Assembly: GCA_017450205.1 (NCBI GenBank)
Contig: JAFSVF010000007.1
Span: 44,060-108,059 of the forward strand
DNA from: Bacilli bacterium
GTDB taxonomy: Bacteria > Bacillota_I > Bacilli_A > RF39 > UBA660
DNA: 64,000 nt
Direction of reading: 5' to 3'
Of the stretch, positions 1 through 64,000 are shown piece after piece. The position numbers and the translations under genes are program-made. The notes below the pieces were generated by a model. The model was not told the origin of the DNA. It did no database searches and saw only the letters and a program-made list of their open reading frames with translations. The stretch's first letter is position 1. The number at the start of each line of letters is the position of its first letter.

Positions 1-87
1 GATGACGATTATTCAATCGAAGACGAAGAACCAAGCGAAGAAGACTTACTTGAAATGGAAGAAGACTTTGAAGGAGGGGAAGAATAA
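1..87 (+). CDS. rpoB: RNA polymerase beta subunit, 3' end (partial)
   Basis: In-frame acidic tail ([28 protein letters not shown]) ends at TAA 85-87 and overlaps the rpoC ATG by 1 nt. The rpoB-rpoC order is conserved. Confidence 0.6.
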
Positions 88-3000
88 TGATAGACGTTAA
101 TAACATTAAAGGTATTAAAATTAGCATTGCTAGCCCTGAAAAAATTAGAGAATGGTCTTATGGTGAAGTAACTAAACCAGAAACTATTAACTATAGAACT
201 TTAAAGCCTGAAAGAGATGGTTTATTCTGTGAAAAGATTTTTGGACCATCAAAAGATTACGAATGTTCTTGTGGTAAATACAAGAGATTAAGATATAAAA
301 ATGTTGTATGTGATAGATGTGGAGTTGAAGTTACTTCCTCAGCTGTTCGTAGAGAACGTATGGGACATATTGAACTTGCTTCTCCATGTTCACATATTTG
401 GTTCTTTAAGGGTGTTCCATCAAAGATGGGTCTTACTCTTGATATGTCTCCAAGAGACCTAGAAGAAGTACTATATTTCGTAAGTTATGTAGTAATTGAT
501 CCAGGAACTGCTCCTTTAGAATTTAAACAAATCCTTTCTGATAAAGAATATAGAGCTTATTATGAAAAATATGGCGATACATTCAAAGTTGGAATGGGTG
601 CTGAAGCTATTAAGACATTACTTTCAATGGTTGATGTTAAAGGTGAAATCGAAACATTAAGAAAAGAATTGGAAACTGCTAACGGACAAAAGAGAGTAAG
701 ACTAATCAAGAGACTTGACTGCTTAGTAGCATTTGAAGAATCAGGAAATAAACCTGAATGGATGATTTTAGACTGTATTCCAGTTATTCCACCAGATTTA
801 AGACCAATGATTCAACTTGATGGTGGTAGATTTGCTACTTCTGACCTTAATGATTTATATAGAAGAATCATTAACAGAAATAACAGACTTAAGAAATTAC
901 TTGAACTTGGAGCACCTTCAATTATCGTTCAAAACGAAAAGAGAATGCTTCAAGAAGCTGTTGATACATTATTTGATAATGGTAGAAGAGGTAGAAGTAT
1001 TACTAATGCTTCATCTAGACCATTAAAATCATTATCATCAATGTTAAAAGGTAAACAAGGACGTTTCAGACAAAACTTACTTGGTAAACGTGTTGACTAT
1101 TCAGGACGTTCAGTTATCGCAGTTGGTCCATCACTTAAGATGTATCAATGTGGTTTACCTAAAGAAATGGCTGTTGAGTTATTTAAGCCACATGTAATTA
1201 ATGGATTAGTTGAAAAAGGACTTGCTCATAATATTAAAGGAGCTAAGAAACTTATCGACAATAGAGATGATTGTATTTGGGATATTGTAGAGGAAGTTAT
1301 TGTTGAACATCCTGTACTATTAAACCGTGCACCAACTCTACATAGATTAGGTATTCAAGCATTTGAACCTAAAATTGTTCCAGGAAAAGCAATTAGATTA
1401 CATCCACTTGTTTGTACTGGATTTAACGCTGACTTCGATGGTGACCAAATGGCTATCCATGTACCACTTTCTGAAGAAGCAAAAGCTGAAGCAAGAATTT
1501 TAATGTTATCTTCTAACAACATTCTTTCACCAGCAAATGGAAAACCAATCGTTACTCCAGGACAAGATATGGTATTAGGTAACTACTACATTACTATGGA
1601 AATGGGTAGAAAAGCTAAGACTGTAGTTATTGCTAAAGGTGAAAAACTAAGTACTGATGTTAAAGATTATATTAAACACATTGATAGAGATGAAACTCTA
1701 GATATCTTAGCAGAAAGCTTAGAAATGAACTTTAAAGATGTTGATACTAAGACTGAAGGAACTTATACATATGAAATCGTATTTAAAGATACTAAAGATG
1801 TATATTTAACTCAAACTGTTGAAGTAGTAGCAACTGAATCAGCTAAAAAAGCAAGAATTGAAGATTTAGAAAAATATAATTACATTGAAGATGGACATAA
1901 GAAACCTTATGGTACTTCTGAAGGTAAAGTATTTAAGAATTCTAATGAAGCATTAATGGCTTATGAAAGAAGAGAAATTGATTTACAAACTAGAATTGCT
2001 ATTCCAGTTAGATCATTTACTCATAAATTATTCCTAGATGATGTAATGGATAAATATCTTGTTACAACAGTAGGTAAATTAAAATTCAATGAAATCTTCC
2101 CAGATTCATTCCAATACTTAAATGAACCAGGAAAAGATAATATTGAAGGAATTACTCCAATGAAGTATTTCTTAGAAATGGGAACTAATATTCCAGTTGC
2201 TATCGCTAAGATGCCTTTAACTGAAGCTTTCATTAAGAAAGACTTAAAGAACTCAATTGGAGAAGTTTACAAGAGATATAAAACAACTGAAACTTCAGTA
2301 ATGCTAGATAAACTTAAAGACACAGGATTTAAGTATTCTACAATTGCTGGTATTACATTCTCAATGAATGATATTACTCCTGCAACTAAGAAGGAAGGCA
2401 TTATTGCTGAAGGACAAGAGAAAGTTGATAAGATTAATAAACAATTTAAACGTGGTCTTATTACTGAAGAAGAAAGATATACATCAGTTTGTGACGTTTG
2501 GGCTAAAGTTACTAACGAAGTTCATGGTGAGTTTGCTGAATTATCTGATAAACTTGCAAATGAAAACCCAATCTTCATGATGATGAAATCTGGTGCCCGT
2601 GGTTCTGTTAACCAATTCGGACAAATGGCTGGTATGCGTGGTTTGATGGCTAAACCAGACGGTTCTACAGTAGAAATTCCTATTACTTCATCCCTTGTTG
2701 ATGGATTAACAGTTAATGAATACTTCTTAAATACACACGGAACTCGTAAAGGTAATGCCGATAAAGCGTTAAGAACAGCAGACTCTGGTTACTTAACAAG
2801 ACGTCTTGTTGATGTAGCTCAAGATATTATTATTCATGATGACGATTGTCATTGTTTATCTGGATTAGTAGTAACTGACCTTATTGATGAAAAAGATGGT
2901 TCAGTTATTGAATCTCTATCTGAAAGAATTACAGGAAGATATGCTGCTAAGAAAATTATTAATCCAGAAACTAAAGATGTTATTTGTGAAAAAGATGAAT

Positions 3001-4064
3001 ACATTACTCCAAGTATTGCTAAGAAGATTAAGAAAGCTGGAATTACTTCAGTAGAAATCAGATCAGCAATTACTTGTCAATCAAGAGATGGTATTTGTCG
3101 TAAATGTTACGGTGAAAACCCAGCTACAGGAAATATCGTTGAAAATGGTGAAGCTGTTGGTGTAATGGCTGCACAATCAATCGGTGAACCTGGTACACAA
3201 TTAACAATGAGAACATTCCACTCTGGTGGTGTTGCCGGAGCAGACGATATTACTCAAGGTCTTCCAAGAGTAGTAGAATTATTTGAAGCTCGTAATCCAA
3301 AAGGTAAAGCTACAATCTCTGAAGTTACTGGTGAAGTTACTAAGATTGAAAATGCTAACGGAAAATGGAAAGTTACAGTTGAAAATGATTCAGTATCTAA
3401 AGAACATACAACATTATATGATGCTAAATTAAGAGTAGAAGTTGGAGACAAAGTTTCTGCTGGAGATAAACTTACTGAAGGTACTATTTCTCCAAAAGAA
3501 TTACTTGATGTAACAGATAGAGTTACAACTCTTAACTACATTCTTAAGGAAGTTCAAAAAGTTTATAAATCACAAGGTGTTGATATCTCAGATAAACATA
3601 TCGAAATTATCTCATCTCGTATGATTAATAGAGTTAAAGTTGTAGATGCAGGAGATTCTTCATTAGTTGAAGGATTAACAGTATCAATAAATGAATTCAA
3701 TGATGCTAATAAACCTGTAATTATGACTGGTGGAGTACCTGCTAATGCAAGACCAATAATCCTTGGTATTACTAAGAGTGCTCTTGAAACTGGTTCATTC
3801 CTTTCTGCAGCATCATTCCAAGAAACTACAAGAGTATTAACTGATGCTTCTATTAGAGGTAAAGTTGACCAACTTAAGGGTCTTAAGGAAAATGTTATTC
3901 TTGGTAAACTAATACCAGCTGGTACTGGTTTCAGAGAATATAACAATGTTGGAATCGAATTAGAACATGAATTCTTAAACGATGACGCTTCTGAAGTTTT
4001 AGAAAATGAATTCTTAAACGATGATGAAGAATCAGAATTAGAAGTTGTTGACACTGAAGAATAA
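87..4064 (+). CDS. rpoC: DNA-directed RNA polymerase subunit beta'
   Basis: 1325 aa. Zn-finger CSCGKYK...CDRCGVEV, catalytic NADFDGD motif, conserved trigger-loop and bridge regions. Carries a lineage-specific insertion and a duplicated EFLNDD C-terminal motif. Confidence 0.97.
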
Positions 4065-4071
4065 TAAATAA

Positions 4072-4102
4072 AAACCTTTAAAGCAATTTAAAGGTTTTTT
4101 TA
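4072..4102 (+). terminator. rho-independent terminator after rpoC
   Basis: aaaccttta / aaaggttt stem followed by a T-run. Confidence 0.6.
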
Positions 4103-4130
4103 TGTGTGTTATACTTATTATGGTGATAAT

Positions 4131-5039
4131 ATGAATAAAGTAGTTATTATTGGATGTGGAAATGTTGGATTAAGTTATGCATATTCACTTTTAAATCAAG
4201 ATAATGCAGTTGAAGAATTAGTATTAATTGATTTAGATATGGAAAAGATCGAAGGAGAAGTAATGGATTTAAATCATTGTCTTCCATTTGCACCTAATAA
4301 AATGAAAATAAAAGCAGGTAGTTATTCAGATTGTAAAGATGCTAGCATCGTAGCAATCTCAGCAGGTGCAAACCAAGCTCCTGGTGAAACAAGAATGGAT
4401 CTAATAAATAAAAACTCTAAGATATTTAAATCAATTGTTACTGAAGTAATGAAATCAGGATTTGATGGTATTTTCTTAGTAGCTACTAATCCACTTGACG
4501 TTATGACACATCTTACATATAAATATTCTAAAATGAGTTCTAATAAAGTAATTGGGACAGGTACTACACTTGATAGTGCAAGGTTACGTTATTTAATCGG
4601 AGAAAAACTTCATATTAGTAATAAATGTATTCATGGTTATGTAATTGGAGAACATGGTGATTCAGAATTTGTTCCTTGGAGTACTTTAAATATCGGACCA
4701 CAAAATATAAGTAAGTATTTAAATAAATCAGAGATGAATGAAATCGAAGAACGTGTAAGAACCGCTGCTTATGAAATTATAAATAAAAAAGGATTTACTA
4801 ATTTTGGAATTGGTGTAAGTATGGTAAGAATTACTAATGCTATCCTTAATGATGAACATGGTATCCTTGCAGTTTCAACTTATGATAAGAAACATGATAT
4901 TTATATAAGTTATCCTGCAATTATTGGAAGAAATGGTGTTGAAGATAATATTGCAATTAATCTTACTCAAAGAGAAACAGCTAAATTCAATGCATCAATT
5001 AAAGTAATAAAGAATGCAATTAAATCAATTAAGGAATAA
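4131..5039 (+). CDS. ldh: L-lactate dehydrogenase
   Basis: N-terminal Rossmann motif VVIIGCGNVGLSYAY and the L-LDH signature VIGEHGDSEFVPWS. The likely ATG at 4131 lies downstream of the GTG that opens the ORF track entry. Confidence 0.88.
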   Translation: MNKVVIIGCGNVGLSYAYSLLNQDNAVEELVLIDLDMEKIEGEVMDLNHCLPFAPNKMKIKAGSYSDCKDASIVAISAGANQAPGETRMDLINKNSKIFKSIVTEVMKSGFDGIFLVATNPLDVMTHLTYKYSKMSSNKVIGTGTTLDSARLRYLIGEKLHISNKCIHGYVIGEHGDSEFVPWSTLNIGPQNISKYLNKSEMNEIEERVRTAAYEIINKKGFTNFGIGVSMVRITNAILNDEHGILAVSTYDKKHDIYISYPAIIGRNGVEDNIAINLTQRETAKFNASIKVIKNAIKSIKE

Positions 5040-5042
5040 TGT

Positions 5043-5071
5043 TTGACACATTATTCTTTTTATTTTAAAAT
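5043..5071 (+). promoter_or_regulatory. putative sigma-A promoter
   Basis: TTGACA, 17-nt spacer, TAAAAT, upstream of the COG0523 gene. Confidence 0.35.
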
Positions 5072-5097
5072 TAGTTTTGTTGAAAGGAAGTGTTGTT

Positions 5098-6216
5098 ATG
5101 AATAAAGGAACTCCAGTCTTAGTTATTACTGGTTATTTAGGTTCTGGTAAAACAACTTTAATTAATAATATTTTAAAACAAAATAAGGAAAAGAAAATTG
5201 CACTAATAGTTAATGATATTGGTGAAGTAAATATAGATGAAGAATTAGTATTAAAATCAGGTTATATAAAACAAGAAGATAAAGGTGATGTAGTACCTCT
5301 ATCTAACGGATGTATTTGTTGTACATTAAAAGAAGATTTAATGAAACAACTTACATCACTAGCAACTAATAAAGATTTTGATTATATAATCATCGAAGCA
5401 AGTGGTATTTGTGAACCACTTCCAATTGCTCAAACTATTTCTATTATGGAACAAACTACTGAATCCTATGGATTACCAAAAGTATGTTACTTAGATAATG
5501 TTTTAACTGTCGTAGATGCTAAAAGACTTGTAAGTGAATTCAATGCCGGCGATGCATTAATTAATAGTGAACATGATGATGAAGATTTAGAAAAACTTTT
5601 AATTGAACAAATTGAATTCTGTAATCAAATTATTATCAATAAAGTAAGTGATGTATCTTCTGAAGAATTAGATACAGTTAAAAGTGTAATTAAAGCACTT
5701 AATCCAACTGCTGAAGTTATTGAAACTGATTATTCAAAAGTAGAAAATGATATTATTCTTGATACTAATAACTTTGATTTAGAAGAGGTTCAAACATCAG
5801 CTGGATGGGTTGAGGCAATGGAACATCCTGAAGAACATGAAGATGGTGAAGCTTATGAATATGGAATTAATACTTTTGTTTTCTATAATAGAAAACCATT
5901 CAAACTAGAAGCTTTCCAAGATGTAATTGAAAAGTATTCAGATAAAATAATCAGAGCAAAAGGATTCCTTTGGACTGAAGAAACTGATTCAGAGACAATT
6001 ATCTTTGAAAAGATTGGTAAAGATAAATCACTAAGATCAATCGGAGCATGGATTATTGATATGCCAAAGAATGAACAAGAACAAATCTTAAAATATAATC
6101 CAGATGTAAAAGCTGCATGGGATCCTGAACTTGGAGATAAAATGAATAAGATAGTCTTTATTGGTAGAAATATGGATAAAGATGAAATTATTGCAGATTT
6201 AGAAAATTGTCTATAG
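5098..6216 (+). CDS. COG0523-family (CobW/YjiA/ZigA-like) GTPase metallochaperone
   Basis: Walker A GYLGSGKTT, a CICC metal-binding motif and a CobW C-terminal domain. RBS gaaaggaag precedes the ATG at 5098. Confidence 0.85.
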   Translation: MNKGTPVLVITGYLGSGKTTLINNILKQNKEKKIALIVNDIGEVNIDEELVLKSGYIKQEDKGDVVPLSNGCICCTLKEDLMKQLTSLATNKDFDYIIIEASGICEPLPIAQTISIMEQTTESYGLPKVCYLDNVLTVVDAKRLVSEFNAGDALINSEHDDEDLEKLLIEQIEFCNQIIINKVSDVSSEELDTVKSVIKALNPTAEVIETDYSKVENDIILDTNNFDLEEVQTSAGWVEAMEHPEEHEDGEAYEYGINTFVFYNRKPFKLEAFQDVIEKYSDKIIRAKGFLWTEETDSETIIFEKIGKDKSLRSIGAWIIDMPKNEQEQILKYNPDVKAAWDPELGDKMNKIVFIGRNMDKDEIIADLENCL

Positions 6217-6406
6217 TCAAACGGTTATATAGCGTATTTTTCTTGATTATTGAAACTATAATTTATATATTTAGTATGAAACGAAATGAGGGTGTGAATA
6301 TATACTCTCATTTTTTGTTTTTAGAAGGGAGGAATTAATTATTGATTTAGAAATAAGGGATATTGATTTACAAAGTATTATTTTTGAAATTAGGGGAGTT
6401 TATGTT

Positions 6407-7192
6407 ATGTTATCTTCTGATGTTGCAAAGATATATCATGTAGAAACTAAAGTTTTGAATCAAACAATAAAAAGAAATATAAATCGTTTCCCAGAGACTT
6501 TTTGTTTTCAATTGACTAATGATGAATTAAAAAATCTATCTTCAAGGTCACAAATTGTGACCTTGAACAAAAGTAATAATTCAAGAGGATATAATATAAA
6601 GTACATGCCATATGTTTTGACTGAACAGGGTATCATGATGCTTTCTGGTTTGTTAAAAAGTGAAATTGCTGTGCAAGTAAATGTTCAAATCATTGAAGCT
6701 TTTTGTTTAATGAAAAAATATTTTAATGATGACGCTTTAGTATCAAATCACGAAATGAGAATACAAAAGTTAGAAAAAGTATTTAATAATTATTTAGTTG
6801 AAACCAAATGCAATAAGATATTTTTTGAAGGGCAAATATATGACTCATATTCTATATTACTAGAAATATTTAATAAAAGTAGTAATGAAATAATTATTAT
6901 AGATAATTATTTTTCAAAAGATTTATTAGATATATTAAGAAAACTGGAAAAGAAAATAATAATTGTTTCTAAAAATTTTGATAATGAATTAATTAAGAAA
7001 TATAATTCACAATATGAGAATATAGTATTTTTAAACAATAACTCTTTTCATGATAGATTTATAATAATAGATAGAAAAATTGTTTATTCGTGTGGAGCAT
7101 CATTTAAAGATTTAGGTAAAAAATGTTTTGCAATTAATGAGTTTAATGATAAAGAATATCTTAATAAAATTCTTTCTATCATAAATGTATAG
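6407..7192 (+). CDS. ORF6N (KilA-N-like) DNA-binding domain protein with unknown C-terminal domain
   Basis: The N-terminal roughly 110 aa match the ORF6N pattern (SDVAKIYHVETKVLNQ...RFPETFCFQLT...LTEQGIMMLS). Confidence 0.55.
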   Translation: MLSSDVAKIYHVETKVLNQTIKRNINRFPETFCFQLTNDELKNLSSRSQIVTLNKSNNSRGYNIKYMPYVLTEQGIMMLSGLLKSEIAVQVNVQIIEAFCLMKKYFNDDALVSNHEMRIQKLEKVFNNYLVETKCNKIFFEGQIYDSYSILLEIFNKSSNEIIIIDNYFSKDLLDILRKLEKKIIIVSKNFDNELIKKYNSQYENIVFLNNNSFHDRFIIIDRKIVYSCGASFKDLGKKCFAINEFNDKEYLNKILSIINV

Positions 7193-7198
7193 TTTTAT

Positions 7199-7232
7199 AA
7201 ATGCACTTTAATGTGCATTTTTTTTATTCTAT
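7199..7232 (+). terminator. rho-independent terminator
   Basis: aatgcac / gtgcatt stem followed by T8. Confidence 0.5.
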
Positions 7233-7255
7233 AATTAAGGTAAGGTAGTGATAAT

Positions 7256-8209
7256 ATGCTTGAAGAATTAAAAAAGATAGAATTGCATTGTCATTTAGAT
7301 GGTTCAGTTAGACCTTCAACTGTTTCAGAAATACTAAATATGCCACTTGAAGAAGCAGAAAAACAAATGTGTTTTAAAGAAACTAAAAAAGATTTAAATG
7401 AATATTTATCTAAATTTGATTTACCATTAAGTATTATGCAAGATAAGAGTGGATTAATTAGAGTTTCCAAGGAATTAGCAGAAGATATGAAAAAAGAAAA
7501 TATTATTTATGCTGAAGTACGTTATTCACCTCATAAATCAACTTTAAAAGGTCTTTCACTAGAAGAAGTCGTAGATGCAACACTTGAAGGATTTAATAAA
7601 GTAGAAGGTATAAAAATAAATATTATTTTATGTATGATGAGAAACTTTGATTATAATACTAATTTAGAAGTTATTGATCTTGCTGAAAAATATTTAGGTA
7701 AAGGAGTATGTGCAATTGATTTAGCAGGTGCAGAAGGATTATATCCTACTTATACATTCGAAGATTTATTTATAGAAGCAAGAAAAAGAAATATTCCATT
7801 TACTATTCATGCTGGAGAAGCAGATGGAGTGGATTCAATAAAGAGTGCAATTGAATTTGGAACTAAAAGATTAGGACATGGAGTAAAATCAGTAGAAGAT
7901 TCATCTCTAGTAGAATATACATGCAATAATCACATATTATATGAAGTGTGTCCTACTAGTAATATTCAAACAGGAGCATCTTTTTCATATGATGAACATC
8001 AATTAAAGACTCTTTTCAAAGAAAAATGTGATGTATGTATAAATACAGATAATCGTACAGTTTCTAATACTACATTAACTAATGAAATTAAGATAATGAT
8101 GTCTCACCAGGGATTTACAATTAACAATATAAGGTATATGTTTAGATGTGCACTTAAACATGCTTTTATAAGTGAAAAAGAGTACAAAGAATATATCAAA
8201 AAAATCTAA
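7256..8209 (+). CDS. add: adenosine deaminase
   Basis: HCHLDGS metal-binding motif, HAGE motif, TIM-barrel deaminase pattern. Confidence 0.9.
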   Translation: MLEELKKIELHCHLDGSVRPSTVSEILNMPLEEAEKQMCFKETKKDLNEYLSKFDLPLSIMQDKSGLIRVSKELAEDMKKENIIYAEVRYSPHKSTLKGLSLEEVVDATLEGFNKVEGIKINIILCMMRNFDYNTNLEVIDLAEKYLGKGVCAIDLAGAEGLYPTYTFEDLFIEARKRNIPFTIHAGEADGVDSIKSAIEFGTKRLGHGVKSVEDSSLVEYTCNNHILYEVCPTSNIQTGASFSYDEHQLKTLFKEKCDVCINTDNRTVSNTTLTNEIKIMMSHQGFTINNIRYMFRCALKHAFISEKEYKEYIKKI

Positions 8210-8217
8210 TAATAAGT

Positions 8218-8246
8218 TTGCAAAAAGCTTCTATTTGTGGTATATT
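8218..8246 (+). promoter_or_regulatory. putative sigma-A promoter for pyk
   Basis: TTGCAA, 17-nt spacer, TATATT. Confidence 0.4.
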
Positions 8247-8287
8247 TATACCTGTTTGCGTTTGCAATTTCAAGGAAGGAAAATATT

Positions 8288-9697
8288 ATGAAAAAGACTA
8301 AAATTGTAACAAGTATTGGTCCAGCTAGTAACACTGTTGAAGTATTTACTAAAATGGTTGAAGCTGGTGCAAATGTAGCAAGAATTAACTTTTCTCATGC
8401 TACTATTGAAGAAAGAGAACAAGCTGTTTCTACAGTAAAAAAAGTTAGAGAAATTACAGGAAAAAATATCTCAATTCTTTATGATACAAAAGGACCTGAA
8501 TTCCGTTCTGGTGTAGCTCAAGAAGAAGGTATTAAATTAGTTGCTGGTAACACTATAAAATTAGTTAAAGAAGATGTTATCGGAACTGAAGAACAATTAA
8601 CATTTAACCATAAGACTGCAATTGATGCTTTAGAAGTAGGTAATATCGTATTACTTGAAAATGGTTTAATGAAAATTGAAGTTATTGAAAAACATGATGA
8701 CTATGTTGTATGTAAAGTAATTAATGGTGGAGTATTATACTCTAAGAAGAGTTGTGCTGTTCCAGGTGTTGACTTACATATTCCATTTATTTCAGACATT
8801 GATAGAGAAGACATTATCTATGCTTGTCAACATGAAGGAGATTACTTAGCTGCTTCATTTGTACAAACTGCTGCTGATGTATTAGCTATCAGAGAAATCT
8901 TAAAAGAACAAAATAGAGAAGATATGAAAATTATCGCTAAGATTGAATCTCAAATGGGTATGAATAACTTAGAAGCAATTGCTGAAGTTGCTGATGGTTT
9001 AATGGTTGCTCGTGGAGACTTAGGTGTAGAAGTTCCATTTGAAGATCTTCCTATTTGTCAAAAGAGAATTGTTAAAACTTGTAGAGCTCATAAAAAGATT
9101 TGTATCGTTGCTACAGAAATGTTAGAATCAATGAAACATAATCCAAGACCTACAAGAGCTGAAGTAACAGACGTTGCTAACGCTGTATGGAATGGTACTG
9201 ATGCAGTTATGTTATCAGGAGAAACAACTACTGGAGATTATGTTGTTGAAACAGTTGCTTCAATGGCAAGAATTTGTGAACATATCGAAGGTTCAATTGA
9301 ATACAAAAACATTTTCGCAGATAAAAAAGTTGAAACTGCAACAGATGCTATTATGAAATCAGTAGCAGAAGCTGCTAACTCATTAGGAGCTAAATTAATC
9401 GTAGTTCCTTCAGTATCAGGTAAAAGTGCTAGATTAATTTCTAACCTTGAACCAAGTTGTCCAATCCTTGCTTTAGTAGGGGATGAAGAAACTGCTAACT
9501 TACTTGCATTAAACTATGGTGTTTATGCTAAAGTATGTGATATTAAAAATGACATGGATGAACTTGTTGATTTATCTATCGAAGAAGCTAAAAAATTTAT
9601 GGATTTAAATACTGGTGATAACGTAATCGTTACTGGTGGATTAGTTGCTGGTAAGATTGGTTTCACAAACCTTATGAAAATTGAAACAATTAAATAA
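8288..9697 (+). CDS. pyk: pyruvate kinase
   Basis: MKKTKIVTSIGPAS...ARINFSHA N-terminus and the canonical PK barrel and C-terminal domains. RBS aggaagg precedes the ATG at 8288. Confidence 0.95.
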   Translation: MKKTKIVTSIGPASNTVEVFTKMVEAGANVARINFSHATIEEREQAVSTVKKVREITGKNISILYDTKGPEFRSGVAQEEGIKLVAGNTIKLVKEDVIGTEEQLTFNHKTAIDALEVGNIVLLENGLMKIEVIEKHDDYVVCKVINGGVLYSKKSCAVPGVDLHIPFISDIDREDIIYACQHEGDYLAASFVQTAADVLAIREILKEQNREDMKIIAKIESQMGMNNLEAIAEVADGLMVARGDLGVEVPFEDLPICQKRIVKTCRAHKKICIVATEMLESMKHNPRPTRAEVTDVANAVWNGTDAVMLSGETTTGDYVVETVASMARICEHIEGSIEYKNIFADKKVETATDAIMKSVAEAANSLGAKLIVVPSVSGKSARLISNLEPSCPILALVGDEETANLLALNYGVYAKVCDIKNDMDELVDLSIEEAKKFMDLNTGDNVIVTGGLVAGKIGFTNLMKIETIK

Positions 9698-9708
9698 TTT
9701 TTAAATAA

Positions 9709-9737
9709 AAATAGACTTCATTTATATGAAGTCTTTT
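9709..9737. terminator. bidirectional terminator between pyk and the minus-strand kinases
   Basis: agacttcat / atgaagtct stem flanked by A- and T-runs. Confidence 0.55.
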
Positions 9738-9768
9738 TGTTTAACATTTAAATAATTTATAAAAAATA

Positions 9769-11193
9769 TTACCTTGTTTTAGTAGGTATTGTTACAGTAA
9801 ATGTAGATCCACTTCCATAAATACTTTCTACTGTAATTGTACCATTTAATAAATCAACTAATTTTTTTGTGATTGATAAACCTAAACCAGTACCAACTAT
9901 ATTCGAATTTTTCTCATCAGTTTGTTTAGCAAAATTAGTAAATAGAGTAATTAATGTTTCATTCTTAATACCAATACCAGTATCAGATATTTTTATTCTT
10001 AAATTATAAGTTTCATAATCTACTTGATCAACAGAAAGGTAAGTAGAAATTTTACCTGTTTCAGTATATTTAATAGCATTATTTAATAAATTACGTACAA
10101 TCTTTCTAATATGTTTTTCATCACCAATTAATTCTTCAGGTATTGAATCATCAAATATAAATTCAAATTCTAGATTCTTATTTGAGTTTCTTGATTTTTC
10201 ACTATTAATAACATCTTCGATAGTACTAATAGGATTAAATGGAGCTTCGTATATTTTAATTTCTTTGTTCTCTAACTTATTTATATCTAGAATATTACCA
10301 ACTATTTCATTTAAATTCTTAGAAGCAGGAAGTAAATATTCAATATCATCTAATACATCTTCATCTTTTATTTCATTTTTCATTGAATAAATTTCTTTAG
10401 ATAAAGCTACTATATTATTAAGTGGTTCTGCTAATTCTTCATTCATTGAATTTAAGAAATCTGATTTAGCTCTTAGAGCTTTTTCAGTTTCTTCTTTATT
10501 TCTATTAAGTTCATTTATATATTTTAAATCTGGATTCTCCATTTTAAAGTAAACTATATAAACAAATAAGAATTCAATTATAGAAATAATATGTACATCA
10601 CTAGTAGTCATAGTAAGTACAAGTACAGTACTTCCTAAGAACATAATAGCAATTATTTGAAGTATTCTATTAGTTTCTACTCTTGATCTATATTTAATAG
10701 TTAAATATATCCAGAATATAATATTCATAAAATAGAAGAAAGATACATATATTGCACCTAAACCATTAAATTCACAATTCTTTAAATTAACAGGTAATAA
10801 CATAACTATAATTACACTACTAATTTCCATAATCATATGTTTCTTATATTTTAAATCAAAGAATATTTTATTTCTAAAGTTTTCTCCTAAATGAAGTAAA
10901 ACTGATATATATAAACTAACATAAACTATATATACTATCGTAGAAGCATTATAAATTCTCATAAGTATTTGAGGTATAAAATTAGTTATTTTAAAAGTAT
11001 CTACTAAAACCATAACTATAGTAATAATAACAGTACTAAAAAATGATAAACCAAGTAGAGTATTATATACTTTAATAGTTTCTGAAGTATTTTTATTTTT
11101 AATATTAAATGTAACATATAATCCTAAACTAAATAATATAATAGGAATATAAATAGCAATATAATGAGAAGGACTTAAATAGTAATGAATCAT
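9769..11193 (-). CDS. sensor histidine kinase paralog lacking the phospho-acceptor His (degenerate H-box)
   Basis: Multi-TM N-terminus. The H-box reads SMNEELAEPLN instead of SMSHEIRTPLN (His to Glu). The N, G1 (DTGIGI) and G2 (GTGLGLSI) ATP-binding motifs are intact. Confidence 0.8.
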   Translation of the reverse strand: MIHYYLSPSHYIAIYIPIILFSLGLYVTFNIKNKNTSETIKVYNTLLGLSFFSTVIITIVMVLVDTFKITNFIPQILMRIYNASTIVYIVYVSLYISVLLHLGENFRNKIFFDLKYKKHMIMEISSVIIVMLLPVNLKNCEFNGLGAIYVSFFYFMNIIFWIYLTIKYRSRVETNRILQIIAIMFLGSTVLVLTMTTSDVHIISIIEFLFVYIVYFKMENPDLKYINELNRNKEETEKALRAKSDFLNSMNEELAEPLNNIVALSKEIYSMKNEIKDEDVLDDIEYLLPASKNLNEIVGNILDINKLENKEIKIYEAPFNPISTIEDVINSEKSRNSNKNLEFEFIFDDSIPEELIGDEKHIRKIVRNLLNNAIKYTETGKISTYLSVDQVDYETYNLRIKISDTGIGIKNETLITLFTNFAKQTDEKNSNIVGTGLGLSITKKLVDLLNGTITVESIYGSGSTFTVTIPTKTR

Positions 11194-12596
11194 TGAGTAA
11201 TCCTCCTTCCTGGTTGTTGAGGTAATTCAACTACAACAGTAGTACCCTTACCATAACTACTAACTATATTAATAGTACCTTTAAGCATTTCTACTATTTT
11301 CTTAGTAACTGATAAGTTTAAAGATAACTTAGCATTATAATATTTATTATTCTTAACTTTATCACTATTGTATTCATATACAAAAGGAAGTATATCATTA
11401 TGAATTCCAAGACCTGTATCTTTAACCACAATCTTTAATCTTGGTTTTTCCATATTATCATCAATATCAATATCTAAATCTATATCTCCATTCGTAGTAG
11501 TTTGTAAAGAATTCTCAAGTAATTTAGTAATAATTTGTCTAATATGTCCTTCATCTCCATAAAGAATAGGAATATTGTCACTAACATTAATATTAAATTT
11601 AGTAGTATTAGATATTTTGTATACTATAGACTTTCTTATTTGAGTAATAATAGTTCTTATATCATAATTACTTTCAATTATATCAGTATGTTTAGTATCT
11701 AGTTTATTAATATCTATAATACTAGAAATAGTATCAAGTAATAGATTAGAATAATAAATTAATTCAGTAGCATCTTCTTCAAGTTCTTTAGGAATATTTT
11801 TACTATTAATTTTAATATCTTCAGCTAGTCCAATAATACCATTAAGTGGAGTTCTTATTTCATGTGACATATTCTTTAAGAAATCACTCTTAACGCTATT
11901 AGCTTCATTAACTTTATTTTTAGCACTTTCAAGTTCTTTAATCATTTTATAGTCTGTATTCTCCATAGTTAAATAAATTAAATACATGATTAAATATTCA
12001 ATTATTGTAACTATTGCAAGAGTTGGAAATAGTGCTTGTATAACACCACCTATAACAGCAAGTAATATAAATATATATAAAGGTAATACAATATTTCTTC
12101 TAAATTTACTTCTATTTCTATGTAAAGTCATAGTCCAAAAGAATACATTAACTACTGAATAAATACTTACTGTATTAATAGCAGCACCATACCCATATAA
12201 GTCATTAATATGTACTGGTAAGAAACAAGATACTATAGAAATAATTATACAAAACATAAAAGAATATCTTTTAGTCTTAATATAGTATTTATTATTTTCT
12301 TTTTCATAACATACAGATAAAATATATAATGTTAATTCATTAATCATTGCACATGTATAAACAATATAAAATTTAATTAGTATTTCTCCAAATAAAATAT
12401 TATAGTTGGGTTGATAATACAAATATAACATTGTACCAAATTCATTGATTAAGCCAGTAAAGTTATATATCAATAATTTAGTAAATATTTTAGTTTGCTC
12501 ATTAATTATTCTTTTTTTTGAAAAGAATAAAATAATTGTTACTAGTGAAAAGAATATTGTAATACCAATTGAATAGCAGTATATCACGTTCACCAC
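11190..12596 (-). CDS. sensor histidine kinase (multi-TM sensor, HisKA + HATPase_c)
   Basis: Canonical H-box KSDFLKNMSHEIRTPLN with DTGLGI and GKGTTV motifs. Overlaps the downstream kinase by 4 nt (ATGA). Confidence 0.85.
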   Translation of the reverse strand: MVNVIYCYSIGITIFFSLVTIILFFSKKRIINEQTKIFTKLLIYNFTGLINEFGTMLYLYYQPNYNILFGEILIKFYIVYTCAMINELTLYILSVCYEKENNKYYIKTKRYSFMFCIIISIVSCFLPVHINDLYGYGAAINTVSIYSVVNVFFWTMTLHRNRSKFRRNIVLPLYIFILLAVIGGVIQALFPTLAIVTIIEYLIMYLIYLTMENTDYKMIKELESAKNKVNEANSVKSDFLKNMSHEIRTPLNGIIGLAEDIKINSKNIPKELEEDATELIYYSNLLLDTISSIIDINKLDTKHTDIIESNYDIRTIITQIRKSIVYKISNTTKFNINVSDNIPILYGDEGHIRQIITKLLENSLQTTTNGDIDLDIDIDDNMEKPRLKIVVKDTGLGIHNDILPFVYEYNSDKVKNNKYYNAKLSLNLSVTKKIVEMLKGTINIVSSYGKGTTVVVELPQQPGRRITQ

Positions 12597-12953
12597 ATCC
12601 TTATTATAATTATATCAATATAATAAATTAAATAAAATATTACTGATATGTTTTTATTAAATTTTAATTATTAATATATTGATATAAGAAAAAATATAAA
12701 AAGAGTGGGGATTAACATTACGTCAGAACCTCCAGCAGAAAATAGAAAAACAGTAAGAAAAACACATGAAGAATTAGAAAAAATGAGAATTGAAAAAAAG
12801 TTAAAAAAACAATTGGTTAAAGATTATTAAGTTTATTAGTTAAGGTTATGAAGTAAAAGATAATTATACACTTGATGAGATAAAGGCTCTTGAACAAGAA
12901 ATTGGTGAAGGTGTAAAAATTTTAAACAAAGTAAAATAAGAAGGGTAACCTTC

Positions 12954-13685
12954 TTATTTTGTTTTTCTTAAAATAGGAGATGTATTTTCTAAATCAGGAT
13001 GACCAAAATCATAATGGAAGTCTTCTGGTGTAACCTCTCTTGATTTAAAGAATGAAAGATTATGTTCTTTAGTTACTGTAGTTGAACAATTCTCATTTAC
13101 ATAAGGATAGTATTCAAGTATTTCTCTATAATCATCTACATATGGACTTCTTTCAACATACCATTTACCATTCTTTTCTTCTACACTATATCCAAAGTAT
13201 TGTTCATGGCATAATCTTACTTTACCAGTATTATCAAAATCATATTGATCTTTATGCCAATCGTAATGAGTTTCAACTATTTCTTTTGTATCAATTACAT
13301 TACCCTTTTCATCTTTAATTTCAATTATTTCTCTAGTTTCATATTTATATTCAAACTCTAAATAATCATAATTATTAGCCATTTTATTATATAGGTAATC
13401 AAAGTTTTCTATACCATCAAATAAGTCTTTTTTGGAAATTTTCTCAAAAGCTAATTCATCTTTTTTATTAATATCTATATATTCAGGATTCCATTGATAT
13501 CCGTTGTGGTCATAAAGATGTTCATTATCTTCATATTTTTTAATGGTAAAACCATTAATTTCTTTAGTATATAAATGAACATGTCTATTAGGTAATTCGC
13601 ACTCACTTGTCTCTCCACAACCAGATAATGTTAATGAAGACATTATCATATAAGGTAATAATTTATATATCATTTTCTTTTTCAT
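12954..13685 (-). CDS. lipoprotein, unknown function
   Basis: Signal peptide with lipobox LTLSGC. Y/E/D-rich mature region. Confidence 0.6.
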   Translation of the reverse strand: MKKKMIYKLLPYMIMSSLTLSGCGETSECELPNRHVHLYTKEINGFTIKKYEDNEHLYDHNGYQWNPEYIDINKKDELAFEKISKKDLFDGIENFDYLYNKMANNYDYLEFEYKYETREIIEIKDEKGNVIDTKEIVETHYDWHKDQYDFDNTGKVRLCHEQYFGYSVEEKNGKWYVERSPYVDDYREILEYYPYVNENCSTTVTKEHNLSFFKSREVTPEDFHYDFGHPDLENTSPILRKTK

Positions 13686-13789
13686 ATTAATCTCCCTTTT
13701 TTCAAGGAATTATTCTATATTTTTTAATTGTTGTTGTCAAATAAATTTTGTGCTATACTAAAAATCGTTTAAGGGGAGAGTTGGTATAA

Positions 13790-15421
13790 ATGAATAATGT
13801 ACAATTCGCAGATAATAAACAAGGTTATGATAAGTATTATGCATTAATTAAGAACCTTGAAGGTATATTTGAAAAAGTATATCAAATGAATAATTATAAG
13901 TTAGATATTAGCTATTATGAAAATGAATTAAATAGAATTAAGAAAGAATTCAATTTAAAAGATGAAATGTTACAATCTTCTACAATTACATTTGAAAGCT
14001 TTAGAACAGATTATGAAATGTTTACATTAGGAGAACTAAATAAATCACTAGAAAAATTAACTAATGAATTTGAAAATAATGTTACACCAATTTATAACAT
14101 TTATTTACTTTTTAGATCAATTGATAAAAAGATAAATAATAAAAAAGATAATGATATTGAAGAAGTTTTATCTGAAACATTTAAATTGTTGGATAGTATA
14201 GATTTAGTTTCAACGCATAATAATATTGAAACTACTACTTTAATTGATAGAGCACACAAAACTATTTATAATGCTCTTCTATATGAAGAAGTATATAACA
14301 GACATGACATTCTAAATTATATTAAATCATTAAATTTATCTACAACAAGAGAAACACTTGGAGAAATTATTAGAAAAGAAACTAAAGATTTAGTTGAAAA
14401 AGGTTTTATTACATCAGAAGATATAGATTCAGAATTTATTAATCATATCAATGAAGGTTTAGGATACGATTATTTAAGTGAAGAGTATTTAAAATTACTT
14501 GCTAATACAAAATTTGCTAATAAAATGAATCGCATGAGTAAAAAACAAGAAGAAGAACTAATCCTACTTGAAAAGAAAATAAAAAGAAATAATGATGAAA
14601 TTACATCAGATGAAACATATTTAAAGAATCATAAGTTTGATTTAGTAAAAAATGTTATTCAAGAGGTTATAATGAGAAGTTCAGTAATTGGTGCATTATC
14701 AATACCAGTATTTGGAACTTACCTTGGATATTCTGTTGGAAAATCAACAAGTGAAAAAATTACTGAATATGCAACTATAACAAGAGAAATAGATTTAGAT
14801 ACACGTGAATATTTATCTGAACCTGTAAAAGAATATGATGACAAAGAAACAAGTTATGTTGCAACGCTTACAATATATGAACCATGGACTAAGAATCCAA
14901 ATGGTCCAGGGTATATTAGAAAAGCTGTAGCTTACGAATATATTACACCAGAAAATGCTTCAAGTGATTTTAGAATTACAAGAGAAAACATCGAAGGTAA
15001 TATTAGAGAAAAGTATAAATTTAGTGAATTATCAGATGTAATTCCTGAAAATGAAAATACAACTGATTCCATAATTCATATTACAGAAACATATCAAGAC
15101 AAATTAGATTCAAGAAAAAGTACTAGATATATCTTACCATTTAGTATAGTAGCAGGTATTTTAAGTAGTGCAATTGGAATTGCAGGTTTAATAGCACTTT
15201 TAACAAATGATAATAGAAGAAGAACATTAGAAAACTTAAGCGATGAAAGAAGAGAATACAAGGAAAATATTAAATCTACAAAGGATAATCTAGAGTATTA
15301 TAGTGAAAAAGCATATGAATTAGAAAAAGAAAAAGAGAATATAGAAAATCAATATAATATAAAACTAGATACTGAAGTATTAAAAAGAACTTTAAAACAT
15401 AATAAGCCTAACAAACGTTAG
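13790..15421 (+). CDS. hypothetical protein with C-terminal TM anchor and coiled coil
   Basis: 543 aa ORF with RBS aggggagag. One predicted TM (ILPFSIVAGILSSAIGIAGLIALL) is followed by a charged coiled-coil tail. Confidence 0.45.
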   Translation: MNNVQFADNKQGYDKYYALIKNLEGIFEKVYQMNNYKLDISYYENELNRIKKEFNLKDEMLQSSTITFESFRTDYEMFTLGELNKSLEKLTNEFENNVTPIYNIYLLFRSIDKKINNKKDNDIEEVLSETFKLLDSIDLVSTHNNIETTTLIDRAHKTIYNALLYEEVYNRHDILNYIKSLNLSTTRETLGEIIRKETKDLVEKGFITSEDIDSEFINHINEGLGYDYLSEEYLKLLANTKFANKMNRMSKKQEEELILLEKKIKRNNDEITSDETYLKNHKFDLVKNVIQEVIMRSSVIGALSIPVFGTYLGYSVGKSTSEKITEYATITREIDLDTREYLSEPVKEYDDKETSYVATLTIYEPWTKNPNGPGYIRKAVAYEYITPENASSDFRITRENIEGNIREKYKFSELSDVIPENENTTDSIIHITETYQDKLDSRKSTRYILPFSIVAGILSSAIGIAGLIALLTNDNRRRTLENLSDERREYKENIKSTKDNLEYYSEKAYELEKEKENIENQYNIKLDTEVLKRTLKHNKPNKR

Positions 15422-15473
15422 ACTTATTTTTATATAAAAAAAACTAACTATTTCTAGTTAGTTAATTTCTAAA

Positions 15474-15550
15474 TGGTAGCGACGGGGAGATTCGAACTCT
15501 CGACCTGCCGGGTATGAACCGGATGCTCTAGCCAGCTGAGCTACATCGCC
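15474..15550 (-). tRNA. tRNA-Met (anticodon CAT)
   Basis: Reverse complement reads GGCGATGTAGCTCAGCTGGCTAGAGCATCCGGTTCATACCCGGCAGGTCGAGAGTTCGAATCTCCCCGTCGCTACCA. This gives a cloverleaf with a TTCATAC anticodon loop, a TTCGAAT T-loop and an encoded CCA. A few stem mismatches or wobbles are present. Confidence 0.8.
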
Positions 15551-15630
15551 ATTTCTTCAAGAACAAAAATATAATAACATATATTTAATTATTAAGTCAA
15601 TATTTATTTTGATGTATTTATTTGATATTA

Positions 15631-15657
15631 TTCTCATGCTATAATTTAACATGAGAA
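15631..15657 (+). promoter_or_regulatory. palindromic operator overlapping the -10 of the Fe-ADH promoter
   Basis: ttctcatg-ctataatttaa-catgagaa is an 8-bp perfect inverted repeat bracketing TATAAT (15640-15645). Confidence 0.35.
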
Positions 15658-15671
15658 TAGGAGGAATTACC

Positions 15672-16826
15672 ATGGCAAATAGAATGGTATTAAATGAAAC
15701 TTGTTATTTTGGTTATGGAGCAAAAGACAGTTTAGTTGATGAAATAAAAGGAAGAGGATTTAAAAAAGTATTAGTAGTAAGCGATCCTGGAATTGTAGAT
15801 GCAGGTATTGCAAAACAAATTACTGACCTTTTAGATGAAAATGGAATAGCTTATAAGTTATATGCAGATATTCAACCTAATCCAAGCATTGAAAATGTTA
15901 AAGGTGGAGTAGAAGTTGCAAGAGCTGAAAATGTTGATTCATTTGTAGTAGTAGGTGGTGGATCAGCAATTGATACTACCAAAGCTATTGCAATTATAAT
16001 GACTAATCCAGAATATGAAGATGTAAGAAGTCTTGATGGAGTAGTAGCTACTAAAAATAAATGTATGCCAATTATTGCACTTCCTACAACAGCAGGAACA
16101 GCTGCAGAGGTTACAATAAACTATGTAATTAGTGATGAAGAAAATAAAAAGAAAATGGTTTGTGTTGATCCACATGATATTCCGGTGGTAGCAATCGTAG
16201 ATCCAGATCTAATGAGCACAATGCCATCCCCACTTGCAGCAGCAACAGGAATGGATGCACTTACACATGCAATGGAAGGTTATATTACTAAGGGTTCTTT
16301 CTTAGCATCAGATATGTTCCATATTAATGCAATCGCGCTTATTTATAAGAATCTAGAAGCGGCAGTTAATAAAAAAGATAAAGATGCAATTGAAAAAGTA
16401 GCATATGGTCAATATATCGCAGGTATGGGATTCTCTAACTCAGGTTTAGGAATTGTTCATTCACTAGCACATTCACTAGGAAGTTATTGTCATATAGCTC
16501 ATGGAGATGCTTGTGCTGTTATGCTTCCACATGTATTAAAATTCAATGGTAGTGTTTGTCCAGATGCCTATAGAGATATGGGTAGAGCTATGGGACTATC
16601 AATGGATGGTTTAAGTGATGAAGCAGCAGTAGATGCAGTAGTTAATGCTGTTAAAGATTTATCAGTTAAAGTTGGAATTAAACAAACTTTAAAAGAATTG
16701 GGCGTTGAAAGAGATATGCTTCCAATCATGGCAGATCAAGCAATTAACGATGTATGTACTGGAGGAAATCCAAGAACAACTACTCGTGATGATATGTTAA
16801 AACTTTACGAAGAAACTTATGAATAA
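15672..16826 (+). CDS. iron-containing alcohol dehydrogenase (FucO/DhaT-like)
   Basis: GGGSAIDTTKA NAD-binding motif and the His-rich Fe site (HAMEGY...HSLAHSLG...HG). RBS aggagg precedes the ATG at 15672. Confidence 0.9.
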   Translation: MANRMVLNETCYFGYGAKDSLVDEIKGRGFKKVLVVSDPGIVDAGIAKQITDLLDENGIAYKLYADIQPNPSIENVKGGVEVARAENVDSFVVVGGGSAIDTTKAIAIIMTNPEYEDVRSLDGVVATKNKCMPIIALPTTAGTAAEVTINYVISDEENKKKMVCVDPHDIPVVAIVDPDLMSTMPSPLAAATGMDALTHAMEGYITKGSFLASDMFHINAIALIYKNLEAAVNKKDKDAIEKVAYGQYIAGMGFSNSGLGIVHSLAHSLGSYCHIAHGDACAVMLPHVLKFNGSVCPDAYRDMGRAMGLSMDGLSDEAAVDAVVNAVKDLSVKVGIKQTLKELGVERDMLPIMADQAINDVCTGGNPRTTTRDDMLKLYEETYE

Positions 16827-16918
16827 TAAAAAAAGATTTATAAAAAATATAAATCTTTTTTTATGATATTTTTTAAAAAATATAATCATGTTATAATGAA
16901 TTTAGATTAGGTGAGAGT

Positions 16919-18715
16919 ATGTCGGATATAAGAAATGCGTATTTAGGTTTATTATTAGCTTATAGTATTGTTGTATTTTTACTTATCATGATAAGAGATA
17001 CTAATAATAACAATTCATTTAAAAAATCTTTAAACTTGTTTAATACATGTTTATTTGTTTTTATAATTGGACTAGTTATTAATATATTAGGTAATAATTT
17101 TTATGATACAAGTAATTGGTACTCATTAAAAAATGTATTTTTAGCTAAGGGCTATTGCGCTTATTTATTTTCACTTATAGCATTCTTGTCTTCTTATTAT
17201 TGTGTTAATATTTTTAATTTTCAAATGAATGTATTACCTAAAAATAAAAAGAGTATTTTTTACTTCTTATTTTATATAATTTCAATTATTTTAATATTTG
17301 CATTACCTATAACAATTGAATTAAATGATGGTAGATTCTCATTTACTGGTCTATCTGTAACATATACTATGATAGCAGCTTTCTCATCATTTGTACCTGT
17401 AATTATTGAATTTATAATGAATATAAGAAAGATAGATTATTTTGAACTATTTTCACCATTCTTATTCTTTGCATTATGTATACTTTCAATATATTTTCAA
17501 TATGTAGTTAATTTATCACTTAATGAATTAGTAATAGCATTCTCTCTAGTTGTTACTTATTTTGGCGTTGAAAAAAGAGAAGAAAAACTTCAAGAAAATA
17601 TAAGTAATGCAATTATTTCTCTACAAAAAGGAGCTAGATTTAAATCAGACTTCTTATCTAATATGTCTCATGAAATAAAAACACCACTAAATTCAATTCT
17701 TTATACATCTAGAACATTAAATGAAAATAATAATATTAATTATGCTACTAAAAGAGAAATCAATGATATTATCTATTCCTCAGATATGCTTCAAGAAGTA
17801 ATAAGTAATATATTAATGGTTAATAAACTAGAAAATAATAAAGCTAATTTTAATAAGATTAATTATAACATTAAAACTGAAATTAAAACCTTACCATTTG
17901 TAGAAAAAATGAAAATAGATCCAAATGGAATAAACTTCTTTGTATATATAGATCCAAATGTACCAGATTTAATCTATGGTGAAAAAGAAGCAATTAGACT
18001 AATAATTAATAACGTATTAACATTTGCTCTTAACTATGTTAAGAGTGGTTCTTTAACTTTAAAAATATCTTGGGATGAAGAATCAGATAAAGGTTCTCAA
18101 TTAGTTCTAGAAGTAGAAAACGTTGAAGAAGGAATTGGAAATCTTTATAAGAATATAGATAACTTATCTGTATCTATATTTGACTGTGTTCAAAATTCAG
18201 ACTTTGGATTAGGTTTAGCATCAATTCTTACAAATAAATTAAATGGTAAAATTGATTTAGAAATCGAAGAAAACAGAAACAATATTATATTTAATATTCC
18301 TCATACAATCGGAGTTAAAATGCAAAACTTTGATAATGTAAGTTATGAAGGTAAGAAAGTACTAGTAGTAGATGATGTTAACTTAAATTTAAAAATTGCT
18401 AATAATGTATTCTCAAGTCTTAATATTGCATGTGATCTTGCAAACTCAGGTAGTGAATGTATTGAATTTGTAAAAAATAATATTTATGATTATATATTCT
18501 TAGATATAATGATGCCAAACTTAAATGGTGAAGAAACATTAAAAAAATTAAAAGAAATAGATGGTTTTAATGTTCCTGTTATAGCATTAACAGCTGATGA
18601 TGTACCAGACGCTGAAAAGAAGTATTTAGAAAAAGGTTTTTCAGGTTTTATAATAAAACCATTTACAAAATCAGATATAGTTAATGTTCTTGAAATTACT
18701 AATGGAGGTGATTAG
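16919..18715 (+). CDS. hybrid sensor histidine kinase (multi-TM, HisKA, HATPase_c, C-terminal REC)
   Basis: H-box KSDFLSNMSHEIKTPLN. Receiver segment VLVVDDVNLNLK...FLDIMMPNLNG...ALTAD. Confidence 0.85.
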   Translation: MSDIRNAYLGLLLAYSIVVFLLIMIRDTNNNNSFKKSLNLFNTCLFVFIIGLVINILGNNFYDTSNWYSLKNVFLAKGYCAYLFSLIAFLSSYYCVNIFNFQMNVLPKNKKSIFYFLFYIISIILIFALPITIELNDGRFSFTGLSVTYTMIAAFSSFVPVIIEFIMNIRKIDYFELFSPFLFFALCILSIYFQYVVNLSLNELVIAFSLVVTYFGVEKREEKLQENISNAIISLQKGARFKSDFLSNMSHEIKTPLNSILYTSRTLNENNNINYATKREINDIIYSSDMLQEVISNILMVNKLENNKANFNKINYNIKTEIKTLPFVEKMKIDPNGINFFVYIDPNVPDLIYGEKEAIRLIINNVLTFALNYVKSGSLTLKISWDEESDKGSQLVLEVENVEEGIGNLYKNIDNLSVSIFDCVQNSDFGLGLASILTNKLNGKIDLEIEENRNNIIFNIPHTIGVKMQNFDNVSYEGKKVLVVDDVNLNLKIANNVFSSLNIACDLANSGSECIEFVKNNIYDYIFLDIMMPNLNGEETLKKLKEIDGFNVPVIALTADDVPDAEKKYLEKGFSGFIIKPFTKSDIVNVLEITNGGD

Positions 18716-18718
18716 AGG

Positions 18719-20536
18719 ATGTTAATTACAGTTACTTTAGAATTTTTATCATTTCTATTTTTAATAATAATATTCTGTTCATTTATGATTAGAAACAAAA
18801 ATAAATCCGATGAATCAATATTCTTCTTTAGATTAACTCTTGTTACATTAATAACAATATTAGTTGAAATAGGAGCAACATTTACATTAGCTTATAGAGA
18901 TATTGTACCAACATTAAATATTATATTTAATAGACTATATGTCTCTTTAATTGCTCTTCTCATGCTTCAAATTAGTTATTTTATAATATTCCTATACAAT
19001 GATGAATTTAAAATAAATGAACAAAAGGGAATTAAAATAAGAAAACTATTAGATATTTCATGTTTAGCAGTAGTAATTATTGATTTATTTTTACCAATGA
19101 AATTTATCAGTAATGAATTTGGTGATAAATTTGGTGTTTATACTGATGGTCCAGGAGTATCCTTTGTAATAATTTATGGATTTATATTATTTATACTTGA
19201 TTTAATATCATGCTTAAAATTTAGAAATTATTTTACTAAACATAGAGTGACTTGTTTAATATTTTATTTTCTATTATTATTTGATGGAGTAATTGCAAGA
19301 CTATTACTACCTGGTATAACAATCATATGTTGTGAAGTAGCACTAATAGTTATTTTAATATATTTCCTTATTGAAAATTATGATACTAAAAGGGTAGAAC
19401 AATTAAAAGTAATAAGAGATCAAGCAAATAAATTTGACCAAGAAAGAACTAAATTCTTATCTAATATGTCCCATGAAATAAGAACTAGTTTAAATACTAT
19501 CGTAGTAACATCAAATGATTTACTTGAATCTAATGTAGATAATTCAATAAAAGAAGAACTTAAAGATTGTTTATATGCATCTGATACTTTACTAGAACTA
19601 GTGGGTAACATCTTAGATTTAAATAAAATATCTAGTGAATTCATATCATTAAACAATGTTCAATATAACTTAAAGAAAGAAGTAGAGTCTATAGTAGAAA
19701 TGACTTCTATTAGAATTGAAAATAAACCTATAAACTTTATTATGAATATAGATAATAGTATCCCAAATACATTATATGGTGATAAAGTTTATATGAAACA
19801 AATAATGAATAATTTACTTACTAATGCATTTAAATATACTAATGAAGGTGAAGTTAAATTTAACATTAGTTGTGAAAATGATTTAACTAATAAAAAATGT
19901 CATTTAATAATATCAGTACAAGATACAGGTATTGGTATTCAAGATACTTCTAAGTTGTTTAATAAATTTGATAGGTTAAATGTAGATAAAATAAGTACAG
20001 TTGAAGGAACTGGTTTAGGTTTAGTTATTACAAAGAAAATAATAGACTCAATGAAAGGTACTATTAATGTTGAATCAACTTACGGAAAAGGATCAAAATT
20101 CACTGTTGAATTAGATCAAGAAATTGTAGATAAACCAGTTAATGTAGTAAATAAATCTCAAGTCATTAATTATAACTTTGGTAATAGAAGAATACTACTT
20201 TTAGATGATGATAAATTAAATTTAAAGGTCGAAAAGAAAACATTATCTAAATTTAACTTTAAGATTGATACAGTTAATAATGTAGATGAAGCATTAGATT
20301 TAATTAAAAACAATGGTTATGACTTAATATTTACAGATGTCTATTTAGAAAATGGTTATGATGACCAAGTACTAAGATATGCTAAAAAGTTTAATATACC
20401 AGTTATATGTTTAACAGCAGATGCTATCGAAGGTGCTGAAGAAAAATATTTGAACTTGGGATATAGTTATTATATTTCAAAACCATATACAGTAAGAGAT
20501 ATCTATGATGTATTAGAAAAAGCATTTAGAAAATAG
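18719..20536 (+). CDS. hybrid sensor histidine kinase (multi-TM, HisKA, HATPase_c, C-terminal REC)
   Basis: H-box RTKFLSNMSHEIRTSLN with DTGIGI and GTGLGL motifs. Receiver segment ILLLDDDKLNLK...DLIFTDVYL...CLTAD. Confidence 0.85.
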   Translation: MLITVTLEFLSFLFLIIIFCSFMIRNKNKSDESIFFFRLTLVTLITILVEIGATFTLAYRDIVPTLNIIFNRLYVSLIALLMLQISYFIIFLYNDEFKINEQKGIKIRKLLDISCLAVVIIDLFLPMKFISNEFGDKFGVYTDGPGVSFVIIYGFILFILDLISCLKFRNYFTKHRVTCLIFYFLLLFDGVIARLLLPGITIICCEVALIVILIYFLIENYDTKRVEQLKVIRDQANKFDQERTKFLSNMSHEIRTSLNTIVVTSNDLLESNVDNSIKEELKDCLYASDTLLELVGNILDLNKISSEFISLNNVQYNLKKEVESIVEMTSIRIENKPINFIMNIDNSIPNTLYGDKVYMKQIMNNLLTNAFKYTNEGEVKFNISCENDLTNKKCHLIISVQDTGIGIQDTSKLFNKFDRLNVDKISTVEGTGLGLVITKKIIDSMKGTINVESTYGKGSKFTVELDQEIVDKPVNVVNKSQVINYNFGNRRILLLDDDKLNLKVEKKTLSKFNFKIDTVNNVDEALDLIKNNGYDLIFTDVYLENGYDDQVLRYAKKFNIPVICLTADAIEGAEEKYLNLGYSYYISKPYTVRDIYDVLEKAFRK

Positions 20537-20617
20537 AGTTTAAACTCTATTTTTTTATCTTTTAAATAGATATTATATAAGAAATTTACTATAATATTAT
20601 AGTAGGAGTTGATTACA

Positions 20618-21511
20618 ATGAATGATTCAAAAGAAAAATTATGCCCCAATTGCAATTCATTATTAAATTATGAAAATGAGTCATTCATTTGTGATTATTG
20701 TGACTCTAAATTTAGTGAATTAGATTTAGAAAATATAAAAAATAACATTCCAATAACTAGTGATATAACAATAGATAAAGTTACAAGATATATTCCATTT
20801 ACTAAAACAAAAAATGATCTTTTAAATGAAGTAAAAAGAATAACTAAGGGTAAGATATTTATTCCTAGTATTTTTAAAAGAATTAGAGAAGAAGATATAA
20901 AACTTCAATATGTACCATTCTATATTTTTGATATTAAAAGCGAAGGAGATACTAATCTTAAATGTACTGATATAGTATCTAAAGTAAAAGATGAAAATAA
21001 AATAATTAATATTAAAAAATATAAAACTACAATTAATTCAAAAGTTGATTTTGCTAAAATTCAAGTATGTGCAAATAATGACTTTGATAAAAAAAATATT
21101 GAAGGTATAAATGAATTTGATTTTAATAATTTGAGTGATATACCAACTGATTTAGATAACACATTAGAAACTAATATAACTTATAATGAATCATTAAAAA
21201 TTGTTTATAAAAAATGTAGAAAACTAATTAATGATTTAGTTATGAAAAAGACTGAACATAAATATTCAGTAATAAATTCTAATAATATAAAATATGATTT
21301 AATAAATGCTGAATTAGTATACTTACCAATTCTTTATGTAGAAATAAATTATTTAAATAACAAGTATTATTTAAAAATGAATGGTGAATCAGGAGAATTA
21401 GACTTAGATATTCCTATTTCTAATGAAAGAATGTTTATACTGACTACTCTTGTATTTTTAATAACTGTGCTTATTGCATCATTAATATTCTTCTTAGGAG
21501 GTGCTAAATGA
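20618..21511 (+). CDS. zinc-ribbon membrane protein, unknown function
   Basis: N-terminal CPNCNS...CDYCDS double Cys pair and a C-terminal TM. RBS aggag 9 nt upstream of the ATG at 20618. Confidence 0.5.
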   Translation: MNDSKEKLCPNCNSLLNYENESFICDYCDSKFSELDLENIKNNIPITSDITIDKVTRYIPFTKTKNDLLNEVKRITKGKIFIPSIFKRIREEDIKLQYVPFYIFDIKSEGDTNLKCTDIVSKVKDENKIINIKKYKTTINSKVDFAKIQVCANNDFDKKNIEGINEFDFNNLSDIPTDLDNTLETNITYNESLKIVYKKCRKLINDLVMKKTEHKYSVINSNNIKYDLINAELVYLPILYVEINYLNNKYYLKMNGESGELDLDIPISNERMFILTTLVFLITVLIASLIFFLGGAK

Positions 21512-22359
21512 AAAAAGTAATATTATTCTTAATTCTTTTAATACCTTCTTTTATATCTGCAAAAGAAATAAATTATTGTGAAAGAACTTATGATGATTTA
21601 AAAATAAATGAATCAATAGATATAAATACGATTAATATTGAAGATGTTATGAATACACCATGTGTTAATGATGAAAATAGAGTATACGACTTCAGCGATA
21701 TTCTTACAGATAGTGAAGAAGAAACACTTGAAGGTTTAGTTAAATCTTATATCGAAGCTTATACTAGTGACTATGTAATTTTAACTATAGAAAAAAATCC
21801 TGAATGCAATTATGACTTAGAGACTAATTGTAGTTCAAAATATGCAGAAAACTTTTATAACTATAATAGTTTTAAGAAAAATGGAATATTAGTTTTAATA
21901 GATCTTCAAAATAAAAATAATTTAGTAAGTATTTATACATTTGGCAATGTAACATCAATATTTACTAAATCAACTATTAATAGTATCCTAGATTATTCTT
22001 ATAAGTATTTTAATAATAATGAGTACTTAAATGGACTTAAAGATATTATTTATAATATGAGTAGTTATTATAAAAAAGATTTATCATTCTATAATGAAAC
22101 TAAAGTAACTACTGTTAAAACAGAGAATAAATATTTTATATATTCAATACTAATATTCTTAATATCTTTTTCTATCTCACTTATATTCATTATTTTTAAT
22201 TATAATAAAAGTAAAATAAAAAAAGATGAAACAAAAGAAAATACATTTGTTAAAAATAATGGAGTTAATAAAGTAAATGATCTATTAGTAAGTGAAAATG
22301 AAATAATATCCGATTTAAGTTATTTAGATGATTATAATTTTAAAGGTGATATTTTATGA
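21508..22359 (+). CDS. secreted/membrane protein with possible TPM (TLP18.3/Psb32/MOLO-1-like) domain
   Basis: Signal peptide followed by a YDFSDILTDSEEETLEGLVKSYIEAYTSDYVILTI segment that resembles the TPM-domain start. C-terminal TM. Translationally coupled to the upstream gene. Confidence 0.4.
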   Translation: MKKVILFLILLIPSFISAKEINYCERTYDDLKINESIDINTINIEDVMNTPCVNDENRVYDFSDILTDSEEETLEGLVKSYIEAYTSDYVILTIEKNPECNYDLETNCSSKYAENFYNYNSFKKNGILVLIDLQNKNNLVSIYTFGNVTSIFTKSTINSILDYSYKYFNNNEYLNGLKDIIYNMSSYYKKDLSFYNETKVTTVKTENKYFIYSILIFLISFSISLIFIIFNYNKSKIKKDETKENTFVKNNGVNKVNDLLVSENEIISDLSYLDDYNFKGDIL

Positions 22360-22997
22360 AAAAGAAAATATGTTTATTTGATTGGGGAGGGGTAATTGAA
22401 ACTTCTCATATTGAATATCAAACAATTAGGGATTGCCTTTATTCATTAGGATACTATAATATACATACAACTGATGTATATGATGAATTCCATGAAAAAG
22501 ATTCTTTCTCTCAATTTGATTACATAAATGATGAATCTAAAATAAATGAAGTACTTAAAAAATATTTAAGTAGATTTTCTGATGTAGTAACTGATGAAGA
22601 TGTAAAAAAATATAAAGAAATTTATATTAACATGTTAGTTAATAACCCATATTATAAAGAGGTAAGTGAATATATTTATTCACTTAAAGGAAGAATAGAA
22701 ATAGGAATCTTAAGTAATGCATCAATGTTAGATAAAAAAAGACAAGATAGTCACATAAATTATGAAAAATTAGATTATAAATTTTTATCTTATGAATTAG
22801 GAATGGTCAAACCATTCAAAGAAATATATGAATATGTAGATAATGTATTAAAGGATTATGAAATATTATTTCTAGATGATAAAGAAGTTAATCTAGAAGT
22901 TCCAAAAAGTCTTGGTTGGCACACTTACTTAGTAAAACCAGGTGGAGACTTAGAAGGAATAAAAAAAGTATGTGAAGAATTTATAAAGGAGAATTAA
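22356..22997 (+). CDS. HAD-superfamily hydrolase (YihX-like variant motif I)
   Basis: N-terminal KICLFDWGGVIE resembles the FDLGNV-type HAD motif I. Confidence 0.55.
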   Translation: MKKKICLFDWGGVIETSHIEYQTIRDCLYSLGYYNIHTTDVYDEFHEKDSFSQFDYINDESKINEVLKKYLSRFSDVVTDEDVKKYKEIYINMLVNNPYYKEVSEYIYSLKGRIEIGILSNASMLDKKRQDSHINYEKLDYKFLSYELGMVKPFKEIYEYVDNVLKDYEILFLDDKEVNLEVPKSLGWHTYLVKPGGDLEGIKKVCEEFIKEN

Positions 22998-22998
22998 T

Positions 22999-24213
22999 AT
23001 GAAGAGAGTAGTTATTATTGGAGCTGGTCCAGCAGGACTTACTGCTGCTATAAATGCAGTAAATGATGATACAAGTGTTACTATCTTAGAAAGTAATAGT
23101 GAAGTAGGTAAAAAATTATTACTAACTGGTAATGGAAGATGTAATTATTTTAATGAAACTTTTACTATTGATAAATTTAACTCTAATAATAATGAATTCT
23201 TAAATTTAATAATTAATGAAGATAATATTGATAGAGTATACAAATTCTTTTCTAATTTAGGTATTGAAACAAGGGTTAAAAATGGATATATGTATCCATA
23301 TTCTAATAAAGCATCTACTATTAGAAATGCTCTTTTAGATGAGTGTCTCTTAAGAGGTGTAGATATTAAATATAATTATACAGTTGAGAAAGTAGAATAT
23401 AAAAATGGAGTATATTTAATAGATAAAACTATCGAATGTGATTATTTAATAATTGCAACTGGAGGTTTATCTTTCCCTAAAACTGGATCAACTGGATTTG
23501 CAAAAAAAGTATGTGAAGAATTTGAACTTACATATGTACCTAATACACCATCACTAGTTAAACTTATTACTGATAGTGATCTAAATATAGTTAGTGGTGT
23601 AAGAAGTGATGCAGAAGTATCTTTATATATAGATAATAAAAAGGAAAAATCTGAACTTGGAGAAATCCAATTTAATAAAGATTCAATCTCAGGTATATGT
23701 ATATTTAATATATCTAGAAATGTTAATATAAGCTTAACAAGAAACAGAAAAGTATCTCTTTTTGTAAATCTACTTCCATCTATTAAATATGAAGATATGG
23801 TTTCCTACCTAGATAATAAAGCAAAAAATTTAAAAGATATAACTGTTTCTTCATTCTTACAAAGAATATTTAATGATAAGTTAGTTAAGTTTATTCTTCT
23901 TTCTTCATCAGTAAAAGAAACTAAGTATTATAATAAACTAAGTAATGAAGAAAAAATAAATATAGCTAAAAATATTAGTAAACTTAAATTTAATATCATA
24001 GGCACTGGCGACTATACAACCGCAGAAGTTACTACTGGAGGGATATCTCTTCTAGAACTTAATCTAAACTCTTTCGAAGCTCTAAGACAAAAGAATCTAT
24101 TCTTCATTGGAGAATGTGTAGATGTAGATGGTGACTGTGGTGGATATAATTTAGGTTTTGCATGGATTTCTGGAATTCTTGCAGGTAGTTTTATAAGAGG
24201 AAAAAATGATTAG
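22999..24213 (+). CDS. HI0933/YhiN/BaiN-like flavoprotein
   Basis: VVIIGAGPAGLTAA FAD-binding fold and the TGNGRCNYFN family signature. Confidence 0.85.
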   Translation: MKRVVIIGAGPAGLTAAINAVNDDTSVTILESNSEVGKKLLLTGNGRCNYFNETFTIDKFNSNNNEFLNLIINEDNIDRVYKFFSNLGIETRVKNGYMYPYSNKASTIRNALLDECLLRGVDIKYNYTVEKVEYKNGVYLIDKTIECDYLIIATGGLSFPKTGSTGFAKKVCEEFELTYVPNTPSLVKLITDSDLNIVSGVRSDAEVSLYIDNKKEKSELGEIQFNKDSISGICIFNISRNVNISLTRNRKVSLFVNLLPSIKYEDMVSYLDNKAKNLKDITVSSFLQRIFNDKLVKFILLSSSVKETKYYNKLSNEEKINIAKNISKLKFNIIGTGDYTTAEVTTGGISLLELNLNSFEALRQKNLFFIGECVDVDGDCGGYNLGFAWISGILAGSFIRGKND

Positions 24214-25753
24214 AATTAGAAATATAAAGGTAAATTTAACTGGTGATTTAAAATCGCAAATAAGAAAACTTCTTAAAGTAAGTGATTTTGAATACTCAAT
24301 TGTTAAAAGATCAATAGATGCAAGAAAGAAAGATGTTAACTATATCTATACAGTTGATGTAGATGTATCGCTTAAAGATGTAAAACATATGAGTGATTCT
24401 ATTACAGAAGCTCCAAATGAAAACTATGAATTTAAAATTACTGGAACTAAAAAGCAAGAAAGTAATCCAATCATAGTAGGTGCAGGACCATCAGGTTTAT
24501 TTATAACTTATTTATTAAGTTTATATGGATATAATCCAATACTAATTGAACGTGGAGAAGACGTTGATTCAAGGGTTAAAACCATTAATGAATTTTGGGA
24601 AACTAATAATTTAAATGAAGAAAGTAATGTTCAATTTGGTGAAGGTGGAGCAGGAACATTTAGTGATGGAAAACTAAATACACTTGTTAATGATAAAGAA
24701 TTTAGAAAAAAGTTTGTCTTGGAAACTTTTGTTAAATTTGGAGCAAAAGAAGATATTTTATATGATGCTCATCCTCACATTGGAACAGATTATTTAAGAA
24801 AAGTAGTTAAAAACATGCGTGAAGAAATAATTAGATTGGGTGGTTCAGTAAGATTTAATACAAAACTTACAAATATCAATGTTTCAAATAATGCATTAGT
24901 TTCCATCGAAGTAAATAATAATGAATTAATTAAATGTGATTCTTTATTCTTGTGTATTGGTCACTCAGCAAGAGATACTTTTTATATGTTAAATAGTGTT
25001 GGTTTAGAAATGACTAATAAGCCATTCGCAGTAGGTATAAGAATTATTCATAATGAATCTGATATATCTAAATCAATGTATGGAGAAGCTTATAAATATC
25101 TAGAACCAGCAAGTTATAAACTTACATATAATACAAGCGATAAACGTGGTGTTTACTCATTTTGTATGTGCCCAGGTGGATATGTTGTTAATGCATCAAG
25201 TGAAAAAAATAGATTATGCATTAATGGAATGAGTGATCAAAAACGTGATAGTGGAGCAAGTAACTCAGCAATTGTTGTTACAGTTAACTCTAATGACTTT
25301 GGAGAAAATCTCTTTGCTGGTTTAGAGTTCCAAAGAAGTCTTGAAGAAAAAGCATATGTATTAGGCAGTGGAGTTATACCAATTCAAAGATATGAAGATT
25401 ATACTTTAAATAAAATTAGTGATCACTTTGGTAGTATTAATCCAATTACAAAAGGTAAAACAAACTTTGCTAATTTAAATGAATTATTTCCAAATTATAT
25501 AAATAATTCTTTAAAAGAAGCAATTCCTTATTTTGAAAATAAAATAAAAGGATTCAGTAATCCTGATTCACTTCTACTAGGTATTGAAGCAAGAACATCA
25601 AGTCCAATAAAAATGTTTAGAGAAAATTATGAATCTAATATTAAAGGAATATATCCAACTGGTGAAGGGGCAGGATATGCAGGTGGTATTACTACTGCTG
25701 CAATCGATGGAATTAAACAAGCAGAAAATTACGTTTCAATTTATAGACCTTAG
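24206..25753 (+). CDS. FAD-dependent oxidoreductase (COG2509-like)
   Basis: IIVGAGPSGLF dinucleotide-binding motif. 515 aa. Overlaps the upstream flavoprotein gene. Confidence 0.7.
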   Translation: MIRIRNIKVNLTGDLKSQIRKLLKVSDFEYSIVKRSIDARKKDVNYIYTVDVDVSLKDVKHMSDSITEAPNENYEFKITGTKKQESNPIIVGAGPSGLFITYLLSLYGYNPILIERGEDVDSRVKTINEFWETNNLNEESNVQFGEGGAGTFSDGKLNTLVNDKEFRKKFVLETFVKFGAKEDILYDAHPHIGTDYLRKVVKNMREEIIRLGGSVRFNTKLTNINVSNNALVSIEVNNNELIKCDSLFLCIGHSARDTFYMLNSVGLEMTNKPFAVGIRIIHNESDISKSMYGEAYKYLEPASYKLTYNTSDKRGVYSFCMCPGGYVVNASSEKNRLCINGMSDQKRDSGASNSAIVVTVNSNDFGENLFAGLEFQRSLEEKAYVLGSGVIPIQRYEDYTLNKISDHFGSINPITKGKTNFANLNELFPNYINNSLKEAIPYFENKIKGFSNPDSLLLGIEARTSSPIKMFRENYESNIKGIYPTGEGAGYAGGITTAAIDGIKQAENYVSIYRP

Positions 25754-25831
25754 GGTCTTTTTTCTTTGTCTAAAAAATCGACAAAAAATATATTTCAAAT
25801 AGTTTATTATTCTTTATAAGAAAGGAGTACT

Positions 25832-26716
25832 ATGAATTACTATAATGAAATTAAAAATGAACTTATAAATAATGAGATAAATAGAAGAGTAAAAAACTAT
25901 TCAATTAATAAAAACGAACTAGATACGTACTATACAGTTGGAAAATTATTATTAGACGCTGGTAACCAATATGGAGATAGAATTATTAAAGAGTATTCTT
26001 TAAAACTTACAAAAGAATTAGGACCAGGATATAGTCAAAGAAACCTAAGAAACATGAGACAATTTTATAAAATATCTCTAAAATGGCAGACATTGTCTGC
26101 CAAATTAAGTTGGAGTTATTATTGTGAAGTTCTTTGGTTTGATGATGATAGATTTCAATATTATATTAAGGCTGCAGAATTAAATAATTTATCAGTAAGA
26201 CAATTAAGGGAAAGAATAAAATCTAATGAATACGAAAGATTGCCAGATGAAACAAAAAACAAAATTATCAATAGTCAAAAACTTGATGTAAAAGATTTAG
26301 TTCCTAATCCCATATTAATTAAAAATAAGAATAATGTTGAAATTGTAAATGAAAAAGCACTACATAGATTAATCTTAGAAGATATTGAATCGTTTATGAA
26401 AGAACTAGGAAATTCCTTTTGCTTTATAGGTAGTGAATATAAAATAAAAATAGGCGATAGAAATTATTATATTGATCTATTGTTATTCAATATAAAGTAT
26501 AATTGCTATGTAGTTGTTGAATTAAAAGTAACTGAATATAAAGCAGAATATATTTCACAAGTTCAAAAGTATATGAATTACATAGATAAAAATGTCAAAG
26601 AAGTAAGTAACAATAATACAATAGGAATATTAATTTGTAAAAGAGAAAACAAGTTTGTAATAGAATATTGTTCAGATGAAAGAATTGCAGTTAGAGAATA
26701 TAAGATTATATTATAA
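25832..26716 (+). CDS. YhcG/DUF1016-family PDDEXK nuclease-domain protein
   Basis: YhcG-like N-terminal region (NYYNEIKNELINNEINRRV...TVGKLL). C-terminal core YIDLLLFNIKYNCYVVVELK carries a D...ExK motif. Confidence 0.7.
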   Translation: MNYYNEIKNELINNEINRRVKNYSINKNELDTYYTVGKLLLDAGNQYGDRIIKEYSLKLTKELGPGYSQRNLRNMRQFYKISLKWQTLSAKLSWSYYCEVLWFDDDRFQYYIKAAELNNLSVRQLRERIKSNEYERLPDETKNKIINSQKLDVKDLVPNPILIKNKNNVEIVNEKALHRLILEDIESFMKELGNSFCFIGSEYKIKIGDRNYYIDLLLFNIKYNCYVVVELKVTEYKAEYISQVQKYMNYIDKNVKEVSNNNTIGILICKRENKFVIEYCSDERIAVREYKIIL

Positions 26717-26908
26717 TTTCAATAATAAAAAAATTACGTTAATATTTTTTATGTAATAATAGAAAACAATTTATGAAGAAGTGAGTAATGATAAATTATT
26801 ATTTTAAATAAATTTAGGGAGTTGCTTAAAATGAAAAAAGATCAGTAATCTTTTTCTTTTTTTGTTAAATGAATTGTATTATAATTTATTTAAGATGGAG
26901 GGTTTTAA

Positions 26909-27292
26909 ATGGAAGAGAAAAATTCATATGTATTTATCGGAACTGAATACTTTTTAAGTAGTAAATCAACTGCATTTTGTTATTTAAAGTTAAATAATGA
27001 AATTGGACATGTAGAAATTAAATATATTTTTGATTTAGTTCATGAAAAGTTTTTAAGTAATAATAATATTTATCACTTAGATAATGAAGTATTTAATAAA
27101 ATAGTTAATACAAAAGTTTTTGATAATAATGGAGTTCCTGGAATAATTTCTAAAATGGTTCCAGATAATATATGTAGAGATTTCGTTTATATTTATAATG
27201 AACTTACTAAGGATTATACTTTTAGTGATTCATTTGCAATTAATCATATAAATGAAGAATATAAATTAAAAATAAAAGAAAGAGTGATTTAA
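26909..27292 (+). CDS. hypothetical protein
   Basis: ORF with RBS ggaggg. No recognisable motif. Confidence 0.4.
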   Translation: MEEKNSYVFIGTEYFLSSKSTAFCYLKLNNEIGHVEIKYIFDLVHEKFLSNNNIYHLDNEVFNKIVNTKVFDNNGVPGIISKMVPDNICRDFVYIYNELTKDYTFSDSFAINHINEEYKLKIKERVI

Positions 27293-27293
27293 T

Positions 27294-27980
27294 ATGCGCG
27301 AGTGGATAAAATATAATAAAGGTTCAAATCCTTTAAAAATACTTGAACTTGTTAAAGATAATAATGTATGGAATTTAAATAGAGAAGAAATACATCAAGT
27401 TCTTGATAAGAATGATATTTTATTTTTTATGGTAGATGGATCAATTAAATTAATGATTTATGTTAATGGATTAAAAGTAAATGGTGTCTTTGGCTATGGA
27501 GAAAAAGCTAAAGTAGAAGATATCTACTTAGATGATTTAAAAAAAGAATTATCTTTATTTAAAGATAATAAAGAATATATGGAAAAAGTTAATAATCATA
27601 TTCAAGTAGCTGAAGTATATAAAAAGTTTAATAATGATTGTGAACTTAATATTGATGATTTAAAAGTAATTTATCAAGTTAACAAACCACTTGAAGGCTT
27701 TACTTCAGCACTTGAACAAAAACTAGACGAGATGAAAAGTAATCGAATTAAAGAAAAAGATATATCTGAAATATTTAATGTTAATGAAGAAAAAATTGCG
27801 TTTGATATTGATGAAGTAAATGAAGAAACTGAAGTATTCGTAGGTAATCTATCAGTAGATGATTATAATTTAGATCTAATAAGTAATATTAAATATGTAA
27901 TTGGATACATTTACTTAGATAATAAAAAATTAAAAACAAAAGTACATGTTAAATCCTGCTGGGGATATGAATGTTTATAA
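27294..27980 (+). CDS. hypothetical protein
   Basis: Translationally coupled to the upstream ORF. No recognisable motif. Confidence 0.4.
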   Translation: MREWIKYNKGSNPLKILELVKDNNVWNLNREEIHQVLDKNDILFFMVDGSIKLMIYVNGLKVNGVFGYGEKAKVEDIYLDDLKKELSLFKDNKEYMEKVNNHIQVAEVYKKFNNDCELNIDDLKVIYQVNKPLEGFTSALEQKLDEMKSNRIKEKDISEIFNVNEEKIAFDIDEVNEETEVFVGNLSVDDYNLDLISNIKYVIGYIYLDNKKLKTKVHVKSCWGYECL

Positions 27981-28010
27981 AAAATAGAAGAACTATCTTC
28001 TATTTTTTTT
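27981..28010 (+). terminator. rho-independent terminator
   Basis: aatagaaga-acta-tcttctatt stem followed by T8. Confidence 0.45.
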
Positions 28011-28043
28011 ATATTTTAATTATAATTATACTAGGTGGTATAT

Positions 28044-28529
28044 ATGAGAGTAATAAAAATCATATTTGCTTGTTTAGGTATTCTAATATCTATTGGTACT
28101 TTCTATATAGTATCTAATTATTACGATAGTACTAATGATAGATTTTCATTTATAGATTTAAATGTTGTAGAAGTAAAAAAAGATACTGGAGACAATACTC
28201 AAGATGAAGTAGTAGGAGACAGACCAAAAATAACATTCTCAAATGTATATAGTTTAAAATATAAATATTATCAAATGGCTGGAATATTCTTTGTAAATGG
28301 ATTTTTAGTTTCTCTAATAATTATCTGGATGCTTCAAACAAGATTTTATAAAATAAGTGCATCAGAAAACATTGAAGACATAGATAACTTAATTGTATTA
28401 TTTATGACAGCAATTACTTTAGGACTAATCCTAGCTATGACTCAAATAGTTATTTTTAATAGAGTTTATAGAACTACTAATACTAAAAATATTAATAGTA
28501 TTAATACAAAAGAGGTAGTTAAAAATTAA
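28044..28529 (+). CDS. small membrane protein (3-4 TM)
   Basis: Hydrophobic segments. The ATG at 28044 is preferred over the GTG at 28035. Confidence 0.45.
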   Translation: MRVIKIIFACLGILISIGTFYIVSNYYDSTNDRFSFIDLNVVEVKKDTGDNTQDEVVGDRPKITFSNVYSLKYKYYQMAGIFFVNGFLVSLIIIWMLQTRFYKISASENIEDIDNLIVLFMTAITLGLILAMTQIVIFNRVYRTTNTKNINSINTKEVVKN

Positions 28530-28559
28530 CTTGTTTTATTAACAAGTTTTTGTTATAAT
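28529..28559 (+). promoter_or_regulatory. putative sigma-A promoter for the small K-rich ORF
   Basis: TTGTTT, 17-nt spacer, TATAAT. Overlaps the upstream terminator hairpin aacttgtt / aacaagtt. Confidence 0.4.
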
Positions 28560-28586
28560 GTTAATCGACGCAAAGGAGTGAAATAA

Positions 28587-28736
28587 ATGAGAACTTATAA
28601 AAAGAATTTACCAGATGGAGTAAAATCTGCATTCGGAGCTGTTCGTGGAGTTAAAGTTAAATTTATTAACAAAAAAATGGCTGACGAAAAAAAGAAAAAA
28701 GAAATCGCTAAAAAAGCTGCAAAATCTGCTAAATAA
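28587..28736 (+). CDS. small lysine-rich protein (49 aa); below the 60-aa length of the shortest ORF in the supplied track
   Basis: Strong RBS aaaggagtg 6 nt before the ATG. Sequence MRTYKKNLPDGVKSAFGAVRGVKVKFINKKMADEKKKKEIAKKAAKSAK. Own promoter and a T-run after the stop. Confidence 0.5.
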   Translation: MRTYKKNLPDGVKSAFGAVRGVKVKFINKKMADEKKKKEIAKKAAKSAK

Positions 28737-28814
28737 TTTAGTTGATTTTTTTTTGCTTAATTTTTGACAAAAAAATAATTTGTGATAATATATATCCTAC
28801 GAAAGAGGATTATT

Positions 28815-29654
28815 ATGATCAAGTTAGATAAAGATTCAAATGGAATAATTAATATTAATAATTTAAATGTTAATATAGATATGTTTAATCCTGATAGATG
28901 TGGATTTAGGTTTGTTAAAGATGAAACAAGATATTTCTTTAAAAGATGTGGTAAAGAAGAAACCTTTAAGGAAATTTTTGCATCAAAAGTCGCAGATAAA
29001 ATGGGTATTGAACATGCAAGTTATGATATTGCTACATTTAGTGGTAATGAAGGCGTTGTATGTAACGCAGTTAATAAACAAGATGAAGAATTTATTTCTT
29101 TTGGTCAAATAAGAAGTAAACTTAAAATTAGTTATAAATATGATAATAGTATTGATACTATGAAAAAGAAAATATTACCTAAGATATGTTTATTTAATTC
29201 TAAAGAAGAATTAGATAAATTTATTAATGTATTTATCTTTGATATATTAATGGCTAATAGTGATAGAAACTGTGGAAATATAGGTTTTATTAAAAAGAAT
29301 AATAATTATAGAGTTTCTCCAATATTTGATAATGAAGAAATAGTAAATACACTTGCAATTGATGAACATACATATTCATTTACTGTTATAAATAGAAAAT
29401 TTGATGGTTTAAATTATGATACAATCATAGATTTCTTTAAAAATAAAAACTATGGTTATTTACTTAGTGATGCAATAGATAATTTCAATTTAGAAGATTT
29501 ATATGATTTAGTAGAAGAAATAAATCAAATATATCCTAATAAATTTGATAAAGACTATGAAATCCATGTTCTTAGTGAACTTAAAAGAAATTTACAAATA
29601 CTAAAAGAGTATAGATATGATTACTATAATGAAAGTAAAATGTTGAGAAGATAA
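28815..29654 (+). CDS. HipA-like (HipA_C kinase core) protein
   Basis: FINVFIFDILMANSDRNCGNIGFI...RVSPIFDNE matches the HipA C-terminal catalytic region pattern (F..VFN.L..N.D.H.KN......LSPAYD) with His replaced by Asn. RBS aagagga. Confidence 0.45.
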   Translation: MIKLDKDSNGIININNLNVNIDMFNPDRCGFRFVKDETRYFFKRCGKEETFKEIFASKVADKMGIEHASYDIATFSGNEGVVCNAVNKQDEEFISFGQIRSKLKISYKYDNSIDTMKKKILPKICLFNSKEELDKFINVFIFDILMANSDRNCGNIGFIKKNNNYRVSPIFDNEEIVNTLAIDEHTYSFTVINRKFDGLNYDTIIDFFKNKNYGYLLSDAIDNFNLEDLYDLVEEINQIYPNKFDKDYEIHVLSELKRNLQILKEYRYDYYNESKMLRR

Positions 29655-29656
29655 TT

Positions 29657-30286
29657 ATGGATGCGCATTTTGATTCAAATAATTTAAAAGAGTTTTTAAA
29701 AACAAATAAACCAATAGGTAAAGGTTACTTTGGTAGCTGTTACTTATATAATAATGACTACGTATTAAAAGCTATGGTTGAAGAATCTAAGAAGAAAAGT
29801 AATAGAGTTATTTATAAAGAAATTAAAGAAGATAAAAAACTAGAAGAATATTATTTTAAGACTTATGATACTAACTATACAACTAAAGAAGAAAGACTAA
29901 AAGAAACAATGGAAAGACTTTCCTATACAAAATATAGTTATGATTTAATTCAAGGATTAGCATACTATTATAATTATTGTTTTGGTACAGTATTAAAGTA
30001 TTATAAAGATTATTTAACTCTAGCGCATTCATCAATATATAATTTATCACAAGAAGAATTAGATGAGTTATATCATAACATTGAAGTATCTTATGAAGAT
30101 TTATTTAATAACTATATATATCCATTAGATATTAGAGATGAAAATATAATGTTTAATAATAATTTAGAAGTTAAACTAATAGATTTAGATGATGGATTAA
30201 CTTTTTATAATTATAATAAAAGTGAGAAAAAAGAAGAAATATGTAGAAATAAATTAAAAGAAATTAGAAAGGATCTTAAAAGATGA
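29657..30286 (+). CDS. minimal protein-kinase-like fold protein
   Basis: Gly-rich loop IGKGYFGSCY, beta3 Lys in VLK, catalytic-loop-like DIRDENIM and DFG-like LIDLDDG. 209 aa. Confidence 0.4.
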   Translation: MDAHFDSNNLKEFLKTNKPIGKGYFGSCYLYNNDYVLKAMVEESKKKSNRVIYKEIKEDKKLEEYYFKTYDTNYTTKEERLKETMERLSYTKYSYDLIQGLAYYYNYCFGTVLKYYKDYLTLAHSSIYNLSQEELDELYHNIEVSYEDLFNNYIYPLDIRDENIMFNNNLEVKLIDLDDGLTFYNYNKSEKKEEICRNKLKEIRKDLKR

Positions 30287-30846
30287 AGATTATAAATAAA
30301 AGAAAAATAAAAGGGAGTTTAATAGGTTTAAGTTTACTTGCTTTAGTAGGATGTACAAAAATAAATCCAGATACAGATATTCCAAAGTCTATTGATGCTT
30401 TAAATATCGAAGAAGTAAATGATGAAGAAGTGGTAAAATTTAATGATTTAGAAGATATAAATGTTTACTTCGAATATAGAGTAACTGATAAAAATATTAT
30501 ATATGGATCATCTGTTTTAAAAGAAGTAGATGGTGATAATTATAAAGCCTACTACAATTATAAAAGTGGTAATTTAGTGGGAGTAGAATTTGATAACTTA
30601 AGTGAAGCTGATAAATTCTTTTACAGAAATTATTTAAATACATCGTTCATTAAAGTATCAACTCTTGAAGAACAACTTACTAATCCAAATAATATTAAGT
30701 TAATTCAAGATGGTATAAACTTTGATGAAGAATATATAAACTTGGATACTTTAAGATTAATGGACGCTTCAATGTATCCACATAACAAAGAAGTATTTAC
30801 AAATGAATTAGATAAAGTATGTGAAGAAAAGAAGCTAACTAGATAG
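30283..30846 (+). CDS. lipoprotein, unknown function
   Basis: Lipobox LLALVGCTK. Coupled to the upstream kinase-like gene. Confidence 0.6.
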   Translation: MKIINKRKIKGSLIGLSLLALVGCTKINPDTDIPKSIDALNIEEVNDEEVVKFNDLEDINVYFEYRVTDKNIIYGSSVLKEVDGDNYKAYYNYKSGNLVGVEFDNLSEADKFFYRNYLNTSFIKVSTLEEQLTNPNNIKLIQDGINFDEEYINLDTLRLMDASMYPHNKEVFTNELDKVCEEKKLTR

Positions 30847-30975
30847 TTAACTTCATTTACTAAAGGCTTTTTAGAACCTTCCAAAATTTGACAAAATCAT
30901 TAAAAAGTAATATATTATGGGCAATTCAAGGGAAGATGATGACTTGAATTTCCGTATAGATAATGGGGGTTATTT

Positions 30976-32778
30976 ATGGAAAAAAATTATAGTTTTTATA
31001 GAAATGAACCAGTATTAGATTTAAATCCTAATCAAACAATGTATTCATTTATTAAAAATATTAATGAAAATAATATGGATAAAAAAGCAATTGATTTCTT
31101 TGGTACAAGAACATCATTTGATAGTTTAATTAATGAAAGAACTGTTAAACTTGCTGATGCATATTATAAAAATGGTGTTAGAGAAGGAGATTCTGTTGGT
31201 TTGCTTTTAATTAACATTCCTGCTGTTCAAGAAAATCTTTTAGCACTTAGTTATCTTGGCGCAACTGCTAAATGGATTGATGTAAGAAATAAAGAAAAAG
31301 ATTTAATTGATAAATTAAATGAAAATGATGGTTGTAAATTTGTAGTTGCATTTGATGGAGTTGCAAATAATGTAATTAATATTCTTAATGAAACAAATGT
31401 CGAAAAAGTATTAGTTGTTTCTCCTAAGGATTATTTAAATCCAATTGCTAAAATTGTTGCTAATTATAAAGATTTTAAAGAAAACAAAAAAATAGATATT
31501 GATTATAACGATAAAGTTATGAAATATATGGACTTTTATAAAGAAGGTTCAAAAAATACTGATATTACACCTGTATCGTTTGAAAAAGATAGACCATCTA
31601 TTATTGTTCAATCAAGTGGTAGTACTGGTAAGTCTAAATCTATTTTACATACTGAGTATAACTTTAATAGTGAAATGGTTAAAGAATCATATTCTGATTT
31701 ACCTTTAGTTGCTGGCAATAGGATGTTTGTTACTGTTCCACCATTTATTATATATGGTTTATGTAACTCGATTTATGCAGCAATGACTTTTGGACTAGAA
31801 GGTGTTCTTTCTCCATACTTAGACGATGATGTAGTTTTGAAAGCTCTAGGTAAGATTGATATTTCTGCTGGTGTTCCATTACATTATAGATGTATATATG
31901 CTAAAATGGTTTCTTTAAAAAATGAAATTGATGAATTAATTAAATTAGATTCACCATCAGTTAAAAAAGATTTATTAAAGAAAACAAAAGAATTAGATGA
32001 TATTATTAATAAGTTAAAAAATACTAAAGCATTTATTTCTGGTGGAGATAAAATTACTGCTGATGAAATATTAAGAATGGAACATACATTTAACGTTCCT
32101 GTTATTAATGGATATGGAAATAATGAAATGTGTGGTGCTTCCGTTATTACACCTGTTTATGGTTCTAAACCTGATTCAATTGGTATTCCTTTAAAAGGTG
32201 TAGAAATTCATGCTTTTGATGAAAATACTAATGAACAACTACCTGATGGTGAAGTTGGAGAATTATGTATGAAATCAGATAATATGTTTGTTGAATATAT
32301 TAATAATCCAACTGAAACAAATAAAATTAAACAAACTCATAAAGATGGATCTTCATGGGTTCATACTGGAGATTTAGGATTTATTGATCAAGATGGATTT
32401 GTATTTGTAACTGGTAGAAATCGTCGTTTAATTAAAATGGATAGCTTTAAAATATCACCTGAAACTATTGAATCATGTGTTTTAAAACTTAATTATATTA
32501 AGGATTGTGTAGTAGTAGGTGCTCCTGATGAAGAACATAAGGAAGTTCCTATGCTATATATTGAAAAAAATGTCGATGTTACAGTAAACAACGATGAATT
32601 GATCGAATGTGTAAAACAATATTGCGCAGAAAACATTCCTGATTATGAAAATCCTGCATATATTGAAATTTTAGATAGTATACCATATTCGAATGGTAAA
32701 CATAATTTTAAATTATTAGCAGAAAAAGCCAAAAATTTTGTAAACGAAAATAATAAGAGTAAAGTATTAATGAAATAA
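30976..32778 (+). CDS. AMP-dependent synthetase/ligase (acyl/aryl-CoA ligase family)
   Basis: AMP-binding motif SSGSTGKSK. Adenylation-domain core motifs YGNNE and GDLG. Confidence 0.85.
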   Translation: MEKNYSFYRNEPVLDLNPNQTMYSFIKNINENNMDKKAIDFFGTRTSFDSLINERTVKLADAYYKNGVREGDSVGLLLINIPAVQENLLALSYLGATAKWIDVRNKEKDLIDKLNENDGCKFVVAFDGVANNVINILNETNVEKVLVVSPKDYLNPIAKIVANYKDFKENKKIDIDYNDKVMKYMDFYKEGSKNTDITPVSFEKDRPSIIVQSSGSTGKSKSILHTEYNFNSEMVKESYSDLPLVAGNRMFVTVPPFIIYGLCNSIYAAMTFGLEGVLSPYLDDDVVLKALGKIDISAGVPLHYRCIYAKMVSLKNEIDELIKLDSPSVKKDLLKKTKELDDIINKLKNTKAFISGGDKITADEILRMEHTFNVPVINGYGNNEMCGASVITPVYGSKPDSIGIPLKGVEIHAFDENTNEQLPDGEVGELCMKSDNMFVEYINNPTETNKIKQTHKDGSSWVHTGDLGFIDQDGFVFVTGRNRRLIKMDSFKISPETIESCVLKLNYIKDCVVVGAPDEEHKEVPMLYIEKNVDVTVNNDELIECVKQYCAENIPDYENPAYIEILDSIPYSNGKHNFKLLAEKAKNFVNENNKSKVLMK

Positions 32779-32797
32779 TTGATGTATTTCTATTTAA

Positions 32798-32829
32798 GGA
32801 AACGATATATATCGTTTCCTATTTTTTTT
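32798..32829 (+). terminator. rho-independent terminator after the ligase gene
   Basis: ggaaacgat-atat-atcgtttcc stem followed by T9. It sits inside the N-terminal extension of the 32779 ORF-track entry and argues against that start. Confidence 0.65.
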
Positions 32830-32880
32830 GCTTTTTATTTATGTTATAATTTCACTAGAACAAGAATAGAAGGTAGATAT

Positions 32881-35334
32881 ATGAACTTTGATTTGTTAAA
32901 TTTATGTACATTTATATATACTGTAACGATTAGTATATTATTTTTTAGAAAGAAAAGAGTAAAATCTACTGAATTAACTATTTTTTCTTTTTTACTTGTT
33001 ATTTCTGTTTGTTCACTATCATGTGAGCAAGGTTTGATTTTGCTTGTTGGTTTCAAAAATACTTTGTTTTATACTGCTTTATTAAAATTATTATTAATTT
33101 TTTATTACTTATGGACTGCGTTCTTTTTACTATATACAATATCTGTTTCATTTGAAAAACTAATTACTAAGAAGTTTTTGATTCCATATTTTTTATTTGG
33201 TTTAGCTATTATTGGTATTGTATTTACATTACCAATCCAATTAATTGATTATGGCAGTTCGGGATATTCTTCTGGTCTTGCTGTAGATTTTATAAGTTCT
33301 ATTTGTGGATTATATTGTTTTATTATGATTGTTTTATGTGTTATAAGCTTTAATAAATTTAAAACTAAAAAGTATCTACCTATTATTATTTTATTAATAT
33401 TACTTATTGGATCATTTGTTATTCAACGTTCGAATCCACAAATACTTTTAATGGCTTTTGTTCATGCATTTACGGGATTTGTTATGTACTTTACTGTTGA
33501 AAATCCAGATTTAGGAATAATTAAAGAACTTGAAAAAGCAAGAGATGAAGCTAATAGAGCTAATAAAGCTAAGAGCGAATTCTTAAGTTCCATGTCACAT
33601 GAAATAAGAACACCTCTAAATGCTATTATTGGTTTTTCTGAATTTATCTTAGATAGTGATTCTATCGAAGATGCTCATAATACTGCTAAAGATGTTGTAT
33701 GTGCGTCTCAAACATTACTAGAAACAGTTAATGGTATTCTAGATATATCTAAAGTTGAATCAGGTAAACTAGAAATTATTGAAGACAATTATAACTTAAA
33801 AGAATTACTTGATAACACAGTTAGAATAGCTAAAGCAAGAATGGGTGATAAACAACTTGATTTAAGAGTTCATTTCGCACCTGATCTTCCTGATACATTA
33901 TATGGTGATAAAAATAACTTAAATAAAGTTATTATTAACTTACTTACTAATGCAATTAAATATACTAAAGAAGGCTATATTGATTATTCAGTCCAATGTG
34001 CTAAAACACCTGAAATATGTAGACTTATTATTACAGTTAAAGATACTGGTATTGGAATTAAAAAAGAAAATATTGATAAGTTATTTACTAGATTCCAAAG
34101 ATTTGATGAAAAGAGTAACGGTACTATTGAAGGTACAGGATTAGGACTTGCTATTACTAAACAATTAGTTGAAATGATGGGTGGTAATATTGTAGTTTCT
34201 TCTATTTATGGAGAAGGTTCTAACTTTACAGTTGCACTAGATCAAAGAATAAGTCTTGCTCATGTTGCTCGTGAAGATATTCAAGCAGATGAATATAGAT
34301 TTGATCTACATGATAAAAAGATTCTTGTAGTAGATGATAATAATTTAAACTTAAAACTTGCAGAAAGAATATTCTTAAAATATAACTGTAAAGTTCAATG
34401 CGTAACAAGTGGATTCGAATGCTTAGATTACATTAATAAAGGATATACTTATGATTTAGTATTACTAGATGATGTAATGCCTAAGATGCTAGGTAGTGAA
34501 ACTCTAACAAGATTAAAAAGAATTGAAAACTTTAAAACACCAGTTATTGCATTAACTGCTAATGCAATCGCAGGTATGAAAGAAAAATATTTACTTCTTG
34601 GTTTTGATGATTATTTAGCTAAACCAATTGAAAAAGATCAATTAGAAATAATTCTTAAGAAATTCTTACTTGATAAGAAAGAAGCTAAGAGTCTAAGTGA
34701 TGATGTATTAACTTCAAGTAGACCAATGAGTGTTATTAGTGATGAAACTAAAAATGATATTTTATCAAGTGCTTCTTCTAAGAACACAGTAGTAGTTACT
34801 AAAGAACAAGCTGCACCTGAACCTGCAACTCAAGCACAAACAGCAAAACCTGAAGAAAAATCTCAAGTTGAAGGAATTAAATTCAATGATAAAGGTGCTA
34901 ATGCTGAAATAGTTATTCCTGAAAATGAACAATTTACTGATTACTCTGATAAGAGAATCTTAGTAGTAGATGATAATAAATTAAACTTAAAAGTTGCTCT
35001 TAAATTCTTATCGAGATATAAATTCCAAGAAGATGAAGCATACTCCGGTGAAGAATGTCTTGAAAAGATTAAGAATGGTGAAAAGTACGATATTATCTTT
35101 ATGGATATTATGATGCCTAACTTAAACGGTGTAGAAACATTCCATGAATTACAAAAGATTGAAGGATTTAATATCCCAGTAGTAATTGCCTTAACAGCAG
35201 ATGCTGTTGAAGGTGCAAAAGAAAAGTACTTAAAAGAAGGTTTCGCAGAATATATCTCTAAACCAATCGTAAGAGAAAGACTTGATAAAGTAATACATAA
35301 AGTATTAGATGAAAAAGAACAAAGTGAAGACTAG
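32881..35334 (+). CDS. hybrid sensor histidine kinase with two C-terminal receiver domains
   Basis: Multi-TM N-terminus and H-box KSEFLSSMSHEIRTPLN with DTGIGI and GTGLGLAI motifs. REC1 (ILVVDDNNLNLK...) and REC2 (ILVVDDNKLNLK...DIIFMDIMMPNLNG). Start at the ATG at 32881, which follows the terminator and a TATAAT box. Confidence 0.85.
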   Translation: MNFDLLNLCTFIYTVTISILFFRKKRVKSTELTIFSFLLVISVCSLSCEQGLILLVGFKNTLFYTALLKLLLIFYYLWTAFFLLYTISVSFEKLITKKFLIPYFLFGLAIIGIVFTLPIQLIDYGSSGYSSGLAVDFISSICGLYCFIMIVLCVISFNKFKTKKYLPIIILLILLIGSFVIQRSNPQILLMAFVHAFTGFVMYFTVENPDLGIIKELEKARDEANRANKAKSEFLSSMSHEIRTPLNAIIGFSEFILDSDSIEDAHNTAKDVVCASQTLLETVNGILDISKVESGKLEIIEDNYNLKELLDNTVRIAKARMGDKQLDLRVHFAPDLPDTLYGDKNNLNKVIINLLTNAIKYTKEGYIDYSVQCAKTPEICRLIITVKDTGIGIKKENIDKLFTRFQRFDEKSNGTIEGTGLGLAITKQLVEMMGGNIVVSSIYGEGSNFTVALDQRISLAHVAREDIQADEYRFDLHDKKILVVDDNNLNLKLAERIFLKYNCKVQCVTSGFECLDYINKGYTYDLVLLDDVMPKMLGSETLTRLKRIENFKTPVIALTANAIAGMKEKYLLLGFDDYLAKPIEKDQLEIILKKFLLDKKEAKSLSDDVLTSSRPMSVISDETKNDILSSASSKNTVVVTKEQAAPEPATQAQTAKPEEKSQVEGIKFNDKGANAEIVIPENEQFTDYSDKRILVVDDNKLNLKVALKFLSRYKFQEDEAYSGEECLEKIKNGEKYDIIFMDIMMPNLNGVETFHELQKIEGFNIPVVIALTADAVEGAKEKYLKEGFAEYISKPIVRERLDKVIHKVLDEKEQSED

Positions 35335-35352
35335 AGAAATCTAGTCTTTTTA
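35328..35352 (+). terminator. rho-independent terminator
   Basis: agactaga-gaaa-tctagtct stem followed by a T-run. It overlaps the stop codon. Confidence 0.5.
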
Positions 35353-35585
35353 CTTGTTTTAATTTAATAATATACTTAAATAAATAGGGAAGTATAGTAA
35401 GTTTACGATTAAGACAATAGAAACAAAAAAAGAATATATTAAACACTTTGAAAAGAATGTTCCTATCTCTCATGCACAATACATATTTGAAAAAAATTTA
35501 TAGTATTAAAATTGTCTATTACTTTACATTTTTACTAAAGAGATTATTAATATTATGATATACTTATAAAGTAAGGTGGGAAATT

Positions 35586-36002
35586 ATGGATACATACACA
35601 GAAGAAGACAATAGACAATATACAGATTATTCAGATAAAAGAATTCTTGTAGTAGATGATAATAAATTAAATTTAAAAGTTGCTCTTAAATTTATGTCTA
35701 AATATAATTTTAAAACTGATGAATGCTATAGTGGAGAAGAATGTTTAGATAAAATTCGTAGAGGAGAAAAGTATGATATTATTTTTATGGATATAATGAT
35801 GCCTACACTTAATGGTGTAGAAACATTCCATGAATTACAAAGAATTAAAGGATTTAATACTCCAGTAGTAATTGCTTTAACTGCAGATGCGGTTGAAGGA
35901 GCAAAAGAAAAATATTTAAGAGAAGGATTTGCTGAATATATTTCAAAACCAATAGTTAGAGATCATCTAGATGAAGTAGTTCATAAAGTATTAGATAAGT
36001 AA
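35586..36002 (+). CDS. stand-alone receiver (REC-only) response regulator
   Basis: 138 aa. Roughly 85% aa identity to REC2 of the upstream hybrid kinase, with a shared 28-nt identical DNA stretch. Confidence 0.85.
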   Translation: MDTYTEEDNRQYTDYSDKRILVVDDNKLNLKVALKFMSKYNFKTDECYSGEECLDKIRRGEKYDIIFMDIMMPTLNGVETFHELQRIKGFNTPVVIALTADAVEGAKEKYLREGFAEYISKPIVRDHLDEVVHKVLDK

Positions 36003-36004
36003 TT

Positions 36005-36421
36005 ATGAATATTGAAACTATAAAGAATACATTAGAAATAACTAATGGAGATAATATATTTGTATATTTACCAAGTACATTTTTAAATTTTAAAAGACTA
36101 TTAGAGTTTGAACTTAAAAAGTATGGAGTAAATAAAATATATTTCCATGAAGTAGATATGAATAGAGAAAAAGCTATGATTGATTATTTAGATATAGAAA
36201 ATATATACAAGTATCCAATGTTTGATTATAGTGATTTTAACAAGTATGCTAAACTTCAATATAAGTTTATTATATTTGATGTAGATAGAAATAAAATATA
36301 TTCTTATTTAGATAAAAGCAAGCTAGAAAATACTTTAAAGCATATTGAATCTACTAGAGAATACTTTAATAATTGTTTAGAAAACAATTCTTTAAAAATA
36401 TATATTCATAAAGAAGATTAA
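36005..36421 (+). CDS. hypothetical protein
   Basis: ORF abutting the REC gene. No recognisable motif. Confidence 0.4.
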   Translation: MNIETIKNTLEITNGDNIFVYLPSTFLNFKRLLEFELKKYGVNKIYFHEVDMNREKAMIDYLDIENIYKYPMFDYSDFNKYAKLQYKFIIFDVDRNKIYSYLDKSKLENTLKHIESTREYFNNCLENNSLKIYIHKED

Positions 36422-36671
36422 TTCTTCTTTTTTTTGTAAAGTGTGAAACTTTTTATCAAAAAACATTCAAAAAGTATCACACTAATAAATTATTGAAAAA
36501 TATAAGAAATGTACGTATTTTAGTTGAAAAACGTACATTTTTTTGTTAAACTACTATTGGTTTTGTATAAACAAAACTAATAGACACATTTACCCAGAAG
36601 TCTCTGCCCAGTGGCCATAAGGTTGGTGGAGCTTAGGTAAGTGGATGAAAAAACAAAAGGAGAGTGAAATT

Positions 36672-37601
36672 ATGGCAGTTGTTTCTATGAGTTATTTATT
36701 AGAAGCAGGTGTTCAATTCGGACACCAAACTAAAAGATGGAACCCTAAAATGAAGGAATACATCTTTACTACTAGAGACGATATTTATATTATCGACCTA
36801 GAAAAAACTGTTGCATGCATCGAAACTGCATATGCAAAAGTTAAAGAAATCGCTGAAAACGGTGGAAACTTCCTATATGTAGGAACTAAAAAACAAGCTG
36901 TTGAAGCATCAGTAGAAGAAGCTCAAAGAGGAGAATCTTTCTATGTAACATCTAGATGGTTAGGTGGAACTCTAACTAACTTCAGAACTATTAGAAGAAG
37001 AGTTAGAAGATTAGATGAAATCGAAGCTATGGAAAAAGATGGTACTTTTGAAAAATTACCTAAAAAAGAAGTTATCGGTTTAAGAAAAGAATATGAAAAA
37101 TTAAACAAAGTATTATGTGGTATCAGAGGAATGGATAAATTACCTAACGCTTTAATCATTACTGATCCTTCTAAGGAAATTAATGCTATTAGAGAAGCTA
37201 GAAAATTAAATATTCCAGTATTTGGTATCGTTGATACTAATTGTGATCCTGATTTAGTTGATTATGTTATTCCTGGTAATGACGATGCAGTTAGATCTGT
37301 AAAAGTTATTTTAGGAGTATTAACTAATGCTATTTGTGAAGCTAAAGGACTTCCATTAGTTGATTATATTACTGAAGTAGAAAAACCAAAAACTCAAAAA
37401 GAAGTTTTAGATACTGAAAAAACTAAAGAAGTTAAAAAAGAATCTAAAAAAGAAGAAAAAGTTGAAGTAGTTGAAGAAGTTGCTTCTGAAAACGACTTAG
37501 CTTCTAAAAATGTTACTGAATTAAGAAACATGGCTAAAGAAGCTGGCATCAAAGGTTATTCTACAATGAAAAAAGATGAACTAATCGCATCTTTAAGTTA
37601 A
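36672..37601 (+). CDS. rpsB: 30S ribosomal protein S2 with C-terminal Rho_N-like extension
   Basis: [27 protein letters not shown]... matches the S2 core. A K/E-rich linker is followed by [26 protein letters not shown] (Rho N-terminal / SAP-like motif). RBS aaaggag. Confidence 0.93.
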
Positions 37602-37624
37602 TTAATTAAGATAGGAGAATATAT

Positions 37625-38503
37625 ATGATATCTGCAAAAGATGTAAATGAATTAAGACAAAAAACTGGTGCAGGAATGATGGACTGCAAAAAAGCATTAA
37701 CTGAATGTAATGGTGACATTGAAGCTGCTATTGATTGGTTAAGAGAAAAAGGTATTTCTAAAGCTGCAAAGAAAACTGAAAGAATTGCTGCTGAAGGATT
37801 AGCTAATATTTATGTTGATGGTAACAAAGCTGCTATCGTTGAAGTAAACTGCGAAACTGACTTCGTTACAAGAAATGCTGATTTCGTTGCATTAGTTGAT
37901 GAAATTGGTAAAACAGCTGTTAAAAGTGATGCTAAATCATTAGAAGAAGTACTTGCTTTACCTGTTGAAGGAACTGAAGGAACTGTAAACGATTTAGTTA
38001 TTGCTAAAACTGCAGTTATCGGAGAAAAATTATCTTTAAGAAGAGTTGAAGTTGTTACTAAGACTGATGAAGATAACTTTGGTTCATACATCCATATGGG
38101 TGGAAAAATTGCTTCATTAGTAGTTGTTAAAGGCGCTAATGAAGATGTAGCTAAAGACGTAGCTATGCAAGCTGCAGCTATGAAACCAGCTTACTTAAAA
38201 GCTGATGACGTTCCTGCTGAAGTATTAGAAAAAGAAAAAGAAATCTTAAAAGAACAAGCTATTAATGAAGGAAAACCTGCTGATATAGCTGAAAAGATGG
38301 TTCAAGGAAGAATTTCTAAATACTATAAAGAAAATTGCTTAGTTGACCAAGAATTCGTTAAAGATTCTTCTATGGATATCAAAACTTTCGTTAAAAATGC
38401 TGGTGGTGAAGTTACTGCTATGTACAGATACGAAGTAGGCGAAGGAATGGAAAAGAGAAGCGAAAATTTAGCTGAAGAAGTTGCTAAACAATTAGCTGAA
38501 TAA
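37625..38503 (+). CDS. tsf: elongation factor Ts
   Basis: N-terminal UBA-like LRQKTGAGMMDCKKAL and EF-Ts dimerisation domains. Conserved rpsB-tsf order. Confidence 0.95.
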   Translation: MISAKDVNELRQKTGAGMMDCKKALTECNGDIEAAIDWLREKGISKAAKKTERIAAEGLANIYVDGNKAAIVEVNCETDFVTRNADFVALVDEIGKTAVKSDAKSLEEVLALPVEGTEGTVNDLVIAKTAVIGEKLSLRRVEVVTKTDEDNFGSYIHMGGKIASLVVVKGANEDVAKDVAMQAAAMKPAYLKADDVPAEVLEKEKEILKEQAINEGKPADIAEKMVQGRISKYYKENCLVDQEFVKDSSMDIKTFVKNAGGEVTAMYRYEVGEGMEKRSENLAEEVAKQLAE

Positions 38504-38510
38504 TTAATAT

Positions 38511-38543
38511 AAAGAGTTTATTTCATATAAACTCTTTTTTTTA
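38511..38543 (+). terminator. rho-independent terminator after tsf
   Basis: agagtttat / ataaactct stem followed by T8. Confidence 0.55.
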
Positions 38544-38694
38544 CTTATTTTTAATTTTGGTCCAAAAAATCGCATTTTTTATTCATTTTATTGACAAATA
38601 TAAGAAAAATATCATTTTTTGGTCCAATAATTAATAAAAAACTTGATTTTCATCATTTTTTGTTTATTATTAAAATTAGGAAGTGGTAAAGTGT

Positions 38695-40014
38695 ATGAAG
38701 AAGAATTTTAATAATGAATTATATTTTCAAAAACAAAAAGAAGGTCTTATTAAAAGCTTTGAAGGTGATTTTCAAAGATTTTACGTAGAAATTGGTGGTA
38801 AAACACTTGGTGATTTTCATTCAAATAGAGTTTTAAATGGATATGATCCTGATATTAAATATAAAATTATAAAAGATATAGAAATTGGTTTTGAAATTAT
38901 TGTTTGTATTAGTGCGATATCTATTATCAAAAGAAAAAAGAAAAAAGATACTAAAAAATTATATACTGATGAAGTATTAGAATTATTAGATAGATTAAAA
39001 AAAGATAAAATTAAATTTAATGTTGCTATAACTAGATATAGAGAAAATTTCCATGTAGATGGATTTATTGATAAATTAAAAGATATGAATTGTGGTGTTT
39101 ATCGTTTTTTTGAAGATACAAATTATCCTTATGATGTAGAGAGTGTTGTTTCAAAAAATGGACTTGGATCTAATGATTATATTCCTTGTACTGAAAGAGT
39201 AGTTTATGTTATTGCTCCTGGTACAAATTCTGGTAAATTTGCAGTTTGTATTTCTCAAATTTATCATGAAAAGAAACAAAAAATATGTTCGACTTATAGA
39301 AAATTTGAAACTTTCTTAATTCCTGATTATCCAATTAATCATCCTGTTAACTTAGCTTGTTCAATGGCGATGTGTGATGTTAGAGGGGATGATACAATTG
39401 ATTCAGATTATTTAAAAAAGAGAGGAATGCTTATTTGTATTGATTCTCGAGATGCTGAATCCTTTAAAATATTAAATAGAATAATTCCAAAAGAAGAAAA
39501 AAGAACAACTGTTTATGAATATTTCATTAATAATACTAGTGCCGGAATTATTGATGAAGAACTTGCTATTAAACATGCGAAAAAAGAAATTGTTAGAAGA
39601 TATAAAGAATATATAAAAGCATATAATGGTAATAAAGTAAGTCAAATTGAATTTGATGAAGCTTCTAGAATTTATAATTTGATTGATAAAAATATTATTC
39701 TTAGTAGAAATGAAATGCATGTTTTATTGAAAAACTTTATTGACCTATGGGGATTTGATTGTCAAAGTAATGTTTGTATGGAAGAGATGGGTGAGTTAAT
39801 TCAAGCCATTTGTAAATATAAAAGAGAAGACAATGATGAGAGATATATTCCAAATATTTTAGAAGAAATTGCTGATGTTCATAATATGATTATTCAACTT
39901 GAGGAGTATTTTGGTTATGAAGAAATAAGAAAAATCAGAGAAAGAAAAATATTTAGAGCTCAAAAGTATTTAATGGATGAAATAGAGGAAGGTTTAATAG
40001 GTGATAAGAAATGA
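38695..40014 (+). CDS. DUF1846/UPF0371-family protein (tentative, from recalled family pattern)
   Basis: FYVEIGGKTLGDFHSNRVLNGYDPD, VYVIAPGTNSGKF...YRKFETFLIPDYPINHPVNLA and AKKEIVRRYKEY resemble my recollection of UPF0371 (not checkable here). First gene of the overlapping operon. Confidence 0.5.
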   Translation: MKKNFNNELYFQKQKEGLIKSFEGDFQRFYVEIGGKTLGDFHSNRVLNGYDPDIKYKIIKDIEIGFEIIVCISAISIIKRKKKKDTKKLYTDEVLELLDRLKKDKIKFNVAITRYRENFHVDGFIDKLKDMNCGVYRFFEDTNYPYDVESVVSKNGLGSNDYIPCTERVVYVIAPGTNSGKFAVCISQIYHEKKQKICSTYRKFETFLIPDYPINHPVNLACSMAMCDVRGDDTIDSDYLKKRGMLICIDSRDAESFKILNRIIPKEEKRTTVYEYFINNTSAGIIDEELAIKHAKKEIVRRYKEYIKAYNGNKVSQIEFDEASRIYNLIDKNIILSRNEMHVLLKNFIDLWGFDCQSNVCMEEMGELIQAICKYKREDNDERYIPNILEEIADVHNMIIQLEEYFGYEEIRKIRERKIFRAQKYLMDEIEEGLIGDKK

Positions 40015-40457
40015 ATATATTTTTAGCATCTCCTTTTTCTCAATTTTGTGAAGGAGATTCAGATATAATTGTAGAAAATAGATGGTTTTTTGAAAGATTA
40101 ATTAAGTTTTTTAAAAAAAATAAATTTGATTATTTTTGTTCTCAAGAAAGAGAAAATTGGGGAGAAAATTATGTGAGTCCCGAAGAAAGTATTATATGTG
40201 ATGTTAATGGAATTAAGGATTGTGATTTATTTGTTGCAATTCCTGGTAATCCTATTTCAGGTGGAGTACATGTAGAGATTGGATGGGCAAGCGCATATAA
40301 TAAAAAAATGTTAGTATTTTTAGATAAGAATATTGAATATAGTCCTATGATTTTAGGATTAAAAGAATTAACTGATTGTACTTTTATTTATTATGATGAT
40401 TTATTAACTGATGAAACTGTTGATTTAATTATAAAATCAATTAAGGAGGTAATTTAA
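40011..40457 (+). CDS. nucleoside 2-deoxyribosyltransferase-fold protein (NDT/MilB-BlsM-like)
   Basis: IFLASPFS N-terminus and GGVHVEIGWASAYNKKMLVFL with a candidate catalytic Glu. Confidence 0.6.
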   Translation: MNIFLASPFSQFCEGDSDIIVENRWFFERLIKFFKKNKFDYFCSQERENWGENYVSPEESIICDVNGIKDCDLFVAIPGNPISGGVHVEIGWASAYNKKMLVFLDKNIEYSPMILGLKELTDCTFIYYDDLLTDETVDLIIKSIKEVI

Positions 40458-40458
40458 T

Positions 40459-41463
40459 ATGTATCAAAAATTATTTCCTGAAATGTTAAAATTTGATAAT
40501 AAATTTCCTTTATATTATTGGATTTCACTTTCTAATAAATGTAATGCTAATTGTAAATTTTGTGATATTCACGAGAAAGAAGATATTAATACTAAAGTAG
40601 ATGTTTTTAAATTATTGGATAATATTAAAAATATTGGTGGAAAATATGTTCAATTTACCGGAGGTGGAGAACCTTTCGCAAATCCTGAAATCTTTGATTA
40701 TTTAGAATATGCTACCAAATTAGGTTTAAATATTGTTTTTATAACTAATGGATTTTTTCTTACAGAATCAATTGTAAAAAGATTTAAAAATTACAATATT
40801 AGAGCTATTTTTGTTTCAATAGATAGTCATTTAGCAAAAGTGCATAATGAGACTAGAAGTGTTAATAAACTATTTGAAAGAGCTACTGCTGGTATAAATA
40901 ATATAAAGCATTTATATCCAAATATAAAAATAATAATTAATCATGTTTTAAATGATTCAAATATTGATGATTTAGATAAATTTATTGCGTTAAAGGATGA
41001 AATTAAATACGATTATTTAAATCCTATTATTGTAAAGGAATGTCCTGAGTTTTATTTTACAGATGATCAGATAGATGATTATAAAAATAAAACTAACTTA
41101 TTATTAGAATTGGCTAAAAATCATAATGTTGAATTTTTATATGATGATATAAATTATTTTGTTGATTCTAAATATTTAAACGATGGTTCTGATTTAAGAA
41201 AAAATGATGTTCCTTGTAATGCTTTAAATTACGCTTCTTTTATAGATTGTGTAAGTGGAAATGTTTATCCATGTGATTGCAGTGTACATAGAGATTATGA
41301 CTATTATTGTTTTGGAAATGTTTTAGCTGATAATTTAGAAAAAATATATAGTAATGATAAATGTAAACAATTAAGAAAGGAATTAAAATGTGCGAGTAAG
41401 TGTAAGTCAAAATGTGATTATGCTAATGTTCATTTTAATTTACTAGTTAATGAAAAAAAATAG
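40459..41463 (+). CDS. radical SAM enzyme with C-terminal SPASM-like Cys-rich domain
   Basis: CNANCKFC (CxxxCxxC) motif. C-terminal cysteines CNALNYASFIDC...CDC...C...CKQLRKELKCASKCKSKC. Confidence 0.85.
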   Translation: MYQKLFPEMLKFDNKFPLYYWISLSNKCNANCKFCDIHEKEDINTKVDVFKLLDNIKNIGGKYVQFTGGGEPFANPEIFDYLEYATKLGLNIVFITNGFFLTESIVKRFKNYNIRAIFVSIDSHLAKVHNETRSVNKLFERATAGINNIKHLYPNIKIIINHVLNDSNIDDLDKFIALKDEIKYDYLNPIIVKECPEFYFTDDQIDDYKNKTNLLLELAKNHNVEFLYDDINYFVDSKYLNDGSDLRKNDVPCNALNYASFIDCVSGNVYPCDCSVHRDYDYYCFGNVLADNLEKIYSNDKCKQLRKELKCASKCKSKCDYANVHFNLLVNEKK

Positions 41464-42541
41464 TATTATTCTTTTAGCGGAAGATTTTGGGTTTGGTCCA
41501 GTTACCACATTAATTGAAATAGCTAAAGAGATTAAAAGAAGAGATAAAGATATTGAATTGATATTTATTGGTCCTAAGTTTTGTATTAATAAAATAAAAA
41601 GTGAAGGATTATGTGATAAATATGTTGATATTCGTTATATGCCAGAAGAAATTGAAAAAAACATAGATCTTTTTAAAAATGCTAATAAGATCTTAGCTGT
41701 TGAGACAACTGATATTCTTATTTATTTAATTAATAATTATGATTTAAAGAATATTTATTTAGTAGATAATTTATTTTGGATGTGGGATTTTTTAGAAGAA
41801 GAATTAAAAAAATTAAAAAGATATTATATTTCCGATGTTATATCGTGTGATGAAAACATCGAAAGAATTGGACAAGGATTTAATAATTTATATAAAGTTG
41901 GAATGTTAAGACATAACTATAATAAAGATATTAAAACTGATAATAATTTGATGATTTCATTAGGCGGAGCAAAATCTTATATGTTTAATAGTGATTTAAT
42001 ATATAAGTTCTATTTAAATGTTATTAATCATATTTTAAGTAATGCTAAAGCTAAGGAATTTAAAACTATTTATATTACTGGTGGTTCTGAACTAATAGAT
42101 TATTTAAAAGATAATTTAATTGTTTTAGATAATGTTATTTTAAACACTTATAATCATGATGAATATTTAGATAAATTACATTCTTGTCGTTATGCGATTA
42201 TGTCACCTGGGCTAGGTAATTTTAATGAAATTATTCTATCTAATATTAATACAATGTTTTTATTACCAATAAATTATAGTCAATATATTCAAAGACTAAA
42301 ATTTAAAAAGTATTATGATTATTTTGATTATCAAATTAATAATAAAGAGAGTGCAATTGAAGAATATTTAGAAGAATCAATTGGAGTTAATAAAGTAATT
42401 GATAATCTTAAAAAATATGATTTTAGTAGTTTTGATGCAGAAATAGAATCATTCTTTAACAAAAATGATGTAAATAAAAAAATAGACAAGGATAAATTTG
42501 ATACGAATGGAATTTGTGAAATAGTTGATGATTTATTATAG
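41450..42541 (+). CDS. hypothetical Rossmann-like protein, possibly GT-B glycosyltransferase-like
   Basis: 363 aa. Weak resemblance to GT28/MurG-like C-terminal features (GGSE...SPGLGNFNE). Confidence 0.3.
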   Translation: MKKNSIILLAEDFGFGPVTTLIEIAKEIKRRDKDIELIFIGPKFCINKIKSEGLCDKYVDIRYMPEEIEKNIDLFKNANKILAVETTDILIYLINNYDLKNIYLVDNLFWMWDFLEEELKKLKRYYISDVISCDENIERIGQGFNNLYKVGMLRHNYNKDIKTDNNLMISLGGAKSYMFNSDLIYKFYLNVINHILSNAKAKEFKTIYITGGSELIDYLKDNLIVLDNVILNTYNHDEYLDKLHSCRYAIMSPGLGNFNEIILSNINTMFLLPINYSQYIQRLKFKKYYDYFDYQINNKESAIEEYLEESIGVNKVIDNLKKYDFSSFDAEIESFFNKNDVNKKIDKDKFDTNGICEIVDDLL

Positions 42542-42549
42542 GAGTTAAT

Positions 42550-43716
42550 ATGAAAAAGATTTGTTTTGATCCTTTTTATGGTTTAAATTATATTGGTTTT
42601 AGAGAAAAGCTTAGAGTAAATAAGATTCTTAAGAATAAAAGCTTATTTAGATATGATGGTGTAAACATGCTTTATGAGTCTGATAAAGTAGAAGAAAGCC
42701 TTAAGAACATGTTTAATGAAGATGCATTACTTGTAAATAATGGAACAAGTGCACTAAAACTTTGCTTACTAGCCAATGGAATTGGTGAAGGTGATGAAGT
42801 AATAGTTCCTTGCTTATCATTTATTGCTACAGCTGCTTCTTGTTTATCTGTTGGAGCTATTCCTGTTTTTGCAGACATTGATGAGTCATTTTCTATTGAT
42901 CCTAATTCAATAGTTGAAAGAATTACAAAAAAAACTAAAGCTGTAGTGGTTGTTCACTATCAAGGATATTCATGTGATATGGATAAAATACTAGAAATAT
43001 GCAGAAAATATAATTTAGCTTTAATTGAAGATTGTGCTCAAGCTTTTGGTAGTAAGTATAATAATAAATTAATTGGTACATTTGGAAATAGTTCTGCTTT
43101 TAGTTTTCAAGCTTGCAAAGTTATAACTTGTGGAGAAGGTGGAGCTGTTATTTCTAAAGTTAATATGGATTATATTAATAGATATGCTGATAATGGTGGT
43201 TATAGAGAAAAAGACATGATGCCACTATGGAATAAAAGTTTTACAAGTTTTGGTGAAAATTTCAAAATAACAGATTATCAAAGTGCGTTATTAAGCATTC
43301 AATTAACGAGATTAGATAAAATAATTAATCATCAAAAATTAATATTTAATGCATTAACTGAAGGATTAAATAAATATAATCTTAGAAAGATTAATAAAAG
43401 TTCTGATATTATTCCTATGTCATTATGTGTTACTTTTAAAACTAAAATAGAATGCGATAAGTTTATTGATTATATGAATGACAATGGTATTGAATTTTCG
43501 AAAAGAATAACTAATTTTTTACCCAAATATAATACATTTGAAAAAGGTTTATCCCCTTATAAAAATAATTTTCCTTATAAGAATTATAAGGTTCAAATTT
43601 GTTTAAAAAGTTTAAATCTTTTGAATAGAAGTGCTTGGTTAGTTTTGAATTCAAAATTAAGTAAAAAAGAGATAAATTATATTAAAAATAAAATGGTAAG
43701 TTATTATGAAAAGTAA
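42550..43716 (+). CDS. DegT/DnrJ/EryC1/StrS-family PLP-dependent sugar aminotransferase
   Basis: GDEVIVPCLSFIATA...PVFADID segment and the SFQACKVITCGEGG catalytic Lys motif. Confidence 0.9.
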   Translation: MKKICFDPFYGLNYIGFREKLRVNKILKNKSLFRYDGVNMLYESDKVEESLKNMFNEDALLVNNGTSALKLCLLANGIGEGDEVIVPCLSFIATAASCLSVGAIPVFADIDESFSIDPNSIVERITKKTKAVVVVHYQGYSCDMDKILEICRKYNLALIEDCAQAFGSKYNNKLIGTFGNSSAFSFQACKVITCGEGGAVISKVNMDYINRYADNGGYREKDMMPLWNKSFTSFGENFKITDYQSALLSIQLTRLDKIINHQKLIFNALTEGLNKYNLRKINKSSDIIPMSLCVTFKTKIECDKFIDYMNDNGIEFSKRITNFLPKYNTFEKGLSPYKNNFPYKNYKVQICLKSLNLLNRSAWLVLNSKLSKKEINYIKNKMVSYYEK

Positions 43717-44518
43717 TTTTACAAATGATAAATTGTATAGAGATTCACTATATTTTAGATTTACAACTAATAAGATTAAGTCATCTAAGAATTTAGATAT
43801 AGTTAAATATTTTGGTAAGAATATTTGTTTTCAATATTTTGATAGTGCAATAGATGATGAAGATATATCTTTTTTAAAAAATATAAATAAATCTTCAAAT
43901 ATTCAATTTAGATACATTAATATGGATTCTAATTTATATAAGGTATTAAACATTAATTTTATTATTGATATTACAGATAAATGGAAAGCACCTATCCTAG
44001 AATTAAAGAAAAATGAAGTTGATAATTATGTTAATTCAAAATCATATAATTTTAGAAGAATGATTAAGAAGAATGATAATTATTTAAAAGAATTAAAATT
44101 TAAAAAAGGAAATACCTTTGATTTATGGAAGAATATTTTATATATAGATCAAAATAGTTGGAAGAGTGAAGAAGAAAGTGATATGTTTAATCTTTCTTAT
44201 GAACATATTACTTTGTTATCACAAATTAAGAATTCTGATATTGAAGTTGCTTATAAAAATGGCGTTCCAGTTGGTTATTCATTATTAATTTATTATAGCG
44301 GTATATATTATGCTGCTAAATGGGGAGCAACTGAAGAAGGAAGAAAATTAAATGCTGGAATAATTTGTTTATTTAATCAAATAAAAAGGTTATCTAAGAA
44401 GAAAGACTTATATATAGATTTATGGGGAAGGAATAATAAGATTTATGATAGAATTGCTACAAGTTTTATTGATAGATGTTATTTAAGGATTAGTAAAAAT
44501 GGAAGTAAAAAGAATTAA
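43706..44518 (+). CDS. hypothetical protein, possibly FemAB/BioF2-like GNAT-fold transferase
   Basis: 270 aa. Weak similarity to Acetyltransf_6-type domains. Coupled within the operon. Confidence 0.35.
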   Translation: MKSNFTNDKLYRDSLYFRFTTNKIKSSKNLDIVKYFGKNICFQYFDSAIDDEDISFLKNINKSSNIQFRYINMDSNLYKVLNINFIIDITDKWKAPILELKKNEVDNYVNSKSYNFRRMIKKNDNYLKELKFKKGNTFDLWKNILYIDQNSWKSEEESDMFNLSYEHITLLSQIKNSDIEVAYKNGVPVGYSLLIYYSGIYYAAKWGATEEGRKLNAGIICLFNQIKRLSKKKDLYIDLWGRNNKIYDRIATSFIDRCYLRISKNGSKKN

Positions 44519-45461
44519 ACTCAAAAGTTTAAAAAATATCAATGAATTAGTTGATAATTCTTATAATGGAACATCTTTTTCATATGATTTCTTTTTGAAA
44601 CTTAAAAATGTTGAATATGTTTTATGTGTTTATGATGAAGATAAATTAGTATCTTTTATGCCATTATTTGAAGATAATGGTGATTTGAATCAATCTACCA
44701 TGTATATTCCTTATGGTGGTCCTGTAATTCTATATAATTTTCCTTCTTATAGAAAAAATATTATATATACCAGAAATATTTTAAATGTTATATGTTTGTA
44801 TTTAAAGAATAATTATAAGAATGTATGTTTATCATTAGATCCATTATTAACTGATATTATTTCTTTTGTAAAAAATGGTTTTATTCCTGAAGTTAGATAT
44901 ACTTATAAGATTGATCTAAACGATAATCTTGATATGATTTATTCTAATTTTGGTAGAGATAGAAAGAAACAAATTAAGCTTTGTAAGAATTATAAAGTGA
45001 TTTTTGATGATAAGTGTTCACTTTTTGATTTAGAAAAGGCTCTTATTTGGGAATATAACTATAGTAATGATATAAGTGTAGATTTTACCAAAAAGTATTT
45101 AAGTGAAGCTATCAAAAATAATAATGGTAAAATATTTTTAGCTTCTGATGGAGAAAAAATATTAGGTGGCGTTGCGATAGTTTGGGATAATAAAAATGCA
45201 TATATTATGTATTCATATTATGATAAAACAACAACTACAGTTATTCCTTTCTTATATTATGAGATTATTAAATATTTAAAAGATCATAATATATGTGAAA
45301 ATTTAGATTTTGAAGGATCAGTATTTAAAGAAATAGAAGAATGGAATCTTTCATTTGGATCTAAGCAAGTTTTATATTTTAATTTTTATTATGGAGAAAA
45401 TAGAGAAGAATTATTTAATGACTTGTACGATTATGGTGAAAAAAATGACAAATATGTATAA
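44499..45461 (+). CDS. FemAB/BioF2-like (GNAT-fold, possibly aminoacyl-tRNA-dependent) transferase
   Basis: C-terminal segment ...IVWDNKNAYIMYSYYD...IPFLYYEIIKYLKDHNICENLDFEGS resembles FemX/BioF2-like cores. Confidence 0.45.
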   Translation: MEVKRIKLKSLKNINELVDNSYNGTSFSYDFFLKLKNVEYVLCVYDEDKLVSFMPLFEDNGDLNQSTMYIPYGGPVILYNFPSYRKNIIYTRNILNVICLYLKNNYKNVCLSLDPLLTDIISFVKNGFIPEVRYTYKIDLNDNLDMIYSNFGRDRKKQIKLCKNYKVIFDDKCSLFDLEKALIWEYNYSNDISVDFTKKYLSEAIKNNNGKIFLASDGEKILGGVAIVWDNKNAYIMYSYYDKTTTTVIPFLYYEIIKYLKDHNICENLDFEGSVFKEIEEWNLSFGSKQVLYFNFYYGENREELFNDLYDYGEKNDKYV

Positions 45462-46320
45462 ATATTATTCTAACAGTGGTACTGAATCTTTTGATGTTAT
45501 TTTTAAATCCGATTTTTTCAAAAATGGTGATGAAGTAATTGTACCTGTTTCATTATGTGAATGTGTAATTAATTCTATTATAAAGAATTCATTAGTTCCT
45601 GTTTTTGTAGATATTGATAAAAATTTTTTGATAAAAAAAGAAGACATTAAAAAGAAAATTACCAATAAAACAAGGGCAATCATTTTTGTTGAACAATATG
45701 GTTTTGATATTAATAATGTTTGTACTTATAAGAATAAGAAAAATGAAAAAATTATAAATATATTGGATTCTTGTCAAAATATCATTAAAAATAATAATTC
45801 TGATTATGATTTTATTGTTTATTCCTTTAATAAGAATAAACCTATAAGTATTGGTAAATATTCATTATTTTATTCAAGTAAAAAAATAAATTTTGAGTAT
45901 AAAATTAGTCTTAAATTAAGGTTTATTATTAATTTTAAAAGATTATTATTTTTATTTAAATATTTAAAAAGAAGACATATTTATAATTTTATAAAAAAGA
46001 ATTTGCTTATACATGGGTATTTTATTAGTCATAGTAACTCTTCATTACATAGAATAGTATTTATTATGAAAATCACAAAAAAAGGTTTTATTAAATTAGA
46101 TGATAAATTATATGAATTTTTAGATAAGAATAATTTTAATTGTGTTCAAACTACAATTGAAGTTTCACCATTTGAAAGATTAAAAATTAAAGACGAGTTT
46201 AAACAATTTAATGATTATAGATATAAAGCATTGTATTTTAGACCATCATTCAAAAAAAGTGAATATTTAAAAGTTATTAAATACTTGAATGATATATGGG
46301 GTGATTTAAATGAAAATTGA
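45445..46320 (+). CDS. divergent N-terminally truncated DegT-like protein
   Basis: GDEVIVPVSLCECVINSI...PVFVDID...TRAIIFVEQYG and YSFNKNKPISIG mirror DegT motifs, but the protein is about 80 aa shorter. The ATG at 45445 overlaps the upstream stop. Confidence 0.4.
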   Translation: MTNMYKYYSNSGTESFDVIFKSDFFKNGDEVIVPVSLCECVINSIIKNSLVPVFVDIDKNFLIKKEDIKKKITNKTRAIIFVEQYGFDINNVCTYKNKKNEKIINILDSCQNIIKNNNSDYDFIVYSFNKNKPISIGKYSLFYSSKKINFEYKISLKLRFIINFKRLLFLFKYLKRRHIYNFIKKNLLIHGYFISHSNSSLHRIVFIMKITKKGFIKLDDKLYEFLDKNNFNCVQTTIEVSPFERLKIKDEFKQFNDYRYKALYFRPSFKKSEYLKVIKYLNDIWGDLNEN

Positions 46321-47773
46321 TTATGTACATAAAGAATTAATTTCTAGAAAACCATATTTATTAGAAGATAATTTTTGTCCAAATGTAGGTTTATTTGAAT
46401 ATGGAAAATCAGAAAACGTTGATAAAGTTTTATATGGAGCAAATGTTTATAGATATGATATTTATAACTATAGAGATGATGAAGATAGGATTAAGAACCT
46501 TGGTGGTGGTGATCCTATTCAATTTAAGACGTATAAATACATAAATAAAGATATTAATTCTTATTTAAAGAAAAATAAATTAAATGATTATCCTCATACT
46601 TCAGGTGATGAAGAAGTAAAAAATAAACTAATTGATTATCTTAAAAGTATTGGTATAAGTGATGTTAATGAAGAAGAACTTCTTATAACTGCTTCTACTA
46701 CTCATGGTTATTCTTTAATTTTAAAATCTATTATTAGGCCGCATGATGTTGTAATAATACCAACACCAACTTATGGTTTATTTGTTTATGAACCTGAAAA
46801 ACTTGGCGGAAGAGTAGAGTTTATTGAACTTCATGAAGATAAGAATTGGAAATTAGATTTAAAAGAGTTTGAAGATTTAATAATTAAAATTAATAAAGAT
46901 TTAAAGAATAAATATAAAGATTTAGGATATACTCCAAGAGTAGTTTCTATTTATCATCAAAATCCTAATAATCCTTTAGGAATTACTTATTCCAAAAAGG
47001 ATAAAAAGTATTTAAAAGATTTTTTAAAAATTTGTGAAAAATATAAATTATTGGTTATTGATGATTTAGTTTATAGAGATTCAGTATACGATTTAGATGA
47101 TATATCTATACCACTTGCTTCTTTTAAAGAATATAAAGATTGTGTTATTTCTTTATTTGGTATTTCAAAATCATTTTCCCTTGCGGCATTAAGAACTGGT
47201 TTTATACACGGAAATAAATATATTATTCAAGATATCAGAGATAGTTTATTTATTCAAATGGATTCTATTTCAATGTTAAGTCAAATAGCTTTATCTAGCG
47301 TATTTAATAATGATACAAAGAGAGTTGAATATAGAGAAAAATTTTTAAGTAAAATTAAGCAAAAATATTTAGATAACCTAGATATTATTAAATTTTTTGT
47401 CAATGGTGAGACTGATATTTCATCTAGAAATAAAAGAAGAATCAAGAGATTATTAAAAGGTAATTATAATAAGTATAAAGATGGAAATAAAGATGTAAGT
47501 ATTTATCATAATCTTATTCCTAAATCTGGATTCTTTATATTATTAGATTTTTCTAAATTTAAAGGGAAAAAGATTAATAGGAAACTTATTAAAAATGATA
47601 TAGATTTCTTAATCGAGATTTATAAGTGTTCTAAAATTAAATTTCTTCCTGGTAATTCATTTGCATGGAATAATACGGATGATATTATTGGAAGAATTAC
47701 ATTTTCTAAGCCTTTTGAAACATTGTTATTTGATTTTAAATCTTTAATGGATGTTTTAAATGGTTTTAAATAG
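46310..47773 (+). CDS. class I/II PLP-dependent aminotransferase-like protein
   Basis: NPNNPLG segment and the SKSFSLAALRTG motif containing the PLP-binding Lys. Confidence 0.7.
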   Translation: MKIDYVHKELISRKPYLLEDNFCPNVGLFEYGKSENVDKVLYGANVYRYDIYNYRDDEDRIKNLGGGDPIQFKTYKYINKDINSYLKKNKLNDYPHTSGDEEVKNKLIDYLKSIGISDVNEEELLITASTTHGYSLILKSIIRPHDVVIIPTPTYGLFVYEPEKLGGRVEFIELHEDKNWKLDLKEFEDLIIKINKDLKNKYKDLGYTPRVVSIYHQNPNNPLGITYSKKDKKYLKDFLKICEKYKLLVIDDLVYRDSVYDLDDISIPLASFKEYKDCVISLFGISKSFSLAALRTGFIHGNKYIIQDIRDSLFIQMDSISMLSQIALSSVFNNDTKRVEYREKFLSKIKQKYLDNLDIIKFFVNGETDISSRNKRRIKRLLKGNYNKYKDGNKDVSIYHNLIPKSGFFILLDFSKFKGKKINRKLIKNDIDFLIEIYKCSKIKFLPGNSFAWNNTDDIIGRITFSKPFETLLFDFKSLMDVLNGFK

Positions 47774-47782
47774 GGTGTTTAT

Positions 47783-48643
47783 ATGAATAAGTATATTGAT
47801 TTACATTGTCATTCAACTTTTAGTGATGGTGATTATAGTGTTGATGAATTAGTTCAAATGGCTAAGAATAATAATGTTGGATTTTTTAGTATAACTGATC
47901 ATGATAAAGTAGATGCTTGTTCTCATAAAGTAAATGATGAGGATATAACTATGGTTAATGGAATAGAATTATCTACTTATTATAAATATAATAATGAAAT
48001 TTGTTATATTCATTTATTGGGTTATGATTTTAATCCATATAATAAGAAATTACTTAATGAACTTAAAAGAATGAGAGAGATATTAATTGATGATAGTACT
48101 AGATTTGTTAATTGTTTATTGAGTAAAAAAATACCATTAGCTCCTAATGTTATTGAACAAATAGATGTTTCTAGTTATAGACTTATTCAGGATCAATTAA
48201 AAATTGTTATGTTAAATAATGGTTATGATGAGAAATATTATAAATTTATTAGTTCTATTATTAAAGATGATTATCCATTATATGAAGATTATGAAATTGA
48301 ATTAGGTAAAGCAATTGATATTATATTAGAAGCTGATGGTATTCCTGTTTTAGCACATCCTAATAGAATTCATATAAGCGAAGAGAAAAAAGATTCTTTA
48401 ATTAAAGAGTTAAAAAATAAAGGTCTTATGGGAATTGAAAGCAATTATTCTTATTATAGTGATTATGAATTTGATTTATATTCTAAAATAGCAAAAAAAT
48501 ATTCTTTACTTGAATCAGTTGGTTCTGATTTCCACTTTTATACTAAAGAAAATAATGTTAATATAGGAAGTGGGATAAATTCTAATCTTCTAAAAGAAGA
48601 TTGCTCACTTAAGAGAGTATTGATAGAGAGGCCATTAAGATGA
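47783..48643 (+). CDS. PHP-family metal-dependent phosphoesterase
   Basis: IDLHCHSTFSDGDYSVDELV...ITDHD motif, typical of PHP/histidinol-phosphatase-like enzymes. Confidence 0.8.
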   Translation: MNKYIDLHCHSTFSDGDYSVDELVQMAKNNNVGFFSITDHDKVDACSHKVNDEDITMVNGIELSTYYKYNNEICYIHLLGYDFNPYNKKLLNELKRMREILIDDSTRFVNCLLSKKIPLAPNVIEQIDVSSYRLIQDQLKIVMLNNGYDEKYYKFISSIIKDDYPLYEDYEIELGKAIDIILEADGIPVLAHPNRIHISEEKKDSLIKELKNKGLMGIESNYSYYSDYEFDLYSKIAKKYSLLESVGSDFHFYTKENNVNIGSGINSNLLKEDCSLKRVLIERPLR

Positions 48644-49404
48644 AAAGCAAGATAGATGAAATAATGAAGAACGCAACAATTAATGATATAAGTATTGGTT
48701 GTTCAGGAGATAGTGTTAAAGAAATAGTTAAAAACGATAAAACTTATTATTTGAAAAAGGCTAAAGGGAATAAACTTGATAAAGAATATTATATGTTTAA
48801 TTATTTAAGTGAATTACATTTAGCTCCAAAAATAGTTGAGTTTAAATTTGATGGTGAATATAGTTATTTATTTACTGAAAAACTATCTGGTGATATGATT
48901 TGTTGTGATGAAATTTTTGATGATATGAATCATGTTATTGAATTAGCAGCAAAGGCAATCAACATTTTACAATCAATTGATGTTGATACTTGTCCTTTTT
49001 ATAATAATTTAAATATTAAATTAAGAACTGCTAAATATAATATTGAACATGGATTGGTAAAGACTGAAGATATGTCTGAAGAGAGCCAAAAAAGATTTGG
49101 AAGTGTAGAAAGGGCATATGAGTATTTAGTTAATAATAAAATTGTAGAAGAAAAATTAGTGTTTTCTCATGGAGATTTAAGTATTCCAAATATATTTTAT
49201 GAAAATGAAGAAATTACAGGATTTGTTGATTTAGGAGATTCTGGAATTGCTGATATGTGGTTTGATATAGCAATTTTAGTTAAATCTTTAAGAAAAAATT
49301 ATGAAACTGATGAAGCAGAGAAGTATTTATTTAAACTATTAGGAATTGAACCAAAATATGATATTATAGATTATTATATTATTTTAACAGATGTATTTTT
49401 ATAA
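48640..49404 (+). CDS. aminoglycoside 3'-phosphotransferase-family kinase (APH(3')-like)
   Basis: VFSHGDLSIPNIFYENEEITGFVDLGDSGIADMWFDIA aligns along its length with APH(3')-III-type catalytic and Mg-binding motifs. Gly-rich loop GCSGDSV...YYLKK. Confidence 0.85.
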   Translation: MKSKIDEIMKNATINDISIGCSGDSVKEIVKNDKTYYLKKAKGNKLDKEYYMFNYLSELHLAPKIVEFKFDGEYSYLFTEKLSGDMICCDEIFDDMNHVIELAAKAINILQSIDVDTCPFYNNLNIKLRTAKYNIEHGLVKTEDMSEESQKRFGSVERAYEYLVNNKIVEEKLVFSHGDLSIPNIFYENEEITGFVDLGDSGIADMWFDIAILVKSLRKNYETDEAEKYLFKLLGIEPKYDIIDYYIILTDVFL

Positions 49405-49422
49405 AAAACAGGGGGTGATATT

Positions 49423-51066
49423 ATGCAAATATTAAATGTAAATGAGTTAGGAATGAATTTTGGGTTCGGAACATTATTTAGTAATTTATCTTTTACTTTA
49501 AATGAAGGAGAATCTATTTCAATTGTTGGTCCAAATGGATGTGGAAAATCCACATTATTAAAGATTATTGCTGGTTTAGAAAAACAAGATTGTGGTCAAG
49601 TAAGTATTAAAAAAGGTGCTAAAGTAGCTTATTTAGATCAAACTGGTGCTTCAAAGGATGATTCAAGAAAAGTATATGATGTTTTAAAAGAATCTTTTGG
49701 TAGTTTATATGAATTAGAAAAAGATATTAAAGAGTTAGAAAAAACTATGGAAGCACAACCAGACAATTCTAAAATAATTGAAAAGTATTGTGTTATGATT
49801 GATAAGTTTTCTCAATTAGGTGGATATGAGATGGATTCTACTATTAATACAGTATTATCTGGATTAAGAATTGATTCTAAAGTTCTAGAACAATCATTTA
49901 ATAATTTAAGTGGTGGAGAAAAAACTTTAATTCAATTATGTAAATGTTTAATTACTAAACCGGATTTATTGTTATTAGATGAACCAACAAACCATTTAGA
50001 TATAGAAAGAATAGAATGGTTAGAAAAATATATTAAGAATTTTAAAGGTGCTTGTGTAATTGTTTCACATGATAGATATTTCTTAGATAAAATGTGTAAT
50101 AAGATTTTAGATTTAGAAGATAAAGAACCTGAAATTTTTAATACTAATTATACTGGTTATTTAGAAGAAAAAGAAAATAGATTTGAAAAACAATTAGCTG
50201 AATATAAAGATCAACAATTAGTTATTAAAAGATTAGAAACTGAAATGAAAATGTTTGCGGAACGTGGTATGCAAACTAACAGTTCTACCTTGACAGCAAG
50301 AGCTCATGCGCTTCAAACTAGAATTAATAAAATTAAAGAAAATGCTGTTGCTAGACCAGTTAAAAGAAAAAAATCAAATATTGAATTTAATGAAGAAGCT
50401 AAATCTAGTAAAAAGATAATTCAAGTTAATGATTTAACTGTTATGTTACCAAATGCTGATCTTTTATTAGATGATATTAGTTTTGATATTAAAGCTGGTG
50501 AAAGAATTGCTTTAATTGGTTCAAATGGATGTGGAAAATCAACAATTGTTAAATCAATTATGGGTACTAATGACTTAGAGTATGATGGTGAAATAATAAT
50601 TGGACCTAGTGTTAAAATCGGATACATTCCTCAAATTATTCAATTTAGTGATGAGAAGAAGTCATTACTAGAATACTTTAGAAATGCTACTGGTTTACCT
50701 GAACAAAGGATTAGACAAATACTTGTTGGTTTCCAATTCTATAATGATTCAATTATGAAGAGAGTAGGAAATCTTTCTGGTGGTGAAAGAATGAAATTAA
50801 AATTAGCTGAGTTGTTACAAAATAAAGTTAATACATTAATTTTAGATGAACCAACAAACCATATAGATATTGATACTAAAGAGGTATTTGAAAGCGCTTT
50901 AGATGATTACAATGGAACAATGATTTTTGTATCACATGATAGATATTTTATTAATAAATTTGCGGATAAGATTTATGAAATTGATAATGGTAAATTAGAT
51001 ATTTATTATGGCGATTATGATTATTATGCTGAAAAGAAAGCTCAACAATTAGTAAGAAAAAGATAA
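49423..51066 (+). CDS. ABC-F family ATPase (tandem ABC domains with inter-domain linker; ARE/ribosome-protection-like)
   Basis: Two Walker A motifs (GPNGCGKST, GSNGCGKST), two LSGGE signatures and no TM domain. Confidence 0.9.
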   Translation: MQILNVNELGMNFGFGTLFSNLSFTLNEGESISIVGPNGCGKSTLLKIIAGLEKQDCGQVSIKKGAKVAYLDQTGASKDDSRKVYDVLKESFGSLYELEKDIKELEKTMEAQPDNSKIIEKYCVMIDKFSQLGGYEMDSTINTVLSGLRIDSKVLEQSFNNLSGGEKTLIQLCKCLITKPDLLLLDEPTNHLDIERIEWLEKYIKNFKGACVIVSHDRYFLDKMCNKILDLEDKEPEIFNTNYTGYLEEKENRFEKQLAEYKDQQLVIKRLETEMKMFAERGMQTNSSTLTARAHALQTRINKIKENAVARPVKRKKSNIEFNEEAKSSKKIIQVNDLTVMLPNADLLLDDISFDIKAGERIALIGSNGCGKSTIVKSIMGTNDLEYDGEIIIGPSVKIGYIPQIIQFSDEKKSLLEYFRNATGLPEQRIRQILVGFQFYNDSIMKRVGNLSGGERMKLKLAELLQNKVNTLILDEPTNHIDIDTKEVFESALDDYNGTMIFVSHDRYFINKFADKIYEIDNGKLDIYYGDYDYYAEKKAQQLVRKR

Positions 51067-51070
51067 TTTA

Positions 51071-51097
51071 AAGATATCATTTGATATCTTTTTTTTG
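51071..51097 (+). terminator. rho-independent terminator ending the operon
   Basis: aagatatca / tgatatctt stem followed by T6. Confidence 0.5.
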
Positions 51098-51300
51098 ACA
51101 CTTTTTATATTTATTATTTTATATGTGTAAGTAATATAAGAGTTAGTAATTATGAATTGTTTTTTTATAAAAAATAATGAAGAAGAGTGAATTATATGAA
51201 TGATATGAATTAATAAAAGATCAATAAAGAAATATATGTTAAATATTTATTTTTCAATAAATATATGATATAAATGATGTAGAGGAAGCATTATCAATTA

Positions 51301-51486
51301 ATGTTATCTCGGTTTGGGTTAACGCCTAGTCAATGACTAGGTGTTTTTTATTAACCAAAACCCCTGAAAGAAAAGACTCCTTCTATATGATCAATAAAAG
51401 AATAATTATAAGTAAAATAAAGATAATCTTATCTCTTCTGCTCATAACTAAACACCTCACATTCACTTAGAATGCCGAGATAACAT
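51301..51486. repeat. nested inverted-repeat structured element
   Basis: Outer IR aatgttatctcgg (51301-13) / ccgagataacat (51475-86). Inner IR ggtttgggttaa / ttaaccaaaacc encloses the hairpin cctagtcaatgactagg followed by T6. Confidence 0.4.
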
Positions 51487-51780
51487 CAAGATAAATAATC
51501 CTCTAATATTATATATACACGGTCGAAGTCCATTTTTCTCATTTTTATATTTAAAACTTTAAAAATATTTGTAAATTTCAAAAAAATGCTATTTCCAAAA
51601 CTAAATTAAATTAATAGTAAATAAATTTAATATCTTTTTTTATGATTTTATTATAAAATTAGTTTAGGAGGCTAACTATTAAAAGTCAATAATTTTTAAT
51701 AGTAGTTATAAATTGGAAGAGAATCCCACGCCAAAAAGATTTCACTTTCGTGAAATTTTTGAAAAAAATAATTATTTTAG

Positions 51781-52947
51781 TTATTTCAATAAAGACGGAT
51801 CAAAAAGGATATTTTGAGTTTCGAGTTTGTAAATAACTCTAAGTAGTTTTTTACAAACATGAGATAATGCAACACGATGATTTTTACCTTCTGAACGTTT
51901 CTTTAAGTAAAAATCATAAAAAGTCGGGTTATATTTAATAACAATATTTGCAATATTCATTAAAGAATATCTTAAATATCCAGAACCACGCTTAACCATT
52001 TTACCATTACATGAAATAGTACCTGATTGGTATATTCCAGGTTCTAAACCTGCAAATGATAATAATTTATCTGCATTTGAAAATTTATTAAAATCTCCAT
52101 ATTCAGATATGATTACAGCTGTGGTAAGTTCACCAATTCCTGGAATAGAAAGTGTTGGTGGATTTAGTTCTTTGACAATTGTAGAAATTTGTTTATCAAT
52201 TGAATTTATTTTTGAATCAATTTCGTTGTAAAGGCAAATAAGAGTTTGAAGTTCAATTTCAAATACTTCGTTTGATTCACCAATCGTATTTTTTGCAAGT
52301 TCTTTAAGTTTTGCAAATTTAGCATAAGTTAAGTGACATTTAGATAGTTTATTTGGTGTTTCAAAATCACGCATATTAGCCATTTTTTCAGCAGTACCAT
52401 ATTTATTAAGAAAATATAACGATGTAACTGAAAACTTATTATTAAAAAATGGTTTAAACTCAGGAAAAATAATATCTAATATATTAGTTAATTGAACCAT
52501 ATATTTAGATCTTTGTTTTACTAAAGATTCTCTTAGTCTTGAAAGTGACTTGATTGAATATTTATGATAAAATAGTTTTGAATTTGGGGTGTATGGAACT
52601 GACATAAGTTTTTGACAAATTATAATAGCATCAACTTTATCAGTTTTAGTTCTTCTTAAAGTTAATGATTTTTTAAATTCTTTAACTAATAAAGGATTAA
52701 ATTCCATAAAATTATAATTATTCTTTTCTAAGAATAATTTCAAATTCAAACCGTAATGTCCAGTGGCTTCGAGACCGATATGGACATTTTCATTATCATA
52801 GGATTTCAACAAGTCTAGAAATCGTTGGAATCCTTTTTTATTATTTTCAAATGATAAATTTTCTACAATGATTTCACCTGTATCTTTACAGATGAAACAA
52901 TCGTGTTTGTATTTTGATATATCTATTCCAACATATATCATATACAT
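51781..52947 (-). CDS. IS110-family transposase (DEDD RuvC-like N-terminus + C-terminal Tnp domain)
   Basis: N-terminal YVGIDISKYKHDCFI and conserved family architecture. 388 aa. Confidence 0.85.
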   Translation of the reverse strand: MYMIYVGIDISKYKHDCFICKDTGEIIVENLSFENNKKGFQRFLDLLKSYDNENVHIGLEATGHYGLNLKLFLEKNNYNFMEFNPLLVKEFKKSLTLRRTKTDKVDAIIICQKLMSVPYTPNSKLFYHKYSIKSLSRLRESLVKQRSKYMVQLTNILDIIFPEFKPFFNNKFSVTSLYFLNKYGTAEKMANMRDFETPNKLSKCHLTYAKFAKLKELAKNTIGESNEVFEIELQTLICLYNEIDSKINSIDKQISTIVKELNPPTLSIPGIGELTTAVIISEYGDFNKFSNADKLLSFAGLEPGIYQSGTISCNGKMVKRGSGYLRYSLMNIANIVIKYNPTFYDFYLKKRSEGKNHRVALSHVCKKLLRVIYKLETQNILFDPSLLK

Positions 52948-53223
52948 GCACCTCCTTGATTAGATTTTTTTGCACTGTTTGTTTGGCCACAAGTTTTTCT
53001 TATTTTGTATCCTCGCTGAACATATAAAACATCAAAGTGTTAACTAACTAATCAACAATTAAATAAAAAATCTGTGGTAAGAGCCTCCTTGACCAGTCAA
53101 GCCGGAACTATACAGAAACAAATCCACAGTGCGATTCTTATTATATAAAATAATAAGAAAATATAAAATGAAAGGAATCAATTAAAAGGATCAATTCCTT
53201 AATATTGATTATACGAGGATTAT

Positions 53224-54831
53224 ATGAAAAATATTAAATTATTATTAGGTATCATTTTAGAAGTATTAATTGTATTCTTTATGTATTACTTTATGTTACC
53301 TGCAATTAATATTCACTCAATTGGGTTTTGGGCATTTATATTTATTGCATTAATCATTTGGGAATTCATTTATTTAATTGTATGTTCTACAGAAAGAATA
53401 GAAAGAATCTTTAAAGGAAGAAGAATTGATGTACAAAATAAATTTAGTATTGTACCATTTATATTAGCTTTTGCTATTATAATTGTAATTGTAGTAATTA
53501 ATTTCTTTGCATCTCCTTTATTTAATGCTAAAAGTTATTCAAGAAGAATAACAGTAGATGAAACTGGAGACTTTATAAAAGATATTAATGAAGTTGATTT
53601 TAACTCTTTACCACTTCTAGATAGAGATTCTTCTGAAAAACTAGGAGATAGAGTAATGGGTCAAATGAGTGACTTTGTATCACAATATTATGTAAGTGAT
53701 CAATACTCACAAATTAATTATAATAATGATATTATTAGAGTTACTTCACTTGAATATGCTGACTTTATAAAATGGATCAGTAATAGAAAAGAAGGAGTTA
53801 AAGGTTATATTACAGTTAACTCAGTTAATGGAGAAGCAAATCTAGTTAAATTAGATAAAGGTATGAAATATATGCCTAGTGCTCACTTTAATGAAAAACT
53901 AGTTAGAGTATTAAGATTTAAGTATCCAACATTAATTTTTGGAGCAGAAAAGTTTGAAATTGATAATGAAGGAAATCCTTATTGGATTATTCCAACATAT
54001 ACTTACACAGCATTTGGTCTTAAGACTAAAGTAACTGGAGTAGTTATTCTAGATCCAATCACAGGAAAGTCTAAACACTATAAAATAGATGATGTTCCTA
54101 CATGGGTAGATAATGCTTATAACGCTGATTTAATTATCGAACAAGTAAATGACTGGGGAACATATAGAAATGGCTTTATTAATAGTGTATTTGGCCAAAA
54201 GAACGTTGTTAATACTACTCAAGGATATAATTACTTAGCTATGAATGATGATGTATATTTATATACAGGAATCACTTCAGTATTAAGTGATGAATCTAAT
54301 TTAGGGTTTATCTTAACTAATATGAGAACAGGTAAGACAGTATTCTACTCAGTACCAGGTGCTGAAGAGTATAGTGCTATGTCATCTGCTGAAGGTCAAG
54401 TTCAACAAATGTCATATAAATCTACATTCCCACTTTTAATCAATTTAAATAATAAACCAACTTATTTAGTTAGTTTAAAAGATGCAGCAGGACTAGTTAA
54501 GATGTATGGTTTTATTGATGTAGCAGACTATCAAAAAGTAGTAGTTACGGATGCTTCTCAAGGAATTAAAACAGCAGCTCAAAACTATTTAAATCAATAT
54601 GCTGAAGAAATTAGTGAAGACTTACTAATCAAAGAAACAATCAAAGTAGATAAGATTACTAGTGCTAATAAGAATGGTAATACTTATTATTATGTAACTT
54701 CTAATAATAAAAAATATGTAATATCTATTGAACTAAGTGATGAACTTCCATTTGTTAATACAGGAGATACTTTAAATATTGGATATTATGAATCAGATAA
54801 AAAGATAATAGAAGTTGTTAAATTAATATAA
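53224..54831 (+). CDS. hypothetical membrane-anchored protein
   Basis: Three N-terminal TM helices followed by a large extracytoplasmic domain. 535 aa. Confidence 0.4.
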   Translation: MKNIKLLLGIILEVLIVFFMYYFMLPAINIHSIGFWAFIFIALIIWEFIYLIVCSTERIERIFKGRRIDVQNKFSIVPFILAFAIIIVIVVINFFASPLFNAKSYSRRITVDETGDFIKDINEVDFNSLPLLDRDSSEKLGDRVMGQMSDFVSQYYVSDQYSQINYNNDIIRVTSLEYADFIKWISNRKEGVKGYITVNSVNGEANLVKLDKGMKYMPSAHFNEKLVRVLRFKYPTLIFGAEKFEIDNEGNPYWIIPTYTYTAFGLKTKVTGVVILDPITGKSKHYKIDDVPTWVDNAYNADLIIEQVNDWGTYRNGFINSVFGQKNVVNTTQGYNYLAMNDDVYLYTGITSVLSDESNLGFILTNMRTGKTVFYSVPGAEEYSAMSSAEGQVQQMSYKSTFPLLINLNNKPTYLVSLKDAAGLVKMYGFIDVADYQKVVVTDASQGIKTAAQNYLNQYAEEISEDLLIKETIKVDKITSANKNGNTYYYVTSNNKKYVISIELSDELPFVNTGDTLNIGYYESDKKIIEVVKLI

Positions 54832-54927
54832 TAAAAAGGTACTTTTAAGTACCTTTTATTATGGCATATAAAAGTGGAATAATATGCAAAAACATGTTAT
54901 AATAATTGCATATTAGAGGTGGTTTAT

Positions 54928-55536
54928 ATGCTTAATAATAAATTAAATATTACAAGCGAAATTGAACTTTCTAAGGAAGAGGAAAGAATTACAAAACTTA
55001 AAGCATTAGAACTATTTGATAAAAAAATAATAGATCAGTTTGAGGTAGGTACATTTAATGGCTTATCTGAAATTCACAAATATCTTTTTGATGATATATA
55101 TGATTTTGCTGGAAAAGTTAGAAATGTAAATTTAGCTAAAGGAAACTTTAGATTTGCATCTGTTTTGTATTTAGATGATGTTTTAGATAGTATTAATAAA
55201 ATGCCTCAAACTAATTTTGATGAAATAATTGATAAATATATTGAAATGAATATAGCTCATCCGTTTAGAGAAGGAAATGGAAGAAGTACTAGAATTTGGT
55301 TAGATTTAATACTAAGAAAAGAACTTTCTAAAGTTATTGATTGGAGTAAAGTAAATAAAGAAGATTATTTACTTGCTATGGAAAGAAGTCCGGTAAGAAG
55401 TATTGAAATAAAAAAATTACTTAATAGTGCTTTAACTGATGATGTAAATAATAGAGAAATATATATGAGAGGTATTGATGTAAGTTATCAATACGAAGGA
55501 TATTATACTTATTCTATATCGGATTTAGATAAATAA
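54928..55536 (+). CDS. Fic/Doc-family protein (putative AMPylase)
   Basis: Canonical Fic motif HPFREGNGRSTR. RBS agaggtgg before the ATG at 54928. Confidence 0.85.
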   Translation: MLNNKLNITSEIELSKEEERITKLKALELFDKKIIDQFEVGTFNGLSEIHKYLFDDIYDFAGKVRNVNLAKGNFRFASVLYLDDVLDSINKMPQTNFDEIIDKYIEMNIAHPFREGNGRSTRIWLDLILRKELSKVIDWSKVNKEDYLLAMERSPVRSIEIKKLLNSALTDDVNNREIYMRGIDVSYQYEGYYTYSISDLDK

Positions 55537-55537
55537 A

Positions 55538-55565
55538 AAAACTGAAGATTTCTTCAGTTTTTATT
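55538..55565. terminator. bidirectional terminator between fic and the pilB-like gene
   Basis: aactgaaga-tt-tcttcagtt stem flanked by A- and T-runs. Confidence 0.5.
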
Positions 55566-57480
55566 GTGTATTTAAATTTGAAAATAATGGATTATTACTT
55601 AAAAATGAAAAATCATCATTATTTGCAGCATTTGTTACTTCTTCAGGTTTAGGTTCGTTTGAAAAATCAATTGGAGCATTTTCAACAACAGGGCTTTCTT
55701 GAACTGTAGTTTGTTGTGTCTCTTCAACAACTTCAGGAGTAGATTCTACATTAGAAGTTTCTGGTTCAGAAGTAATTTCTGTTTTGATTTCTTCTTTAAC
55801 CTCAGGTTCTTTAACTTCTTCTTTAACATTTTCAGTTTTAACTTCTTCATTAGGTTCATAATTCATTTGAGTTTCTTCAATTTGATTTTGCAATCCTAAT
55901 TGAGTATCTGATCCTAAATCATCATCTAAGTCTATAAGTTTAATGATTTCATCAAATGTTGTATCTCCTTGAAGAACTTTTCCTAAACCATCTTCAAGCA
56001 TTGTTCTTGTATCAGCTCTACCATAAACAGCTTTTCTTAATTCAGACTTAGGTACGTTTTGAGTAATTGCATCTCTAACATGTTGATTTAATAATAATAC
56101 TTCATGTACTGCAATACGTCCTCTATAACCTTTAGAACATTCATCGCATCCAACTGCATCATATATTTCATTAACTTCTTGTTTAACTGTTTTTCTAAAT
56201 ATTTCTTTTTCATAATCAGTAGTAGGTCTTAATTTTTTACATTTAGGACATAATCTACGAGCTAACTTTTGTGAGATGATACCAGAAAGGGCAGATCCAA
56301 GTAAGTATCTTTCAACTGACATATCTGTCAAACGTTCGATTGTATTAAGAGCGTTATTTGTATGGATTGTTGATAATACTAGGTGACCAGTTATGGCAGC
56401 TCTAACTGCGATTCTTGCTGTTTCATCATCACGAATTTCTCCGACCATTATGATATCTGGGTCTTGACGTAAGATAGAACGTAATACTGAAGCAAATGTA
56501 AGTCCGATTTCAGATTGAGTTTGAACTTGGTTAATACCTTCGATATTCATTTCGACTGGGTCCTCAACTGTGATAATATTTGTTTCTTCATCATTAAGAG
56601 CTTGAAGAACTGAGTATACAGTAGTTGATTTACCAGAACCAGTAGCACCAGTTACTAAGATAATTCCATTAGGAAGTTCCATCATTTTATGTATCTTAGT
56701 TATATTGAAATCTGAAAAATCTATATGATCAATACCTTGAGCAGACATTGTATAGTCCATGATACGAAGAACGACTTTTTCACCCATGTTAGTAGGAAGT
56801 ACTGATACACGGATATCTATAGGTTGGTTATTAATAGTAGTTCTAATAGCACCATCTTGAGGTATTCTTGATTCTGTAATATTCATACCAGAAATAATCT
56901 TAATACGAGTTACTAAATTTCTTTTTACATATAAAGGTACGATAGAGTAGTCATGTAATAAACCATCTATTCTTATTCTTATTTTAATACCTTCTTCATA
57001 AGGGTCAAAATGGATATCTGATACACCTTTGTCAATAGCATCCAAAATAATAGAGTTAACTATATCTGTAATTGGAGTATTGTTGTAATCAAATGTAACC
57101 ATACCAGTTAAACCAGCACCTCTAGTAGCAGGTCCACCACTTGATGCATCAGATAATTCAAGATTTTGTGCAGGTACTTGTGCTTCATTTCCAGGAAGTT
57201 GTTCGTTTCCAGGTAATGCTTGCGTATCTCCTGGTAGAGTAGCATCAGCAGGTAAACTAGTTTCTACTTGTTGAGCATCTCCCGGTAAAACAGAAGTATC
57301 TTGTGGAATTTCTTGTGTTATTACTTGAGTTTCTGCTTGTGGTACAACAGCCTCTACAACTGGAGATTCTTGAGCAACTGGAGCCTCAGGAACAACAGGT
57401 GCTTCAGGCATAGTTTGAACTTCAGGTTGTACTGCTTCAGCAGGAACAGCATTATTTACTAAAATTTCTTGATTATCCAT
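55561..57480 (-). CDS. GspE/PilB-family secretion ATPase with disordered N- and C-terminal extensions
   Basis: Walker A GATGSGKST, Asp and His boxes, tetra-Cys CPKCKK...CDEC. P/E/A/V/Q-rich N-terminal roughly 120 aa and an E/K/V-rich tail. Confidence 0.85.
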   Translation of the reverse strand: MDNQEILVNNAVPAEAVQPEVQTMPEAPVVPEAPVAQESPVVEAVVPQAETQVITQEIPQDTSVLPGDAQQVETSLPADATLPGDTQALPGNEQLPGNEAQVPAQNLELSDASSGGPATRGAGLTGMVTFDYNNTPITDIVNSIILDAIDKGVSDIHFDPYEEGIKIRIRIDGLLHDYSIVPLYVKRNLVTRIKIISGMNITESRIPQDGAIRTTINNQPIDIRVSVLPTNMGEKVVLRIMDYTMSAQGIDHIDFSDFNITKIHKMMELPNGIILVTGATGSGKSTTVYSVLQALNDEETNIITVEDPVEMNIEGINQVQTQSEIGLTFASVLRSILRQDPDIIMVGEIRDDETARIAVRAAITGHLVLSTIHTNNALNTIERLTDMSVERYLLGSALSGIISQKLARRLCPKCKKLRPTTDYEKEIFRKTVKQEVNEIYDAVGCDECSKGYRGRIAVHEVLLLNQHVRDAITQNVPKSELRKAVYGRADTRTMLEDGLGKVLQGDTTFDEIIKLIDLDDDLGSDTQLGLQNQIEETQMNYEPNEEVKTENVKEEVKEPEVKEEIKTEITSEPETSNVESTPEVVEETQQTTVQESPVVENAPIDFSNEPKPEEVTNAANNDDFSFLSNNPLFSNLNTQ

Positions 57481-57554
57481 AATATCAACCCATTCTTTTA
57501 TTCTAGTAAAATTATAAAAGAATATATATTAATAGTCAATAAACTAAAATAAAA

Positions 57555-57574
57555 AAGGAAGTAAATACTTCCTT
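57555..57574 (-). terminator. terminator downstream of ponA (minus strand)
   Basis: ggaagta-aat-tacttcc stem with a T-run on the minus strand. Confidence 0.45.
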
Positions 57575-60500
57575 TTAACATGAATTACTAATTCTAATTG
57601 TCTTAGATTTTATAGTTTTTCTTGTTGAATCATCTATTAAATCAAATCTAATTGAATATGTATTTCCATCACTTATATTTGCACAAGATGTTTGTGAATT
57701 ACTTGAGTTATAACAAGTAGCTTGAATACTTAATCCAGCACTACTAGGACTAATAGTTGAACCATTTCTTTTAACATCAACCTTTGATTCAGCAGAAGCA
57801 CCACCAGTAGAAGAGTAAGCAGAGTAGCTTAAGCAATCACTTCCTTTGAATGATATGTCATAGTTTTGAATGTCTCCACCATTTTCTACTTTAGTAGAAG
57901 CACCAGTAGACATATTAGCAGTAAAGTTAGAATATGATGATTTAACTATATAAGTTGTATCTCCAGCAGGTAAGTTAACTGTCATTGTTGTATTAGTAGT
58001 AAATCCTAAATCAACTGTACCACTAGATGTTTGTTGGTAAACTCTATAACCAGGAGTACCAAATACTGAATTATTATAATTAATTCTATCATTTACCATT
58101 CTTTCAGCCCATGGTTTATAAATCTTAGAATCATTAAAGTATTTATTTAACCATTCATTACTAACAGCATTAGGTGTATAAGCGTTCCAACTTAATGTTA
58201 CTTGTGAACCATTTCTTGTAGCTTTAAGTCCACTAACATTTTCAAGTCTTGCAAATCTTTCACTTACCGTATCAGGTGCAGTACCATCTCTAAAGTAAGC
58301 AACTTCTTTTAAATCATTTGGAGTAAATTCTGATGCTAATTGAATAGGATCAGTACCTAACTCGATAGTTACTTCTTCAACTGTTGAAGGTTTAGTAAAT
58401 GTTCTATTCTTTTCCATAATACCTTTAACAAGTGATTTAGTAATAGCTTTTCTAGCAGCACCACCTTCTTCATTAAGTAGGTAGTGATCTTTTGTAATCT
58501 TATCATAACCATACCATGTAGATATTACATAGTCTGGTGAATAAACATTTTCCCAAGAGTCACCAATTAAGTTCCCTTTAATACCAAGGTCTCTCTTAAT
58601 AGCTGCATCTACAGTAGATGTTCCAGTTTTAGCACATATATCAGTTCCAGATACTGTTCCTGATGAAACAGCTCCAGAAGTAACAGCATATTTTAATATT
58701 TGAGTAATAATATAAGCAGTATCTTCGCTCATAACTTCTTTTCTAACAGGGTTAACTCTATAAGTTTCTCCAGTATCAGTATATTCAATTGTTCTAACTG
58801 AATATGGTTCAATATAAACGCCACCTCTAGCAAAAGCACCATAAGCAGCAGAACTTTGAAGTGGGTTAACTCCATCAAAACCGCCAATTGAGTTAGTTTC
58901 AAGTAAGTTACCATTACCATCTTCAATAGGATACCATCCTAAGTTATTAGCAAATTCTTTCTTTTGGGCATTTGTAGTTAATTGGAATGTTTGTAGAGCA
59001 GGGATATTTCTTGATTGAGCAAGAGCATATCTAACTGTCATAACACCTTTATATTTATTATCCCAGTTCTTAATAGAACCACCACTAGAGTAATTATATT
59101 CTAAGTCTACTACTGTATTAGATGAACCCCATCCTAAATACTCAATTGCAGGACCATAATCAATTACAGGTTTTGCAGTAGAACCAGGATGTCTTGAAAT
59201 TTGTGTAGCATAGTTATAACTACGTTCACTAGTTTTATTTCTACCACCACCAATGGCAACTATTGATCCATCTTTAACAGATGTAACAGCAATACCAACT
59301 TGGCTATATTCATTTTTATATTTAAAGTCTTGTCCATATTTACTAAATTCACCATTAGTTATATCATTAACAACATTTTGTTTTTCAGGAACCATTGTAG
59401 TATGAATAACCATTGATACATTATATGGATTATTACCAGTTCTTTTAATTACTTCATCAACAACTGTATCTATAAATGATACATTTGGATTAACACCACT
59501 ATTACTTTTTTCTCTAATTAAATCTTTAACATGAATTTTTTTAGCAGCTTCACATTCTTCATCTGAAATATATCCATGTCTCTTCATTAAGTTTAATACA
59601 ATATTTTTTCTTTGATTTGCTTTCTCACTACTATTAAATGGATTATAAGAATCAGGAGCTTGATATAAACCAGCAATCATTGCAGCTTCTGGTAAAGTTA
59701 ATTCTTTAACACTCTTACCAAAATAAGCATTACTTGCTTGTTCAACACCATAAGCTGCTCCTAAATAAGGAATATTAGTATAGAACTCTAATATTTCTTC
59801 TTTAGTATACTTCTTTTCAAGTACAAATACTGCAAGGTAAATATCAGTAAACTTTCTAATAATACCTTGAATACCAGTAGATTTAGTAGAAGTAGCAACA
59901 AGTTTAGATATTTGCATTGTTAGAGTAGAACCACCACCAGCATCACTACGACCTAGAAGTTGTCCAACAACTGCTTTAGTAAATCTTGCAAGGTCAATAC
60001 CATTGTGTTGGAAGAATCTTGAATCTTCAGTAGCAACAATAGCATCAATTAATACTTCAGGAAGTTCATCATATGTTATAACTTCACGATTTTGTTTTCC
60101 AAGTCTAGCTATTTGATTATCATTAGCATCAAGTATAACAGTAGAACTTGCTTGATATAATTTTTCCTTACTTATTTGTGGAGCATGAATTACTATATAA
60201 CTAATAAATCCAACACCTGCTAAACAAATAAGAATTAAAAGAATCATAAAGATAATTAATAATTTATCTTTAAAAGTTCCATACTTTAATCTTTTTCTTA
60301 GTCTTTTCATATCGAATCTCATCACCTTAAATCTATTCCTCAAAAAAATAATAGGCCATAAGTATACAGGAGTTCCTTTATATTTATGAAACACTAATTT
60401 ACTATATTCATCTTCGTAAATTTCTTTTCTGAGTTCTAATTTATTATATACTTTTTTAGTATTTCTTTTAAATAGTGGAGTAGAAACTTTACATTTCCTT

Positions 60501-60853
60501 TTCTTAGATTTTGTAGTTTGCTTTATTGGTTTTTTAAGTTGATTTCCTTCTAAAACAATTAAATTGTATTTTTTAGGTATACCATCTTTTTCAGTACTTT
60601 TTCTTTTCTTTGTATTAGTTTTTTTCTTAGTAGTATTTTTAACTTTATTTGTTGTTGTAGTTTTCTTAGGAGTCTTAGCTTTACTAGTACTAGTGGAAGT
60701 TTTCTTTTCTTCTTTAGTAGAAGTTTTAGTACTAGTTTTATTAGTACTTGTACTTTTCTTAGTAGAAGTAGTTTTCTTTTTAGTACTAGTCTTACTACTT
60801 GTAGTCTTTTTAGTATCTATTTCTTTTTCTTTTTGTTTCTTACTATTTGCCAT
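57575..60853 (-). CDS. ponA: class A penicillin-binding protein (GT51 transglycosylase + transpeptidase) with K/T/S-rich N-terminal tail
   Basis: GT51 motifs EDSRFFQHNGID and GGSTLTMQ. Transpeptidase STAK (SxxK) and KTGTS motifs. A roughly 200-aa low-complexity N-terminus precedes the TM. 1092 aa. Confidence 0.9.
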   Translation of the reverse strand: MANSKKQKEKEIDTKKTTSSKTSTKKKTTSTKKSTSTNKTSTKTSTKEEKKTSTSTSKAKTPKKTTTTNKVKNTTKKKTNTKKRKSTEKDGIPKKYNLIVLEGNQLKKPIKQTTKSKKRKCKVSTPLFKRNTKKVYNKLELRKEIYEDEYSKLVFHKYKGTPVYLWPIIFLRNRFKVMRFDMKRLRKRLKYGTFKDKLLIIFMILLILICLAGVGFISYIVIHAPQISKEKLYQASSTVILDANDNQIARLGKQNREVITYDELPEVLIDAIVATEDSRFFQHNGIDLARFTKAVVGQLLGRSDAGGGSTLTMQISKLVATSTKSTGIQGIIRKFTDIYLAVFVLEKKYTKEEILEFYTNIPYLGAAYGVEQASNAYFGKSVKELTLPEAAMIAGLYQAPDSYNPFNSSEKANQRKNIVLNLMKRHGYISDEECEAAKKIHVKDLIREKSNSGVNPNVSFIDTVVDEVIKRTGNNPYNVSMVIHTTMVPEKQNVVNDITNGEFSKYGQDFKYKNEYSQVGIAVTSVKDGSIVAIGGGRNKTSERSYNYATQISRHPGSTAKPVIDYGPAIEYLGWGSSNTVVDLEYNYSSGGSIKNWDNKYKGVMTVRYALAQSRNIPALQTFQLTTNAQKKEFANNLGWYPIEDGNGNLLETNSIGGFDGVNPLQSSAAYGAFARGGVYIEPYSVRTIEYTDTGETYRVNPVRKEVMSEDTAYIITQILKYAVTSGAVSSGTVSGTDICAKTGTSTVDAAIKRDLGIKGNLIGDSWENVYSPDYVISTWYGYDKITKDHYLLNEEGGAARKAITKSLVKGIMEKNRTFTKPSTVEEVTIELGTDPIQLASEFTPNDLKEVAYFRDGTAPDTVSERFARLENVSGLKATRNGSQVTLSWNAYTPNAVSNEWLNKYFNDSKIYKPWAERMVNDRINYNNSVFGTPGYRVYQQTSSGTVDLGFTTNTTMTVNLPAGDTTYIVKSSYSNFTANMSTGASTKVENGGDIQNYDISFKGSDCLSYSAYSSTGGASAESKVDVKRNGSTISPSSAGLSIQATCYNSSNSQTSCANISDGNTYSIRFDLIDDSTRKTIKSKTIRISNSC

Positions 60854-60855
60854 AA

Positions 60856-61419
60856 TTACTCCTTAAAATATAATTTGTCTATTATTTCAAGATAATCAAT
60901 TCTTGGATTTATTTTTTGTTTTATTACATATCCATTTTCTTCAATAAAAGAGTAGGAAATACTTTTTTTAGTCTTATTATTTTCTATATAATTAATAATA
61001 TCATTTCCATCTAAATAATATATTAAATCATTTATACTAATTATTAAAAATGTAATACCACCATGTTCTAATACCTTCTTCATATGAAGTAGTTGATGTT
61101 CATGTATATTTTGTAAAGGAAATCTAGTAACTTCTTTAGTCTCTTTGGCATCGAAGTCTATATATTTACCCTTATATAATCCGTTGTAATCTAATGTTGA
61201 AGGTGCTTCGAAATATGCATCACTTATCTTAATTCCTTTATTAGATATCTCAGTTTTAACTATCTTAATAGGAGTAGGCTTCTTATAAATAATTGCTTTA
61301 TTAATCTCTCTATAATAATCATTAGTTAGATTAAGTAAACTTTCTAATTTCATACCTCTATTAGCATGAGATACTTTTTGTCTTTCATAAGTTTTATTTA
61401 TCTTATTAGGATATTGCAT
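60856..61419 (-). CDS. recU: Holliday junction resolvase RecU
   Basis: RecU pattern LESLLNLTNDYY...KPTPIKIV...DYNGLYKGKYIDFDAKET...FPLQNIHEHQ...GGITFLII. Conserved recU-ponA arrangement. Confidence 0.85.
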   Translation of the reverse strand: MQYPNKINKTYERQKVSHANRGMKLESLLNLTNDYYREINKAIIYKKPTPIKIVKTEISNKGIKISDAYFEAPSTLDYNGLYKGKYIDFDAKETKEVTRFPLQNIHEHQLLHMKKVLEHGGITFLIISINDLIYYLDGNDIINYIENNKTKKSISYSFIEENGYVIKQKINPRIDYLEIIDKLYFKE

Positions 61420-61536
61420 ATTCTCACCAATATAATTATATAATAAAGATAATCTTTTATCTACAATAATGATTCTTAGTAATAGGTTTTTTTATATTTG
61501 TTTGATATAATACATTTGTTGAAGGAGTGTGTTCTT

Positions 61537-62127
61537 GTGAAAATAACAAGTTCTAATTTAGAGACTATCGCAGTAAGAATGAGTCAATATCCAACTGATC
61601 ATAGAAATGAATATATGTTATGTGGTAGAAGTAACGTAGGAAAGTCAAGTTTTATTAATACCATCTTAGGTAGAAAAAACTATGCTCATACATCTTCTAA
61701 ACCAGGTAAGACTCAATCACTTAATTTCTATTTAATTAATGATGACTTTTATTTAGTAGACGTACCAGGATATGGATATGCTGATGTATCAAAAGAAAAA
61801 CAACAAAAATTTGGTCTTATGATCGAAGAATATGTTAAAACAAGAAGTAATTTAAAATGTGTATTCTTACTTGTTGATTTTAGACATAAACCTGATGAAA
61901 ATGATTGTTTAATGTATAACTTCTTAAAGTACTATGAAATACCAACAGTAATCGTAGCTACTAAATATGATAAAGTTAAACCTAGTCAAAGAGAAAAGGC
62001 AGAAAAATTACTTAGAGATACATTAAATATACTTCCAAATGACCAAGTAGTACTATTCTCATCCGTTACTAAAAAGGGAAGAGAAGAAACTTATGGCATA
62101 TTGTCAAGTTACGAAAAAAAACAATAA
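61537..62127 (+). CDS. engB: ribosome biogenesis GTP-binding protein YsxC/EngB
   Basis: GRSNVGKSSFIN G1 motif and DVPGYGY G3 motif. GTG start 9 nt after RBS gaaggag. An extended -10 TGATATAAT sits upstream at 61499-61510. Confidence 0.85.
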   Translation: MKITSSNLETIAVRMSQYPTDHRNEYMLCGRSNVGKSSFINTILGRKNYAHTSSKPGKTQSLNFYLINDDFYLVDVPGYGYADVSKEKQQKFGLMIEEYVKTRSNLKCVFLLVDFRHKPDENDCLMYNFLKYYEIPTVIVATKYDKVKPSQREKAEKLLRDTLNILPNDQVVLFSSVTKKGREETYGILSSYEKKQ

Positions 62128-62179
62128 TATAGATTTTTATTATTGTTTTTTTATGCTAATATAAAAATAGGTGATGATA

Positions 62180-62782
62180 ATGAAAAAAGGTTTTACTTTA
62201 GTTGAATTATTAGCAGTTATAGTAATAATTGGATTATTAATGACAATTGCAATTCCTGCTGTTTTAAAAATCTCTGGTAATGTAAAAGATGAAAGTTATA
62301 ATACAAAAATCAAAATGATTACTAATGGTGCTGTTTCCTATGGAGATGTTATTAAAAGAGAAAAACTAATTAATAGAGTTGGAAAAGAAGTCGTAGGTCA
62401 ATGTACAGCTTCAGGTGTACAAGAACAATGGATTAAAATATCACAAAATGCGAATACAAAAGAAGCAGAAGTAGAATGTAAAGATAGTAATCCAGATGCA
62501 GATGTACTTTATCCCGCTTATAGAATGACAGTTGAAGATTTAGCCAATGCAAAAGAAATATCTTTTGATGAAACAGATAGATGTAAAAGTGGTTCTAAAT
62601 GTACTACTGGTTCCGATTATGATAATGTAATTAAAAATCCAGTAAGCGGAAACATTATCAACAAGTGTTATGTATATATTTATTATAAGAATAATAGATT
62701 ATATGCAATCTTTGATAAGAAAACATGCAGTGAAGTAAAAGACTCAACTGCAGGTCATGAATATAAAGACATTTTAGCATAA
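62180..62782 (+). CDS. type IV pilin / prepilin-type N-terminal cleavage-methylation domain protein
   Basis: Class III signal MKKG^FTLVELLAVIVIIGLL and C-terminal Cys pairs. Confidence 0.75.
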   Translation: MKKGFTLVELLAVIVIIGLLMTIAIPAVLKISGNVKDESYNTKIKMITNGAVSYGDVIKREKLINRVGKEVVGQCTASGVQEQWIKISQNANTKEAEVECKDSNPDADVLYPAYRMTVEDLANAKEISFDETDRCKSGSKCTTGSDYDNVIKNPVSGNIINKCYVYIYYKNNRLYAIFDKKTCSEVKDSTAGHEYKDILA

Positions 62783-62858
62783 TTCTAAAAAGCCTAAATA
62801 ATTGATATTTAGGTTTTTTTATGCTATTATAAAGGCACTTTATGAAGGGGTGATATAT

Positions 62859-64000
62859 ATGAGAAAAACAGTATGTTTAGTAGGTAGACCAAATACTGGA
62901 AAATCATCTTTATTTAATAGAATGGTAATGCAAAATAAAGCTATTATTAGTGATACTGCAGGTACTACTAGAGATAGACTTTATGGGGTTTGTTATCATA
63001 ATGATAAATCTTTTACAGTTATAGATACTGGTGGTATTGATTTAGAGAATGCAGATTTTAATACTAATATTAGAATGCAAGCAGAACTTGCTATTGATGA
63101 AGCAGATGTAATTGTATTCGTAGTAGATGGAAAAGAAGACTTAACACAAAATGATTATGAAGTAAGAAATATGTTAATGCGTACTGATAAAAAAGTAATT
63201 GTTGCAGTTAATAAAATAGATAATCCCGAAAGAGAAGAAAATATATATAACTTCTACGAATTAGGATTTGAACATATAGTTACTATCTCAGTAGAACATA
63301 AAAGACACATTACTGAACTTCTAGATTTGATTACTGAAGATTTTCCTCCATATTCAACTGAACCAAGAGATTCTGTTTGTAGATTCTCACTAATTGGTAG
63401 ACCAAATGTAGGTAAATCAAGTTTAGTAAATGCAATCCTTGGAGAAGAGCGTCAAATAGTATCTAACGTTGAAGGTACTACAAGAGATGCTAGCGACTCT
63501 AGATTTACATATAATCATGAAGACTATATCGTAGTAGATACTGCAGGTATAAGAAAACGTGGAAAAATCTATGAAGAACTAGAAAAGTATTCAATTATTA
63601 GAGGATTTAGAGCAATCGAAAGAAGTGATGTATGTTGTGTTGTTATTGATGCTGAAGCTGGTATCATTGAACAAGATAAACATATAGTTCAATATGCTCT
63701 AGAAAATAATAAAGCAATCGTACTTGTAGTTAATAAATGGGATACAGTTAAAAATAAAGATCAAGCTTTAAAAGAATGGAAATTAAAAATTCAAAACGAA
63801 TTCCAATTCATTCCATATGTAAGAACAGTATTCTTAAGTGCTAAAGAAAAACCAAAAGTTCCAGAACTTATGGATGCTATTATTAAAGCTTACGAATCAT
63901 TTACTAAAGAAGTTAAAACAAGTACTATAAATGATATTATTAGAGATGCTTATGCTCTACACATGGCACCAAGTTATAAAAAGAATAGACTTAAGATATT
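62859..64000 (+). CDS. der: GTPase Der/EngA (partial, runs off window end)
   Basis: Two GTPase domains: GRPNTGKSSLFN...DTGG and GRPNVGKSSLVN...DTAG. RBS gaagggg. Confidence 0.9.
   Translation, partial: MRKTVCLVGRPNTGKSSLFNRMVMQNKAIISDTAGTTRDRLYGVCYHNDKSFTVIDTGGIDLENADFNTNIRMQAELAIDEADVIVFVVDGKEDLTQNDYEVRNMLMRTDKKVIVAVNKIDNPEREENIYNFYELGFEHIVTISVEHKRHITELLDLITEDFPPYSTEPRDSVCRFSLIGRPNVGKSSLVNAILGEERQIVSNVEGTTRDASDSRFTYNHEDYIVVDTAGIRKRGKIYEELEKYSIIRGFRAIERSDVCCVVIDAEAGIIEQDKHIVQYALENNKAIVLVVNKWDTVKNKDQALKEWKLKIQNEFQFIPYVRTVFLSAKEKPKVPELMDAIIKAYESFTKEVKTSTINDIIRDAYALHMAPSYKKNRLKI

What the first reader, a model, noticed from the sequence alone, without database searches (positions are those of the whole stretch)
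51100..53220. IS110-family element flanking the cluster, with candidate bridge-RNA regions on both sides of the transposase
A DEDD-type IS110-family transposase (minus strand) sits right after the cluster terminator. Members of this family carry a structured non-coding bridge RNA in a non-coding end. In the IS110 subgroup it is upstream of the recombinase; in IS1111-like elements it is downstream. The upstream 52948-53220 region contains a ctgtgg...ccacag stem-loop (about 53084-53150). The downstream roughly 700 bp contains a strongly structured nested inverted repeat. The element also marks the distal boundary of the putative acquired island.
Basis: partly seen in the sequence, partly recalled or inferred. 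Interest (0 to 1): 0.6.

Follow-up and report, generated by a model that had tools for sequence, protein, structure and literature searches.

The report
IS110 insertion sequence with bridge RNA
This is an intact 1.5-kb IS110-type jumping gene whose upstream end encodes a two-loop guide ("bridge") RNA and which has landed in the ribosome-binding site of a host gene; it is a new member of a known class, and the structured DNA downstream of it is not part of it.

Summary
The transposase is real and intact: 386 aa, DEDD and Transposase_20 domains, catalytic residues conserved. Homology to 80 related loci sets the element at window 51669-53217 (1547 bp, minus strand), not 51100-53220.

The 274-nt left end, upstream of the gene, encodes a ~161-177-nt bridge RNA (53132-52957). 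A covariance model built only from distant relatives hits it at 135 bits (E about 1e-26) and nothing else in the 64 kb.

Across about 60 independent insertions the loop strands covary with the flanking target and with the element ends, in the layout known for IS621. A TTGACT-17-TATAAT promoter would form on circularisation.

The family inserts between the Shine-Dalgarno sequence and the ATG of host genes, antisense, as IS900 and IS901 do. Here the target is ORF 53224.

The downstream candidate is rejected. The right end is only 110 nt, and the nested inverted repeat (51300-51490) lies outside the element. It looks like a separate small-RNA or toxin-like module.

Verdict: new member of a known kind, with modest interest.

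The parts
51669..53217 (-). Whole IS110-group element. The body is 51671-53215. The 2-bp core (CT on the element strand, AG on the + strand) is present at both junctions, 51669-51670 and 53216-53217. Length is 1547 bp with one core copy.
   Evidence: blastn against 80 related loci: homology ends at 51664-51669 and 53217-53222. Per-locus end parsing gave 1547 bp. Coordinates were read back from the sequence.
51781..52941 (-). Recombinase/transposase CDS, 386 aa (an in-frame ATG at 52947 would give 388 aa). RBS AAGGAGG at 52950-52956.
   Evidence: Pfam and NCBIfam hits. Alignment to IS621 (PDB 8WT6) keeps GID, EATG, KTDxVDA and the SG serine. Called as 386 aa on 15 public contigs.
52957..53132 (-). 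Bridge RNA gene (covariance-model extent). The structured core is nt 1-161 = 53132-52972, closed by the helix GCACU (53132-53128) / AGUGC (52976-52972).
   Evidence: Model R2, built without this window, scores 135.2 bits, E=7.8e-27, and is the only significant hit in 64 kb. Model R1 scores 163 bits. The structure has 90.4% of cells paired against at most 58% for slid controls, with 11 compensatory pairs.
53074..53127 (-). Target-binding loop. The 5' strand is LTG UUUCUGUAUAGUU (53118-53106). The 3' strand is RTG UCAAGG (53092-53087) + core complement AG (53086-53085) + handshake GC (53084-53083).
   Evidence: Sequence read-back. Family-wide guide/flank covariation: LTG z=5.6, RTG z=12.6, 0 of 5000 permutations each. 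Handshake guide versus donor end paired in 72 of 72 loci.
52997..53069 (-). Donor-binding loop. LDG UAGUUAGUU (53050-53042) matches the right end TAGTTAGCC. The 3' strand is RDG GCG (53016-53014) + core complement AG (53013-53012) + handshake GA (53011-53010), complementary to TC-CT-CGT at the left junction.
   Evidence: LDG versus LD: 7-9 of 9 matched in 71 loci, and all six loci with a changed LD carry the mirrored change in LDG. RDG versus RD paired in 69 of 70 loci, with GCA always found with TGTATAAT (7 of 7).
53140..53167 (-). Internal sigma-70-like promoter of the bridge RNA: TTTATA, 16 nt, TATAAT. The -10 box ends 7 nt before nt 1 of the RNA.
   Evidence: Promoter scan. The TATAAT is conserved in the left-end alignment of 75 loci.
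53208..53215 (-). Left-end terminus CGTATAAT. It combines the RD guide target (CG) with the -10 box of the junction promoter (TATAAT, 53213-53208).
   Evidence: Conserved at the left terminus in nearly all loci. Read-back.
51671..51780 (-). Right end (110 nt). It ends ...TTGACTTTTAATAGTTAGC and holds the -35 box TTGACT (51689-51684) and the LD sequence.
   Evidence: The abutted RE+core+LE gives TTGACT-17 nt-TATAAT in this copy and in 64 of 66 relatives.
53218..53232 (+). Left target half (LT, read on the element strand as ATTTTTCATATAATC). On the + strand this is GATTAT + ATG (53224) of host ORF 53224-54831.
   Evidence: LTG pairs with 12 of the 13 nt next to the core (8 Watson-Crick + 4 G-T/U-G wobble), two nt off the register in which the LTG also covers the core.
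51655..51668 (+). Right target half (RT, element strand CCTAAACTAATTTT). On the + strand it reads ...AAAATTAGTTTAGG, the 5' half of the host gene's AGGAGGA Shine-Dalgarno sequence.
   Evidence: Reconstructed empty site TTAGTTTAGG|AG|GATTATATG. The uninterrupted sister-species site reads TTAGTAGGAGGATATTATG.

Best explanation
Window 51669-53217 (minus strand) is a complete IS110-group insertion sequence.

What it encodes. It carries a DEDD/serine recombinase. In its 274-nt left end it carries a bridge RNA of about 161-177 nt, transcribed from its own TTTATA-16-TATAAT promoter.

How the RNA is laid out. The RNA has two internal loops.
- Target-binding loop: the 5' strand (LTG) has the sequence of the target's left half, and the 3' strand (RTG) is complementary to the CT core plus the target's right half. 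It is followed by a 2-3-nt handshake guide complementary to the last bases of the element's right end.
- Donor-binding loop: it recognises the abutted ends, ...TAGTTAGC-CT-CGT..., in the same way.

Inferred mechanism, by analogy with IS621. The element excises or copies out as a circle. The RE-LE joint forms a TTGACT-17-TATAAT promoter. The recombinase-RNA complex then synapses the joint with a target and exchanges strands at the CT core, leaving the core at both junctions.

Target choice. In this clade the guides are tuned to the antisense strand of Shine-Dalgarno-spacer-ATG regions. This copy sits inside the AGGAGGA of ORF 53224, antisense to it.

Shown here: anatomy, ends, core, RNA structure, guide/DNA covariation, intact catalytic residues, several flank contexts.
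Inferred: transcription, RNA binding, circle formation, current mobility.
For: Protein. Family assignment. Catalytic residues align with IS621 in PDB 8WT6.

Ends. They are defined by 80 loci. Whole-element contigs of 1549-1667 bp exist (L013, L014).

Empty site. The CT core is present at both junctions. The reconstructed empty site AGG|AG|GATTATATG matches the uninterrupted AGGAGGATATTATG of a sister species.

RNA. Seven helices have 90.4% of cells paired against at most 58% for slid controls, with 11 compensatory pairs and 0 of 500 shuffles reaching the observed value. A leave-out covariance model scores 135 bits, E=7.8e-27.

Guide/DNA covariation.
- LTG versus left flank: z=5.6. RTG versus right flank: z=12.6. 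0 of 5000 permutations each.
- Target-loop handshake guide versus LD: 72 of 72 loci paired, in three pair types. RDG versus RD: 69 of 70.
- LDG versus LD: all six variant loci carry the mirrored change.
- The layout equals the published IS621 scheme (PMC11208158, PMC11208160).

Junction promoter. Conserved in 64 of 66 loci.

Target preference. 50 of 56 loci have CAT 4-12 nt left of the core, against 27% at control positions. 47 of these open an antisense ORF of at least 60 aa (or one still open at the contig end).

Other copies. Contigs from other metagenome samples carry the element at 99.9% identity with different flanks. Site B/c (AAAAGG|AG|GACTATATGG) fits the LTG at 13 of 13 positions.
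Against: - No expression, circle or transposition data exist for this element.
- In the register where the LTG also covers the core, this copy's LTG pairs poorly (6 exact + 3 wobble of 13). The good match needs a 2-nt shift. With wobble allowed, the pattern is degenerate: 43 sites with at least 12 of 13 in 128 kb, about what shuffles give. The match at this one position is therefore only about p=1e-3.
- The RTG matches only CCT beyond the core.
- All public contigs that carry the neighbouring genes have the IS at this site, so this copy looks fixed.
- One strain has a broken transposase (L084).
- Contigs that mix flank pairs may be assembly chimeras, so the copy number is uncertain.
- Rfam 15 gave no hit to the left end. 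The RNA assignment therefore rests on models built here.
Confidence: 0.9

Rival explanations
1. IS1111-like arrangement. The guide (seek/bridge) RNA lies downstream of the transposase, and the nested inverted repeat at 51300-51490 is that RNA.
For: The region is strongly structured, with z=-4.8 and -6.5. IS1111-group elements do place the RNA in a long right end (PMC11187229).
Against: - Homology of all 80 relatives ends at 51669-51671, which leaves a 110-nt right end.
- The inverted-repeat region is absent from the relatives' loci.
- The bridge-RNA model scores at most 5.5 bits there with filters off.
- Part of the region (51180-51353) recurs in another genome (L135) with no transposase ORF on the 3.1-kb contig.
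- The left end already holds both the target and the donor loops.
Confidence: 0.02
2. The left-end structure is only a leader or promoter region that regulates transposase expression, and has no role in guiding DNA recognition.
For: The RNA lies directly upstream of the RBS. [quoted passage not shown] Nothing here shows that the RNA binds the protein.
Against: The hypervariable loop strands track the flanking target sequence across about 60 independent insertions. The other loop tracks changes in the element's own ends, including mirrored changes. A pure leader would not be expected to do either.
Confidence: 0.05
3. It is a genuine IS110/bridge-RNA element, but this particular copy is an immobile, fixed relic whose guide no longer fits its own site.
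For: The IS occupies this site in every public contig that carries the neighbouring genes. The LTG fits only with a 2-nt register shift and four wobbles. A transposase-disrupted variant exists (L084).
Against: - The ORF is intact, with all catalytic residues.
- Both promoters and both termini are intact.
- Copies at 99.9% identity sit in other flanks, and separate contigs of 1552-1653 bp span the whole element or most of it, as expected for a recently active repeat.
- Other loci such as L024 use the same +2 register at 10 of 11 exact matches.
Confidence: 0.2

Closest known systems
IS621 (E. coli), the IS110-group bridge-RNA recombinase (Durrant et al. 2024, PMC11208160; Hiraizumi et al. 2024, PMC11208158)
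   Same: - DEDD + Tnp-domain recombinase with the same catalytic residues.
- Long left end that encodes a ~177-nt RNA upstream of the gene, and a short right end.
- CT core.
- Target-binding loop followed by donor-binding loop, each with a 5' guide identical to the top strand and a 3' guide complementary to it, plus handshake guides.
- A 13-nt strand between the basal and distal stems of the target loop.
- A promoter formed at the RE-LE joint.
- ATA...TAT sub-terminal trinucleotides.
   Different: - Protein similarity is distant (phmmer E=8e-21, two partial stretches).
- No 5' stem-loop ahead of the target loop. Instead a 5-bp helix joins the RNA's 5' and 3' ends, followed by a small 3' hairpin.
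- A sister subgroup uses a CA core.
- The LTG register relative to the core varies among loci (0 to +2).
- The target is a Shine-Dalgarno/start-codon region.
IS900 / IS901 (Mycobacterium avium), IS110-family elements
   Same: Insertion between the Shine-Dalgarno sequence and the start codon of host genes (PMC2942039, citing Doran 1997 and Inglis 2003). The transposase gene lies antisense to the target gene here. A fixed orientation is also recalled for IS900, from the reporter's own memory.
   Different: Host phylum and base composition differ. Relatedness of the proteins and of any IS900 bridge RNA was not tested here. The IS900 consensus (CATG N4-6 * CNCCTT) is recalled from memory only.
CazIS110-1 (Caloranaerobacter azorensis; bioRxiv 10.1101/2025.10.25.684509)
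   Same: [quoted passage not shown] It is multi-copy.
   Different: Sequence relatedness was not tested. The two pathways reported there (copy-out and direct transfer with a target-loop-only RNA) cannot be assessed from sequence.
IS1111-group elements and seekRNA (ISEc11 etc.; Siddiquee et al. 2024, PMC11187229)
   Same: DEDD transposase and RNA-guided target choice.
   Different: In those elements the RNA lies downstream of the gene in a long right end, with 7-17-bp sub-terminal inverted repeats. Here the right end is 110 nt, the RNA is upstream, and only ATA/TAT trinucleotides flank the donor.

Membership tests
IS110 family, IS110 group (bridge-RNA-guided IS) | Recombinase with an N-terminal DEDD (RuvC-like) domain and a C-terminal Tnp domain carrying the catalytic serine | tested here: met
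   PF01548 at 2e-34 and PF02371 at 1.6e-22. NF033542 at 223.6 bits, above the cutoff of 140. The D, E, D, D and S positions align with IS621 in PDB 8WT6.
IS110 family, IS110 group (bridge-RNA-guided IS) | Long non-coding left end upstream of the gene, short right end, no terminal inverted repeats, short ATA/TAT sub-terminal repeat | tested here: met
   LE is 274 nt (53215-52942) and RE is 110 nt. The ends read ...ATAGTTAGC and CGTATAAT.... The repeat scan reported no inverted repeat at the two termini. The ATA/TAT pattern is as described.
IS110 family, IS110 group (bridge-RNA-guided IS) | Dinucleotide core shared by target and donor and found at both junctions | tested here: met
   CT is present at 53217-53216 and at 51670-51669 (element strand). 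The empty site in a sister species has a single AG in AGGAGGAT.
IS110 family, IS110 group (bridge-RNA-guided IS) | Structured ncRNA with two internal loops in the left end, supported by covariation | tested here: met
   (pair counts and controls). Leave-out covariance model at 135 bits.
IS110 family, IS110 group (bridge-RNA-guided IS) | Target-binding-loop strands base-pair with the left target (bottom strand) and the right target (top strand) | tested here: met
   Family-wide permutation tests gave z=5.6 and z=12.6. This copy: LTG 12 of 13 with 4 wobbles at a +2 register. RTG + core + handshake are complementary to 8 contiguous nt of the RE junction. The fit of this single copy is only moderate.
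IS110 family, IS110 group (bridge-RNA-guided IS) | Donor-binding-loop strands base-pair with the abutted RE-LE ends, and handshake guides pair with the non-cognate DNA | tested here: met
   LDG/LD in 71 loci, with 6 mirrored changes. RDG/RD in 69 of 70 loci. Target-loop handshake guide versus LD in 72 of 72 loci. The donor-loop handshake guide versus LT is weaker: both bases pair in 19 of 62 loci and one base in 38 of 62.
IS110 family, IS110 group (bridge-RNA-guided IS) | Promoter reconstituted across the RE-LE joint of a circular intermediate | tested here: met
   The sequence-level joint TTGACT-17-TATAAT is present in this copy and in 64 of 66 relatives. The existence of the circle itself is not testable with these tools.
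IS110 family, IS110 group (bridge-RNA-guided IS) | RNA is expressed, binds the recombinase and is required for recombination | not testable with these tools
   Needs RNA-seq, pull-down and a recombination assay.
IS1111 group (seekRNA downstream) | Guide RNA in a long right end downstream of the transposase, with 7-17-bp sub-terminal inverted repeats | tested here: not met
   RE is 110 nt. There is no model hit downstream. Homology stops at 51669-51671.
IS900/IS901-type targeting of translation-initiation signals | Insertion between the Shine-Dalgarno sequence and the start codon, in one orientation | tested here: met
   50 of 56 loci, with spacing mostly 5-6 nt, and 47 with an antisense ORF. 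In this copy the ATG is 6 nt from the core. Phylogenetic kinship with IS900 was not tested.
Any Rfam 15 family | Score at or above the family's gathering threshold | tested here: not met
   Only a tRNA (15477-15550) passes in the window. In 50900-53400 there are only chance-level hits with E>=0.16.

The most novel reading that the evidence does not exclude
This clade from gut Bacilli and Clostridia may be a distinct architectural variant of the bridge-RNA system, in three respects:
- The RNA lacks the 5' stem-loop of IS621 and is closed by a 5'-3' helix.
- The left target guide pairs in variable register with respect to the core.
- Its target loop is evolutionarily held on the antisense strand of Shine-Dalgarno-spacer-ATG regions while its distal bases are re-programmed from gene to gene.

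If so, this would give an RNA-guided explanation for the long-known 'translation-initiation-signal' targeting of IS900-type elements. It would also provide a natural set of more than 50 re-programmed guide/target pairs.
Probability: 0.3. Interest if true: 0.45.

Novelty: new member of a known kind. Interest (0 to 1): 0.3.

Why it matters
- It settles the annotation. The region holds one 1547-bp RNA-guided IS with exact ends, core, RNA and guides. The adjacent structured DNA is something else.
- For IS110 biology, it adds an AT-rich clade from gut Bacilli in which about 60 natural insertions show guide/target, guide/donor and handshake covariation. It also links bridge-RNA guidance to the Shine-Dalgarno/start-codon targeting described for IS900 and IS901.
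- For the host, the insertion separates gene 53224 from half of its ribosome-binding site and from its upstream promoter region.
- None of this changes the current understanding of the family.

Tried and rejected
- Rfam 15, at gathering thresholds and at E<=10: no family matches either non-coding region.
- Exact look-up of the 388-aa ORF found nothing, because public gene calls start at Met3. The 386-aa form is on 15 contigs.
- Plasmid blastn gave only three weak partial hits to other transposase genes (two annotated as IS110 family). Phage blastn of the downstream region gave none.
- Metagenome pattern scans for the downstream hairpin: the 32-mer gave none. The 17-mer gave 38 loci, of which only L135 is truly homologous, over 178 bp.
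- Reading the LTG in the register where it also covers the core (as in IS621) fits this copy poorly. Registers 0, +1 and +2 each carry signal in different loci. The register question is left open.
- I first reconstructed the target with a 4-bp TCCT overlap. Comparison of the right ends across relatives (variation begins right after AGC-CT) and the sister-species empty site favour a 2-bp CT core.
- I guessed that window ORF 38683-40014 is the orthologue of the sister species' 447-aa gene. BLASTP shows no similarity.
- The 50-aa members of the transposase's 90% cluster are unrelated zinc-finger-like peptides, a clustering artefact.
- The 20-aa hydrophobic ORF gave no Pfam match.
Full report
OBSERVATION. 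The minus-strand ORF 51781-52947 is an IS110-family recombinase. It matches Pfam DEDD_Tnp_IS110 (2e-34) and Transposase_20 (1.6e-22), and NCBIfam NF033542 'IS110 family RNA-guided transposase' at 223.6 bits against a cutoff of 140. Homologues and public gene calls begin at the third codon (ATG 52941), 9 nt after an AAGGAGG, giving 386 aa. Alignment to the solved IS621 recombinase (8WT6) conserves the GID, EATG and KTDxVDA acidic residues and the SG serine. The protein is therefore intact. The downstream nested inverted repeat is also real. Its outer arms are at 51302-51312 and 51475-51485, and a terminator-like hairpin is at 51321-51345. Folding z-scores are -4.8 and -6.5.

ENDS. A scan of one genome per species returned 80 loci encoding relatives at 53-89% identity. 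Most come from metagenome-assembled genomes labelled Bacilli, Clostridia, Erysipelotrichaceae or Mollicutes/Tenericutes. Nucleotide homology to the window stops at 51664-51669 on one side and at 53217-53222 on the other. Contigs of 1549-1667 bp consist of the element alone. Alignment of the termini gives, on the element strand, flank-CT|CGTATAATCA... at the left end and ...TTGACTTTTAATAGTTAGC|CT-flank at the right end. The element is 51671-53215 plus one copy of a CT core, 1547 bp in all. The core is present at both junctions, as AG on the + strand at 51669-70 and 53216-17. The left end is 274 nt and the right end is 110 nt.

TARGET SITE. Removing the element and one core restores TTAGTTTAGG|AG|GATTATATGAAAAAT. 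This is an AGGAGGA Shine-Dalgarno sequence followed by the ATG of ORF 53224-54831. A sister species, whose orthologue is 85% identical, has the uninterrupted TTAGTAGGAGGATATTATGAGAAAT at that position. The preference is general. In 50 of 56 related loci a CAT lies 4-12 nt (mostly 5-6) left of the core, against 27% at control positions. In 47 of these it opens an antisense ORF of at least 60 codons, or one still open at the contig end. Right flanks begin CCTC, CCTT, TCTCC or TTC. Insertion between Shine-Dalgarno and start codon is the behaviour reported for the IS110-family members IS900 and IS901 (PMC2942039, citing Doran 1997 and Inglis 2003).

BRIDGE RNA. A TATAAT box conserved in the 75 aligned left ends sits 7 nt before a conserved GCACUGUGGAUUUG. 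From there, 69 non-identical sequences align over about 175 nt. I specified seven helices:
- a closing helix GCACU/AGUGC;
- the basal and distal stems of loop 1;
- two basal segments and the distal stem of loop 2;
- a small 3' hairpin.
These have 90.4% of cells paired, against 28-58% when partners are slid. Eleven pairs carry compensatory changes, and 0 of 500 shuffles reach the observed values. One clade has lost A3 and its partner U together, which supports the closing helix. A covariance model built only from 33 distant relatives, with the window excluded, hits 53132-52957 at 135.2 bits (E=7.8e-27). Nothing else in the 64 kb is significant. The full model scores at most 5.5 bits anywhere in 50900-51800 with filters off. 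Rfam has no matching family.

GUIDES. The published IS621 layout is as follows. The 5' strand of each loop equals the top strand of the left half-site. The 3' strand is complementary to core plus right half-site. It is followed by a 2-nt handshake guide that is complementary to the other DNA.

Loop 1 is the target loop. Its 13-nt 5' strand is hypervariable and matches the left flank: L056 11 of 11, L022 10 of 11, L024 10 of 11. Its 3' strand matches the right flank: L011 shows 12 contiguous nt, AGCCTTTCAAAA. Over 56-60 distinct flanks the cognate pairing exceeds all 5000 permutations, with LTG z=5.6 and RTG z=12.6. The two bases after the core complement pair with the last two bases of the right end in 72 of 72 loci, through three co-varying types: GC/GC, AC/GT and TC/GA. 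The core complement AG goes with a CT core and UG with a CA core.

Loop 2 is the donor loop. UAGUUAGUU matches TAGTTAG(C/T)C, and all six loci with an altered right end (TAGCTAG four times, TAGTTGG, TAGTTTG) carry the same change in the RNA. On the 3' strand, GCG or ACG accompanies CGTATAAT and GCA accompanies TGTATAAT, in 7 of 7 loci.

In the window the guides are LTG 53118-53106, RTG/core/handshake 53092-53083, LDG 53050-53042 and RDG/core/handshake 53016-53010.

THIS COPY. The 3' strand of the target loop (AAGGAGGCU) is complementary to 8 contiguous nt of the RE junction (AGCCTCCT). The LTG pairs with the 13 nt adjoining the core at 12 of 13 positions, but with four wobbles and a 2-nt shift. 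With wobble allowed, such a pattern occurs 43 times in 128 kb, so the match at this specific position is worth about p=1e-3.

Public metagenome contigs carrying the identical protein show the IS at this same site in every contig that carries the neighbouring genes. Other contigs carry the element at 99.9% identity with other flanks. These are a left flank B (TTCTTCCATATAGTC-CT) and right flanks b and c. Site B/c reconstructs to AAAAGG|AG|GACTATATGGAAGAA. That is again a Shine-Dalgarno-ATG site, nearly identical to the window's target. It fits the LTG at 13 of 13 positions (9 exact) and the RTG over CCTT. The element is therefore multi-copy, or recently was, although short-read chimeras across the repeat cannot be excluded. 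One strain has a split transposase (L084).

PROMOTERS. Abutting RE and LE gives TTGACT-17 nt-TATAAT, conserved in 64 of 66 relatives. This is the junction promoter known for the family. The bridge RNA has its own TTTATA-16-TATAAT promoter.

DOWNSTREAM REGION. Window 51067-51668 is not part of the element. It contains:
- the ABC-F terminator;
- a promoter-plus-terminator unit on the + strand (about 51270-51353), of which 51180-51353 is 90% identical to DNA lying just after tsf in another genome (L135);
- on the minus strand, a 20-aa hydrophobic ORF with a good RBS, inside a transcript-like region whose ends pair with each other.
This resembles a type I toxin-antitoxin module, but that is only an idea (one search gave no family). 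The last ~45 nt before the IS are homologous to the native region upstream of gene A in the sister species.

Relative to that species (rpsB-tsf-one gene-gene A-Fic), the window has about 13 kb more between tsf and gene A. A variable or acquired region is therefore plausible. The IS, however, is an independent, RNA-directed insertion at the far edge of that region rather than its boundary.

COMPARISON AND VERDICT. Every sequence-testable defining feature of an IS110-group, bridge-RNA-guided element is met. The IS1111 arrangement is not. Differences from IS621 are of degree:
- distant protein similarity;
- no 5' stem-loop, but a closing helix;
- a CT or CA core;
- variable LTG register;
- Shine-Dalgarno/ATG targets.
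This is a new member of a known kind. Expression, RNA-protein binding, circle formation and present-day mobility are inferred, not shown.

Noticed in passing
window 51180-51490: A small-RNA-like unit lies on the + strand: a promoter-like TTTTCA...GATATAAAT, a transcript of about 80 nt, and a terminator at 51321-51345. It converges on a minus-strand 20-aa hydrophobic ORF, MSRRDKIIFILLIIILLLII (ATG 51445, RBS GAGGTG). The ends of the putative mRNA pair with each other (51485-51475 with 51312-51302). This may be a type I toxin-antitoxin-like module. Window 51180-51353 recurs at 90% identity after tsf in L135. Rfam gave only a sub-threshold 'drum' hit at 51260-51382 (17.6 bits, E=3.6).
   Followed up: partly
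window 51079-51095 and 51625-51641: A 17-nt direct repeat, ATTTGATATCTTTTTTT / ATTTAATATCTTTTTTT, which is the 3' half of a terminator. The two copies bracket the 546-bp small-RNA/toxin-like segment, as if that segment had been inserted into a terminator.
   Followed up: partly
window 36645-53224; L143: Synteny. The window has rpsB (36645-37601), tsf (37625-38503), then about 13 kb (DUF1846 protein, radical-SAM/SPASM, DegT-type aminotransferase, PHP, APH/choline-kinase-like, ABC-F) before gene A and Fic. A sister species has rpsB-tsf-one 447-aa gene-gene A-Fic. The 40-51 kb stretch has 21-24% GC, against 26-33% in most 2-kb windows either side.
   Followed up: partly
L100 (ERZ28018883), L091: In another sample, window 51245-51668 plus the IS is joined to the 3' end of an isoleucyl-tRNA synthetase gene instead of ABC-F, and to left flank B. 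The ABC-F contig from the same sample stops at 51258. Either the ~420-bp segment is duplicated in the genome or the contig is a chimera across two repeats.
   Followed up: partly
L100 1-78, L103 1-40 (left flank B): A second copy of the same IS sits in the Shine-Dalgarno sequence of a gene that starts MEEERKVAGIYIRVSTE.... This N-terminus looks like that of a serine recombinase (from memory, not tested).
   Followed up: no
L055, L076 (also L071): The two junctions of one element carry different cores: CT at the left junction and CA at the right junction, while the RNA specifies CA. This fits a target core that differs from the donor core, with each half-site keeping its own core, as expected if top strands are cut 3' of the core.
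   Followed up: no
L006, L007, L009, L024, L025, L028, L017: Some relatives have about 150-170 extra nt between the transposase stop codon and the conserved right-end terminus, giving element lengths of 1704-1729 bp. This is an insertion or passenger segment in the right end.
   Followed up: no
window 15477-15550 (-): A tRNA gene, the only Rfam hit above threshold in the window.
   Followed up: no
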